Assembly: GCF_001949145.1 (NCBI RefSeq)
Contig: NW_019091358.1
Span: 682,961-746,960, forward strand
DNA from: Acanthaster planci
Lineage: Eukaryota
Length of the DNA stretch: 64,000 nt
Direction: 5' to 3'
Under the pieces are notes generated by a model. That model was not told where the DNA came from and did not search any database. It worked only from the letters and a program-made list of their open reading frames with translations. Shown piece by piece: positions 1 to 64,000 of the stretch (the first letter of the stretch is position 1; every line of letters begins with the position of its first letter). Made by a program: the position numbers and the translations under genes.

Positions 1-302
1 CCTTGGTTACATACTGTATGACAAATGTCTAATTACATTACACTTTAGACTAGTCTGTAGTCTTGTAAAGTTATCTACCGTTCCAGCATACACCATGTGT
101 GTGCCTGCCGATAATTCTACATGGTTAATTCCTGAGGTATGTGGAATCCTGGAATACCGATACCAATCCTCAATGAAGTTGGCTTCTTGTTCCCAGGAAC
201 AGCTGCAAGTGACAGTGCAATTTCAGTCTTCACGATTCAGTTTTCAGCAAACCATACGGACCTTAAATTCTGCGCTGGACCAGTTTGCTGCCATGGCCAA
301 AC

Positions 303-1115
303 GGGGTCAGCTTGTTAGTCCGACAGCTCATAATTCCGATCCCTCATAAGTTCGAAAAAAGCATTTTAAAAAGTCCATAAGTCCAACACCTCATAGGTCT
401 GACGCCTCATAAGTCCAACGCCTCATAAGTCCGACACCTCATAGGTCCGACGCCTCATAAGTCCGACAAATGCGTTTGAAAGTTCCAACAGTTTTTCGGT
501 CCATGGCATAGATCCAATGCCTCATAAAAAAATCTGATGCCTCAAAAGTCTGACATTTGATTTGATGCTCATTACGAGCATATGAAGATGGCGCTAGGAA
601 CAAGACTGGTTCCCGGTGTTAAGTATGGTGTACTATTTATGACACACATACAAACATTTTTAAGATTTCAAAAGTATTACAGTCAAAAAAATGCTTTTTA
701 TATTTAGCGAAGTATCATACATCATTCTTACACATAGTGGTATTTTGGATTAAACAAATACTGGACCAGCAAACGAACTGTGCAGGTAGTCTGCTTGATT
801 TAGTTTTCCTAACAGGGTCAGTATCGTGGGCATGAGTTGGGAACAAAGTTGAATCTAGCTCGTGGGCAACGTGTCGAGCGGGCCCGCACTCCTCTATGTT
901 TCACAGTCAATGGCACTGATGCCTCATATAAAGTCCGACACCTTGTTGGTCCGACGTCGGATTTACGAGGCATCGGACGTTTGAGATATTGGAACTATGA
1001 AAAAAGATTGCCCATAAATGTGACGCTTTATTATTCCGATGCCTCATAAGTCCGAAAATTCTGACTTTTGAGGCGTCGTCGAGCCTATGAGGTGTTTGAC
1101 TCATGATATGCACCC
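303..1115. mobile_element. Non-autonomous DNA transposon with subterminal 16-bp repeat arrays
   Basis: CCTCATAAGTCCGACG units, tandem at about 373-468 and in both orientations at about 920-1100; imperfect inverted termini (about 20/30); flanks GGCCAAAC (295-302) and AGCCAAAC (1116-1123) resemble an 8-bp TSD. Confidence 0.65.
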
Positions 1116-4100
1116 AGCCAAACAGTGTTGACAAACAGGGTAGCTCTTTATGACAGTAAATTGTTCAGATGGAGATCATCAGACTGAATCATGACAGTCA
1201 AATTGTCACACCCATTTATTTTACAGTGAAGACCTTGTCAGGCCCATGGTGTTTTTAAGGTTCAATTACAAAGTAATTGGTCGTAACTTGTTATCCTTCC
1301 ATCCAGCTGTGTTTATCCCTCAGGTATATACATTCCCTGCACATCTGGGCACAGAGCTACCATTTTGCCGTTTTCCAGAACTAAAACGTACATGCAGTGG
1401 TACCTTCTATAAATCAAAGAGTAAATGTTTACATACCAGATTGCCCAAAAGATTTCAATTCACAGTCTGTGTTTGTTTAATTTGCTAGTGAAAGATCTAT
1501 CAAGAGTGCAAATCCATGAGTTTTGATTGAAGGTTTTTGGTCATCCCAGTGAACCACTACACAGAAATAAATTTGAAGATATTAGAGACAGGGGTCGGAA
1601 GTTAGTACAGGTACACAAAGTTGTAAAATTACCAACCTCAACATTTCTATTATACCCTGTACATGTACATTAAAAAAGCCATCAAATCAACCATTGCTGA
1701 AAGTGAACAGAAGGCAAATGTGTACATTCTTTTTCATTAGTTTTTGATTTACATGTAAATACTCTGTCATCCATGTTAGCTATTCCTCTGAGCATGTCAA
1801 AACTTTAACACGGAAACTGATTTGTGACTACACACATGGGAATTCATGGTTTAATGCCATTTTTAACTTCACCTTTTTTTGGGGGGGGAGAGCACATCCA
1901 GTTGGCATGTGGGTTAAGTTTAACTGAGGAAGGTGGCATACTGTAGGATTGCTGGGACTGATTTTATTTTAATAGCCATTTTCCTTCCATCACCATTGGT
2001 GCTTTCGATCATTATAGATGTCAGGCATCCCACGCCTATACTCCCACGAGTGTTGATTCATGCTTACTGTGATTAATGTAATTTATTTGTGATTACAAGT
2101 TTAAACAGCTCGGCGGTGCATCCCCACACCCACGTCTGTCATTGTAGACAGGGAAAAGCAAAACAATGGCAAGTAGTATGAACAGCTATGCGTATTTTTT
2201 GAGCCGTGTTGTACGGTAACTTTAGGGTTGTACGACTACTCGTCGGAATAATTGTACCATGTAAGTGGTCTGTTTTCAATTAATAGCCCTCTTCCCCTGT
2301 GATTCTTCAGTGGAAAGATTCCTGAAAGAATAGTCAGTTGTTGAAAGTGTGTGGACCCTCACAGCCTGAGCTCAAACAGTGTCTGTTTGCATTGTGTGTG
2401 ATGAAGCTACCTTTGGCCGTCCTCCACCCACTCGCTGTGTGCACGCTGCGTGCTTTGGCCTTTACCAAGGTACTTTCACCTTCTCCTCCAGAAAGGCATC
2501 GTCAATCGTAAACAGTATCGATTTGCTGCTTCTCTCTCGCTCTCCTACCTCAGAGGTCTGGTCAAGGAATCTGGCTTGCAGTTGTGCTCCGATCTGAAAA
2601 CAGCTGTGCTGTGGTTTTGGAGAGCTTGTTATAATTCAGTTTAGGTTTTCGTTTATAGGCAGGAGAACAGTGTGGGCACAACAAATCACATTTGCAGCCT
2701 GTCAGTTTAGTGACAGCTGGGGGGGGTGTGGTGCTTTGTGTGGTTGTGTGGGAGGGGGTTACAAAGGCTGTCTTGTAAGAGTTGTGGTCCCCCCTTAGGG
2801 TTGCAGAATTTTTCCCTTGCAATTTTTTTTATAGCCGCGTGGAAGAATGTATTTGGAACTCATCCAAAATCCAAGTTTTTAGGAGTCTAGCATGAACTCA
2901 CACAGATCAAAACGTAGGGCATTGTACTGTAAGCTACATTTTGGCAGCAGATGGTGGATTGACATATTTACCTTGCCTGTAGTACATGTACATTCACAGC
3001 AGAAGCAATGAGATGTTATTGATGAAAGTGCATCTACCGGGGATGCGCATCCTTTCACTGACATGCAAGCCACCCATGCAGATGCATAAACTCCATGATC
3101 TCTCTAAATGTCATGGAATGTGTCACACATTCCCTACTCCCTGCCATCTTCCACCCTGCGCCCCCCCAAAAAACAAGCAGGATAAAGAGCAGTTACATGT
3201 ACTTGCTGTTTGCTGTAATGAGACCATGGGGCTTTACCTAATAAGTACTAGTACTCCGCTTGTTTTCGACAAAGACCAAAAGTCCAAACTCTCTGCATGG
3301 AAAAGAAAAGAAAGGAACAGTTGCTTCACAGCATCGAAACTGACCAATGTGACATTCCCGCTGTGATAGTTTTGGAGCTGTAAACCTTGAGAAGACAAGA
3401 ATCCGAACTGGCACTGCCGAGGTGGAGACTGAAGGTTTGCATCCCAAGTGTGGGGCATCCCAAAATAGATCAATACTTAATCTACGGGTACCATTTGACT
3501 GGTGGATTGTTGTGCTGGTTTGATGTGCAGTGCAGAGTTACCATTTTCATGCACAAATGGATTCGATCTGGAGTTCACCGTGTTCCCAAGTGTCAGTGCT
3601 GTTTCAGACCTGCAAGGTTTACCCTGAAAATGTGGATTGCCAGGTGCTTTCTTTCAATGTCAGATTTTTCCCAACAAATCACAATGCTGTTTAATATGTG
3701 ATAACCACAAAAAAAGCACATCCTAATTCCAATGAAGTTACGAGCCACTGTTACAGTACTTCTAAATCAAGTTATTTGGTTAAAGTCCATTTTCATTGTT
3801 TCATCTCTTACTGTCGTTTGTTCATTGTATGCTTTACACATTGCAAAGGTGGGTTTTTTTTCAGTCTCCCCAGCAAAAATTGTAAAAAAATCCCCCAAAT
3901 TGAATTGGCATTATACAAGTAATTACCTGTGTGCACTGCAGTCTCATAGCAGGAAGGCAAGCATCTTTAAAGGGGCTGGCAATGGGCCACCCAGGGAGTC
4001 CCCAAGGTCTTTAAGTACTAGCAGTTAAGTAATTAGTGGAGTGAGTAAACATTGACAGTTATATGCTTGGGAGAGGGCTTTTGAGAGAAGCGAAAGGAGG

Positions 4101-7100
4101 AGATCATCTGTTGGTTCTTTGTCATGTGATCTGTGTGGGTTGAGTTGTGGATAGTTTGGACATGGAGATGGTGGGGGGGGAGTTGTAGCTACAGCAGGTA
4201 AAATTCTAGGCTGAAATCTGAAAGACTTTAGCAGTTGTGTAAGTTGCTTCTTTGTCAAGGCCATGGTTAATTTATTTAAACACTGTATAGTAATGCACTC
4301 GCCCAAATTGATCACCTGAACTTGGTTGTGGACAAATGCAATAACCTTCCAAATGTCAGTGTGATGTTTTTCCAGAGTTCGAGCATAGAGGAAGGACACA
4401 GAAGGAGTTGCAACTCAGGCACTTCAAAGTGTTCAGTGATGGTCGCTGCTGAGTCAGACGAATAATAGAAAACATTCCAAAAATGCCTGATTACTGCTTG
4501 CATCTTAGCCGCACAAGCGGGGCTAGTAATATCCCAGCAATACTTGTAGTTTTTGCTTGCAATTAAACACAAATCATTGCTTTGACCGGGAAATAGAGAG
4601 AGAAAGATCCCTGATATTAGACCTCCTTTGGCCATCGTAAATAAACTTTTTAAATTTTGATACACTGTTCCATTATCCATGCAAAGTTTGTAATTGTATT
4701 CTCCTCCGTCCAATACATCAGTGCTCAAAGACTTGGTGCGAATTTGGCTAAGACTGGCCAACAAAATGTTCACTACTACTGGAAAGCTTAGTTCATTAGG
4801 AACAGAATGTGCTATTTCATCACAGGGAGTGATAGTGAAATCTCATAAAATACTCTTTTGTACAAATGCCATAATAAAAATGATTAAAACAAAACACAAA
4901 ATCTTGTAAACAACCGGGCTAAATACTTGTATTCCCAAAGTAACTCCAGAAGAAAGAGCTCATTAAGGGAAGTGACTGCACAAATAGATTTAGGGCACAC
5001 AGCGTAATGCAAGCAACTGCACAAGCATTATATTTTATGTTTTTATGAGATCGTACCAAGTACCAACAAAGCATGAATATTCAATTTCCTATACCTCAGT
5101 GCACGAAGTTTTAAGGATGCAGATTACCATCGACAAATTGCGGCGGCGATCATATGGTAGGGTACAAAGGGGTTTCCTTGTTGTGAACAGATGATGTGTA
5201 GCAAGCGTTCGCTGCGCTCTGGCTATGGACATACCAGGCATGCCAGAAAGCGGTAATTGGCCAGATGTTATAGCCCGGGCAGTTCAAAATCCTTCTGTGT
5301 CCTTCCTCTATGCTTCGAGTGACCAGAAGATACATTTGTTTGCCCTGTTTCGCAGTCTTAGGGCCCATGTCTCTCAGCGAAAATGTCCTTACTTAACCAT
5401 AAAACAACCAAGTCTCACAGGACGTCATTGATATGGCCAGTATTCCAGCGTGATGATACTACTGTTTTCCAGTGTTCCCGTGTATTCGCCGAATAACATT
5501 TTTCTCCCCCCTTCTGTCTAAGACTAACTCTTTCCAAGCAGTGGTGTTGAAAATGAGCGTGACTGTCACAACTAAATGAATCACCAGTCGCAGCATATTC
5601 ATCTTTGCTGTGAATAGACAATGTACGCTGTAGCCTGTATATTACCCGTTCATCAACCTGTGATATTATACCAAATTGGCATTCATGCAATGGCATATTT
5701 GGTGCGGAGAATTAACCCATACTTCCAGACTCAGCTTGAGAGTGTTTATCCTCACATTCTATTCTGCTTCAGCCTGTACATGCACATTTCTGTGTTTCAT
5801 AATTTGCTCAAGTAGGGTAAGTATCATCATAAAGTAGATTTATGATATGTATGAGACTAACCCAGTACAATCTGTCAACACCATACTGCCGATAATTGGT
5901 TCCGTGTCATTTGCACCAGCCGATAAGCTTTCTGCCAAGGCTGACCAGGGTTTATTTGAGTTAGCAATTTATCACTTGGTTTTGATTTATTTCTTTAAGG
6001 AGCCCGGGTTTTTTTTTTATTAAGCTTTAATCCATGTGGGCAGGGTGATCATGAAATGCAGGGTTGTCCGGAATCTGTCCGGAATGGGCTGCAGGGTCAT
6101 CTTTGGGAAGACAGAGGTCATGGACAATTCCAGGCCCTTCATTGAAGGACTTATAAATCTTATGGTCAAATGAGATGGAAAATAAAGCCAGAGGTCATTG
6201 CCAAAATATGGGAGGCCCTCAAATAATGATGTATTGGAATAAATTTATCCTCTCCTTTGTGGACTTGTAAAAGCACTTATTATCTGCCTTCTTTTTTACA
6301 AAACTCTCATCTTGATTTTGAGGAAACCACTTGATTGCTGAAGCTGGATTTTTACTTCATTTATTAGAAACTTCTTGGGTACTAAACATGGTTACAACAC
6401 ATGAAGAAACACTATCCACATGTTCAGGCAAAACATCACTCCTGTGGTGTGTTCCTCTGTGGCTGGCAATCCATATCCATAAACTGGACTATGTGGGTGG
6501 TCTCTGAGCATGTAGAGATAGAATTCCCAAGGAACATTGCGATGCTCTTCCTGGCTTGTTTCTTTACAACCTTAAGCCAAGTTCGCACTGGAGTTTTTTT
6601 CCCTTGGGCTTTACTGAGCAGATGGTCAAAGAGAAAAATGGTCAAATGTGACCACTCTCCACACTTGGACTATCGGCACAGGAAAATTTTACCGAGACCA
6701 CAGGAAAAGTAACCAAGCTGGCAATGCAGTGACTTATGAGGGCGCTTTGTGTGACCTTTCTGCATTTATTTTTGTCCTTAGACACAACGTTTCTGTCCTC
6801 CTTATCATCTCTAAATGGTGCACTCTCAATGCCAGTTAATCTTCCAACAGTGTCAGTAACAATTTCTGCAATGATTGCAACCAAAAGAGGACAAATTTTT
6901 TTCCCAAAATATGTGCCACATGACATACATACCGCAACGAAACGTGCAACACGCATTCCTGTATGAAGCACGCCGTTGTGCTCAGGCCGGATGTACACTC
7001 AACTTGGCCACTTCCCCATGCTTTTTACTGACTTACGCCGTCTACACTGGACTTTCTGTCTAAGGAAAAGTGTCACAGTAAGTTTTCCTTGGCAGAAGTA

Positions 7101-7888
7101 GGCTGGTAGAAAGGCTCGTGCAGCTCAGTAAAAGTAACCAAGAGGAAAATTTCCCGGGATGTGTGACTGAAAATGGGAAATCAACTATTGTCTCGGTAAG
7201 ATCGACCAAAAAAAGTCCAGTGCAAACACGGCTTTAGTCACTGAATTTGCCATTAAGATGTGGCTGGACCAGTGTGCCGTTGATATAATTGGATGTTCTG
7301 AGAGTAGCAACTACATGTACATCCCTTGTTCTAAATTGGGTTTTCACTTAATAAAAGTGAATATTCTACTACTAGTAAGAGTAGTGATGGGCCCCTGTCA
7401 TCTCACTTGATCAAAGTAGATTCTCTACTGTGAGTATGGATTGGCCCCTGTCTTCTCTCTTGGGTTTTCACTTGATGGATGCTCTGCTAAGACTACAATT
7501 GGTTTCTGTATTCTCGACTGGGTTAGCTAAAGAAAACAGGAAGTTGTACTTAACGCCTCAGAAGATGCTCTCAGGGATGTTTCTAAAAAGTGCTGTATAG
7601 ACCAATCTGAGGAGAAATCATTGCTACCGGTACGGAGGTACCACAATCACTGGTGTTCGTGAAGCGCCCATGAATTTTGGCTAGTCACCATAACCAATTG
7701 ATCAAGTGGGTATCCAATAGGCATGAACATGTATGTACGAGGTACATGCAGGTGCTGCTTACATCCCAACTTATTACCACTGGGGTAGTGGCTTTTTAGT
7801 CTGGCCTGAAAAGTTGCTAAATCTGGTTGCCCTTTGCTAGAAACAAAAGTCCAACACACTAACGTGGTCCTTCTTTATTGTGTTGCAG

Positions 7889-8055
7889 TACGACGTATTC
7901 CAAGTACTAAACTCTAGAGTACTGGATATAGACAACTACCTCAGGGATAGCAGAGAGGAATCTGGGGAGGATCCCTACAAGAGACACGCCTTCAATCAAG
8001 CCAGGAGTGACAGTGTACCCATTGATAGAAACATTCCCGACACAAGAAACTTTAG
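7889..8055 (+). CDS. GALNT14/16: GALNT stem exon (YDVFQ...[29 protein letters not shown]), 167 nt
   Basis: ttgcag| acceptor, |gtggg donor, DPY-x3-FN and DR-x-PDTR stem motifs. Confidence 0.9.
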
Positions 8056-11000
8056 GTGGGTAGGAAAAGTACAGGGAGCAGTTACCATAGAGTTGAACTC
8101 TGCAGTTCAAGAAACCCTAACGCTGGTTGAGGCTGCTGTCAACAACAGGCCTTTTCACACTACAGTCTCCTAACCGGGTTGAACTCAACCCTTGGCAAAC
8201 CCATGACCCACCCTGGGTGGATTTGATTTTTTTTCCACCCCATTTTCAACCCGGCATTGTTTCACTCCTGTTTCATACAAGCAGAGCTTCAGGGCAAGTT
8301 CAACACGGAAATGAGCACAATTGTCAACCCAGGTTGAAAATTCTCAACCCTGGTCGGGAGCAGGGTTGAAGCCAATCCGGAATGAAGTCAATCTTGGGGT
8401 TTGACACATGGTGCAGGGTTGAAAATTTTCAAAGTGTGAATTGTCGCCTGTTTTCAGCCCTGCGTCAACCCAGAGATTTGTCTAGTGTGAAAAGGTCTAT
8501 TGTATTTTGAAAAGTAGCTTGAGTAACTCCAGCCTCATGCCTGGAAACTGACAGGCATTTCAATTGTGTGACAAAACGGTTTGTGGACAACACACCAACA
8601 CACCACAACAAACCGTACACACGACATGAAAATCACTGACATCGCAGTATTTTATACTGTGCAGAAATCTAGTCAACAAGCTGTGCGCTAAATGCCTGGT
8701 TTTTTTTTTCATGTTGCTCAGTTGACTTCTGTTTTCCCGGTCACCCACCTCACTTTCGTCCCTTATATTGTAATACAAATTTCTGCTTTTTTATATGAAA
8801 AGAGGAGCAGGAATCATCTCCTAGCAGTGACATCTGCATACTCCCCAAATCCTCTTGTATCATTTCTTGCCTGTGTCACTAAGTCAAAGACTTCATGCGT
8901 ATATATCGAACGCACCCATTCTCGATTGCATAATCACTCATCCTGCACAAACTAACATGCTGTATTTTGCATTCACTTTTAAAAGTTAACACCTCCTTTA
9001 GCTGATGTTTAGGATATTTTGATTGAACTGAACCCTCCTTGGCCGAAAAAAAAATCCAGATCAAATATTTTAGGGCCTTAAACCAATTACCTCCTACACG
9101 TAGATCCTTCCGGAAGTTTGAGTTGAGCTGTACAAGCTCAGAAGCAAAGGGAAGTCAGTGTCTGGAACTGTCATAATGGTTCCGAGGGTGTTGCTCACAG
9201 CACGGTTGTGATAGGAATACCATGCTTGCCTTGTACTTTATTTTTTCCATCTCCTGCTTGAGCAACTGAATTGTACTTTTCCTCGAAGTGTATTATGAGG
9301 TTGAAATTTAGTGCGGATTCCTTATTGATTATGTGCCATGTGTCGCAGAGGAGCTAGCTTCATTTCCTGCAAAGTGCCCTCTTGTCAGCCTTTTCACATT
9401 GGCAATTTCTTTTTGTTTGTTTAAGTCTTTGTGCATTCCACACGGAAATTTACACTTTGCTGAATCGGGTGTTGGGTACTTTCGGCAATGCAGTGCGTAA
9501 AATGGGTCTAGACAGTAGCAGTCCAGAACAGCGGATGTCTCTTTGCAAAAATTGTGGACTTTTTGTGTGGGTCTAACAAAATTAATCAAAATAAACGTGC
9601 CAGTTGTGTATTTGAGCCAAGGGAATATTTTTCTTTGAGGAATTTATTTTCATACATATAGTTAAAGAAATATTTGAAATGGAACGGTGTAGACTCAAGA
9701 TAATTGTGATGCTCCCAACTTGACAGTATATTAACATGTGATCATCAGGACACATTCACAAAACCTCAGGTCAGGCAGAAAAAGGGAAATACAGTTTTTT
9801 CGCAAGAAGTCCTTCATTATAATTTAAAAGAGTAATTTGAGGTAGGAACCCATTGGAACTTGTGGCCAAGATTTTGTTTTGTCTTTCTATCTTTCTGTTA
9901 GGTGCCAAAATATAGATTATGGTGTTGAAAATCTTCCTCCTACATCAGTCATCATAACATTCCACAATGAGGCAAGGTCAACATTATTAAGGACTGTCGC
10001 CAGGTAAGGCCATGCATCTTTTGAGTATATTTTCAAGGATGTATTTTGAAGGATAATAATAATAACAAGAGAAAATTTATAATGCGCCGTTTCCATAAAA
10101 ATGATCAACGGCACAGTACAAGTTAACATAAGAAATAATTAATTTAAGAAATGAAAGGATAAGGATAAATGAATAAGGATAAATGAATGAATGTCACCGC
10201 GCTAGTACCCAAACCACAGTATGGGGATACGTCTGCCCCGCCAACAGGAAGAACCTAACCCTGCTGGCATCGGTGATGTCTCGATCTTTCCCGGGGACAG
10301 ACGCCTCTAACCGTACCTACGATAAAAGAAAAGTAATTATACCAGATGCGGTGACACTAAAATAACAAATCACAGCTAAACTTACATTAAAGTCAAAAAT
10401 AGAATAGGATAGAAACCATGCAGGCAGTATGAATCAAACCCCCAACAGCGAGACCTGGGCTCTTAGACACATCATGCAGTGAACATTATAGATCAATTGG
10501 AATGAATAAGTCTAAGGTTTCACTTCGAGGTTCTTTCCACATTAAATGCAAACCAACATCGGCAGGTTTACCAGCCCAGCCACAGGAGTGTTATACCTAA
10601 GCTCAGGTCTAACCGATACATATTCAACAGAAGCCCGAGAAATTATTCCACAGGGTTGGTAACTTCCTCATTGACCAGACAAGCACATTTTCCTGCTTTT
10701 ATACCGGAGGACCCAGGTTCAGATGCTGAAGATGAACATAGAAAGAGGAGAAAAAAGGAACTGCTTGGAAATTGATCTGATTGTCGCATTCAAGGACCAC
10801 TCATTGGAAACCAAAAACCTCAGCCACAGGTGCATTGTAACCAAAGTGGAGGGAGGCCCACGCAATAACAGCTCTTGATGCTCAAATTAGGAGAGATTTA
10901 ATCAATTTGTTGACAGCACTGCGAGTGGCCCACATCTTTAGTCGCCTTTTGTGCGTAATCCAGAATGAGGAAACTGTGTTCTGTATCGGTGCTGAAAAGG

Positions 11001-14000
11001 GAAAACTCCTGGGTGGTTTTCTGTGAATGCTCGAGAAAGTGACAACAATGAGAAGGAGGAAAAGGCCTACTTTGAATTGTGCTGATCATGCATTGTGTGA
11101 TTGTCAGCAGCTTTAATATCTGTGATTGATACCTACACTGAGGTATTCTCATCACCTTTTTGGAGTAGATGAGAATAAATTAGATTCTAGGGGTGGGCTG
11201 GCTTCTGCACAGCCTCAACAAGTGACTTTAATTTGTAAGGCTTTTTATACAAAAGCCAGGTTGGAAGGATGAAGTGGGCTGTAAGCATGTCTCCGCCTTC
11301 TCTGGGACATGTAATGGAATTATATCTTTCTACAGTGAACTTCTCTGAGTTAATGGAAAATAAAACAAGGCACCAGTAGGGTTCCATGAGCAGTGATTCA
11401 GATCTGTTCAGTCATCTGCCTTGTGCTGGTGACAGCGCTGGGAGCCAGGGTGCCCTACAAACCGGGGAGTAAAAGAAAATGGAAGACCTGTCTGACTGAG
11501 CTGTGTGTGACTCACAGCTATTCATTAAAGAAGAGCCAATCAGCTGCATTTTTACCACAGACAAAACAAAAGCATTCTGAACCTGTGTCTGCTTATGGGA
11601 CTGCTTCAGCACGCAATTTGTAAGCTGTGTTGGGTTTTACAGTCGGCACAGTAGCAAAAAAATATTGGGATGGGGGATAAAGAAAACAGGTTTTAAATTC
11701 TCCGGCCTCAGCTTTGGAAAAATTGCTCGTACCGGTATTTGCTATACAAGTTTATTTATACACTAAATGTAAATGCATGATAGCCATGTTTTTGGTCACA
11801 TTGTGACTAGTTCGTGTAGTTGGTTTATGTTAAATTTCACTCACTAATATCTCCCTTTTCTGTTTCTTTTTCCCTTTTAATGTGGATTGAAATCCTAATA
11901 TATCCTACATCCCACACACAACATTTTTTATTCGTTTTTGCACGTATCCATTAGGAAACAATAGTTGTGTTTGTATAGCCCTTTATTTCCAAGCCAACAC
12001 TAATCCTCAAGTCTGATTGGTATCGACAATGTGATATTATACTGATACACACCCTGAGTATTGCACTGTTCTTACTCCATGTATTGCACTATTTTATGCT
12101 GAAGCATAATTCATAGCTGCAGAATTCACTGCTAATTCAAAAGGGGAGCGTTGGCATCCCATGCTGACCGTTACATGCATTTACACATGTATATTTGTAT
12201 ACGGCATGCATATTCCACCGTTATACTGTGTGCCAAGTTTGCGTGAAGATCAATTTGTTATTGTGCTAGCGCTTGTGGAAAATGGAACGTTCGTGTCCCA
12301 CGTATCACATGGCCTTCATCAGCTGTGTGGTTTGTAGGACGCAGAGGCACTACAGGCCTGGGATAACTACATGTATGTGTAGTTATCTGGGAATAAGTGT
12401 GTGTTCTCTATTTTCATTTGGTCCTTTTCAAGACATGCAACCTCATTGTGAACTTTATCAATAAAGGTTGGAACTATTTCTGCTCAGAGTACAATTATAT
12501 TTGTTGGTCAGGTCTATTGAGTCACATGGGCATGTCTCTCCCTGAATAGGTTTCTGAGGTTTCAATCAAAAAGGTGGGCTCTCACACTCCATGGAATCTC
12601 ATTCTGAGTCTTGGCCTAGTGAGGCAGTTGCCCAGGCAATTACCAATTCCAGTGATCCAGCCCACTGGGTCCTCAACTCAAGTGGACCAGTTTTGACAGC
12701 CAGGGATACCGATTTCTTTGTGTTCAGAAGAGCGGAAAAATGGCACTAATGAAGGTCTTGCTTTACTTGATTGAGATTAATTTGTTTACTGGTCTGGCTT
12801 CCATTTGGATAATTCTTGTTTGGTTTGCTGCTGTACAACTGTGACTGTCAGAGGAGTATCAAATCTGCTCGTCAACAAGGCTATTGTTGTGCCGTCTGTT
12901 ATGTGCACAAGTCAGATTAGGCAACTATCTCTATTCACAGGCAATCTTCATGAGAGCTTACCACCTTTTTGTTGACAAGTGACTTCCAAGAGTTTCTGTC
13001 TCTCAGTAGGTAGCAGAAATTCCTGGGCCGAAAGTTTAATTGATCTCAAGAACTAGAAGCAATCTTTCATTGTCAGCCATTCTGCCAACCTGGTCCTTTT
13101 CAGAATAAAAAAAGTGGGTTATACACCAGTGTGAAGAAGGAGATCCCATCTTCCTGGTAACAGTGGTTTTGGAATGCATCTGAAAACATATGGCTCGTTA
13201 CCGTACCTGTTCGTTGTGGGCGATATTTGGGATAGGGGTGGAGCAAAATACTCGATTTTGAAGTAATTGGACTTAAATTACTGACTTTGCCCCCGTGATC
13301 TCATCCCTCCATCTATTGACTTGGTAAGTTTTAAACAGGATGTCACCCCTGGAGTTCATATCTTCTGTGGATCACAGGCCTATCAGCTAATAGAAACAGT
13401 ATTGGAAACTATATGTAGGGCTATGTCGTTGTGCCACATACGGGTGCAGATGCAATCTGCGAACATCAGGAATGCAATAGTTGGTCCATCAAACATTACA
13501 CTTTACAAACCAAAACCTTCAAGCTCAATGAGGTTGATATAATTTGATTTGTGGTCAAATACCCATGAAAACTGGAGGTTATTTGGCTGTCTGTGGTACC
13601 ATTGCAATAGGCCATGCTGATAACTACCAGTATCATTGCAACCAGTGTGGGTTGATTCCAAATCACTAGATGGATAAGTCTAACCATGGTTGCCCGAATG
13701 TAGATTCAGCAAAGTGAAGTCGGCCACCATAAATGATAGGTCTTCTAAAAATTCCTTATGTGCTGAGATCAATCATCAAATTGATTGTGTCTCTTAAGCT
13801 GCAAGTACATGTACATTGTAAATAGAGAGTTCTCAGATTGTATGAATATGATGTGAAGAAAACTTAGTCTGTGTAACACTGGTGATACATACTGGCTGTG
13901 GTTAAAAATAACAGTTTTGAAAGAAGACGGTACATCCAAAAGACAATGTCCAGTCCTAAGGGTGCCTCTTGAAGCTGTCGAACCTGGGCTTTGCTCTCTT

Positions 14001-17000
14001 CCAAGTGGAAAGTTACATGTACAAATCTGAATGGCATCTTCTCCACCCTGGAAGTGCTGGAGAATCACTACTCTGAGATGGCTTGTTTCCAATTCCATCA
14101 GGGGAGGGTAACTTTGTAGGTAACCAGTTAGGGACTACCGATGATGCAAAACCATCCTTCCAGCGTTTACTCCAAACGTTTATCAAGACAGACCAACAGC
14201 ACCTTAAATCTTCAACGAATCCAGGCAAACAGAAACAATTATCTTCACTCACTTTATCCATGGACAATTCCGGAATGGAATCTTCTTCCCGACTTTGTCA
14301 AAAAACAACCCATATTGAATTCCTTCAGAACTTATTTAGATAATTAAATTACATGTTTGTGCAATGAATTCCAGTAAAAAAAATTGCTTACCCCTCAAGA
14401 TAATTACAGGTCAAACTGTACATGACACTCAATTATCATTGAAATGCATATACATACCATAGATGTTAGCGGTCGTATCTCCATCTTCCTTTAAGCTCTT
14501 CTCGTTGCCTTCTCTATCAGTCTTTCTACTTTCGCAACTAGTCGGGCCAAGGGTTTGCTCAACTGCACTTGCCTCTGCAGCCCTGGAGTTCCCTCCACCT
14601 TGTCCCTCTTGAGATGCATTCGATTTGCTTCTCGGACATTCAAACCGTGGTGGAGCTTCAGCTCCTTTTGTTGTACCTACATGAAGAATTTAGAGAATTC
14701 AATCTACCATTTGAAATTTAATTTGTCTAGAGACTCGTCGACACTCACAAAATAACTGCAGTGCTCACAAACGTAAATGGAAACGCCCTCAATGGTAGTA
14801 TATCAGAATTCATTTTTATATAAAAAGGATATTATAGGATATATGTCATAAAGTCACTATTATTGGCATGGATTTAGGTAGAATTGGATTTAGTTCAGCT
14901 TATACTACAGCAGTGTCTGAAACCAAGTCGCTTCTGAGTCGACTGAACGATTCCAAGTATCAATCGCCAGCTTGGGCTGGTGCGCCAGGTCACTCCTGAT
15001 TGTTTAAGATGTCAATCTCAATGCAGTTCTTGCCTTTCATTTGGTTTGGCGTGACTCTGGAATGCCTGTTTGAAACGAGGGCGTTGCATTTGTGTTTGTA
15101 AGTATTACTCTGATGTCTGTGTGTTTCATTGAGTCCAGTTCATGTCTGAAGCAAAACCTTAATCCACCTCGAGCAGAAATGCCCCCGTCGGTAGCCTTTG
15201 TTCGAGGCGCCCACGGCGAAAGTGATAGTCGAACAAGAGCGAGGATGGGAGCTGGAGGATACTAGTTTAAGCACCAAACCAATGCTCGAAGAAAGACTAC
15301 ACGACAAACCTCACACATGCCCGAAATAAAACGTGCATGCATATGTAGTAGCCGTGCTGTGTGTCGTGGACTGTGCGCGCCGCCGTAAGCGCCTTTGGAG
15401 CTTTGTTTCCAGTCGTTTATCTGAATTATTCAACATGCTAATGCTTATGAATTATTCACATTTCTCTGAACCAATCGTGTTTTGGGGGCTAAGTAGGCCT
15501 AGCATGTCTAAGCTAAGTCTCTATCAAAGCGCGTTTCAAAATGTAATCCCAACTGGCACCATGACAGCGTTACCTGCACGTGATAACCCCACCATAGGCG
15601 TTTATGCAGTAGCTGACAGATACATTTGACTAAAGGGGCCTTTCCACATGTCCATCAACACTTGCGTTGAGCGTTGTGTATCGCCCCGGGCGATTTTGAT
15701 GGCCGTACGCATGCAATGCACAGGTGTGTTATGTTAATGGAGTCGATTTCTATGTCCATAAAAGTGAAACGCGTGAACCCATTGTGCTCGCAAAGCACCC
15801 AAAAAACGTACACATGGAAAAGTGCCTTTACTCTGCATTTCTTTCGGTTCCTGACATAGTTTCTTTTCTTTCTAGGTAGGGATATGATTAATGTCAAGAA
15901 GAGGATTGTGTGATGTGAATTGACAAAAAACACTGCCTGCCAAAAGTTTCTACTCTAGTATGTGTTGATTTTATTGAAGAGAAGAATAACTTAAAGCGGA
16001 TATGGCTACACCGTCTTCAAAGTACATGTACATGTACAGTGCCCAGTGGGTAGCATCGCATGGTGAGATGTATGTTCATTACATCACTGTGTATTCCTTT
16101 CTCATCTGAACAGTGTGCTGAACAGAAGTCCTTCACATCTCATCCAGGAAATCATCCTAGTGGATGACTTCAGCGATAACCGTAAGTATACTCATCCTTA
16201 ATCAAGGCTTTGGCATTTTGTTTCAAATGAAAGGTGGATTGTGTTCTGGCTAGATTGCCAAAGACCAGCGAAATACGTGTGTATTTCAGGAAGATCAGTT
16301 TCACATTTTACCTGGCCTCGAAAGTTCTGTTTCTTTTTTCATGGTTATTGTGGGAAGCCACATGGAAGCATTCGGTATCAACATTTTTTCATCTACAAAT
16401 TTGTTTGCACTTGAAATGTAAATCAGTGAATCCGTAAAACATTGAAATTTTCATTCTGGGGACACGAGTATGTTCCTGTCCTTGATAAAGGCACTGTCGA
16501 CTATTTTTGTGTGCTCCTTTAAACCAATATTTGAAAAGTGAAATCCATCAAACCTTTATATAACAAGCCTCCTTTGGATGTGTTAGAATGTTCTGACTGT
16601 ACAATACATCACCAAGGGGTTGATATGGAGTGGCCACTTGCAGTGCATTGTAGGAAATGGTCAACAAATTTTATTTGCTGGCTGCACATGGGGAAATTAA
16701 AGTGTTCCCCTAAGTGTGTTTTTAGTTTGGGTTGAATATTCATAGTTTGGGTATGCCGAGTATCAGTTTTAATCCATTTTAAGATGGTTTTGTGAGTTGG
16801 TATGAAAGTTTTACTTAACAATTGTTAATAAAATTAACAAACCTGACAATTACCGTATGGATATGACTGCATCTGTCTTGAGAGTTAACATAGTCTGTGA
16901 TGATTGACAACCGTTTCCTCAGTACACACTGCCTAGCTATGTATGTGATGTAATTGCTATGCTACATGTATGTCTGCTTGGTAGCATCTAAGATGTACTG

Positions 17001-20000
17001 ATATAGCAAAAGTGAAATGACCCTTGACAAATATAAAAGCAGATGTTCGGAAGGAACTCTACTGAATTGGAAATACATGATAATGAGCTCTTCCTTTGAA
17101 AACATCTCTGGACTTCATTTTGGCACTTAAGCTGACTTTTGTTGTTTGTGAAGAGTGCCGTGCTTTGTCTGGAAGTGTTCTTTTTTGATAATTAGTTTCA
17201 AGACAGTGGTGCAAAATAACCGTCGATAGAATTAGAAAACTTGGAGGACACTTTCTGAATTTGTGTGGCAGTGTTACCAGATCTTTATTTTTCGTGATCA
17301 GAGTAATGTTTTTCCTTGGGGTTTATTGTTTAAGGCGCCTGAATCTGGAGGAGCCGGATTTTTTTGCACGTCTTCGGACAGTTCCAAAAGCAACGCTGAT
17401 CTGTTGGAGGTATTTCTACAGTCTCAAAAGCACACGTACTACAGCTTCAATGTGGTTTTCATCCAGACATTCATTTCAAAGCCGTGATTTTTACTCTGGG
17501 AGAAAGAGAGAGATTTTATGCTTGTGTTGATTTATAGCTGGGCACTTAATAGTACAGGCCCAGGGGAATGATGGGGCCCACAGACCTTTTACTAATCAAT
17601 TTTAATCAGAATGAGTCACAGCAGTGGAGAGCAGGGAATTCTACAGGCTAATAATACACACAGCCATGCCCTTGAAAGCACATTGGCCTACGCACTTTAT
17701 TTTGTCACTGGCTCTTTGACAAACCTCAACAAGGGGGGTATTGTGTACGCTTCAACAACACCTGTGTTAAGATCGGGATTGGGTTCTTTACTCTCTGAAT
17801 TTCCTGAAATTAGATTTAGTCCAATGAAAGAAATTTAAAGAGTATGAGGGAAAATTAAAGGAAACCATTGAGCCCAAGACACATTTTTTGTGTGTGTGAA
17901 AGATATTTTGCATATTATACATCTTCAAAGAGAAAATATGAAGTTTATAAAACATGAACATGTGCAAGCATGTAGTATACATTTTATATGTGATTACGAT
18001 GATGGTTTTAGCAGAAACCATGTTGTTAATTATGAATGACATCTGAAAGCTACCATAGATACATGTAGGATTGCCCTTACATCACCTCCAGAAAAAAAAA
18101 ACTGCTCGGGTGGAATAAACACATCATATCAGTTACTTTTTTGATGACGGTCAGGAAGGAACCCGATATGGTCATTTATCATCTCCCGAGTGTGGAGTGA
18201 GTTTTAATTAAATGTCAAAGTACACATGCGTGCGTAGTTCCTACCATGCCTCAGTTGCTCATGGTCATTGCTCTTGTGGCTAGTATTATAAGGAGATAAA
18301 GAAGAGCTCTACCAGTGCAAGATAGTTCCTGATTTTCCTGCGGGGACAGCAGAGATTGTTGCCAGCTCTCTGAAGTTTATCTTCAGGGAGTCAAGGTTGG
18401 GGACAAGATTGTGATCATGCGCTTTATTAGATTGCAGGCAAATCTATAATTTTCACACTCTGTTTTGAACCTCGGTAAGATGACATGTCTGAGACAGATT
18501 TATTTTGCAGAAGGCGTTATTGCCACTGATTTGTCAATTTACATTGTAAGCTTTCTCTAGCATTCCAGGTCCGACAAACAAGATGCAGTCTTTGAAAGAC
18601 AGTCGTTGAAAATCATTTCATTGGTTACTGCTCTACGTGTTTGGTCTGGAAACTGTCACTGGCAAGCATAAACGTTTTTCAAAGTGGGCTTTGCATGCTT
18701 TCCCGTGATTCGCATCTATTTCTGCTCCTTGTCGCTGGTGTAGCGCCTGCAGTGGGAAAAATTCAGTCAAATGTCATGTTGTCCCCCCCCCACAACACAA
18801 AAACGTCAGAATGAAATGGGAGAGGCGAATCAACGTCACAGACTGGTAGATGTGCAACTTAATAGCTGTTTGTCTTTCTTTGATCTGCCGTGTCTGAAAT
18901 TGTATGACCAAATCGTCCCAGATGAAATGCACCTTGTCAGTAGGTTGTCACAAAATTTGATCCGAGTGGTGACGGTTTCTGCAGTAAATACCCACCCACT
19001 CTTTTTGTTCATCCAATCTGCTCTTGAGTAGTCCAATCCTCCCAATTCACCTGTATTTGTCAGTTTCTGTATTCTTCAACTGAAAGGGTCAAGAGTGAAT
19101 ATAACAGGGTTGACATATTGACAACCCACCTTTTATGTCCATACATTTGGGTTGCTTGCTCCACACGCTATCTGAGTTTATGCATACGGCTTGAAAAACT
19201 CAATAACAATCCTGTCATCTGTGTCTTCTAAAATGTTCTCTCTCTGAAGTGTTTAGCTTATATATTTATGAACCTACCCAGCATTCCATCAGTTGGCAGA
19301 GAAGAGTTTAAAAAAACGGTTCAGTGAGTTCAGAAAAGTGCAACTGGCAGAAATGGATGTGAAGTGCAGTCTCGGTCATTTTCTGGTCCAGGGGAACTCC
19401 TGTTTCCCTTGTACTAAATTGACATTCCCATCGAGTTTGGAGCCCTCGTGCTGAGAGGATGTACATGTACGGTTCTAATTAGAAGCATATCCGACATGCA
19501 TAGGTTTGACTTGTGGTTCCACTTCTTGGACTTAGCCTGAAAACTTCCGCTACCATCAGATTGACATTAGCTTGGCACACAGTGGTGGCTAAATGTTTCT
19601 AAAGAGGGGGAAACAGCACTTTTATGTGTGTCTAGAGAGGTACACAAAGTGGGAGGGGACAATGAAAGGGGGAGGGCAGGGAGTAGGGGACTTGTTACAG
19701 TGCTGAATGATAAGAAACAGTTCTTGAAACCTACACATCCATTATATTGATGCAGTAATTCTGGGTTTAGAGGCTTAGTCATTCAGGTTTTGCTACTTCG
19801 TGCAAGGTGTACGTACATGTAATCATAGCCATTTTGGAGAGAACACAAGCCTTGTTATAATTATCGAAACCCTGAAAAGTTAAAGTATTTGTTGTAATTG
19901 TTACAACCTCTCGGCTGATGTTTCGTGGGTTAGCTGCTTTTTTTGTTTGTGTTTGTTTGATTCTTAGCTTTTTTTTGTTTTGAGCATCCTCTTTCCTGAT

Positions 20001-23000
20001 CTGTGCAAAATATGGATACCAAACTAATGAGGGTATGACTAATGAGAGTCTTGTACCCGATCCCTCTCTTACAGCTGAAGATGCTCAGATTCTCAGTCAG
20101 ATCCCCAAGGTGAAAGTACTACGTAATGACAGGAGAGAAGGTGAGTAATGCAACAGAGGAAGAGTTTTCATGTGGATGATGTCCAGGATTGCTCCAATTT
20201 CCATCAGGAACGCCTCAGCAAATTATTTGAGGAGTCTGGCTCACTTTTTCTCTGGGAAAAAAGTGAGGTCTTGTGGTTCTTCATTGCATTTATTTCAGGA
20301 TCTTGGGCATCACTTGAAATCAAAGTAGGAAAATTTCAGCTCTGCCTGAAAGCTGCAGGTCCCAGCATTATAGATCTGCCTCTCTAACCTAATTCACCCT
20401 TGTTGGACATGGGTCTGTAACTAAACCTCGGCTGGTCTGACTCTGCAGCAAAATGGAGGCATCCTGTTTGATGAAATAACCTCAACTTATAAATAGTATG
20501 ACAACAGCAACAAGAATAGCCAGGATGTGTTTTAATTAAACCCCATAATGAAGACTTCCTTCATAAAATTGCAAGGTGATTTTTGAAAATTGCTATCAAG
20601 GACCAGTACATGTACATGTATGTTTTTAGTGGTCCCTGTTTTGCAGAAGCACCACTGATAATTAAACTCTAAATCAATAATTATCTGTAGTTGCTCAAAC
20701 TTTGCCTGATAGTCAGCTCAGTGGGTGAACAGTAGCAAAGGCTGTGCCAAATACCCATATACATGTAGCCGAATACTTCATCGATCATCAAATATTCAAA
20801 TATTATTTTCCGAATTTGAATAGTCAAATGCAAACTTCATGAAAAGCTAGGGAGAATGTTCTTTTCTTTTAAATGAGAAAAATTGCACTGTGGAGGCTTC
20901 TTTCAAGCAGATTTAAACGAAAAGTGACAGAAATCTCAAAATGATTCAAAACTAGATTATTCATTGAAAAATGTAAAAGGACTAGAAATTTGCAATAAGG
21001 CAAGAAGTCTTGTTCATATCTTAAATCTTGCTAAATCGTGGCTGGAGATACTCCTAAATGTGAGAAGCTATTATAGTAATTATAATGTACAATTGTGTGC
21101 CTTATTGCAACTGACTTTGTATATGGTTTGTTCATCAACAATCTGCCGGTCAGGTACGACCAAATATTCAGATTTTCAATCAAATTGAAGGTTGAATATT
21201 CGAATAGTGAATTATTCGAATTGACTCAGCCCTAACTGTACCTTGGTTGGATTTGGTTGAACTTACAGAGGTGGAGGGGTGTTTTGCTGCCAAGAAACTG
21301 AGTGTCAACAAATTTTGATAAACTTTGGCATCTTGCTTTAGAAATAGAGACAGAAGAGAGAAAAACACTGGATTTGCAGATCCTTGATTTGGCACGTTGT
21401 TGACACACAGCTGTTTGAATCTATCATCTGTAGAGTAGTTTCCTCCTGGAAGGGCTCCACTTACAGTCCCACAGGAATCCACTTTTTATTACCCAAGGTA
21501 GCCAAAAAGTGATTCAAGCAATGGTACCTCTGGGAAACAGGTAAATCCTCTGTTAAACACCCTGACTTCCCCTTTCCCAGGTTGTTTGCAACACAGAGCA
21601 AGGACCACGTTTACAAGGAACTTGTAAATGTTTTGGTATTTTCCCACACAACGTCAGGCATAGATCAAAACTTCTAACATCGGTTTTATTACACATATCC
21701 GGTGCTGACATTTTTGTACTTAGTTTGTAAGCTCTACTCATTTGTTTGTTTGTTTGTTTGTTGGGTTGTTTGTTTGTTTGTTTGTTTTTTTGTGCTCAAA
21801 ATTGGAGTTAGACATCAAAATCATCAAACCAAAATTGAAAACCTCACTGGAGGCACTTAGATCCAGCATCTGCATAAAAGGGGAGAATGCTTGACATTTT
21901 TGGTACAAAAAAGGGGGCTACCCAAAATGGAGGTGAAAACTCTTGATCTTCATTGAAATTTCTGTCTTGAAAGTTATTAGTGAACCATGTGAGAGTGGAA
22001 GGACAAACTGGAAGAACGTATAAGTGAAAGAGGGAGGGAATAGATATGATGTACATGTATGCTCCAGATCTGCTACTGGTCAACATAAATTGTTTGTAGT
22101 TGCTTTTAGACCGATGTCTTATACTGGACAGTAGGCTTACTTGAATGTTAAGAAGGTCAATTTTAAAATCTAAACACCTGTCTGTGGTATGGGACATGCG
22201 TTCCAAGGATGGTGAGATGTTAGTGCTCGAGGTGAATAGTGCTCTTGAAAGATGCTTTAGGGTGTCTGACATGTTCCTTGCCCTCACAGCATAATGCTTG
22301 GAAACATTTTCTGAGAAGATGATGCTTAATGTATGTGGTTCTCGATCTCATTGAATTGTGTGCTGTTGTGCGATTTTCAGGTCTTATACGATCGCGAGTG
22401 CGAGGGGCTGATGCAGCCAGTGCCAGCATCCTCACGTTCCTGGACAGTCACTGCGAGGCAAACGTAGACTGGCTGCCTCCACTGCTGCATAGAGTTCACC
22501 AGGTCAGTCTGGAGTGAGAGACTATTAGGCTGAGGCACCCCCCCATGTCCACAGATGAAGCACTCTTCCGCCAAGGGTACAAGATTAAAAAGGCCCAGGG
22601 AAAAATTTCATACTATAAGCAGGATTAATCCCACCTTAGTCATGTCCTCAATCTTGCAGACGGTTTGTGATGCACACATTTTGTGTTACCTCGTGTATCA
22701 AGGGGGGTAGAGATATATTGGTTCTATATATAAAAAAAAGTCTGGTTGCTGATCTGAAGAATTGTAATTTGTATGTACTTATTCTTTCTGCAATATATCT
22801 TCTTGTCATTCTGTAAGATGTTTGGGTGCCTTGTGCAATTGTCAGGTTGAGTGATGGGCAGATTGAAACTTGCAGTGACAATCATTCTAGGTTTCCGTCA
22901 TTCGATGGGTGGTTTGAGTCCTTGAATAGTACATGTAGCTTACGTTAGAAAATAAATAGATTATGCTGGGAATCAAAATGTCAGGTCCTCTTATTTTTAA

Positions 23001-26000
23001 GATATGTCTGCATTTATTTCAGATCACTGAAGTCAGCATAAAGCAGTTTGAAGGAGTTTACATTTGCGATGATTTCCCTAAAGAGCGTTTTGTGATATGA
23101 CTAGGTAGTGCAAGTTGAACCATCCAGTTCATGCACATGTAACTACACTCCAATGAGTGTACAGTGGTTTTCCCATTGAGTATCGGGTAGATGTTATAGG
23201 CAAGGTATTTGCATCTTATGCCAAAATAGATGCTCGGTTGGATGTGCCAGAGCACAACTTCGGCAGCTGATGGACGCTGGGAATTGATCTGAGACCGATA
23301 GAATGTTGGAGGCCCTCAGGTGCCTCAGTGCCAAATGTCAGGCATAAGCCCCTGCTATGGAGCTGGCCAAATCTCTTGTTACCGCGATCAGATTGGGACA
23401 AAGATCTGACGTCAGCCAGGCGCAGCCAGGATCGGCAGGTACGTGCAAAGTGAGCGTGATGGCAAGGAGAAGGCGGGGGGGGGGACGTCAGTATCTGAAG
23501 CCGGGTGCCGAGCAAGCTGGACCTGGGATTAATCCCCCCCGTTCCTGATTTTTGAGGAAGAAAAGATGGCGTAGTTCTCTGGGGCCGGAAAGACGAAATA
23601 CCCCCTTCCCTACCCCGCCCCCAGTTCTGGGAAGATTAAAAAAAAAAAACTGGGCCCATAGCGGAGGCTTTGGAATGACTTTGCAGGTTCGAGGAAGACT
23701 GAGACCCACCTGCTAATTTATTTTGGATTTGGCCGATGTCCCTTAAATATCTGAAACTGCTATCAGTTTCCTGCATAGATGAGGAGGATCGAGGGACGTT
23801 TCTTGGCAGAGTGTCTGGGGAGTTCATATCAAGAGGTAGACAGTATGTCGAGCAGAAGTTGAGATTCTGTAGCCCAGACAGCATGGAATCCTGATGGACT
23901 GAAAGGATGTGATCACAGACCATCGGCTAGACCTGTTAACTGACTTGCAGCTTGAACCAAGATTGGCATCACCCGTTTCCCCTGTGGAGCCCACACTGGG
24001 GGACCCTTAGTGTTGCCCTAGTGAGTCTGTTTTTAGAGGCCCACCCCTTCTTTCTGATGATTGTTTGGAGGGGTGGGGCTGAAGATGATACCCCTTGCAC
24101 AACAGCAGCGATGATCAGTTACATGTAGGCCCACACTTGCACATTGCAGGCCGTACCTAATAAGTGGCAATGCTATATTTATGATTCATGCTGCAGGCTG
24201 TGTCTACAATAAGCTCAGGAAAAGGATAGTCTTGTCTTGTCAATCATTTTGTCTTACTGAGCACAACCTTTGAGTGGAAATGCAAGCTTCAAAAACCCTT
24301 CAGTTCATCCCATGTGACACTTCCCCATCCATGCATGTGAAGGGATATTGATGAAACCCCAGAACACGAGAAGCACTCACAGTAACAGCACAGTTCGGTC
24401 CATCGACTTGAGCAAGCAGTGCAGGCTCTGTACAAGCTAGACATTTATTTTGACGGCCGGGACCGTGATCAGGCTATTATTGCAGTCATTTGGACGTTAG
24501 TTGGTAAATGTTATGGGTGGATGGTGAGGGAGGCCTTGTTTGAACTTCATCAGCAGCTGTCTAGCACCCCACATGGCAGAGAGATGACTTTGAATTTCTC
24601 GGCCCAAAAGATCGGATTGACTTTCTTTTTTCTTCTCCTCTGTAGAAAGAAAACCTGTTCTCATGCAATTTCCTGTATTAAAGCTGTAGCTTCACCTTAG
24701 TGTTCGCTTTTAAAAGTATCAGAGGTGTGATAATTCAGCTTTTAGCTGATTTCTTGAGCCCTTTTTGTTTAGATGTTAACCCTGAATTTTGGCTTTTTGA
24801 ATAAACTATTATAAAGCACACGCATGGTTTGTTTATACACACCTGTTACACACCTTTGAGAGCCGAGTGCCAGTGTGTGAGTGTTGATATGTGTGGGTGC
24901 ATCATAGAGCCATAACAGTGTGGGATTCACGGTCTACAGATGGAGGCACCCAGAAGATTTGGCATTTCCAGTTTCTTTGTAAATGATCCAAGGCTCAGCA
25001 CTGACACTGGGCACAGTGTGGGTGTCACCATCCCTTTTAATCACCTTTGTAAAATTAGGCTTCATTGTGGATAAGAAAGAATGTTTCTCTGGTCTTTTGC
25101 CAGTTGTCTAGTCGCTCAAAGGTTCATCACAAGTCTTCTGCTCCCAAATCAAGTCATGGTTCAGGTGGACTTTGGCAGTCATTCTTGTCCCTTGGTACTT
25201 GGGACTGGATTACGTTACTACATAATGCCAAACTCCCCAAGGCTTTAAAATGTCAGTCATATATATACATGCACTGGGCCTATCTTGCATTTCCATGCAT
25301 TATTGACAGTCAAGGGTCGTTGTGCGGAATTTCATATTTACAATATTAGCATTCGCAACAGATAGAGCGCTCCTGTACTTGTGTCCTGGTTCCTGAATAT
25401 TTTCCAACAGCCATTCAAGTTATACAGTGATGATGGGGATAGCAGGCCTGCATTGAAGGGCATCTTTGCTTTGCCACAATGCAAAGAAGGAAATCCTATA
25501 GTCCTCCACAAGAACCCTCTGCCCAAAGAGTGAGAGGTTTTTTTTTCATCTTTCCTCCTGTTTTCTGTCTCTTTGCAGGATCAGCAAACCGTTGCGAGTC
25601 CCTCGATAGATATTATATCCATGCATACATTCAATTACACGGCAGCCATGACAGATCTCAGGGGAGGTACATACCGTATATCTATACATTCAAGCACTCT
25701 GTGTCTAAGAAAACTCATCACCAATGCCATTAACACACAACACGCCATAACAAACTGCATCCTCCAAACATAACCACTGCTCATAATACATGCACATCTA
25801 ATGCAAGGGACTGTTCTGTTCTAAGTCTGTCAGTTCTTTGGAATCAGTTCAGGTTGCTTTATTCACAGATAGAAGTACAAGGCGTAATGTTGTTAACAGT
25901 TCATGTACAGTGACATTTGTTTCATCAAGTATTATTGATTTGGGTTTGACTTTGAAGGGTCCCACCCTTCTTACCATGACATTCGCCATGGGGCCTGATT

Positions 26001-29000
26001 GCTAGAGATACTGGTAGGCATACTTGTATTTATGGGTTCGCATACGAAGAGTCTTAGCAGAAGTTATCTCCAGGCGCAAAAGATACAAATCAGTACCTAG
26101 CACCAGGTTGCTATGGACTGAAAGGCTTGCTTGTCATGGAGCCAGTCATCAACAGGTTCTTGGGCTTGAACTGTCATCCATGTGTCTGTACCCTGCTATT
26201 TAAAACTTAACTGGGAATTTTGGATTTTTTTCGTTTTTTGGTTTTTTTTTACGAACAAGGAGGTTTTATAATAATCAGGCCCCACAGAACCATGCTGTCT
26301 GTAGATAAACTTAGATTTCCTTTTCTGTGATCTCTGTTTAAGAACTTATTGTCGCAATTTAATAAACTTCCTTTGAATGACGTAGATTTACATGTACATA
26401 CACTTGCGGCTGGATGAAAAGGAAACTTGAATTTTGCCAGATAACTCAGATGTGTGAGAATTATCTGCTTCTTCAATTCGTTTGCTTTTCATTCAGTTTC
26501 TATAGATTACACTCTTTTTCAAAAATAATGTACGGTGTATATTTTGTTAATTTCATTTGTTTAAATCATCCTCATACTTACATATCTGTTTTCCATTTTT
26601 CTTCTTTCCCTCTGTTTGCATCTCGTCAACTTTGGGCAAATGCTCAACACTCATTTGTACAACTCATGATGCCATTTCCACCGTAACTGCTTCACGCTGC
26701 AAAACTCACGTTGTGAAACTCCTCAAACGCTGTCTGTTCCATCGTTGTGCCGTGAACTTATCCTGTGTCACCTCCATACCACGGAACTCATTAATTCTAC
26801 GAAACTCAATTTCACGTGTGTTCAAAACTCACCATGCTTGTAACTTCCTGTGCTGTGAATGGAATTACCCATTTGTGCCTGTCTGTGGGGATGTGGAACT
26901 CTTCTGAACTTGACACTCGCCTGGCCACCCACAACTACTCACAACTCACAACATGACAACTCAGGACAATACTCGTGTTGTGAGTCCTATCATCGATGTC
27001 ATCAACTTGGATTCCTTTAAATACATAGGTGCTTCTCCCGATCTTCGAGGAGGTAAAACTCAATCATTTCTCAAACACATTGATGGTGCATCGTTCTTTT
27101 TTATAATATTTCATATTGTCACCGACTGGGGACCAATTTAACCAGAACTTCACCTGTTTTATTTTATAACACCTCACCCACAGATTCTATATCTTGATTG
27201 GCCGAGAGGAAGTCACATGGCATTCGCTATGTTTGCCATCTTGCTTTTCATGGCCAAAAAAATATACCTGTAACAACCAAAATACTGTTCCTGTAGCAAC
27301 CAAAGAACTTTATTCATGCCCATTGGCATTATGCGCAAATACATACTCATGTGCACGTTCCGAGCATCCAAGTGCTATGGCTACAGAGCAGGGTTCAAAC
27401 ATCAGAGGTAGTTTGGAGAAGTACATGTACTAGTAATTTTTCAACCAATTTCTTATTCAAATAGACGTACCTATTATGATTAAATTAATCAGTTATTGCT
27501 TGAATTAAGCCCGAATCTGTGGGTGAGGTGTTATAAAACAAATATTGACTATATCCTGGTTCAGTTGAACTAGCCTCTCCCTCTGTGATCTACGGAGTGA
27601 GCATTCTGATTTCCCATGGCTTCACCTTGGGAAAATAAAGTGCTCTATGAATCACCTTGAAAAGCTAGTTTAACTACACTAGTTGAAGCAGTCAATATTT
27701 GTATGCTTCTCAGATATACATTCCATCTATCAATGCGCAGTCTTGTGAGTTAACCTGAAGTTGGTTTAGTTTAACTATGAGTTATTCTTTTTTGTGTCAG
27801 CTGAAATTGAGACTTGTCCCATCTGGAATCTTGTTTCAAATTACAAAAATCTGCACTCATTATATGAATCAATTACATGTTGACAGGCCTTTGCGAGATA
27901 TCTGTTTATGCACAGAAAACACTTGTCAGTTATGTCAACATGTCACCTCCACCATTTTATGCGATGCCAGAATCGCTTCATTTCAAATCTTTCCCTGTGA
28001 GGTGTGTTTGATTTCAGCTTGCTTTGCTAGCTGAGAACATTGCAAATTCAAGGTGACCAGGCGTTGACAGATTTATTCAAAGAAAAGCAAGTCATGGTGC
28101 TCATTTTTTTTATACAACGAAATCTGAGTGGAGAGGGTGTTTATGAGAGCAATCTATCCACCGTATCCTTTGGAGCTTGTGGAGCCATTTTGATGGAGGC
28201 TGAGCTCAAATTTCCAACTCCTTATTCCTCCACAATGAGATCCCAGATGACATTTCATGAGCTTTTTTATCACTTGAAGAAACCTCCTCATGAAAAAAAA
28301 GCATAAAATCACTTCAATCAGAGTGACGAACAGAAGTCTGGGATTCTCTTAAAGTGAGAATGGGGTAACATGAACCCTAAGAAAAATAGAGAGTCAATAA
28401 TCACAATGATCTCATCAGAACTCGGAGGCAGGTGCTTAGATCAGGTTTCAGAGGCAGGTTGTAAAGGCATTCAAGTACACGAGGTGGGTTTTTTGTTTGT
28501 TTTTGGTTGGGTTTTTTTTTCAGAGTTGCATGTTGGATGTACCCCTCTGAACCCATCAAAGGAGACATATTTTCAATCTTGATTTTGGCTGCTTCAGCTT
28601 CAAATGTAGAATTTTTTTTAAAGGTCTACCGGTATGTTAAAAAATGTGTAGGAAACATATATGCAAAGAAGTGTGAAGTTTCCCTTCTCTCAGACCAGAG
28701 AAATAATTTTGTCCAGGAATTTTCCGAAGGAGGTTTAGAGGAGAAAATCAGCAAAAATGAGGGATTCAGGATTACCCGCCCACAATTTTTGCACTGGATT
28801 GTGGAAATTTCTTTTTAATATATTTTGGCTATTGAAATTTTTTATTTCTCTCATTAAGTGCTATGGTTGATTGCTCCTGGCAAATGCATACATCTGTCTC
28901 AACTGCATGCTAAATAATAAAAAGGGGAAAGCCTGTCATAGTGTTGATGTTACAATTTGGCTTCTACCTGTATAGACCCACAGGTAGACTGATCCATGAA

Positions 29001-32000
29001 TCATTGTCTGGTCTAGCACACTTAGGAAGGAAATCCTCGGCATATCGAAGGTTCGGGTTCAGCAGCTTTCAGTGAGCCCTACCTGTGTATAACCTGGAGT
29101 CTGCCTGGTTATCTTTTTGTATTCATTAGAGTTTGGTTTTAAGGTACCGTACTCTGTAAGTTTTATTCAGGCTTTGAGCTAATTATAAGGTAGTGTGGCA
29201 TGCCCGCAAGTTTTTTCCTCTTTGGGTCTCACAACACTCTTTGAAATCTATGTAAGAACTTTCTACAAAGATTTTCAACGTGTACCTTGTAAAATATTTT
29301 AAAGGAGTTGGGCTGGTGGGTTACATGTGGGTGTTTTTATGCAATAATATCTGCTTTAGTGTCAGATCAGTTCTGAGAATACTACGAATGGTTGATATCA
29401 TGTTTCTGTAGGTTTTTTTTAAATTTTCTAAAGGAAAAAGCAGGGTTTTTTTTTAAATTAGAATTTCAAGAAATTATTGCAAGTCTAAGGAACTGAATCT
29501 TTTGAAGCTAATTACTAAACTGACAGAACTTTTTAAAGGTGGACTTAATCGTAATTACAGAGCAGCCAAAGAACATTCAAATTTTATTTTGCTAAAATTT
29601 CCAATCTAAACCTGATATGGACAAAAGTAGCCAGAATTTCAAAATCCCACTTAGAGTTGTATTCAGTGGTTTTAGATAAAGTGAGACTGTGACTGCTGCT
29701 TGCGACTGCTGCTCAAGGGTAATGTTGTTTTTTCCAAGGAGAAAAAGAAACATTGTGATTATTAAGTTTCTTTTTACTTTTTAATGTCATGGGGAAAATC
29801 GGACAGTTTTGAGCACCTTGACTTCCCGACAGGTCCTACAGACTGAAGTAATGTTATCCTACTTCATCAGTGCCACATCATTAATACCTTCTACACAGTT
29901 GGGTCAGTAAAATGTATGTACTTAGCGCAAGTACACCCATACTTACTCCATAGTTAAGGGGACTTCACACTCGTTGAAATAAAGTATTATGGAGACAGTT
30001 TTTATCCCCAGAACTCTGTCCCAAATTTGCTGACAAATTGTCCCCTAAAACTGAGGCTGGCCTGAGCGATCATGCCCTGTTTGTGAAAAAAGTGCAATTT
30101 ACATACATCCTTTCTTTAACGTGTTGAGTTGGTTTGGTCCGCAGGTTTTGATTGGAGCCTACACTTTAAATGGGAGCACATGCCAGTGGATCAGAGGTCA
30201 AGGAGAAAAAACTCTATCGAGCCAATCAGGTGGGTATGTTCATCCAATCAGCTGATGGGATCATTCCATGTAGGTTCATTAGGCACTCGCACCCAGTCAG
30301 ATAATTTCTTTAGAGAACACTTGCATACATTTCTACCCGTTTCCCAAATGTTGCTTCTTTGTCAGTTGTGTGCCACAGGCCATGACTACTTTACCCCCGC
30401 GGTGGAAAGCTATGCGTGGTGGTAATTTCATGCCAACACAATACAAAACACTGAAACTAAATGTTTTCTTCATTCCTATACTTCTAAACTACCAGCGTGT
30501 CTAATGCCCAGTGCAGGAGACACTTCTGTGACCTGCAAAAAGAACAGTTTCATCTCAACAGGGTTTCTTTCAGGTGTGCATGTTGTGCATGTAAACAGTG
30601 CTGTTGAGGAATGCAGTTTTCACCACCAACATCCTTTGTGAAGAGTGTATTAGTTTATGCAGAAGTGCCAAAAGCAACAGACAAAGAAAGTTAATGACCT
30701 TGCGGCGTTGACTCAGTTTTTGGCTCTGTTTCTGACATTTAAACTGCTTGTAGGCCAATACTTCTCAAAGAAAATTCCATGGTTTCTCTTCAGCACCTGC
30801 ATCCGAAAATATGCACAGAATGCATTTTCTGGTTTTAAATTATTTATCAAAATGTGATTTTTTTCATTGCAATTTTAGTCCGATCTTACTCATTAGTCTG
30901 GATGGCAGCGAGGTGGCAGCGGTGTAAAAGCCTTGTTAAGAAATTAACCCCCTCCCCCCACAATGTTAGACCAGCGCTTTGATTTCTAAAAATTCTCCCA
31001 ACTTTCAAACATTAAGTGTTCCCAGGTCTACTCTATACTTGTTTGCAGAAAATGAGGTCTTTGTACACCTACCTCATTATTTTTTAATTTAGAGTTTCCC
31101 GACTTGTTCAGACTCAGTGGGAAAAAAAAAGAAAAAGCACAGGCCTCCTTGAACTTTTCGAAAAGTTCTGATAAGAAACTGGGAATTACATGTACTTTAA
31201 TGTGGACTGAATAAAAGAATGTACCTCTGGGCTAGTACCACACAGTTTGATGCTACACTATCAAAATATGATTTCTGTTTTGAGTGAAAACTCCAAGGTC
31301 AGGGATGAAAATCAGTTGAAAGAAATCAGTAATTCTGATGTGCAGCTGAGGTTCCTTTATAATTTCACTGGTCTTCCAGCACATCAGTGTCCAGTGCCCA
31401 GTATTTTAGCCTAGAGGCAGGCACGGTAATCACATTCAAGGCAGAGCTCACTTATCCTGGCCACAGCCTTGGTCAAGCTTCCGTTGCCGACAAATCAAAT
31501 CATGCAAATTGTAAATATTTCCAGTCTCCCAGTAACCCACTTTCCTGGTCTCCACATGTGACCTTTGCACCGTAGTGATATGCATGACCTGCATTTGCCT
31601 TATCATATGCAGAGGCATAGCAACCAGAGGGGAGGGGGGTGCAGTGTGGCACCCTCCCCCCCCAAATAATTAATTCCAGTCGACAAATAGTGCATTGGTC
31701 TGCAAATGAATCTAAAATCGGTACATAAATAAAAGAAGTTGGCCATCAGCATTTCCCCTGAAGCATGAAATATACCATTTACATTTTACACAAGTTACAC
31801 AAGTTGGTAAATTGCATGACACACCCCCCCCCCAGAAAATGCCTTCACTACACTCCTGATCATATGCAATATTGTCAATGCATGTCACTCCTTTCTAGAT
31901 CAAGTTGTGGACAATTCTGGTACATTTACATGTACTCAGTGCCCTTTCATGAACATATATGTAATTACAAACACGCAAGTGCTCAATCTTATATGGCGTG

Positions 32001-35000
32001 CCTGGTGTGTGGATTTTTTAGTGAGCAATCATTCAAATTTCTTGTAGCTGCAAACTGTGCACCAGTTCTTGTAAGATCAAATGTTTATTTGGACAAGGAA
32101 ATCATGCTTAAATGGCCCCAAATGAATCATTTACTGCAATACCAACATGTTAAAATGCCACTTTTCCCACCACTTCACACTCAACGTGCGTATTGTCCCT
32201 CATGACATGCAGTGAATCTAGATCTACTGGTGGGTCCACTGTACTTTTGTCCAGGGCATAAAACTAAAATAGGCTCACCAAAATGGTGTACAGACATCAG
32301 GAGATATTGTTAGGGTATAAGTGCCGTGAGAGTGCTTGGTTTGGGGTATAATCCACTCGGTGTCAGTTTCCTGCCAAGCTACTTTGGATGTTTCTTTCAG
32401 ATGAAACTGAATCTTGCCATGATAGTCAATTGGCTGAATGACCTGCTGAAATCTAATAATGTTTGAGAGTGCAGACAGGAGGGAACCTGCTGTGCTTGGA
32501 ACTTGAAACAAAATAAATCAAGTTGGCAATCAAGATCTTTTTCTGGGGTTTGTGAAAAAGGAGAAGATGCCATAAATATGACATTGATGTTAGATAATAA
32601 CCCTTTTGCAAATTAAATTTGAATAAAACCTGATACTCCGAGTTCTTCAAATTCCCTTGAACATATAACAGGTTGAATTCTTCATAGTGGAGACACTGTT
32701 GCTATGCCTCATGTTTCGGGGCATGCTTTTGCTTAGTTACCTAACCCTCATTGCATTGAGTTCGACTCCATGAAAGAGCGACGTCTGAAACCAAGTTGCT
32801 CTGGTGTCGTTCCGAGCACCTTCAAGTGACGATCTTTCGCCTGCTGGCACTCCTGGTCACTCCTTATTGTTTCAGACATTCAACTTTTGCTGTACTTAAT
32901 TCAGAATTTCCTTTTAATTTGGTTCGGTGCCACTCTAAAGTGCCTGTCTGAAACGGATGTAAGAAATGCCTTGCACCAATACACTTTTTTCAATGGATAA
33001 GAAGGGCACAGAGGAACCAGTCCATTTCCAGAGATGGTGGCAGCTATGCTAAGTTTGCCCAGAAACACGAGGTATAACAGCATCTTTAGTCTAGGAAATT
33101 CAAATTGTTATGTTGATGTGCAGTCAGATAACTCAGTGTACTAGATTTTATTCAGATTGTAGTCTACTCTCAAAAGGCTTATTGAAGGCTTTTTATTACA
33201 GGCCTCCGTCAGTGCAGTGTAGAACATAAGGCTTTCACTTTAATACATGTAAGAAACAATAGTGAGTCTTCCAGAACCGGTTTGAGAAATTTGGGGAGCG
33301 GTGAGGGAGCGGAGACCTCTAGACTGAAGTTTGGTCCATTGCCTCCTCTCCTTCCTTTGTAGAATTTTGCCTGCTACTTGTTTGAGTAAAAAGAATCTCC
33401 AGTGTGTGACGTTTATCATGATAATTGGTGTATTTTGTAGTTGTTGCATTGATTTAGTTGGCTTGGTGCATAGGGTCAGGCAGTGGAGGAAATTAAAAGA
33501 GTCACCAGACAGAAGTTAAATAAACAAAGAATTCCAAATAGGATGGGCTCATTTGAATTGCTCAAATCTATCCCGGAGTGGAAATATTTGGCCTCCTTCA
33601 CATTTTTCAATGACAATATTTTGAAGGGAAATCAGCTATTTTAAATTTAATTTCTGGAAATGGTTTTGCAACTAATGGGGGCCATACAGCAGTGAAGATT
33701 GTGGACTGGGTTTGACCATTGATTTATGGGGGATGTATTTAAAGTTGAAGCTGAAATTCCAGTGGCTTGTTGATTTCCATTTTAACAGCATTTGCTTGGG
33801 GGGGGAATTGTCTGTCACTGTTTAAAGAGGATTTCATTTCTTTCAATTATTTTTACTAATTTCATTTACGGCTTGTTTTCTTTAACAAAAAGGACACCCA
33901 TGATTGCAGGTGGACTGTTTGTCATAAATAAAGGCTGGTTCAACAAGCTCGGGAAATACGACACCGAGATGAACATATGGGGAGGGGAAAACTTTGGTAA
34001 GTGCCGGTACCAGACTGAGCCTCTGCTCTCTCTCTCTTGAGGGTCTAACCAGCGTGTGCATTTGGGAATTTTAGTCATCTTTCGGAAGTGATTAATAATC
34101 TGCATTTGAAATGTGCATTCCAAAGACATTTGACAGAGCGGAAGTTTATGATCCATCCAAACATTCCTGTCAATGCTACGTGCACGATAAACCAACGGGC
34201 ACATTCTTTCAGCATTCCATCAGGTTGTGGTGGCTTTTTTGGTTAGTTGAAGACAGGGGTCCCTTGTGAAATCAGAAGCTTACCTTTAAAATTGAAAGCT
34301 GGTAAAAATCCTCTGCAGATCACTTGGGAAAAAAGCCTGCGTTGGCTGCTTGTCTCTCAGTTCTCTCCACTGACTAATTTATTGTTATTTGGGCAACTGG
34401 GCTGACCCAAAGTCTAAGATGAAAAAGCTGATAGAGAACTATAGTCCTGCCAGGAGATGATTAGCATAAAACATGCATGGTTTCTTGAATAACGGGAGAA
34501 ATTTCAAGCGTTCTGAATGCAAGTGCTAACCACTTGCTGAGTGGAATTACATGTAACCTCTTTTTTTTTTTAATTAGTGCTGTGGACTGGTTTAGGAAAA
34601 TTTCTGAAAGTCAACTTTGAGTGTCACCTTCACTGAAACAAGAGATTTTAATGTTTTTAAACAGTTCAACAGTTTGTTGGTGATGAGTGGCTTGATTGAT
34701 GTTCAAGGCTATTCATGGTTTCAAAGGCAATTATTTGTGTACAAATTCATTTACATTTATGTGAGGCAAATTTCTCATGAGGCAAATGAAAATGAAGCAA
34801 TGAGGCAAAGGAATATTTTTTTCAAAAATGGAGTGTTGAAGTTGCATGCAGTTGAACTGTAAACAGGAAGATAATTATAAAGTGGGGATGGAGGATACTT
34901 TAATATTTATTGTGTGGTTGTATAATTATTCCTCAGTTATGGTCAGTAGAGGGCAGTGTGCCAGGTAACTTTGATATTGTTCAAGATATTCCAAGTATCT

Positions 35001-38000
35001 TTACCCCCGAAAAAAGTTTGCTTTCTAAGATTCATGGGTGGACTTAGGATAGTTTGGTTTTTCAACATCAAGACTGTAAGTTCTAGAGGCCAGTAACTGA
35101 AAAGCAAGCTATCTTTATTGACTTTGATTACTTTAGGAAAGTTACAGGAAACGAATTAGTGACTCGCCGAATATCACTCAAAGCGAGAAATTATATTTCT
35201 TTTCACTTTTGTGTTCTTCCAGAAATTTCTTTTCGCGTGTGGCAGTGTGGTGGTAGCCTGGAGATCATACCCTGTAGTCGAGTGGGCCATGTATTCCGCA
35301 AGAAGCATCCGTACACTTTCCCTGAGGGGAATGCCAACACCTACATCAGGTACACTGCCCCCTCATTGACATGTATTCGGGGCAGGAACATACACTTTAA
35401 TGCTCATAATGAGATACAGAAGGTTAATTTGCCGTACCTCATACGTATTCATGATCAAGAGCCAAATTCTCAGTCGTCTGTTCACCATCATATGTCAGTC
35501 ACTATTTTGCTGTTGTACATGCTAAGATCCACGCATGGGCATCAATCGATGGGGGACGGGGGGCATGTCCCCCACCCCCCACTTAATACTATGTCAACTG
35601 TCCCCTCCCCACTTTTTTTCCAAAATCTAAATGAAAATGTATAGCTTGCAAAAGCATTTGTTAAAAAACTGGCTAAAATAGCCAAGAATTGCGTCATATC
35701 ACACCAAAGAGCATTTATACTCCAAAATTTTCCGCGGCCCTTGAGCAGGCCCTGGACTCCACGCCGGTCACATCTTCGCTCTTTGCACTCGCGTTTGTTC
35801 TGATCAGGGCTATGGCCCCCCTTCCCCACTTCTCAAAACGGAGTGACGCCCCTTGGACACTCGCACCCTCAGAAATGTTCTCCCCAGGAGCAGTTCAGTG
35901 ACACTGTAACTAGGTGAAGCATGCATATGCAAGCTATGCATGTTTGCAGTACCTGCTGCTACATCTGGCTCTGACTTGCCAGTTTATCCCAGCAAGCACG
36001 GTGGTTGAGTGGTTAAAACGTCTGCACTAGTAGGGAGGAGGTCATGGGTTTGAGTCCAACCTGAATGAGCTTGTGAATTTTTTTGCAAGCTCCCGGACAA
36101 ACACTGAGTATATTGAATATACCTTGGTGTACATGTAAGGGCAAAACCTGTCGTTACAAAAATGAACACAAATGAATACGCAAAAGCAAGTTGCACTGGA
36201 GAAGGCTTAGCTGCCTTTCCCTTGCTACTGACATTTGATGGCAACGGAATATATCTGAGGTTTGGTAAAACAAATATAACAATTTATTTCAGGTGGATTG
36301 GAAATTGGCAAACTGGCTCTTCCAACATCCCAGGGAGATAACACTGACTGACCACCTTCAAACCATCATAACCTTGTTACATCAGTTTATTGACCTCATA
36401 TTCGATTGGACCCAAGTGCACCCTTCAGCAGTCCGTTTTGTAGTTTTGCACAGAAGACATTAATCCGTCATGCTTTTAAATATTCTTGGTACAAGTGTTG
36501 TTTAAGGGATAGACACCTGCAAGCAAAACCCACACTGCACTTGGGCGTGCATATTAGGGTTGTGCCAAATATTTGATCGATCATCGAATATTTGAATGTT
36601 ATTTTCCAAATTTGAATATTCAAATGCAAAATTCCTGAAAAAGAAGGGAGAATTTTCTTTTGTTTTAAATGAGAAAATTTGTTTTAAGCAGATTCAAATG
36701 AAAAGCAACAGAAATCTTACAATTCAAAAAGTAAATTATTCATTAAAAATTCAGAAGGAATAGAAATTTTCAACAGGGCAAGAAGTAATGTTCGTCTCTT
36801 AAATCTTGCTAAATCGTGACTGAAGATATTATGTTGATTATAATTTACAATTGTGTGTGTTAATGCAACTGATTTTGTATATGGTTTAATCATCAACAAT
36901 CTGCTGATTTAGAAGATCGATTCAGATATTCGATCGAATTGAAGGTCGAATATTCAAATAGTGAATTATTCGAATTAACTCAGCCCTAGTGCATATTGTG
37001 CTAGTTGAACCTTGGTATATCAGGAAGCGTAGTTATTGGTATACAGTGAGCAGTTGGTGCCTAAAAACCCAAACATTGAAACAGGTAGGCATGGCACAAA
37101 TTTTACCCTGGTTGTTTTCCTTTTTTCTTTTGCACTGGCATGCAGAGTTCAGGTAGGTTCCTTTTTTATGTTTTATTTATTTTTATTTTTTTAGCGGGAG
37201 CAAGGACAATACTGTTACCCTGATGACGCAGACAGGTTGAGTAGGAAATAAATCTCTCTCAAGCGTTTGTCAAGCACTTTAATAAACTCACCAACAATAC
37301 CATCCACCTGCCAGGCGACCGGTCAATCTGCACATTCCTGTCTTGCTTACAGTCTGGTGAGAAAGACTCAGACAAAACCCTGTTCATCTCTGAACTCCGC
37401 TGAGGAGCTCAGCCTCATCGTAGCCTGTCATGGCTCCAGTGAGACAGGGTTCAAGTCTGGTATCCTGACCCACATTAATCACTGTTCTGTCTAGCTTATC
37501 CATCAATCTGTCTCCACCACAGCAGGTGTATTTGGCTTTGGCAATTATACTTAAATTAAAGCATATCAGGCAACACTTCAGTATAGTCCTTCACTGAGCT
37601 ATACTTTTACTTTTGAGCTGTCCTACAAGCTGGAAAACCAGTGTTTTTTGACAGTGCTTTCCCAAAGTATTGAATGGGAGTAATTGTATGTGTTCATCAG
37701 AGAGATGGCAATGTGGATCATTTTAAGAGTGATTTGACTTTAAAAGACTTAAAGAAAAGAGCATACCAAAGAGCCTCCTTAATTCACAGGTGTTGCAGTA
37801 ACGCGCGGAGTGACACATTTGCACAGTGTTTTGAACAGCATTGCCCATTGGAGCAAATCATTTACGCTGGCTTTGATTTCTGTCTGCAGAAATACGAGAC
37901 GAACAGCGGAAGTGTGGATGGATGACTACAAACAGTACTTCTACAATGCTAGGCCTTCAGCTAGGGGAAAACCATTTGGGAAGTAAGACACTCATTTATG

Positions 38001-41000
38001 TTGACACAACATCAACCATCCAGGAAAGTTTTGAATGCTCAATTTTTGTTGCAAACTTGTTCTTGCCTCATTTTCTCATTATTCTGTAGGGTCTGGGCAA
38101 AGTTACCAGACTAACCAAATTAATGGAGAAGTTTACAAAACATGACTTTGAGCAACAGGTATGACCAGTAGGCTTACAAACCTACCTTCAGTGTCTTCTA
38201 TTTTAATTGGCTGCCATTCAAAAGAAGTTGGTATTTGATTTCGGTAATTTTTTTCATTCTAAATGTTCAGTGCCACAGTATCGGTGTGGCAGTCTCAGCG
38301 GTCTCCCGGTCTCAGTGGTCCCCCTGGCCTGATGTAGCCGGACATTTCAGCACTACACAAACACGGTCTCGTTGGTCTTCCGTGCTGAGATGTCTGCATG
38401 ACTAACTCGCACGGTACTATAAGCGGTGCTATTATCTTTGGTGTAGGCCTATATACAGTACACGTCACGTACAACGTGAAGCATGCATGGATTGCACTGC
38501 TCAGCACGCCACTTAAACAGGCGACTTTCCCGTTGTTGTGCGCAGAGATGGCATGACGTATTTTTACCATATTTGGTAAGGGGGACCGCTGAGACCGGGA
38601 GACAGCTAAGACCACCACACCAGTTCTTTATCATGTTGGGTTGATTTAAATTCTGCACCTGACATGGTGTATTTTTTATATCTACAGTGTAGACAGCAGG
38701 AGAGAATTACGGAAGCAGTTGAACTGTAAGCCCTTCCAGTGGTACTTAGAGAATATTTATCCAGAACTCAGGTAGGTCAAGACTTTTAACTCTGTAATCT
38801 CTACCTGTAAGCTTTGGCTTTATTCTATTTTTTGTCTTTGTCTGGGCAATCAGATTTGTTACAGATGTGTGCTGGGATAACTTGATTCCTGTCTGTACCA
38901 TAAATGGTCAAAAGTAGCTTACAACTTTCTGTAAAGAGTGTATGTTAGTTTTTTATGTGACGGGGTCTCTGCAATACTATTGCCTTGCACCTCTGAATGT
39001 GTCTAACACAGACTTCAAACTCTTGCGCTGTAGAATTCCCAAACCGGGAAATGTGCAATATGGCAAGCTACAGCAGGGGGACCTCTGTCTGGACTCCACC
39101 CCGAGAGCAACCGGAACCACCTGGGCCCCTTCCATCATTCCGTGTGAGATCCAAGATCAGGATCAGGTCAGTCTCGTAGAGTGTATTTGTAGATTGAAGC
39201 CTTGCTTGAGGTAGGCCCTCAAGACTCTGAAGGGTGTATGTGGTCTAGTGGTTAGGGTGTGTAACTTCTGCTCAAAAATCTAGCTATTGACCGTGAGTTG
39301 TGTCCTTGGGCAAGCTTCTTTACCCTATCTGGCTCCCTCCACCCAGGAGTATAAATGTGACTGGTCCTACCTCACGAAAATCAAGGCCATTCCCCCATCC
39401 CCCAACCAGATTTTTTTTAGTTTACAGAGCTAGCTCTGCGTTTGGATGTACGCAGTTTGTCAAAAACTGACATGCAGGGTGAAAAATGTGGAGGATTCAT
39501 GTCGGACAACATTGTGCTGATTCTTGATTCTTTTCATTAGATTGCCGGGTCATAAATCAGGACTTGCATTAGCCCTGTAATAGACTGGCATCGCACCCAC
39601 AGGGAGTTAAGATCATCTCAGTCGTTTCATACCAAAGAAACTGCAGATAATCACTGGCCCTATAATTCATATTGGCTCAGGACAGACCTTACTCTTTTTT
39701 GTTGTAATACTCTCAGTATGGGGCAGGGTGGGGCCAACTTGATGGAGGACGACTTTAATCACTCAAGGGGGAGAGCCAGCTCCTGAATGGCTATTTTAAG
39801 AACTGCACTGAGGGTTGGCCTGCATCCAAATCTGTTGTCTAGAGCTAGGTCTAGGTCTTCACTCCATTGTAAATGCGTGGAGAGGCTTAGACAATAGACC
39901 TAGCCGTAGCCCTGGAAGCCTGTTCCGGACACGGCCTTAGCTTGGTTGCTTGACTCGAGACATTACCAGGAAATCAGTTGGGAGCGTGCCGAGGTAGTGT
40001 ATGGTGTAACAGCCTGACAGCAACTGATCAGCGATGGGCTTTTCAGTGGCAAAAATGGTTTCAAGCTGAGTTGAGGGGCAAAGCAAGTTGGGTGGAATGG
40101 ATTGGAAATGAGACATGATCAGTGGTCACTGTTGTACAGAACCGATGGCAAAGTGTTAACATGAAGGCTGAGTCGGTTTAAATATCTGAATATTCAACCT
40201 TCCATTTGACACAATGTTCAGATATTCTGCAAAATATCTACAAAAGCAGGAACAAAATGTACTTGCTTGAATTACAAAATGTAAAAGGAGAAAAATTGAA
40301 AGAAAAAGTAAGTTTTGGCCTCATTGCTTGGCATTATGTGTTCAGCTCCTGTAAAAGCTTGCTTTCAGAATGCCATTTTGTAAATCAAATAATCTTTATT
40401 TATCTCAGCGATTTTAATCTTCAAATATTCAATGGATTTCAAGTACGTGTATAGATATGCAGATATTCAAGAATCAGTTGAATATCTGAATATTCAAACA
40501 ATCAGCGCTGCCCTTAATTCTCTTTAGTGGTTGCTATTGCTGGCTAGAATGTATCGCAATTCACCACTGACAAAGAGTTAGGTTACCCTTCGGTGTGGAC
40601 TAAGTATTCCCTTGGATTGGCCGTAGTGTTCACATGAAAATGTAGGCATGTAAGTCTTCTTCAAGCACAAGAGTCGTCATCAGTTTATACAAGTACAGAG
40701 ATGATGGAGGCAGTCAATTGCCAACAAGCCAGGCACCAAGTACCAACGCGAATATGGCCTTTACAAAAACTACTGGGATGTGCTTTGCACCTGGTGCCTA
40801 CAGGTACATGTGGACGATGTCTCACCCGCGCACAGGAGACCATTGCTTGGTGAAAAAAAGCACCTTCCCTTGTCCATGCATAGAGCCTCTGCAGAAAGGT
40901 TGTGAACACATTGTATAGATTACTGTGACGTTCTGGGTTGGCGTAACGCTCTCATTTAATTACAGGCATGGTCTTTAACCAAAGAGGACACCGTCCAACA

Positions 41001-42154
41001 ACAGTTCCAATGTTTGACTGTCAGTTCATCAGTGCCTGATACCAGAGTCTACCTTACTACTTGCCAAAGTAATGACATCAAACAGGTAGGAATACCAGGC
41101 CCTGCTTCACCCACTAAGTAATTCGTACCTCATCCCAGGTTGAAATATGTCCTGCAAGGTCAGCCTGTTTTGATACAGGATTTTTCAGTGCTTTGTTGAC
41201 GTTAGTGTCCATTCTAATGACTAAATTCTCAAGTAATTTAAGAAACAGGAAAAGAGGAAATTGTTGACTGAAACAGCAGGTGTCAAACATTTTGGGTTAA
41301 TTTGTAAAACATTTATTTCCATTCTAATGATTACATTCTTAAGTAATTTTAGAAACAGGAAAAGAGGAAATTGTTGACTTATACATGTACATCGCATGTC
41401 AAACATCTTAGTTTAAGTTATAAAACTTTGGGGGCTACAGTAAACTTAGTTACAGACAACAGCCTTTAAGGATCTGATCAGAACACCTTCATGAGGCTTC
41501 ATTGCATGAGATGAAGCACAGGGAATCTCTTGTTTTTTCCTGAATGTGAAAGATTTTGGAGGATTCAGGAAGGTTTCTAACATAACTGACCATGGAGGGA
41601 CATTAAACATTGCTTGATTTGCCCATGTTGGTTAAAGGGTAGATCCAGAACCACGTTTTTTAGGGGGAGAGGCCAAATTGTATGAGGAGCAAAATACTTG
41701 GAAATTTCTGTTGCTTCTTTGGTCTTTTTGAGGGGTATGGCAGAATTTAAGAAGGGCTTTTACACCCTTTCCGAGGACAGGAAGGGAAATTATCCTGAAA
41801 ATTGCCTTTTTTTCAATATTGAAGAAATTGTCCTTAGCTTGGGATCCACCCCCCCTATTTAACCAGTGTACTGGTGTTGATGCACTCCACGATTCACCAA
41901 TCCACTCCACTTATGTTGCTAATATTGGCTTACTTTGCATCAACCTGCTAGCTTCTTCAAATGGCAAAAACCGACTCACCATTCCCATGTTCCTTGGACA
42001 GAAATGGACAAGGGAGGGCAGCAGACTGATACACCAGCTGAGCCACCTGTGTCTTGACCACCTGCCCCAGAGGGGGCTAGTGGTCCGGCCCTGCGACCCA
42101 GACTCCGACACCCAGATATGGACATTCAAACCTCCCCGTCCAGGCAAGCACTGA
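7889..42154 (+). CDS. GALNT14/16: Polypeptide N-acetylgalactosaminyltransferase, GALNT14/16-like (GT27). Spliced and 5'-incomplete: join 7889-8055, 9902-10003, 16114-16181, 20075-20140, 22381-22502, [25579-25666 OR 26965-27052], 30145-30229, 33893-33996, 35223-35349, 37890-37982, 38688-38771, 39034-39166, 40966-41085, 42002-42154
   Basis: All exons have AG/GT boundaries and compatible phases, giving one open frame with GT27 motifs: [34 protein letters not shown] (DxH), [57 protein letters not shown], then three ricin-type lectin repeats (CLD/CLT ... QxW). [11 protein letters not shown] and EDPYxxHAFNQ match GALNT14/16 as I recall them. Confidence 0.95.
8147..8498. mobile_element. MITE, PIF/Harbinger-like termini
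   Basis: TIRs AGGCCTTTTCACACTA / TAGTGTGAAAAGGTCT (15/16), with internal repeated AACCC..GGGTTGA motifs. Confidence 0.75.
9902..10003 (+). CDS. GALNT14/16: GALNT exon ([33 protein letters not shown]), 102 nt
   Basis: Polypyrimidine tract plus ttag|, |gtaag donor, FHNE motif. Confidence 0.95.
10050..14050 (-). mobile_element. Highly decayed non-LTR retrotransposon remnant(s), CR1/L2-like; boundaries approximate
   Basis: Minus-strand (TTA)n-type tail near 10050; fragments PTLWNN (~10650), [11 protein letters not shown] (~11200) and FMVADFTL (~13720) recall the RT C-terminus and endonuclease GDFN motifs; many stops. Confidence 0.45.
14141..14347 (+). mobile_element. 3' fragment of a LINE ORF2 (CR1/Jockey group)
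   Basis: [21 protein letters not shown]...SFRTYL resembles the SFFPRTIxxWNxLP C-terminal motif of LINE ORF2. Confidence 0.7.
14914..15012. repeat. About 100-bp dispersed mini-element, copy 1
   Basis: GTCTGAAACCAAGT...GGTCACTCCT.ATTGTTT.AGA shared with 32782-32878; ends are inverted. Confidence 0.6.
16114..16181 (+). CDS. GALNT14/16: GALNT exon ([23 protein letters not shown]), 68 nt
   Basis: aacag| and |gtaag, EIILVDD motif. Confidence 0.95.
20075..20140 (+). CDS. GALNT14/16: GALNT exon ([23 protein letters not shown]), 66 nt
   Basis: tacag| and |gtgag, phase 1-1. Confidence 0.93.
20737..21234 (+). mobile_element. hAT-type MITE, copy 1
   Basis: Colinear with 36555-36988; degenerate 8-bp TSD ACAGTAGC/ACTGTACC. 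Confidence 0.8.
21741..21788. repeat. (TTTG)n microsatellite
   Basis: Read directly. Confidence 0.9.
22381..22502 (+). CDS. GALNT14/16: GALNT exon with the DxH metal-binding motif ([10 protein letters not shown]...[22 protein letters not shown]), 122 nt
   Basis: tttcag| and |gtcagt. Confidence 0.96.
25579..25666 (+). CDS. GALNT14/16: GALNT alternative exon A, divergent copy ([30 protein letters not shown]), 88 nt
   Basis: Strong polypyrimidine tract plus ttgcag|, |gtacat donor, open frame, same length and phase (0-1) as exon B, 15/30 aa identical to B. Confidence 0.8.
26965..27052 (+). CDS. GALNT14/16: GALNT alternative exon B, canonical copy ([30 protein letters not shown]), 88 nt
   Basis: ctcag| and |gtaaaa, family-consensus VVSPIIDVI...DLRGG. 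Confidence 0.92.
27162..27702. mobile_element. Non-autonomous element with two sets of inverted repeats
   Basis: Perfect 26-bp IR at 27162-27187 / 27513-27538; second IR ACAAATATTGACT near 27538 / AGTCAATATTTGT at 27690-27702. Confidence 0.7.
30145..30229 (+). CDS. GALNT14/16: GALNT exon ([29 protein letters not shown]), 85 nt
   Basis: cgcag| and |gtggg. Confidence 0.95.
32782..32878. repeat. About 100-bp dispersed mini-element, copy 2
   Basis: GTCTGAAAC ... GTTTCAGAC termini, similar to 14914-15012. Confidence 0.6.
33893..33996 (+). CDS. GALNT14/16: GALNT exon ([34 protein letters not shown]), 104 nt
   Basis: aag| acceptor, |gtaag donor, Gal/GalNAc-T WGGEN motif. Confidence 0.96.
35223..35349 (+). 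CDS. GALNT14/16: GALNT exon ([42 protein letters not shown]), 127 nt
   Basis: ttccag| and |gtacac, metal-ligand His and flexible loop. Confidence 0.96.
35992..36180 (+). mobile_element. tRNA-derived SINE
   Basis: A-box-like TGGTTGAGTGG and B-box-like GGTTTGAGTCC with tRNA spacing, followed by a non-tRNA body and an A-rich end. Confidence 0.65.
36555..36988 (+). mobile_element. hAT-type MITE, copy 2
   Basis: Termini TAGGGTTG...CAGCCCTA, perfect 8-bp TSD GTGCATAT (36547-36554 and 36989-36996), subterminal GAATATTC repeats. Confidence 0.88.
37890..37982 (+). CDS. GALNT14/16: GALNT exon ([30 protein letters not shown]), 93 nt
   Basis: ctgcag| and |gtaag. Confidence 0.95.
38283..38621. mobile_element. 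MITE with about 41-bp TIRs
   Basis: GGTGTGGCAGTCTCAGCGGTCTCCCGGTCTCAGTGGTCCCC versus the reverse complement at 38581-38621, about 5 mismatches. Confidence 0.85.
38688..38771 (+). CDS. GALNT14/16: GALNT exon ([27 protein letters not shown]), 84 nt
   Basis: ctacag| and |gtagg. Confidence 0.95.
39034..39166 (+). CDS. GALNT14/16: GALNT lectin alpha-repeat exon ([21 protein letters not shown]...CEIQDQDQ), 133 nt
   Basis: tgtag| and |gtcagt, CLD motif. Confidence 0.9.
39232..39692 (+). mobile_element. tRNA-derived SINE (V-SINE/CORE-like), apparently interrupted at about 39367-39570
   Basis: A box TGGTCTAGTGG; TTGTGTCCTTGGGCAAG; CTCCACCCAGGAGTATAAATG; later CCCTGTAATAGACTGGCATC. These blocks recall widespread aquatic-animal SINEs. 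Confidence 0.6.
40163..40516 (-). mobile_element. Older, diverged relative of the same hAT-type MITE family
   Basis: GAAGGCTGAGTC and GCTGCCCTT ends with GAATATTC/GAATATCTGAATATTC repeats. Confidence 0.55.
40966..41085 (+). CDS. GALNT14/16: GALNT lectin beta-repeat exon ([40 protein letters not shown]), 120 nt
   Basis: tacag| and |gtagg, QxW across the junctions, CLT...C pattern. Confidence 0.9.
41208..41430. repeat. Diverged tandem duplication, unit about 110 bp
   Basis: TCCATTCTAATGA...AGAAACAGGAAAAGAGGAAATTGTTGACT...TGTCAAACAT at 41208 and 41318. Confidence 0.85.
42002..42154 (+). CDS. GALNT14/16: GALNT last coding exon, lectin gamma repeat ([19 protein letters not shown]...[14 protein letters not shown])
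   Basis: gacag| acceptor, CLD...C...QIW, TGA stop. Confidence 0.92.
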   Translation, partial: KWTREGSRLIHQLSHLCLDHLPQRGLVVRPCDPDSDTQIWTFKPPRPGKH

Positions 42155-42312
42155 CAGCCCCAGCGCTTGAGAGAAGTAGCGATGGTGCAATTACCCATGT
42201 AAAGCAACTGGTCAGTTGAATAGCTTAATTTAACAGCTTGCTCCATCACTTAGGCCAGCAGCTGTTAGTGTATGCCAACCGTTCGGCCGGATTTGTACCT
42301 TTTAATTAAATG

Positions 42313-42341
42313 TATTTATTTATTTATTTATTTATTTATTT
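42313..42341 (+). repeat. (TATT)n tract in the GALNT 3' UTR (overlapping AUUUA pentamers)
   Basis: Read directly, about 160 nt after the stop codon. Confidence 0.75.
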
Positions 42342-45300
42342 TTTGGCAAGCTATTCTGCAAGTGTACTGCTGTTTTATTGTTTCAGAACTTTTGAAGTGC
42401 ATGGAAGACAGAGAGTTCAAGGGCAGCATTTTTCCTGCCCAGTTTTAGTGTACGTGTAATTCACGAATGAACCCCACTGTGGTATTTTTTTTAATCTAGT
42501 CCACCTGTCCAAAGATCGGGCCACACAGAAAGAAAAAATATGAATTTGCCCCGTGTCCATCCAAGGTCCCTTTAAGTCTGTGTTCCTTTTGAACTGGAAA
42601 AATCAACATCAGATCCATCAGTTGAGTTTGAGGGAAACCTACTGTCTTTGCTGATGACCTCCAATTTTGCCTGAGAACATTTTCCTAATAATAATATTCA
42701 CCTGCTATTATCTTTTACATTTATACCTCATGTTTGTAAAGAATACAAACTTAAAATGCAGATTCAAAAATAGAATACAACTAAATTTTATTACAGAATA
42801 TATGATAGTGCACATGCGAACAAAATATATTTCAAATGCCCTCATTAGTTTTGAAAATCTGCCTTTTCTGCTGTGCAAGTCTTGCGGCTGCGGGCTCTGT
42901 CTCAAATATCCCAGTTGTAAAACGGTGAAATGTTACTGTGTAACAGACACTCGTCACATGTTGTTGCTCTGGGCCAAATTTCACAGAGATGCGAAGCAGA
43001 AAAATGAAGTTAGCCAAATTCATATGTGACGCCAAAAAATGTGAGGCATTTTGGTGAAATGGTCAAGAGGTTGAGAAATGAGTTCGCTGGTATTAGGAAA
43101 GATAATAACGTTGTTGTTTGTTGTGCGTGAATGGGACATGCTGTTGACAAGTGAGAGCCTTTCCAAGATTGCATTTATTGACTTGCCAAACAAGGAAATA
43201 GTTCAAAAAAGGCCTTGAAGTATTTATTAAAATGGAAGGATGCCCATTGTTTTTCACAGACAAAAATTTTATTTTATGATTTTTAAACCATTTCTTTTCA
43301 ATCGTAGTGGACAAAACACAGGTTACAGATATCACTAAATTTGAAAAAAAAATTTACGTTTATAGCATTAGTCTCCACTACAGCCACTGTGTGCTTAGTT
43401 CCATCATGTTTTGCCTCACTGATTAACTGAAAACTGCTCACGTGAGACATTCTGAGCTTGACATTTCGGCCGGGAAACTGATTTTGTGTTGATGTTCTAA
43501 GCAAATCGCACCTGAATGAAATTGACACCGGACATATGTACCTCTTTAGTGAGGATGGCATCAGCGTTGTGCGCATTCAGCTGTGTCGTGCATTGTGTAT
43601 CTCTTGTGACCGGTTCCTTGCTGATTTTTGCTTAGCAAAACAAATATTGCCTGGTGACATTTTCTGCTTGGCACCTCTGTGAAATGGGAGCCCTGTTTGC
43701 TGAGGCCATTCAGCTCTCATATTGTCTGCTGGTCAGCTCTCATTGCCATAGGCAGGTTTCGCACACAGTCCATAAGGTTTGGTGAAAGTTACTCAGCTAA
43801 TGTGCATCGGGATTTGATAACTTAAAATTGTGCTGATTTCAGGTTTCTCCTATCTCAAAAGGTGTTGCAAACTACACCCCATGGAATGGAACTTTGCATA
43901 TCCCTGTTGTGTACCAAGCATATGCTGACATGCACTGAGCCAGACCCACATCTATCTGGCGCATTATGGACAGACCATCAGTATCATTATTGGGAACTGC
44001 ATTTTAACTGTTCATGCAATTAATTTATGCTGACTCAACAGCTGTGCATGCCATTAAGTCCTGCATATGAACAGTAAAAGTTAATTTCTATTCTGCAGGG
44101 TGCTTTTCTTGGAATGGGACAAATGACATTTTGCAGTGACTAGTTGAAGTATTACGTTGCTTTATCAGTGTCCAGCCACTTAGTAATTAATTCACAAAGG
44201 GATATTTAATTGTTCTCTTATGGTATTTTTCCTTTAGAAAGACCAGCTTGTGATTTTGAAGATCGTTTTCCTGTGGAAGTGCTCCTCAGTGTACTGATGG
44301 CCATTGATATTAATGCAACCAAAATGTAGGCCAGTGGAAACTTTTTAAAACTGGCCTCTTGGGTAATCGCACATTGCCTTCACATAGGGACTATTCCTCC
44401 TACGTAGACATAAAGCCGGGGCTCAAAAATTAGAACATACGTCTCTTGAAACCTGAACAGCAGGTTCATTCAAAGACACCATTGACTTCATATAGGTTTT
44501 CTGGTATTGTGCCCACTACCCGGGCTTTGTGCGAGCATTCAGTTTGTTGGTGTGATCAGCCAATCTGCTCAGTCGCTCGAATCGGAAAGAAAAGGCGATT
44601 TGCTGGTGTCAGCATTATCAACAGATCCTTTGATAAAATTAACCACTTGCGCAAAGATCAATCGATTGCGTATATCCACCGATTGCGCCCAACGCACACA
44701 CTAGCAATTTGTACCATCCGCCATGATCGGTTATGGAAGGCAGTATCCAAAATGGCATTGTTGTCCACAAGCTACAGGCTGCGGCTAGTCATAGTAGTGT
44801 ACTATAATGGTATAAACACAAGCCGTAGACACCTAATACCCATTTCAGACATGGCCCACAATTGCAAACTACAAGGATTGTGAGATATGTGACTGCAAGG
44901 GATGTACAGAGAACTTTGCACTTTGCTGGGGATTTCGACAGGAATTTTTCCCTTAAATAAGTTCTGTGCACGTTACAAATCTCTCCATAAATGTATAAAA
45001 GAAGGCAAAACAGTACTATTTTTTAATTTCTTGATTAAAGGTCCGTGAGTTTGGTATTTACTTTACACTGTTACAATGTGCTGCGTAGCACATTTTTATT
45101 TTATGTATATAGAAAAATATATTGCGTTCAGGAAGTCTAGCCGCTCTCTTTTATGGAAAAAATGCTACAAGCAAAAATGGAAACAAAAGCATACAAAAAA
45201 ATTGGGCTGTAATCTTTACTGCTCTCCTCTAAATAGTTCTATTGTTGGTGTTCCATTGTGTTGATTTAGCTTTGTCGAGTGGGATATCCCGGTCTTGGGT

Positions 45301-46787
45301 CTGGTAAAAGGATTTTTTTCTTTAAGAACTACTGCCCAGTTGTTTATGACAGGATCCACTTTGGAAAGGTGGTTGTGCTATTTTTCTTGGAATAATATGT
45401 CTCCACGAGAAAAACTCGCCCCCCCCCGCCCTGCTGGATATGCCACTGGCTTTGGTGATTTTCCACCTTCCTCAAGTTTACTGAAGGCAGACCCAGCTCT
45501 GGCTCAAGAGAGAGGTTTAGCTGTCGAGAGGGAAGTTTAAGAGGCATTTCCTATTGATTTTTGTTTTCATTTTGTTTTCATACATGTAGACGAAAAAAGT
45601 GGCCTTTCGTTATTTTTCTAAACGAATTTTTGGAAGGGGGGCCCTGCTGGCCCCCTGGAACCGTCCTTGTTTTTTCCCGTAAGCCTATGGCTAATTGACT
45701 GATAGGCCAATAGATATTTTGTCACTTTAAAGTAATTTATCGTTGAGATGTAATTCACTGTAAACAGGAATTCACAAATCCCATCTGACTTTTAATGAGT
45801 TTGTAATCATAGATAGTTATGTCACAGTGTTGAACATAACGTTTGACGTTAGGCATTTCCTGCATAAGTGGCTGCGGCTACCTATGAAGGTCACTGGCTA
45901 TGGGTCCAGCCAAAATTCCATAGACGTATGCGTTACGCTTAGCCTCAGCGAGTTGATTTTGACAGAGCCATGCTCCATGATAATAATTATTCATATACCC
46001 TTTAATATCAAGTTTCAGCCTGAATCTTATACCCTGACCTGTCTTGCAGGTGTTTCGTGGTTTTAGGAGATCAATGTCGGCCTCCGGCTACACGATCCTC
46101 AGTGGTTAAGTTGTTAAGTCACCTGTCCAAATTGATTCAGTTTCTCTGATTTGGCTTCAATTTCCTGCGGTTTTATCATGCAAATGCCGGATTAATTTGG
46201 AAATGGTGCGTAGAATCGCCAGAAACTGTCTCCGGGCAAGGTTTACTCGACGCCGAAATTACTCAAATTTCTGAGTGGTCATGGTAACAGCTCAAATCCG
46301 GGAATATCACTGTACTGGCCACAGAGTAGACTCGCTTCAAGTTTTTCCTGACCCAAAAAGTCCCAGCAATGATATCACGTGCAGCTTTTATTGGCTTAGT
46401 GCGTCAGTCGTTGATAAATTGATAACACGCTGGAATGGACGTGATGCAGTGGGACTGACTTGTGCAAGTCTAGCCATTGTCACTGCTTGTTCGCCAGGGG
46501 TTCACAGCTGAACACCTGTTTTCACTTCCTCTAAATAAAAAAAATCAATGCTGGAAACTTGAATTAGGTATGGGTTTTTTAATAAGTTCTATTAGATCAT
46601 AGATATAGCTTTCATTTTAATTTCCAGCCGTTTCCTTTATCATCGAATTTTTGACTTCGCGCTCTGATCAAAGGGTATAGTACTGTACCCATTGCGCGAC
46701 AAGCCCGACCGTTTGGTATAATATGCCTACCACTTTCCTTGTATAGCAACGTTAAGTACTGGAAGGTTCCGACTCGAAACTTCGGTT

Positions 46788-46937
46788 GAGATTTTTACCA
46801 GGGAAATAATCCATCTCAGAGGTCTGGGATAGTGCGTGAGATGTTTACCAGGGAAATAATCCATCTCTGAGGTCTGGGATAGTGCGTGAGATGTTTACCA
46901 GGGAAATAATCCATCTCTGAGGTCTGGGATAGTGCGT
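46788..46937. repeat. Minisatellite, 3 x 50 bp, nearly identical
   Basis: GAGATGTTTACCAGGGAAATAATCCATCTCTGAGGTCTGGGATAGTGCGT at 46788, 46838 and 46888. Confidence 0.95.
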
Positions 46938-47599
46938 GTCCTAAAAATTGCTGGACGCAAGAAGTGAGTTCGCTGGGATCTTTAGAATTGGATTCTTTTG
47001 AAAGGACTTTCTGTAACTGAACGAACAGGCCTTTTCAAAGTAGAGAACTGTCCGGAGCTCACTTTACGTTGCTGATCAGCAGGAGTTTGCCCGCCAAAGT
47101 GACAGAGACTAAGTTAGTGCACTAGTCTTGTAGTGGTTAGTACATTATGCCGGCTAATTTGAAGTATCATAGAATCGTTCCGGGAAATTCAGCTGCTTTG
47201 GTGTAATGTAATAACAACTGGGACATAGAACTTTATTGCGAGCTTACGGCTTCTCCGCGCTTCGTTTTACACTTCGACAAAATAATGGATTTACTAGTTT
47301 AAATTAAAAAAAAAGTAAGGCTGTCATTGTGACCTCTTCACGAAGCATTTGTAATACCTTTTCCCGCTGACAAGGAAACAAGATTTTCGTTTCCCTCGCG
47401 TATTTTAGCTTGGGAGTTTAAAAATGTATTTTTTTCGAACTCAATTAACCTGCTGCAAAGCAAATAATAGTATTCATGCTTAATGAAGCCACCGTGTTTT
47501 GCTTGTCTGTTGAAAAAGCACAAGTGACGGACCACATGTTGTTCGAAGACGGGGATGGTTGATTATGAACAGTTGTAATTTATTGACATTCAATAGTGC

Positions 47600-48330
47600 A
47601 TTGCGTTGGGGGGGGATTTGGCCATCGACCGACGGAGTTCCCGAGAGGAGCCGACCAGATATTCTGGAAATTTCAACACACTGGTGCTTATCAGCCTTGA
47701 GCCTCCTCGTGTTGTTTACCGTACCGTTCCCATCAATATTCTCGTCAGTGACATTTCAACAGGTACTGAATATAGTTGTGACACACTCAAACTTGATCAT
47801 ACCGTGTACACGGCACGTATGGAAAGAAAGTAAACATTGATTATTGAAATCAAATTCGTATCAGTTTAGTTATATTCTGTTTATAAGTAGCTGCAGGCGA
47901 AGTAAGCCTGTGAGGCTAATATTTTAATTTTTATTGGACTTAAGTTTTTGAACATTTATATTTAATATTTCCAATTTATTTAAAAATGTCTGCTTTTTAG
48001 AAGTGCAATTGAAATTTTTAAAATTGAATTGAAGCTTTGTTTTTTATGCTTACTTGAAAGAAGAGTGTCTTCAATGCCTTGTATAATTATACTATACTGT
48101 ATAAATGCTTCACCTTTGTAAATTTTGTGTCTATAGATAATAACTCCGCTGAATGTGCCATATGGGTTTGAAGCTGTTGACGTTTTGTCTCATTGGAATT
48201 TATGTTAAGAAATTAAATGTGGTGAGGAGCATAAGGGGCTTTATAAGCGCACATAGTTATCAAAAACAACCAATCTACCAATTGAGTGTACTTGATTATC
48301 GCAAGATAAAAGAAAGCCTTGTAAGTGTGA
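47600..48330 (+). mobile_element. Possible decayed Penelope-like element fragments
   Basis: EPPRVVYRT..NILVSD resembles the PLE linker PPxxAYRR...LV; LDYRKIKESLV resembles the GIY-YIG C-terminal RKIKE motif. Confidence 0.35.
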
Positions 48331-49788
48331 GGAGGAAACCGAGAAGCATGGACTGATTTTTTGTTGCTCTTCACTTCCTTCTCTCACTTCTTGTACCAGC
48401 CGGGCTGCCTCTCGCCTCTTCATAAAATGTTGCCGTCTTATAACCGTTGCCACCAACGTACTCGTCACACTGTGGCTCTTGATCGAACACCCGTGTAATT
48501 CGCCAAGCAGAATTAAAGGCCATTGCTGCAGCGGCACAAGGCTCGTGGACAGCTGGGACGCGCGCGTTACATGCCTCTTCGACCAGTAGGGTGTCTTGAT
48601 TTGCCAAGAGCACGCTCGCGTCAAACTTAAGAACGCGCGTTCATTTGGAGAATCACACGGCATCCTATTGGTTGGGCATGTAACGTGCGCACACTACCTG
48701 CCCACGAGCGTCCACCGTAGCAATATGGCTTCTAATTCTGCTGGTAAGATCAGGTGTTTCCCACTTCGAAATAGACCGTTGTCTCATTCACGTTCGAGTA
48801 TAATTATTAATTAGGCCACAAAGGCACTAGTGCGCTAAAAGTCTAATTTTGCTGCTATTAGTTTCCCTTGCCCCCCCCCCAAAAAAAAGAATCTCTGGCA
48901 CGTTGCATTCTGTCGTTCTGGAACAGCCCCCATACGCCACTGTATACTGGATATCACCGTAGTCAAAGCTATTCAAGATCGTTTTGTAGACGATGTACCC
49001 TTTAACGTCTGGCCCGGCGGTATGGTATGCGCGCTCAGACCGGGTAAAACACCCGACCTCGACTCGTCTGCTACATTCGGGCCATCGCGTAACACAGACA
49101 CGATAACTTTCTTTATAATGTATTGATCGGTATTTCCCGTAATAAACACACAGCTGGTTCATACTGTTTGCGCGGGGGGGGGGGGAAGCGGTACCACGTG
49201 ACCTATACACGCAACTTGGGAACGGTCACCAGGAGGTCACCACTAGGGTGTGGTGGCGGCAGCTGCCATTACCGCCTCACCACTCTTCACTGCTTTATCG
49301 TCACCGTCAACTTCGCCACACGACAATCGTCATCTTCAAACTCTTAAACTTTATTTTCACGGAAAACCAATATCGCCACCACAACACTATCATCACTAGT
49401 GTCATCACTACCCTCATTCCGTCTGGTATCTTCTTGCCTTAATTCCCACCGGCAAACTCATTACTTACGCCAATTATTGGCGTAACTATGGGGTGTGGGG
49501 GGCATTACGAGGCATGTGCCTTCCGGGCAGGTCTGCCCCCCCCCATTACAACCTATGTACAAGCGGCTGTCCATCGGCTTTTGGTGCCCCATGAAAAAAA
49601 AAAGTATTCACCCCTGGGTGCCCTCCACCAAATTTCACCGTAGTTCCACCATTGCCAACAACACCAATTGCCATCCGGGCTACCTTTAACCCCATCACAG
49701 ACATACCCCAACCACCATCCTCACTAACATCCACCCCGTAACAAGCATGAATCGTCCCCCTGCTTTCGCCGTTCATTGGATGACAGAA

Positions 49789-50029
49789 GGGTAATTCCAG
49801 AAATTAGGGGTCTATTTTTTTGTGTCCCTGTCACATCTGACAAGATTTTTGTAAGTTCAGAATACATTTTCTAATTTCCAAGAGTGATGAGGTAAGGCAA
49901 ATTACCTGCCAGTCAAATAGTAATAGTGTGAAATCAATTCGGGTGATATTTCTATGTCAAATAACAAAGGTCAGATATAACGGGGACAAAAAAGTCACAC
50001 GTTTGGACCCCTAATTTCTGGAATTGCCC
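49789..50029. mobile_element. MITE with about 26-bp TIRs
   Basis: GGGTAATTCCAGAAATTAGGGGTCTA / TGGACCCCTAATTTCTGGAATTGCCC. Confidence 0.8.
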
Positions 50030-51939
50030 ACTTATGAACTCATCAGAATCGCTGAACTTCCTCATTCAATTCCAAATACATTGCATTCACGTTTCTCCAG
50101 GTTACTAACTTCATTGCTCGTGTCTGTTACTGTATGCACGGTCTCTTTTTTATCGGCCATCAAGGGCTAAGTCATTTGGCTAAAGTTCTGTTAAAATGTC
50201 GGACCGCCGCGTGTCTGACTCGATCAATAATGGATGACACATGACGCATCAGTCGGGGAACAAGACGGTATCGGCGGATCTGCCGCAAGCAGTTATATTA
50301 ATGAAATGCCAGCTATCGATGCCAATATGATTATTCTCATCTTATTCCTCGGATGCCCATTAAATTTAGATCCCCAGCGTGGAGAATAATCTGGGTTTGT
50401 TTGTTTGTTTGGTTTTTTCCAAAGGCTGCACCGATGATACCCCATTTCAATTTCAGGATTCCCATGAGATGATGCTGTCTCATTTCCAAACTCGCAAATA
50501 TTTTGCTTGAAACGGGAGATGCATGTCGTGCATAGCCATCAAGCCGTGCATGCCTCGTAAGAGGCCCCCTAGACCATGATTCTCCTTCGGGAGGAATGGA
50601 AATCAATTTTCGGTAATACCTCGGGCAGTTTACTGTTTTCTAAAGCGAAGAACGGGCCGTGTGGATATTCACCCCGCCAAGTCATTGATACCCTACGTGG
50701 TGGTTTGGAAGGAATGACGCGTAAACAATGACATACCTTTCGGCTTGGAGATCATTCAACATCTCTGAAATAAACGCAATTCTACCGGGAACTCATCCAG
50801 TACGGCTAAGCCAAAAATACACACAACTGCCAAAAAGCTTTGAAAGAAAGAAATGTCTCGATGAGAAATCTGATCTGTATTGTTTTCTTGTGGTTAAAAA
50901 GTAATCGCGCCAGTCCTGAACGGGCCAACGTTTTCGCGCCTTCCGCGAAACCGCCTGACAGCACTTTCCTCTACTACCCGCATACTCAAGAAGAATAGAC
51001 CATCAATGGACCGGTTGATATGGCTATGAAGGAATGTCTCTGACTTGTGGAGTATTAAAGTAAGGGAAAGCAGGCACAACCCTGCCCCGCTCGGGGGGTC
51101 GGCTTCTCCCTTGTTTTCTTCCTTCTAAGGAGTTACAAAAGAGCTGGGGTATTGTTTCAAACTACGCCCCAAGTCGTGGAGTGCCCCCTCAAGCTCCCTA
51201 TCCCGATTAGTAACGCCTCCCTCAACCGAGAAAATTAAAACGCTGATGATACGTGAGCAAAAGTGAACCCAGGTCTGGGTGGGCCTGCACATCCATGCCC
51301 GAAATGTGCTTGTGTAATAGCTGTGCGCATTGGCCTAAACAATTTTGGTAGAATTCTCAAGACAGGAAAAAATTGGTCTTGCCAGATGGTGGAGCGTAAC
51401 AGAATACTAGAGCTTTGTGTGATGAGTAACGCTCAACAGTCAACATAGAAAAAATTCATCTCAATCGTCTCGTGTGATCCAGCCAAATGATATTTCGGGG
51501 AGGAGGGGGTTGAACTCCTCGGGGATAACACGAACAAGCCTTCATCAATAACATCACTAAGATCACTTGGTTTGTGCCTTGTGAAATCTGTCGAAATTCC
51601 CATTGTATAATAGCGATAACGATCTCACAAAACTTGAAAAAACATGTTAAACATCGATTTTTTTTATTAAACCTTCTCTTTTACTGGCGAATTCCGGGAC
51701 ACACTGATAATTTTTGATAATTGTGATAATTGTTTAGGCCTATTTTGACGAAATTAAAAAATCCATTCCTTTTGCGTTGGGTCTCAGCGGAAACATGACT
51801 CAAAAAATCATACTTCTACTTTCTAATTTTTATTGAATATTTTGCCTTTAATAATGTTGACGAGGGTTACCATGGAGGCTTGTGAAGCTTTAAAGTTCTG
51901 ACTTGTTCAGAAGACAGATCGGCAGATGTATATCGAGGA

Positions 51940-52330
51940 GGCCAGATTACTCGTCTCCAAGAGTGTGGTGCGCGGCCGTTAGGAATACGCGAGATCAGCT
52001 GCAATGAGCACTGATGGTATTTGACCAGTGACATGAAGCAAATGCAAATATTTGATGCGCGTAATTTGCATCCCTGGACGTCGAGAGATGGAGACACTAA
52101 GCGAGCTCTCTCGTCGCGCGTTTCGACGACGACTCGCCTCTTGCTTCCAGTTACGGTGAAGCGACTTCTTCGCCCGAAAATAAAGTGCGCAGTGTGCGTG
52201 CACTGTCCGGTCTTGTCTTCTGCGCCGTCTTGCTCAAGTTACCAACGAGTTAAACTTTGGAGGAGACGCGTAACCTTCCAGTGCACACGACGTGTGTTGA
52301 CGCCGAACCCAGGTCAGGATGTGGCACTTC
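51940..52330 (+). promoter_or_regulatory. CpG-rich candidate promoter or 5' UTR of the membrane-protein gene
   Basis: Dense CpG (for example TCGTCGCGCGTTTCGACGACGACTCG) 450-800 nt upstream of the ATG at 52776. Confidence 0.4.
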
Positions 52331-52775
52331 GCTTTGAAACTTTACCCTGCCTGGCAGCTGTGTTACGCCAGCCTGATTATACAGAATCTCGCATATGTTA
52401 ATCAACGTCGCTGGGAGTCGTTGCGTACAAATTCACCAGGCACATCTGAATGAACCTCCCACCACAGATATAGATAGTACAGGACCTTTCCTGCGAGTTT
52501 GTAAAGATTAAGCCCGGAGATCGGTTGCTGCGTAACCGGGTGTGAAAATAAAATGGCAATCGCTTAACCAAACGGTGTGCAAAAAGCAATCCTGAATGGG
52601 ATCTGTTGCTGGATAGTATGATTAAGTTAAATCCCGTGTGTTTTTTTAAGGACACGGGTGAGGATAATCTAGAGCGATCATGTGAAGCGAAAACTAGCGT
52701 ATGTAGTGTATTTGAAGAGTACTGCAACCAGTAGGTCTACTCTGAGATCGAGAGGTCTGAAAAATTTATTTGAAA

Positions 52776-53168
52776 ATGGCTTCTGGAAATGACACAGCCG
52801 GCGCTTTGTCAGTTCGCACATCTGCTGCCGCTTCATCAACAAATCCTGTGACCGAAGACCCGCCTTACCATCTTCTCTCACAATCTACCGGTACCGCCAG
52901 CGCTTGGACTGGCGGCCTGAGCAAGGAAGCTCCCAGCTCGGTGAATGGGCCAGATGACATCTTCACCCCGAGCCAGTACACGTGGAATCTGATCCTCGGC
53001 ATCACCGCGTCCGTCATCTTCGTGCTGGTCACGGTGGCCGCGCTGTTCGGGCTGATAGCGTTCAAGCGGTACATGAGGAAGAGGAACCGGACCCTGAGCG
53101 CAGACACCGGGGTCTTCTCGCCGAGAAGGGGCAGCAAGGCCGGACTGGACATGATCGATAATTCAGTG
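52776..53168 (+). CDS. First coding exon (131 codons) of an uncharacterised single-pass membrane protein
   Basis: aaaATGG start context, GC-rich codon usage, Ser/Thr/Pro-rich N-terminus with an NDT sequon, hydrophobic segment LILGITASVIFVLVTVAALFGLIAF followed by KRYMRKRNR, consensus donor |gtgagt at 53169 (phase 0). Confidence 0.8.
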
Positions 53169-56100
53169 GTGAGTTTGATTGTGCAAGAGGAGTTGCATGG
53201 GGAGCTGCAGTTAGTTTTCATTCAATTTCGTCTGGACTACTTATTCTTGTGTTAATTAAAATGTCGGTAAAGTCTGACAAAATAACATTTGTGCGCAAAA
53301 CGGGATAGGCCTATTTCAACCAAAATGTTAGAAGAATAATGGTAATATAGTCGGAACTACCTGTATCTTACTGTACGAAAAGGGGGAAACAAAATTAACC
53401 AGCAAAATTTCGCTCTAGGATTGTAATTCATATAGACTACAAAGAAATGAGCAACATAATGGTGAAGTTATTCAATCTTGCACGAGTGGCACCCAAACCC
53501 ACAATCCTACACTTTCTACTTCCATGCTAGGACAGATGTCTCAATCACTCAACGTCGCCGAGGTACTTACATGCTATTATTCATGTAGTAAGCAGGATTC
53601 GTGCACGGGCATACCTCAGAGGGTTACTCCGGCCCAAGCACGCCAATGATTTGCCCTCACAAGCTCTCGCGGGAACTACCGAGAATACGTAGCTTAATGT
53701 ATTACGTTAGAGAAGGACAAACTACCGTTCATTGGTTGTTCGTAGGTATTAATAAGGAAACAAAAAATTGAGGGTAGTTTTGATATAAATTTCACCAAGG
53801 TTCAAAAGGTTCAAGTTGCCAACGAGTATATAAGGCATACCGATCACGTGCATGCGCAGGGATGACAATAATGCACACTGTTGTCGGTACTCCAGTTGCT
53901 AATAGGACCTAGAAAATGCTCCGATTAATACATGACAAAACGCTCTTTCTGTGCCTGTAACCATGGTTATTTGCAAAAAGAATCTGCAACAGTTTTCACG
54001 TGGTGTTACATAAAACAAGAAATTAAAATGCGCGGCAGTGCACACGAACGAAATTATTTGTGTACTCTACTATACAGTGCATTAACGGGGCGCGTTGACG
54101 TCATTTCCTTTCCATAAAATCAGTCTAGGCTGCATTGTAAATAAGGATGGATGAAATGAAAATCATCTACCGTCCTTAATGCATTTGGAAAGCCAGGTGC
54201 AAGCTGTATAAGTTAGCCAGGCCATTGAGAGATGATATCGCACCAGGTGGAGCGTGCATGCTAATGGTAGTGTAATGGTGGGTCTCTCCTGCGAGGTAAA
54301 ATTACATCTATTCCTGGAACCATTAAGCAGATTCCTAAAAACCCTAGTGAAAACAACAAGCGTCATTACCGCGACCACGACAATAACTTGGCACCAAGTA
54401 CTACTAGGGATCGACCACTTTGCATGCAGGGTTCATTTTCTGGAAGGGGGTGTATGGCTGGTAGTAGATCTAAGTCTAAGATTTGTGTGTTCAAAGGTGG
54501 GCACAAGGGAAGAGCGATGTTCTCAAGCAAGCACTGGCACCACGATTCTTACCAATCGAAAATGTAATAACAAACGAAACTTCCTACAGAATCATTGCAC
54601 TGATAAGGTTACAGTGAAGCAGAAGTGGTAGATTCGAGTCCCGCCAAAACAATTCAAACAGTATCGCCAGGAAGTCTGAGATAGACGGACTGAAAATCTG
54701 TCTGTCCAAATAGTGACATTGCAAAGATCCATCAACGTTTCCCATCAGTAAATTTTAAAGACGTAGCGTGGCATCCACGGTCTTTCGTCGAGTAGCGTCG
54801 GTAGTGCTTGTCGGTACTCTACATACTTACCTCACGAGCGGTACCTGGAACGGGTCGAAGTCCGCTGAATGTCAACCATGTTCAACAAGACGCCGGAGAT
54901 TTGCACGGACATTTGGCCTGGGTAGGAGCTCTCGCTTGGAGCTTGCGCTTTTCGCATGCTTTGAAGGCAGCTGAAAACAAGCTACCCATGTCAGTGACAA
55001 ATAGTCATCGTGCTAGAGCACATGTGCTAGTCTGACTTCCTGAGCTTGTATAGATAGTCCTAGTACATAATACACAAGCTTAACACTGTACATGTATAGT
55101 GCCTGTGACGTAGCGTACAGTTTGTTTCTCTTGCAGGTCGAACATCTCAGTCTCATACCAAAGTGCTCAGGGTTTTGGGAACAGTGGTTAGGAGTTACTA
55201 GTGGGGGGCACAAAGGGGACACCAGCATCTTATGGGGGGCACCAGCTTTCAGTGGTGTGGTTTTTTGGGGGAAGTTTTTGTCAGCCTTCTTCAATATCCA
55301 TTCATCCTTGGGGGGGGTGGACCTAAGGGCACCGGGAATGGGGGTCACGTGCCCCCAGCCCCCCGCCCCCGTGACTGCGGCAGTGTTTGGGAAGTTCGAT
55401 AGTTGCTACCTGTAAGGCTGTAGGCCTATTTTGTCACAGTTACATTGCAAAATATGTTTCATGTACACCACCCTGGGCTAAATGAAGAAACCGATCTACT
55501 TTTGTTTAGGGAACAACGCTGTGTCGAATTAAGTTTGTGGCTTTATTAACAAAGCCATGCATAGATCTACAAGAAGATAAAACGGGTGTGAAAGTGATGG
55601 ACTACATGCGTGTAAAACCTGTCAGGTTCGTGCAAAGAAGAGATTATCTTGGTGGTTGCACTCTACACGCGCACTGCTCTGCTAAATGTGCAGATGCATC
55701 TGTAGTGACAGAGCCACTGGCGTCGATGCATCGAAAGCTTTTAACTTCAATTATCATTTGTGGAGTTGCAACTCGTTAGATGATGTGATCACGGCCGAAA
55801 ACCCGCTTTGGCAACTCAAACGTCCACTGCGCAGCGGTCCGCGAACCCATCGCAGTCACCTCTCTTGACGGCAGTGAGCTTAAAGATGGTCGGTACCTAT
55901 CCCAGGGGACATGATTCCGGTCATTGCAAACAACGGATTGAAAAAAATCTCACATTCATGTGAACGAACTTTCTGTAGTGTCACAAGCACCCCCCCCAAA
56001 AAAACGCAATGAGCTTGTAAACTCTCGCGTTGTCTCGTACGCATGGAACTGTGGCAAACGTCCATGGTCATCAACAGATCCATGGCAAAACTTCTAACCT

Positions 56101-59100
56101 TTTGTTAAAGTATCGCGTTCTGGTCTTTGGAGGAGGAAATTACAATGAATGGATTATCTACAGACTAGTCCATGGAGAATGTCTTGCAGAATGTATACGT
56201 TAGCTACATTTTCTCAGCAAATTTTTGAAGATGCCTCTCCAAAAGACGGTATACCGCAACACGCGGCAAACACAGTTCGCGAGAACCTATTTTCAAAGCC
56301 CGTGCAAATGGCACCGAACTGTCCATATAATGCAAGATATGGGGCGGAGAGCACCCCCACCTTTGAGTTGGTCATTGTTTGATCGGAATCTCAGGAATTC
56401 TTTACAGACGTCTGGGGGGATGTGTTAGGTAACAATAGTCTAGAGTGTGTATACGGATTGGACATGTGGGGGGGGGTGTACCTATCGGCCCCATATCGTG
56501 CACGGTATCGAACTGCAAGGAGATGGCATCTGAGTGAATTGCATGTTTTGGTCTTCACTGGTACAGAAACAAGACATCAGCCGGTCTGGCAAGTGGGGCG
56601 AAGGATGACCGAAATCCTAAAACTTTTGTAAGGCCTCGGAAATTCGGCGGAAGGAGTTGCTGCCTCATTAAAAAGAGTCATTTGCGAGGTCACTTTTCCC
56701 GGCTATTTTAACACGATTTTATTCCACTTCACAAATGTATATTTTCGATTTCGCCCAGTGAATCGATTCAGGGCACTTGCAGTGTTTAATTTTGTCAATA
56801 TTGTCAGACGATTTCAAATGTCGGTCAACCGAATTCTGAGCGTAAGCAACATCTTGACCAAGGAGTGTTCTATTTTGTCTCGCTTGCGCTGAGCTAGCTG
56901 CGTTATTCAGAAAAACAAGTTCGTCTTCCGTCGAGCAGTTTGATCATATTGATGTTCGCACCACTCGTCAAACCTCTTTGCAACTCAGTACAATGCACAC
57001 ATCTCACTGGTGAGGAGATTCCATCCATTTGTTTTAACTGTTCTTCTGTGATAGGTGAAATTTATTCTCTTCCTTGATGTTGAGACATTTATGTATAGGC
57101 CATGTTCTCTTTATAGTGCAACAAGACACCTTAGCGTGCGAACAATGTGCAGGCGTGGCATACATAGTGTGGACTTCTGCACAAAAGAAAGAGCGTGATG
57201 GCGTTACGTGGACTCGCACATGTCCACACAATGTTTTCCCCTCTCTGAAAAACAGCTTCAGAGGCATTTTAGGACCAGAGTTATCAGTGGCAAAATGAAA
57301 GGGAACAGTCCAGGAAATCTTCAAAAATTCAGCTCGAAGGAGTTATCCTAGTGGGAGTAAAAGGAGAATTTTCCCAAGTTACCTTAACCACAGGAGAACA
57401 AAGGAATGTCCACACTTCGTATGTGAAACAAGACTTGTGTGCGTTCAGTTGTGCAGAGGAAAATGAGACTAATTGCCTAACAAAAATATTAAAGAGATTG
57501 GCACAAGACGAATTCGATTTCTGAATGCCGCAACTGTGCGACCCCTTGGACGAATTTGAACTGTAATAATAACGAATATTCTCGATGTTATCTTGAAATG
57601 TGTTGACCAACTTTTGAAATTTAATGGTTAAAGACAAAATCGGTTTTGGCAAGGGCGGGCTTTTGTCTTTGACTGTATTGAAAATTCCATGAGGTGAATT
57701 GCAATGAGAAACTTTTTAAAATGACCGGGGAAACCTCTAATAAAAGTGCATCAAAAAGGTCCATTTAAGGCTTCTGTGTTGGCTGTTGGAAGGTTTGGTT
57801 TATTTTTGGTTCGCGTACTCGTGCATGTATACATGTACTGCTGATGATTGCCATAGGAGCGCCATGGTTGCGAAGGGTATTGAAGCAAATTTGCCGACAT
57901 TCACCGTACATATTTGACATGCTTTAGCCCCCCTTCCTTTACAAATAGCGATCTATGACTGCCGAGAACTATAGTCCATCGTGGGGAGACTTTTCTTTCG
58001 AATCTGTTCCTGAGTAGACCTCTTAATGCCGATTGGATTAATAATGCTGAAGTTTCAAAATTACTGATGGGGAGCCTTATAAATAAAAACAGGCTTGGCA
58101 GACTTGAGGGGTCGTGCCTCGAGTCCAGTCATACATTAACAAAGAATCGAGAAAAAACACACAAAACTGAATGGTTAAGGTTTCTGTACAGGTGAAGCAA
58201 TTTTCACGGACACTGTGCGTCTCTCGCCAGTTCTCGGAAATTCACGAATTCAACAACTACAGCTATGTATTACATAGTGGGGCATCATGTCGCCTCTTCG
58301 GCAACAGTCACGTCTGTGTTCAATTACCACGTCGAAATACTCTTTGTGGCCATGACATTTATAACATGGGGTTGACTTTTTGAGAGAACCAGCCGACAGG
58401 AATTTTCTCCTTGACAATGTGAACGCACTATAAATCGGTGTCTGGACTACATGTATTATGATTTTGGCTAGAGCGCTGTATGAGCCAAGAAGTTGATCTT
58501 TTAAAGCAAAACAACAGTACGGAAACTGTTTCGATCACCCAGAAAAGGGTTAAACCAATTTCATGAAATACACGTAGCCTTTCTACATGAAGATTTTTTT
58601 CTAGCAGACGTCCATTCCTTCTCGTATCTGTAGATGGCAGTGACATTTTTCTGTATCCAGGTCAGAGCAAAGTATGCCTACCTTTGATATCTCTGGCATA
58701 GCGGGAAACTGGCCAAAGAACCGCACAGCGAATTAGCAAACACCCTTGGAGGGAAAGCGAAGGCAGTTAATTGGAAGAACATCTGCATGATGCTTCTAAT
58801 GCGAGCTCGCCTGTCGACGGAATATTACCAACTATTTTGTCATCAGCTGCGAAACATTTGTAGTGTACGCTGGTCATGAATTTCAAATGATATTGCCAAA
58901 ACAGCTTCACATATTTCAGTAACAGCTCATCAGAATAACTGTCTGTTGTGAAACATGAATACGGCGAAATGCAACAACGTCAAAATATCCAGCTTTTAAT
59001 AAAGACCTATGCTTGCTTTGAGCCCCTTCACTTGGTCGCCATTTTACACTTTTAATACTGACTGGCTATTGCTGAAGTAGTTTGAAAATCGGCCTTTCGT

Positions 59101-59639
59101 GGTTACGTCTCCAGAGGTAAGCCTTCCGTCAACTGGCACATACCACAAGCGTCTTTCACAAATTGTATACATCAGCAAGCTAATAGCCATAAGCACAGTT
59201 GCAATGTTGTTTCAAGCGCTTCGCCTGACGAAAATGAGCTCTCGAATTACAAATTAAATTTATGTCCCTAAGAAACACTTTGGAATCGCTGTAAATGAAA
59301 AACAAAGCAAATTCTATACAGTTCGACGGCCGTTGTATTTCCGTATTGGGGATTGTAACGATGCAACGCTCCAACAAAACTATGATACGGAGATATTAGC
59401 TTCTTTGACCAAGACTTTTGAATACAATACCCGACGGTATTAAGGTGACATTTCATTTCGCCACAAACTCGCCAGGACTCCTCTGAAATGGGAGGGGGGG
59501 GCGTTTCGATACTGATACGCTTTAATTGTTTCTTTAAGCTGTAAAAATTAATACCGCGCATGGCAACAACTGTCATCGGATAGAATTTCATATACTATTT
59601 ATTTTCCTATCTTATTTTGATATCTCATCTCTGTACTAG

Positions 59640-59802
59640 GTCCTCACGTCACACAGTTCACTTCAGAGAAGTGGTTCTCTTCGGAAGCAGTTCCAGAAGC
59701 TCCTGTCAAGATGAACGACGTTGCTGTTGTGACACATGATATAATTATTCTTGGCAACGGCGAAGAAGAGGCTGCAATCGAAACCTGGAATAAGTGCTGT
59801 TG
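59640..59802 (+). CDS. Candidate terminal exon of the membrane-protein gene, frame ambiguous
   Basis: Long polypyrimidine tract plus ctag|. Phase 0 gives VLTSHSSLQRSGSLRKQFQKLLSR* (stop at 59714); phase 1 gives PHVTQFTSEKWF...AIETWNKCC* (stop near 59802). Confidence 0.4.
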
Positions 59803-59867
59803 AGATTGGCTTCACTTCACACAATTTTGACAGTGCAGTTCGGTGTGGCACATACTGTATAGCACGA

Positions 59868-60430
59868 AATAATAAGGGAATAAATTGTGCTTGGCCGGTC
59901 TTAAACGTAAAGACCGGCCAAGCACATTACCATTCATAAATACCTTGTTTAGCAAGAGAGTCAAAGATGTCAATATATGATGGATTTCCAGCGATTTTGT
60001 TCAGAATTCTACTTTTATTTTCCCGAACACCCCCGTCCATTTTATGGTATATTCCTTGTGAAAATTGTCCACAAGAATCTCCTTACATGGATTTTGGCGC
60101 GCGCGTGGTGGGCAGCCTGCACAGACACCCTTGACCAATCAGAATCGATTAAACTGTTTCGAATCCAGGTGCCAGCGAGTGATTTACACAGAGGGCTATT
60201 ATCACTTCTGATCGGGCATTATCAAAATGTTAATGTGCGTTAACTAGGGAGACTGTCTGAGGTATTTACGTCACGGGGTGTTCGGGAAAATGAAAGTAAA
60301 ATTATAGAACAAATCGTTGGAAATTCATCATATATTGACATCTTCACTCTCTGACTAAACAAGGTACATGTATTTATGGATATTTATGAATAGGAATAAA
60401 TATGTATAAATTTTTCTTCCCTTATTAATA
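59868..60430. mobile_element. Foldback or MITE element with long (about 100 bp or more) inverted arms
   Basis: Arm 59933-60036 is the reverse complement of about 60273-60380; outer AATAAGGGAA / TTCCCTTATT; internal perfect 17-bp hairpin 59886-59902 / 59910-59926. Confidence 0.85.
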
Positions 60431-60786
60431 GAGGTTATGCGGTAACGCTTCCTCATAGGGCAAGAGTTTTGTATGAGGGGAGAGGCTCGAGTAAACCTTT
60501 TGTGCATTCGTTGTAACTAAATTTAGATAACAAAACCAGTCTCTCCGACACCCTAAAGACGCCAGCAACTGCAACTGGTCTGCTCAAGATTTGTGTGGAA
60601 CTTACTACGGAACGCATTACCGGGTACCAGGCAGATAAACTGAGGCAGCCGGTTCGAGTTGTTGCTCGGTTGATGGAAAACACGAGCGCCCAAAACCACG
60701 TTCCAGGGAATAAAACCACCGTGACTTTTGATAAACTATGACATAACAGTTGCTTTTCTTTCTACACTGCCGGTCTTCAACTTTTG

Positions 60787-61520
60787 GCCCGGTGTAACGG
60801 TCTCATCCTTCTGGCGTGCTCGGATTTCCGTAAGAACGCACTGGACAAAATAAGCACGTTGCCGCAACGTGCCCATTTGTCTGGCGTGCTGATTTTGCCT
60901 GTCACACACACGTAGGTCTACCGTGTACGGGGTCTTGGACGTGTACGGAGACTACAAGGTTGTTAAGTATTTTACGCATCAAAGCCGTCTAGGGGGTGTA
61001 AAACAATGCACATTTATCCATGTTAAATTACATTGTCAGAATGACCACGACGAAGAGCAGGGTCTAAAGCTTTCACTGCGCTCTACACTGATGCCGCTGT
61101 CATTTATCGGATATTACTGATGCAGACAGTCACAAGTCACTCCGCCCCTTGCCGTACTTCGAGCCTTGCCTGGGACTTTATGCTCCTTGCTGCCGATTCT
61201 GATATCCCAGAAGGATAAGACCTACTTTGCAGATACCGTTTGTTCTGTAATGTGACGCTTCTTTTTGCACCCTTCAGACATGGCACTAGACGCCATGCCA
61301 TGACCAAAATTCCGCGAAAACCACTTCCAAGCAAGCGCACGAACATTTACTTCCGCACGATCCGAAGGCCCGCGTGTCATGATTACGTGATGTAGGAACT
61401 CAGCACACCCAGAAAGCTCACCAAAACGGGATTCACTGCGCAAGTGCGGGTCGCTCGGCAGTGTTTGCATACTACCCGGAAACCCGAGCACGCCGGAAAA
61501 ATGAGACCGTTACACCGGGC
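60787..61520. mobile_element. Non-autonomous DNA transposon with perfect 20-bp TIRs
   Basis: GCCCGGTGTAACGGTCTCAT (60787-60806) and ATGAGACCGTTACACCGGGC (61501-61520); subterminal CTGGCGTGCT repeats. Confidence 0.85.
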
Positions 61521-62789
61521 TTACAAGCAGCGAGCATGTATCCGGTCAACCGCCTGTATCTCCCTCGCTAACATGTTTTAAAGGCCAAATGCTAATTGAT
61601 CCGGCTACGGCTGAAGGCACAGGTTTTGTTTTCCCATTCACGGGGAGGCCATAATTTTCCTGGAAATTTTCCTGGAATCTATCGTATTCAGTGCAACCTG
61701 CTAAATAAGGTGGTGCAATCTATAGTGGTTTCCAAACCTCACTTTCTGTTTTTGTAAATGTTGCCAAAAACAGTTAGATATTATTCATTACAAATTTAAA
61801 TTATTCTAATCCGAAACTGGCACGAGGTTGTAATGAACTTTTGTTTCGTTACGGTTATTTTTACGCGCATGTTCCCAAAATAAAAAAGCATACCTCGCTT
61901 ACAATTCAAAATGGCCGACACATGACTACAGTCTATTAGCCAGTTTGGTATTTCAAAAAATGCGAGGTCATGCGAGAGCAAAGTACCTGATTTCATGCGA
62001 GTTCGAACATGTTCTTTGGGTAAATGAGTCGGCGTTCGGCCGCGCTTGGGCCAACCTCGATTGATGTTCTCGGATGACCTTTGGAAGCGTTTCTTGCGCT
62101 GTCTGGACCCCACCTTCCATCATATTGGTGCATTTATCGTTTACTTTCGAATGTTGAAAGAGTAAGAAGGCCTGGGAAGTCAAGTATAAATCTTGACACT
62201 TTCTGTCAGCAAATCGAATTTCCTGCGTTTGGTCCTTGCTCCATGGTTTGTTCTACTGAAATGTCAACGCAATCATGTGACGTTCACGATCAACTCACTG
62301 GACTACCGTTTGTCAGCAGAGAGAGTAGGCCTACATTTTCGCAACCGTAGCAACCTCGTGCCTCTACCGTAACGCCTGAGGACGCAAACAATTGAGTCGG
62401 AGTCAACCATGAGTCTGAATTAATTCTTTCAATCCGAACATATTTGAAAGCGCTAGAGGGATTTGAATATCACGTTGATACATTAGGACATGTAGTGACG
62501 ATTCTGACACAGTTTGCCGATTCATCACGCGGAAGCTTATGTCAGGGTCGTCTTGTCACATTACAAGAGTGCAACCAGATCAGTGAGGGCATGATCTCTC
62601 TGCAGGGGGTTCGAAGATCAATCATGGTTCGTGACGATCCCAGTGGATGTGTTTCAGTTTATCTCGTACAAAAGCAATGTTTACATGGAACTAGGCCTAA
62701 TTGCCCCAAAGCACCTTTTAAGAATACAGTACTAGCATTTTGAACGTCACTAAAGTGAAAGATTATGAATCATCACCAGGTAATAATAG

Positions 62790-62965
62790 GCCTAAGCGTT
62801 TCCTTATGATAGATTTTCGAATGGGCTTGTTCGAAATAATTGTAAGGTTATTCGTACATGCTTGGTTGATTCCCCGTTTGCTTGTTTGTCCCGTCCACTT
62901 GTCATTTTGCCTTTGAGAAAGATTCTGCTAGGATCGAAACGTCAGGCCCTCCATATTTTGCGATT
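62790..62965 (+). mobile_element. Penelope-like pseudo-LTR remnant
   Basis: TTGAGAAAG-ATTCTGCTAGGATC-GAAACGTCAGG motif typical of PLE terminal repeats. Confidence 0.55.
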
Positions 62966-64000
62966 CTGAGATATCAAGAAAATCTTAACGCAAATAAAAG
63001 ATTTAAATAAGGCAATTGCATATAAGTTAACCCAGACAGGTCTACTTCAGTTGTCTTGTATAAATTATTTCTTTTGAGGTCTGAAAGTAATGTTTGCTAT
63101 TGGAACTGAAATTGAGAGAGACTATGTTAAATGAGATTACAAGTTCTGCGTTTTGGTGTTTATTTCTAACTTGCCCGTGTAGCTTTTCAGAGGGCTGCGC
63201 TCACACCAGAAGGGACGTATTTTACACTCGCTATGGATTTTGTTGTTTCATTGATGTTATTTCGGCATAATGCCTTCTCTTTCTCTCGTGTACGTATTAG
63301 TTTTTTCTGTTTATCCTTTCATGAGCAAGATTACTCAGAGTTACTTTCATCAAAAGTAACTGAAAAACAAATTAATCTATAAAATTCAAAATAAACTTTA
63401 TAGATTTATTTGTTTTTCAGTTTGTGTATACGTGATAAATATATTATAATTATATTAATGTTTCCAAGCTTGGAGTGGAGATTTGTACAGTGTAACTAAA
63501 ATTAATTTACGCATTGACTGTATATAGTCTCTATGTTGGTCTTGTTAACATATTTGCTAATTTTATAATTATAAATGCGTTTCCGGGACCGGAACGGCTC
63601 GTATGTGGCCGTTCTGGTGCGACTTTAAAAGCTTTTTTTTTTTAAATTTCAATTGCACCTGGTAGATCGTTCCTAATTAAATACACACATGCTTTATCAC
63701 AACCAGGCAGGCATGACAATAAATTATTTTTGCAAATAAATTTCAAGTCATCAGTCAGTTGGTCCAGTTATCATAAGTCATTTGGTCCAAGTCAAAAGTC
63801 TCTGCCCTAGGGCAAGTCAAGTCGCATTATTTCGTCCAATTAGACAACAGGGCAAGGTATTAACTTCAGAGTTGCGAGTTTTGGACTATTTAACTTTACA
63901 CGATTATTACGTATTGTTCCTTTTGCCTACACCTGTCCGAGAAAACTCCTGAAAGCTGTGCACGATTGGGAAAAGGTTGATTCGATGTTTGAGAATATAG

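What the first reader, a model, noticed from the sequence alone, without database searches (positions are those of the whole stretch)
25579..27052. Duplicated, probably mutually exclusive exon pair that swaps part of the GalNAc-T catalytic domain
Seen: two exons 1.3 kb apart have identical length (88 nt), identical phase (0-1), intact splice sites and open frames, yet share only 15/30 aa ([62 protein letters not shown]). Including both shifts the frame to a TAA at 27018-27020, and skipping both gives a TGA early in the 33893 exon, so only one-of-two transcripts are productive. Known: this segment lies between the DxH motif and GFDW, and in GalNAc-T2-type structures it borders the acceptor-peptide groove. 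Drosophila PGANT9 switches specificity by alternative exons, but in the lectin domain. Inference: one gene makes two O-glycosylation-initiating enzymes with different peptide preferences through a catalytic-domain cassette. Copy A also adds an NYT sequon. I am not aware of this being described for GALNT14/16 but cannot search.
Basis: partly seen in the sequence, partly recalled or inferred. Interest (0 to 1): 0.88.

Follow-up and report, generated by a model that had tools for sequence, protein, structure and literature searches.

The report
Starfish glycosyltransferase swaps substrate-groove exon
A starfish gene for an enzyme that starts mucin-type sugar chains on proteins has two old copies of one small exon, each seen spliced in on its own, so it makes two enzyme versions that likely differ in which proteins they modify, a known trick in this enzyme family but at a different spot.

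Summary
The window holds the crown-of-thorns starfish GALNT16-like gene. Exons A (25579-25666) and B (26965-27052) are 88-nt homologues, and only one-of-two keeps the frame. RNA shows all four productive joints; no A-to-B or skip joint is listed, at low depth. RefSeq already holds both isoforms, and Asterias has the same pair. The A copies group across species.

The cassette equals human GalNAc-T2 244-272, which includes peptide-groove and +3-pocket residues. Different specificity is likely but untested.

New here:
- B has a 457-nt AG-free zone with a far pyrimidine tract, suggesting a distant branch point.
- Exon choice seems to differ between samples.
- Two acorn worms swap the same segment for a different, 4-residue-longer copy.

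This scan noted such a pair before in a sea urchin and a three-way cassette in an octopus (unchecked here). Verdict: new variant of a known kind.

The parts
25579..25666 (+). Exon A: derived copy (RefSeq isoform X2), residues 219-247, equal to human GalNAc-T2 244-272
   Evidence: AG/GT and translation; exact in P0121; joints 22502>A and A>30145
26965..27052 (+). Exon B: ancestral-type copy (RefSeq isoform X1)
   Evidence: exact in P0001; joints; 21-26 of 29 identical to the B-type segments of Patiria, Asterias, sea urchin, acorn worms, tunicate and frog
26506..26962 (+). 457-nt AG-exclusion zone before exon B, rich in YCAY (23) and AACTC (9)
   Evidence: longest AG-free run in the window, next 137 nt; motif counts against shuffles
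26571..26619 (+). Candidate distant branch points (A at 26574 or 26580) and pyrimidine tract 26586-26619, 384-390 nt upstream of B's AG (inferred, not mapped)
25549..25578 (+). Conventional strong pyrimidine tract and acceptor of exon A
   Evidence: 87% pyrimidine at -30..-3
22381..22502 (+). Upstream constitutive exon with the DxH (DSH) motif
   Evidence: joint 20140>22381
30145..30229 (+). Downstream constitutive exon (GFDW...)
7889..20140 (+). Upstream coding exons 7889-8055, 9902-10003, 16114-16181, 20075-20140; the first coding exon (residues 1-43) was not found in the window
33893..42154 (+). Remaining coding exons 33893-33996, 35223-35349, 37890-37982, 38688-38771, 39034-39166, 40966-41085, 42002-42154 (WGGEN, flexible loop, ricin-type lectin domain, stop)

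Best explanation
An old tandem duplication of one 88-nt exon lets the starfish GALNT14/16-like gene splice in either copy A or copy B, giving two 546-residue enzymes that differ at 15 positions and that likely prefer different peptide or glycopeptide substrates. Shown: both copies are spliced between the same neighbours, only one-of-two keeps the frame, A is kept in Asterias with five positions not seen in other family segments, and the segment covers T2 residues 244-272. Inferred: B is the default form. It is spliced through a distant branch point, and the 380-nt AG-free stretch after it would carry repressor sites (YCAY/AACUC clusters, perhaps for a KH-domain protein); where B is repressed, A with its strong ordinary acceptor is used. 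Rare both-in or both-out messages would be removed by nonsense-mediated decay. A keeps the donor gatekeeper I253 and the groove residues A266 and L270 but changes 252, 255, 259, 264, 265, 267 and 268, which would reshape the loop that forms the +3 pocket.
For: Frame tests. Joints in raw RNA: three runs, A 6 in and 5 out, B 4 in and 6 out, plus one contig each in X1, four runs, B 15 in and 28 out. RefSeq pairs differ only in the cassette in Acanthaster (15 of 546) and A. amurensis (13 of 561). A copies form one group, 98/96; pairing A with B by species is rejected, p-AU 0.0014. A is 21 of 29 identical between the two starfish, against 67-98% for the 13 other modelled exons. T247, S/A252, H259, T264 and M267 occur in 0 of 63 distinct other 29-residue segments. 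V255 and L270 contact peptides in T2 (PMC4432651). T12 V259/L268/N270/Q275 form a +3 GalNAc pocket, with N270 = T2 A266 and W262 = T2 M258 (PMC6789641). AG-free zone 457 nt against 14-62 nt at the 13 other true acceptors listed. YCAY 23 against 14.6 and AACTC 9 against 1.6 in 1000 shuffles, none reaching the observed count. Same-study samples differ: X11 A 7: B 4, X15 A 0: B 24. Two acorn worms swap the same segment.
Against: No activity data. A266 and L270 are unchanged, and V255I is common in the family (74%). The two AlphaFold models have the same fold and leave loop 242-259 below pLDDT 50, so they do not separate the forms. Read counts are small. All listed A joints come from the lay at 88% likeness and none from the lay at 94%, so the sample contrast is post hoc and confounded with the setting; tissues are unknown. 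No YCAY excess downstream of A (8 against 7.9). The candidate branch point is about 908 nt from A's donor, too far for steric exclusion. A is less conserved than B (21 against 25 of 29). Conservation of the AG-free zone in other species was not tested.
Confidence: 0.65

Rival explanations
1. Both forms are real and selected, but A changes the rate, stability or donor handling, or is a muted enzyme, without changing which peptides are preferred.
For: A replaces a residue that is V or I in 63 of 63 other segments (T2-252, next to the donor gatekeeper I253; PMC13591258) with S/A, and the near-invariant D259 with H. In PGANT5, splice differences outside the flexible loop altered activity regardless of substrate (PMC12776162).
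Against: The changes at 264-268 fall in the loop whose T12 equivalent sets +3 glycopeptide preference. The acorn-worm alternative copies remodel the same loop.
Confidence: 0.22
2. The choice is unregulated or only loosely exclusive: the two acceptors compete at a fixed ratio, and decay of frameshifted messages creates the look of mutual exclusion.
For: Both-in and both-out products have early stops. Steric exclusion is not possible at about 908 nt. No convincing pairing elements were seen among 56 inverted repeats, 25 shown. Joints under 3 reads are not listed.
Against: X8 and X15 gave 16 and 24 B joints with zero depth in the bins over A, whereas X11 gave 7 A joints and 4 B joints (Fisher on starts 5:3 vs 0:16, p=0.0013). 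Long AG-free zones mark regulated exons (PMC1431707).
Confidence: 0.1
3. Exon A is a decaying duplicate that is spliced now and then as noise.
For: A has the long branch (0.6-0.8 changes per column). A joints were not listed in 4 of 7 raw runs. A-type proteins were not seen for Patiria or A. rubens.
Against: A is open, same length and 72% identical in a starfish of another order (orders recalled), with shared derived residues, while third positions between A and B are near saturation (10 of 29). A was the main form in X11.
Confidence: 0.03

Closest known systems
RefSeq isoform pairs: Acanthaster planci XP_022094288.1 (X1, B) / XP_022094296.1 (X2, A); Asterias amurensis XP_071796160.1 / XP_071796164.1
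   Same: This very gene and exon pair, and its starfish orthologue, are already in RefSeq annotation.
   Different: Annotation only. I found no paper describing the pair, its regulation or its function.
Drosophila PGANT5A/5B (PMC12776162, preprint; read parts 1-4 of 7)
   Same: Alternative splicing inside the GalNAc-T catalytic domain gives two enzymes with different peptide preference and tissue bias.
   Different: T1-type gene; the swapped part is the catalytic flexible loop plus helix-turn-helix (residues 398-457), not the strand and loop after DxH. The flexible-loop exons are single-copy in this window.
Drosophila PGANT9A/B (PMC6115407, passages)
   Same: An exon of about 30 residues is swapped and changes substrate preference by tissue.
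   Different: Lectin alpha repeat, acting by charge. A and B here differ little in charge (K+R 1 vs 3, D+E 3 vs 4).
GALNT13 / pgant5 / gly-5, and gly-6, tandem exon substitutions (PMC9741552 one passage; PMC4165533 passages)
   Same: Duplicated, mutually exclusive exons recur in GalNAc-T genes of vertebrates, flies and nematodes.
   Different: Other paralogues. The worm exons are multiples of 3 nt and partly excluded by very short introns; here the exons are 3n+1 and 1.3 kb apart. I did not map the domain position of the worm exons.
Distant-branch-point exons such as alpha-tropomyosin exon 3 and PTB exon 11 (PMC1431707, passages)
   Same: Long AG-free zone with a pyrimidine tract at its 5' end, 100-400 nt from the acceptor, before an alternative exon.
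   Different: Here the branch point is only predicted and is too far from the upstream copy to enforce exclusion sterically; the paper's data are from vertebrates.
Acorn-worm isoform pairs: Glandiceps XP_077994659.1 / XP_077994667.1, Ptychodera XP_070577514.1 / XP_070577515.1
   Same: They differ only in the same segment, one copy B-like.
   Different: The alternative copy is 33 residues, 12-16 identical to starfish A. One shared origin with A is weakly rejected (p-AU 0.025, 29 columns). Their genomic exons were not seen.

Membership tests
Polypeptide GalNAc-transferase (GT27) | GT-A domain with DxH, distal His and WGGEN | tested here: met
   DSH 199-201, WGGEN 305, GHVF in both isoforms; PF00535 and PF02709; best structure match human T2, 57% identity
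Polypeptide GalNAc-transferase (GT27) | C-terminal ricin-type lectin domain | tested here: met
   PF00652, residues 422-536
Polypeptide GalNAc-transferase (GT27) | Transfers GalNAc to Ser/Thr | not testable with these tools
   needs an enzyme assay
GALNT14/16 subfamily (versus GALNT2) | Groups with T14/T16 in a tree that includes T2 | tested here: inconclusive
   Best hits are named T14/T16 and the GFDWSL(H/R)FxW motif is shared (136 of 137), but identity to T2 (57%) is like that to vertebrate T14/16 (52-58%). No full-length T2 was held, so no such tree was built.
Mutually exclusive tandem duplicated exons | Homologous, same length and phase, adjacent | tested here: met
Mutually exclusive tandem duplicated exons | Each copy spliced to both neighbours in RNA | tested here: met
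   four joints, all GT..AG
Mutually exclusive tandem duplicated exons | Never both and never neither | tested here: inconclusive
   No such joint listed in 8 runs, but rows need 3 reads, 4 rows were hidden, and such products carry early stops
Distant-branch-point exon class | AG-free zone of 150 nt or more with a pyrimidine tract at its 5' end, not a repeat | tested here: met
   457 nt; tract 27 of 30 pyrimidines at 26586-26619; only a 27-nt tandem repeat at its 3' end; no second copy in the window; genome-wide repeat status not tested
Distant-branch-point exon class | Branch point mapped at the far site | not testable with these tools
   needs lariat reads or mutagenesis
Tropomyosin-type steric exclusion | Branch point very close to the upstream copy's donor | tested here: not met
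   about 908 nt
PGANT5A/B-type switch | Swapped exon encodes the catalytic flexible loop | tested here: not met
   the cassette is T2 244-272; flexible-loop exons are single
PGANT5A/B-type switch | Isoforms differ in peptide kinetics and tissue | not testable with these tools
   only a post hoc sample difference

The most novel reading that the evidence does not exclude
The exon after the DxH motif is a repeatedly duplicated specificity module: starfish and acorn worms (and, by unchecked notes of this scan, a sea urchin and an octopus paralogue) each keep a standard copy plus one that rebuilds the +3 pocket loop. One gene would then toggle between a T2-like peptide enzyme and a form with a different, possibly glycopeptide-reading pocket, under a distant-branch-point, KH-protein switch like those studied in vertebrates, while vertebrates kept a single copy.
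Probability: 0.25. Interest if true: 0.7.

Novelty: new variant of a known kind. Interest (0 to 1): 0.46.

Why it matters
GalNAc-T specificity has no simple consensus and is set by non-conserved groove residues. Natural isoform pairs that are identical except for this 29-33 residue segment, in four species, are ready-made swaps for testing what the segment does, complementing PGANT5 (flexible loop) and PGANT9 (lectin loop). The 457-nt AG-free zone offers a testable invertebrate case of distant-branch-point control of an exon pair. It does not reveal a new kind of system.

Tried and rejected
No whole genome is held for the window, so no genomic comparison or dN/dS was possible.

Searches for more A-type copies found nothing: shorter proteins, a 31-residue query against cluster representatives (0 hits, including no self-like hit, so it is uninformative), and degenerate A and B patterns in metagenome contigs.

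No listed holder run was on record as RNA; the evidence comes from laying runs with the same species label.

Docking-selector pairing: no convincing element among the inverted repeats shown; the stretch from the branch point to B's acceptor folds no better than shuffles (z +1.8). YCAY enrichment downstream of A: not found.

The NYT sequon as the point of exon A: rejected, absent in Asterias. A charge switch as in PGANT9: little charge difference.

AlphaFold models of both isoforms: no usable difference. No complex prediction was run.

My first family count kept 132 of 177 proteins and dropped the two acorn-worm variants because it demanded 29 residues; searches corrected this. Of the other dropped rows, 39 lacked the next exon, 1 lacked DxH and 3 looked like mis-spliced models.

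Among 60 further vertebrate isoforms, the 57 with the segment showed no alternative copy; only 15 members each of the two large clusters were listed.

Look-ups of earlier findings by sequence and by place gave nothing.
Full report
OBSERVATION. They share 14 of 29 encoded residues and 49 of 88 nt, with 10 of 29 third positions, so the duplication is old. A model of the window's coding exons (7889-42154) gives a full frame with A alone or B alone, a TAA at 27018-27020 with both, and a TGA at 33901-33903 with neither. No other exon of the gene has a second copy in the window. The first coding exon was not found in the window.

IDENTITY. The exons match Acanthaster planci GALNT16-like. RefSeq X1 (P0001) carries B exactly and X2 (P0121) carries A exactly; they differ at 15 of 546 positions, all in the cassette. 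Both have the GT-A motifs and a ricin-type lectin domain; the closest solved structure is human GalNAc-T2. Placement with T14/T16 rather than T2 rests on best hits and a shared motif, not on a tree.

RNA. Eight runs with the same species label were laid: seven of the nine raw-read runs listed, each read to about a fifth, and one contig set. In one search (88% likeness) joints into A were 1/0/5 in X7/X10/X11, out of A 1/2/2, into B 2/1/1 and out of B 1/2/3; contig set X1 had one contig for each of the four. In one search (94% likeness; X8/X12/X14/X15) joints into B were 8/1/1/5 and out of B 8/0/1/19. No A joint was listed there, and depth over A was zero in X8, X14 and X15 and about 0.1 in X12; four rows were hidden. 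No A-to-B or skip joint was listed in either call, but rows need 3 reads and such messages carry early stops. X11 and X15 belong to one study: 5:3 against 0:16 by read starts, Fisher p=0.0013 (in-joints alone 0.015, out-joints alone 0.036). This pair was picked after seeing the data and laid at different settings, and tissues are unknown, so it is a hint of regulation.

CONSERVATION. Asterias amurensis has the same pair, differing at 13 of 561 positions. A is 21 of 29 identical between the two starfish and B 25 of 29; the 13 other exons range from 67 to 98%. In an 18-row tree of the segment the A copies join (98/96), and grouping A with B of one species is rejected (p-AU 0.0014), so the duplication predates the split of these starfish (different orders, some 200 million years or more; recalled). 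Proteins held for Patiria, A. rubens, Diadema, Saccoglossus and Clavelina show only B-type segments, which does not show absence. Five A positions (T2 numbering T247, S/A252, H259, T264, M267) occur in none of 63 distinct other 29-residue segments from 189 proteins. The NYT sequon is not in Asterias A.

ACORN WORMS. Glandiceps and Ptychodera isoform pairs are identical except for the same segment. One copy is B-like; the other has 33 residues, His at T2-264 and four extra residues in the 266-270 loop. These alternative copies join each other (97/97) and share 12-16 residues with starfish A. A single clade with A is weakly rejected (p-AU 0.025), on 29 columns and long branches, and pairing the two Glandiceps copies is not rejected (p-AU 0.22), so the number of origins is open. 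Their exon structure is inferred from the protein pairs only. None of 57 further vertebrate isoforms with the segment shows a second copy.

WHERE IT SITS IN THE ENZYME. By the alignment the cassette is human T2 244-272. V255 and L270 are named as peptide contacts in T2 (PMC4432651, one passage). I253 is a donor gatekeeper (PMC13591258, passages). In T12, V259, L268, N270 and Q275 form the catalytic-domain pocket for a +3 GalNAc; N270 equals T2 A266, and W262, equal to T2 M258, steadies the flexible loop (PMC6789641, 12 of 17 passages). By the same offset (my inference) 259, 268 and 275 equal T2 255, 264 and 271. So the segment is a documented determinant of specificity. A keeps 253, 266, 270 and 271 and changes 252, 255, 257, 259, 264, 265, 267 and 268. 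AlphaFold gives both forms the same strand 222-231, short strand from 238 and an unresolved loop 242-259, which neither supports nor weakens the case.

A has a strong ordinary acceptor (87% pyrimidine). B's last 30 nt are 43% A and 17% T, and no AG occurs for 457 nt upstream. This is the longest AG-free run among 3827 AGs on the + strand (next 137 nt; minus strand 184 nt); other acceptors of the gene have 14-62 nt; 10000 base shuffles average 16 AGs and none has zero (the e2 row there used a start one base off and is left aside). A 27-of-30 pyrimidine tract lies at 26586-26619, just after branch-like words at 26571 and 26577. This fits the distant-branch-point class, whose zones hold regulatory elements; the same paper warns that repeats can mimic it (PMC1431707, 12 of 21 passages). 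The zone is not a tandem array apart from 27 nt at its end, has no copy in the window and drew few reads, unlike nearby repeats. It holds 23 YCAY (shuffle mean 14.6) and 9 AACTC (1.6), neither reached in 1000 dinucleotide shuffles; ten motifs were tested in eight regions, and the AACTC/ACTCA words were chosen by eye. YCAY clusters are Nova sites (PMC12445529, passages); that upstream binding represses, and that ACUCA resembles STAR-protein sites, is recalled. No excess was found downstream of A. The far site is about 908 nt from A's donor, so steric exclusion does not apply.

MECHANISM. Shown: two homologous exons, each spliced alone, conserved, in a groove-lining segment. Inferred: B is the default and is repressed through its long zone in some cells, A is then used, and frameshifted products are degraded. 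Also inferred: the two enzymes differ in substrate preference. Confidence 0.65; muted or rate-only A 0.22; unregulated competition 0.10; dead duplicate 0.03.

WHAT IS KNOWN. Drosophila PGANT5A/B differ in the catalytic flexible loop and in peptide preference, and are tissue-biased (PMC12776162, parts 1-4 of 7). PGANT9A/B switch in the lectin domain (PMC6115407, passages). Duplicated exons are recorded for GALNT13, pgant5 and gly-5 (PMC9741552, one passage) and for gly-5 and gly-6 (PMC4165533, passages). Six searches (listings only, and one search showed 20 of 1168) turned up no paper on this exon pair; the library lacks most subscription papers and no supplements were read. Earlier notes of this scan report such a pair in a sea urchin and a three-way groove exon in an octopus paralogue; I could not test them.

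VERDICT. Real, expressed and conserved; already annotated as isoforms; a new variant of a known kind. Interest 0.46.

Noticed in passing
window 39034-39166 (lectin alpha repeat): Against T2 in the alignment the alpha sugar site keeps its Asp but has Ile, Glu and Asp where T2 has Tyr, His and Asn; it is also altered in Asterias, Patiria and Diadema. The lectin site may be degenerate, which would put more weight on the catalytic domain for specificity.
   Followed up: partly
window 27158-27542: 30-nt inverted repeats 325 nt apart (97% complementary), 106 nt downstream of exon B, with many multi-copy reads: likely a MITE-like element.
   Followed up: no
window 24720-24800, 20867-21235, 32600-33142: Intronic stretches that attract many partly matching RNA reads: multi-copy repeats.
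   Followed up: no
window 52776-53249: Open frame of 158 codons with a hydrophobic stretch followed by basic residues, like an exon of a single-pass membrane protein; no Pfam match.
   Followed up: partly
window 26551-26904: 118-codon stop-free frame inside the AG-free zone, probably a by-product of the missing AG.
   Followed up: no
proteins P0165, P0166: Acorn-worm isoforms carry a 33-residue alternative version of the same segment.
   Followed up: yes

Follow-up and report, generated by a model that had tools for sequence, protein, structure and literature searches.

The stretch of Acanthaster planci DNA analysed here (64,000 nt, hereafter the window) carries on its + strand a gene for a polypeptide GalNAc-transferase, the exons of which run from about 7890 to 42151. 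The product contains a GT2 catalytic domain with DxH and WGGE motifs and a ricin-type lectin domain (PF00535, PF00652), and the translation of constitutive exon U matched XP_022094288.1 (GALNT16-like isoform X1, Acanthaster planci) at 100%. As judged by sequence comparison, the gene would fall within the GALNT2/14/16 group, with GALNT14/16 as its closest named relatives. Between exon U and constitutive exon D lie exons A and B (Table 1), each 88 nt long and each running from phase 0 to phase 1, which are identical at 49 of 88 nucleotides and at 14 of 29 amino acids. Elsewhere in the window, a 164-codon open frame with a hydrophobic, membrane-like segment (52761-53255, + strand) is probably an exon of another gene.

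Table 1. Positions of exons, splice signals and predicted elements within the window (position 1 is its first nucleotide).
Feature	Position	Strand	Details
Constitutive exon U, with DSHCE metal-binding motif	22381..22502	+	Donor CAG/GTCAGT, phase 0; RNA joints from 22502
Exon A pyrimidine tract and acceptor, conventional	25537..25578	+	AG-free length 42 nt
Exon A, 88 nt, derived copy, RefSeq isoform X2	25579..25666	+	RNA joints, Asterias orthologue
AG-exclusion zone	26506..26962	+	457 nt, AG scan of sequence
Candidate distant branch points (predicted)	26569..26581	+	Heptamer matches to TACTAAC
Distal polypyrimidine tract	26585..26617	+	Best in the A-B intron, 27/30 pyrimidines
AACTC/ACTCA(Y) array interleaved with 9 TGTG	26649..26963	+	Candidate protein-binding or decoy branch sites
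Proximal branch-like TACTCAC, predicted unpaired	26936..26942	+	A at 26941, -24, without pyrimidine tract
Predicted 13-bp hairpin	26944..26985	+	26944-26956 pairs with 26973-26985; acceptor CAG in 16-nt loop
Exon B, 88 nt, family-typical copy, RefSeq isoform X1	26965..27052	+	RNA joints
TAA, premature stop upon inclusion of both A and B	27018..27020	+	Frame analysis
Constitutive exon D, phase 1	30145..30229	+	Translation, RNA joints

Isoforms X1 (exon B) and X2 (exon A) of Acanthaster are both 546 amino acids long, and the same A/B isoform pair, with both members at 561 amino acids, is present in RefSeq for Asterias amurensis. Between these two species the A exons are identical at 21 of 29 residues and the B exons at 25 of 29. 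Acanthaster and Asterias belong to different orders with an old split; given that exon A has been kept on both sides of it, the exon looks to have been maintained by selection. Among the clustered proteins compared, Patiria miniata, Asterias rubens, Diadema and Clavelina contributed B-type proteins only, which does not imply that they lack exon A. When exon A was searched for with an intron-extended query, none of three candidates scored; when the Asterias exon A region was used, the best non-self hits among the 50 matches listed were B-like vertebrate GALNT14/16 proteins; and a profile search for the exon returned none that was clearly A-type among 121 matches. One Logan open reading frame (P0225) was observed to hold a divergent copy of the exon with partly A-like residues, and could represent an independent or related duplicate in another animal. 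In Clavelina lepadiformis (P0129/P0130), an annotated isoform of the orthologue carries a 27-residue insert after the flexible loop.

Usage of the two exons was assessed over region 22300-30300 in eight of the 22 listed RNA runs, comprising six raw-read runs (18-24% of each) and two contig runs. A joint was listed when a single run gave 3 reads with 2 starts, or when one contig supported it, so that rare splice forms are invisible at this threshold. Joints from U to A were found in nine reads (one in run X7, five in X11, three in X12, and none in X10, X14 or X15) and in a contig of X19, and the joint from A to D in one contig only (X18). Joints from U to B were found in six reads (one in X14, five in X15), having stayed under the listing threshold in the first run batch, and joints from B to D in 26 reads over the six raw runs (1, 2, 3, 0, 1 and 19, the last being X15) and in a contig of X19. 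No A-to-B or U-to-D joint was listed in the eight runs, at low depth and with the threshold applied. Because only U-to-A and B-to-D joints passed the threshold in the first run batch, some molecules containing both exons are possible. The A/B choice proposed in the first-pass annotation is thus real: A and B form a mutually exclusive duplicated pair, all four exclusive junctions occur, and the RefSeq isoforms are of equal length. Short dispersed repeats at 24720-24800 and 27430-27620 collected piles of off-target reads, and a 30-nt inverted repeat (27158-27187 and 27513-27542, with 325 nt between its 97% complementary arms) probably belongs to a small dispersed element, because many off-target RNA reads fall there.

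Exon use also differed between runs. Exon A was uncovered in X14 and X15 and was used in X11 and X12; X15 gave zero U-to-A and five U-to-B reads, compared with five and at most two in X11 (Fisher P 0.008-0.028, for a pair of runs that was picked after seeing the data). These differences are better evidence of regulation than is the AG-free zone upstream of exon B, which had earlier been offered as independent evidence that the choice is regulated; in the available text of PMC1431707, such a zone is by itself associated with alternative splicing and does not establish regulation.

The zone itself was borne out by a recount. An AG occurs at 26504-26505, the next is the acceptor AG at 26963-26964, and none lies in the 457 nt between them, so that the 3' end of the zone coincides with the acceptor that is used in RNA. 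Elsewhere in the window the longest AG-free gap is 137 nt on the + strand and 184 nt on the - strand, and in 60 simulated 64-kb order-5 Markov sequences it was 189 nt. The window rate of 0.0598 per base predicts 27 AGs in the zone, the window rate of G after A applied to its 113 A's predicts 24, and its own base composition predicts 16; the 25-30 first quoted thus stands as the upper estimate of a 16-27 range. Depending on the expectation used, the probability of finding no AG is 2e-12 to 3e-8, and none of 20,000 shuffles of the zone was AG-free, the fewest AGs in any shuffle being 3. The AG-free stretches at 11 other scored acceptors of the same gene are 14-64 nt long, a few of their coordinates being off by 1-2 nt. 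On either side AG density is normal, with 46 AGs in 25667-26505 (839 nt, 5.5 per 100 nt) and 20 in 27053-27500, 3' of exon B (4.5 per 100 nt). A C/A-rich stretch at 49200-49740 has the highest YCAY density of the window and contains AG gaps of 137 and 112 nt.

We considered whether the zone could be a by-product, that is, a G-poor decayed repeat or protein-binding array that lacks AG by chance and involves no scanning. Its low G content (14%), its richness in AACTC and its short ACTCACA tandem (3.7 copies, 26937-26963) would agree with such an origin. However, composition still predicts 16 AGs, not one of the 66 G's follows an A, and the zone ends exactly at the used acceptor; moreover, its periodicity does not exceed that of shuffles (P 0.62) and the window contains no other copy of it, findings on which a minisatellite origin was likewise rejected. 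We therefore hold the by-product explanation to be very unlikely. A coding origin was also rejected, the longest frame being 118 codons and the sole GALNT tblastn match being at chance level (E 3.7). In a pattern scan of metagenomes for orthologous introns, two matches came up, both by chance.

Near the 5' end of the zone, the heptamer TACTTAC (26575-26581, A at 26580, -385 from the acceptor) matches TACTAAC at six of seven positions, TACTAAC serving here as a general metazoan yardstick and not as a species-specific branch-point model. TCCTCAT supplies a second candidate branch A at 26574 (-391), and TGTTAAT a weaker one at 26550. The strong tract that had been described downstream of TACTTAC is present and is the best of the intron, and the exon B acceptor indeed has no pyrimidine tract adjoining it. 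As in the distant-branch exons discussed below, the zone abuts a used acceptor, a branch motif and tract lie near its 5' end, and AG density upstream is normal. Taken together, these data point to a distant branch point near 26574-26580 as the likeliest, and probable, cause of the AG-free zone. The AG exclusion begins 69 nt 5' of the first strong candidate (chance 0.007-0.04), so that the actual branch may be located more 5'. Across the six raw-read and two contig runs, where depth is low, no backward (lariat) joint was listed.

This distant-branch reading, first put forward on the strength of TACTTAC, thus stands as the best one and is unproven, given that an equally good heptamer omitted from the first-pass annotation lies at -24. 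This TACTCAC also matches TACTAAC at six of seven positions, is at a canonical distance from the acceptor and is predicted to be unpaired, and exon B might mainly use it while the distal site acts as a holding or secondary branch or as a U2AF platform, AG being excluded through minor use. In human minigenes, proximal branch sites mattered more than distal ones, and distal sites are often secondary to a proximal site (PMC5378181, available text). Against this stands the lack of a tract, pyrimidines making up 51% of the 35 nt that follow the proximal heptamer and 86% of those that follow the distal site. We regard main use of the proximal site as unlikely; even then upstream scanning must matter, because an AG loss this complete, extending over 457 nt, points to strong selection.

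The distal tract was also observed to resemble that of exon A, 25542-25563 and 26596-26617 agreeing at 86% over 22 nt (a local score of 30, with P 0.003 from shuffles), and the distal tract ends in TTTGCAT where its exon A counterpart ends in TTTGCAG. Eight other acceptors scored at most 25 against either tract. This likeness is possibly a relic of the duplication, or may have arisen by convergence.

Reads within the intron were examined as well. In X15, B-to-D joints exceeded U-to-B joints (19 vs 5, P 0.007), and 26572-26838 was covered at a depth of 2.4, compared with an average of 0.10 for 22567-26571; a contig of X18 spans 26716-26930. X7 has the reverse pattern, with a depth of 1.9-2.9 upstream of the candidate branch and 0.25 inside the zone, X10-X12 have zero coverage in 26572-26838, and the six raw runs pooled have mean depths of 0.38 upstream of the candidate branch and 0.50 inside. 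Given that exon D is covered at about 25 and exon U at about 11 in X15, 3' bias may explain part of the 19 vs 5 difference. Late removal has been reported for distal-branch introns (PMC5378181, available text), and the X15 pattern, which fits late removal of the U-B intron, is a weak hint of the same. Alternatively, the zone could be the 5' part of a separate transcript that is initiated in the intron, runs into exon B and encodes a truncated product from an ATG at 26953-26955, which is in frame with exon B and 12 nt 5' of the acceptor. This ATG, the restriction of X14 and X15 coverage to about 400 nt 5' of B, the X18 contig and the excess of D over U coverage in X15 would be consistent with such a transcript. 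Its product, however, would have neither membrane anchor nor DSHCE motif, no read-start cluster was listed, depth there is 0-0.25 in four of the six raw runs, and the loss of AG would go unexplained; a separate transcript is therefore highly improbable.

Downstream of the distal tract, the zone contains nine copies of AACTC and eight of ACTCA, compared with 1.5 in dinucleotide shuffles. This excess is significant after allowing for any 5-mer (P 0.004), and the array is the densest in the window. TGTG (9 vs 5.2 expected, P 0.05) and YCAY (23 vs 14.7 expected) are also frequent in the spacer. The same motif was seen 3' of both donors, where AAAACTCA(A)TCA occurs (25709-25720 and 27055-27066), and a CA-rich stretch at 25700-25810, just 3' of exon A and second densest in the window, is a possible exon A enhancer. 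As for candidate binding proteins, GLD-1 has a preference for UACUCA, and at that position Quaking favours A over C (PMC2905418, available text). Because of this preference and because ACTAA (Quaking-type) occurs zero times in the zone, a STAR-family protein is only a lead.

The predicted hairpin comprises the last 21 nt of the intron and the start of exon B (-16.9 kcal/mol, z -4.05, 0 of 200 shuffles), and its pairs have probabilities of 0.86-1.0 in an 850-nt fold. A helix as long was found at 2 of 600 random YAG sites, and a folding energy as low at about 10% of them; for three other acceptors folded alike, z was between -0.9 and 1.0. A GTGAGT within exon B (26980-26985), a potential cryptic donor, is also covered by the stem, and AACTCAC at -17 by the hairpin. 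The motif array and the hairpin were both found post hoc, and the functions given to them are predictions. An Rfam search of 25500-27700 gave a single match far below threshold (E 0.66), which was rejected. Competing long-range RNA pairings of the docking site/selector kind, with the zone as the selector region, could also enforce exclusion, and an arm pair of 25 nt (24496-24520 with 26925-26949, 72% complementary) would suit them. The best duplexes between 30-nt windows of the zone and three neighbouring intron regions are nevertheless within the range of shuffled targets (four shuffles each), and the whole zone folds no better than shuffles (z 0.42), which leaves such pairings the least probable of the explanations weighed.

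Scanning from a distant branch explains the AG-free zones of verified cases (PMC1431707, available text). In the mechanism that we favour, branching would take place near 26574-26580, served by its own tract, and the spliceosome would then scan as far as 26963, where the first AG lies. If an AG arose in the zone, it would take over the second step and ruin the mRNA, and selection would thus remove AGs. Exon B is probably slowed or repressed through the 345-nt spacer, with its AACTCA array and acceptor hairpin, and exon A, with its ordinary acceptor, would win in some cells when B is slowed. The distal-branch intron would presumably also be processed more slowly (compare PMC5378181, available text). 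Given that 88 is not a multiple of three, inclusion of both exons shifts the frame and leads to a stop at 27018, with eight exons remaining downstream; skipping of both likewise shifts the frame. The one-or-other outcome is therefore likely to be backed by nonsense-mediated decay, if junction-dependent decay operates in sea stars, as is assumed here.

In alpha-tropomyosin and alpha-actinin, exclusion is steric, the branch being very near the upstream donor. In the starfish gene 914 nt separate the exon A donor from the candidate branch, compared with a steric threshold of under 50 nt from donor to branch (PMC5740500, available text), so that steric exclusion of the alpha-tropomyosin type is ruled out and the exons shift the frame instead. 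The distance had been put at about 910 nt and judged too long for steric exclusion, correctly; the further claim that another mechanism is needed holds insofar as steric exclusion is out, but that mechanism need not be exotic, as frameshift and decay can supply it. In other respects the locus is like alpha-tropomyosin exons 2/3 and alpha-actinin NM/SM, which are duplicated exclusive pairs with a distant branch for the downstream exon (a candidate one in the starfish) and with regulatory elements between branch and acceptor (PMC1431707, available text). Frame-shifting lengths occur in 377 of 629 human mutually exclusive exon clusters (60%; Hatje et al. 2017, PMC5740500, available text). Like the human frameshift/NMD clusters, the A/B pair consists of homologous exons of equal length and the same phases, with a length not divisible by three and a stop well before the last junction. 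GALNT is mentioned nowhere in the main text of PMC5740500, as far as that text was available.

The zone most resembles those of PTB exon 11, nPTB and GABBR1 exon 23, in which a long AG-free zone with a 5' branch motif and tract, and with normal AG density upstream, precedes an alternative exon. PTB exon 11 has an AG-exclusion zone of 381 nt with a verified branch at -351 (Gooding et al. 2006, PMC1431707), nPTB has one of 438 nt with a predicted branch at -389, and GABBR1 exon 23 is a further distant-branch-point exon with such a zone (available text of the same source). With 457 nt and -385, the starfish values are close to those of nPTB. Unlike the PTB-type cases, the starfish exon belongs to an echinoderm gene, its branch is a predicted one, and a second good heptamer lies at -24; the AACTCA array and the predicted acceptor hairpin are not described for PTB-type exons in the available text.

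One joint reading would combine these elements into a layered switch at the second step of exon B splicing. Branching would occur 385 nt upstream, a STAR-family protein (of the SF1, Quaking or GLD-1 type) would bind the roughly eight branch-like ACUCA sites, and the acceptor AG would be kept in the loop of the 13-bp hairpin. With these in place, the U-B intron would wait at the branched-intermediate stage during the choice of exon A. The arrangement would be a conserved one among sea stars, and the peptide-binding groove of the GalNAc-transferase would be toggled by it from tissue to tissue. As a whole, we consider this joint reading speculative and improbable.

Exons A and B align to residues 244-272 of GalNAc-T2, a segment in which Val255 and Leu270 are peptide-contact residues (PMC4432651, available text). 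All six positions that do not vary among 113 distinct non-A segments are kept in exon A; at 255 it carries Ile, as do 51 of the 113. Both A exons have His259 and Ser or Ala at 252 (0 of 113 non-A segments in each case), together with Thr264, Met267 and Thr247 (1 of 113 each). The A/B swap is thus predicted to change the acceptor-peptide preference of the enzyme. Splice switches in GalNAc-transferases are known from Drosophila, where pgant9A/B swaps the lectin alpha subunit (PMC6115407) and pgant5A/B the catalytic flexible loop (bioRxiv 10.64898/2025.12.22.695686). The fly switches retune substrate preference according to the available text of these sources, whereas the starfish effect is a prediction; unlike either, the starfish swaps the 244-272 segment of a GALNT14/16-type enzyme.

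No publication on mutually exclusive exons in the catalytic domain of a GALNT was found in a search that falls short of most subscription papers, and an echinoderm/Acanthaster literature search, made at the level of titles and with most subscription papers outside it, returned no paper on either the exon pair or AG-exclusion zones. Both isoforms are already known from RefSeq; what is added here is the zone with its motif array, the acceptor hairpin and the conservation of the pair across orders. No new class of mechanism is introduced, and the locus is a strong addition to a class known from vertebrate genes. If the branch lies at about -385, it would be on par with the longest case named among published examples, in the text available, and long-range acceptor scanning would serve regulated exon choice outside vertebrate models. 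Because the starfish case separates a distant branch from steric exclusion, it would be well suited to a clean study of the spacer's purpose. Two sea star orders retain the exon pair, and the segment that it swaps includes two peptide-contact positions of GalNAc-T2, at a position that differs from those swapped in both fly GalNAc-transferase switches, pgant9 and pgant5, as these are described in the available text.
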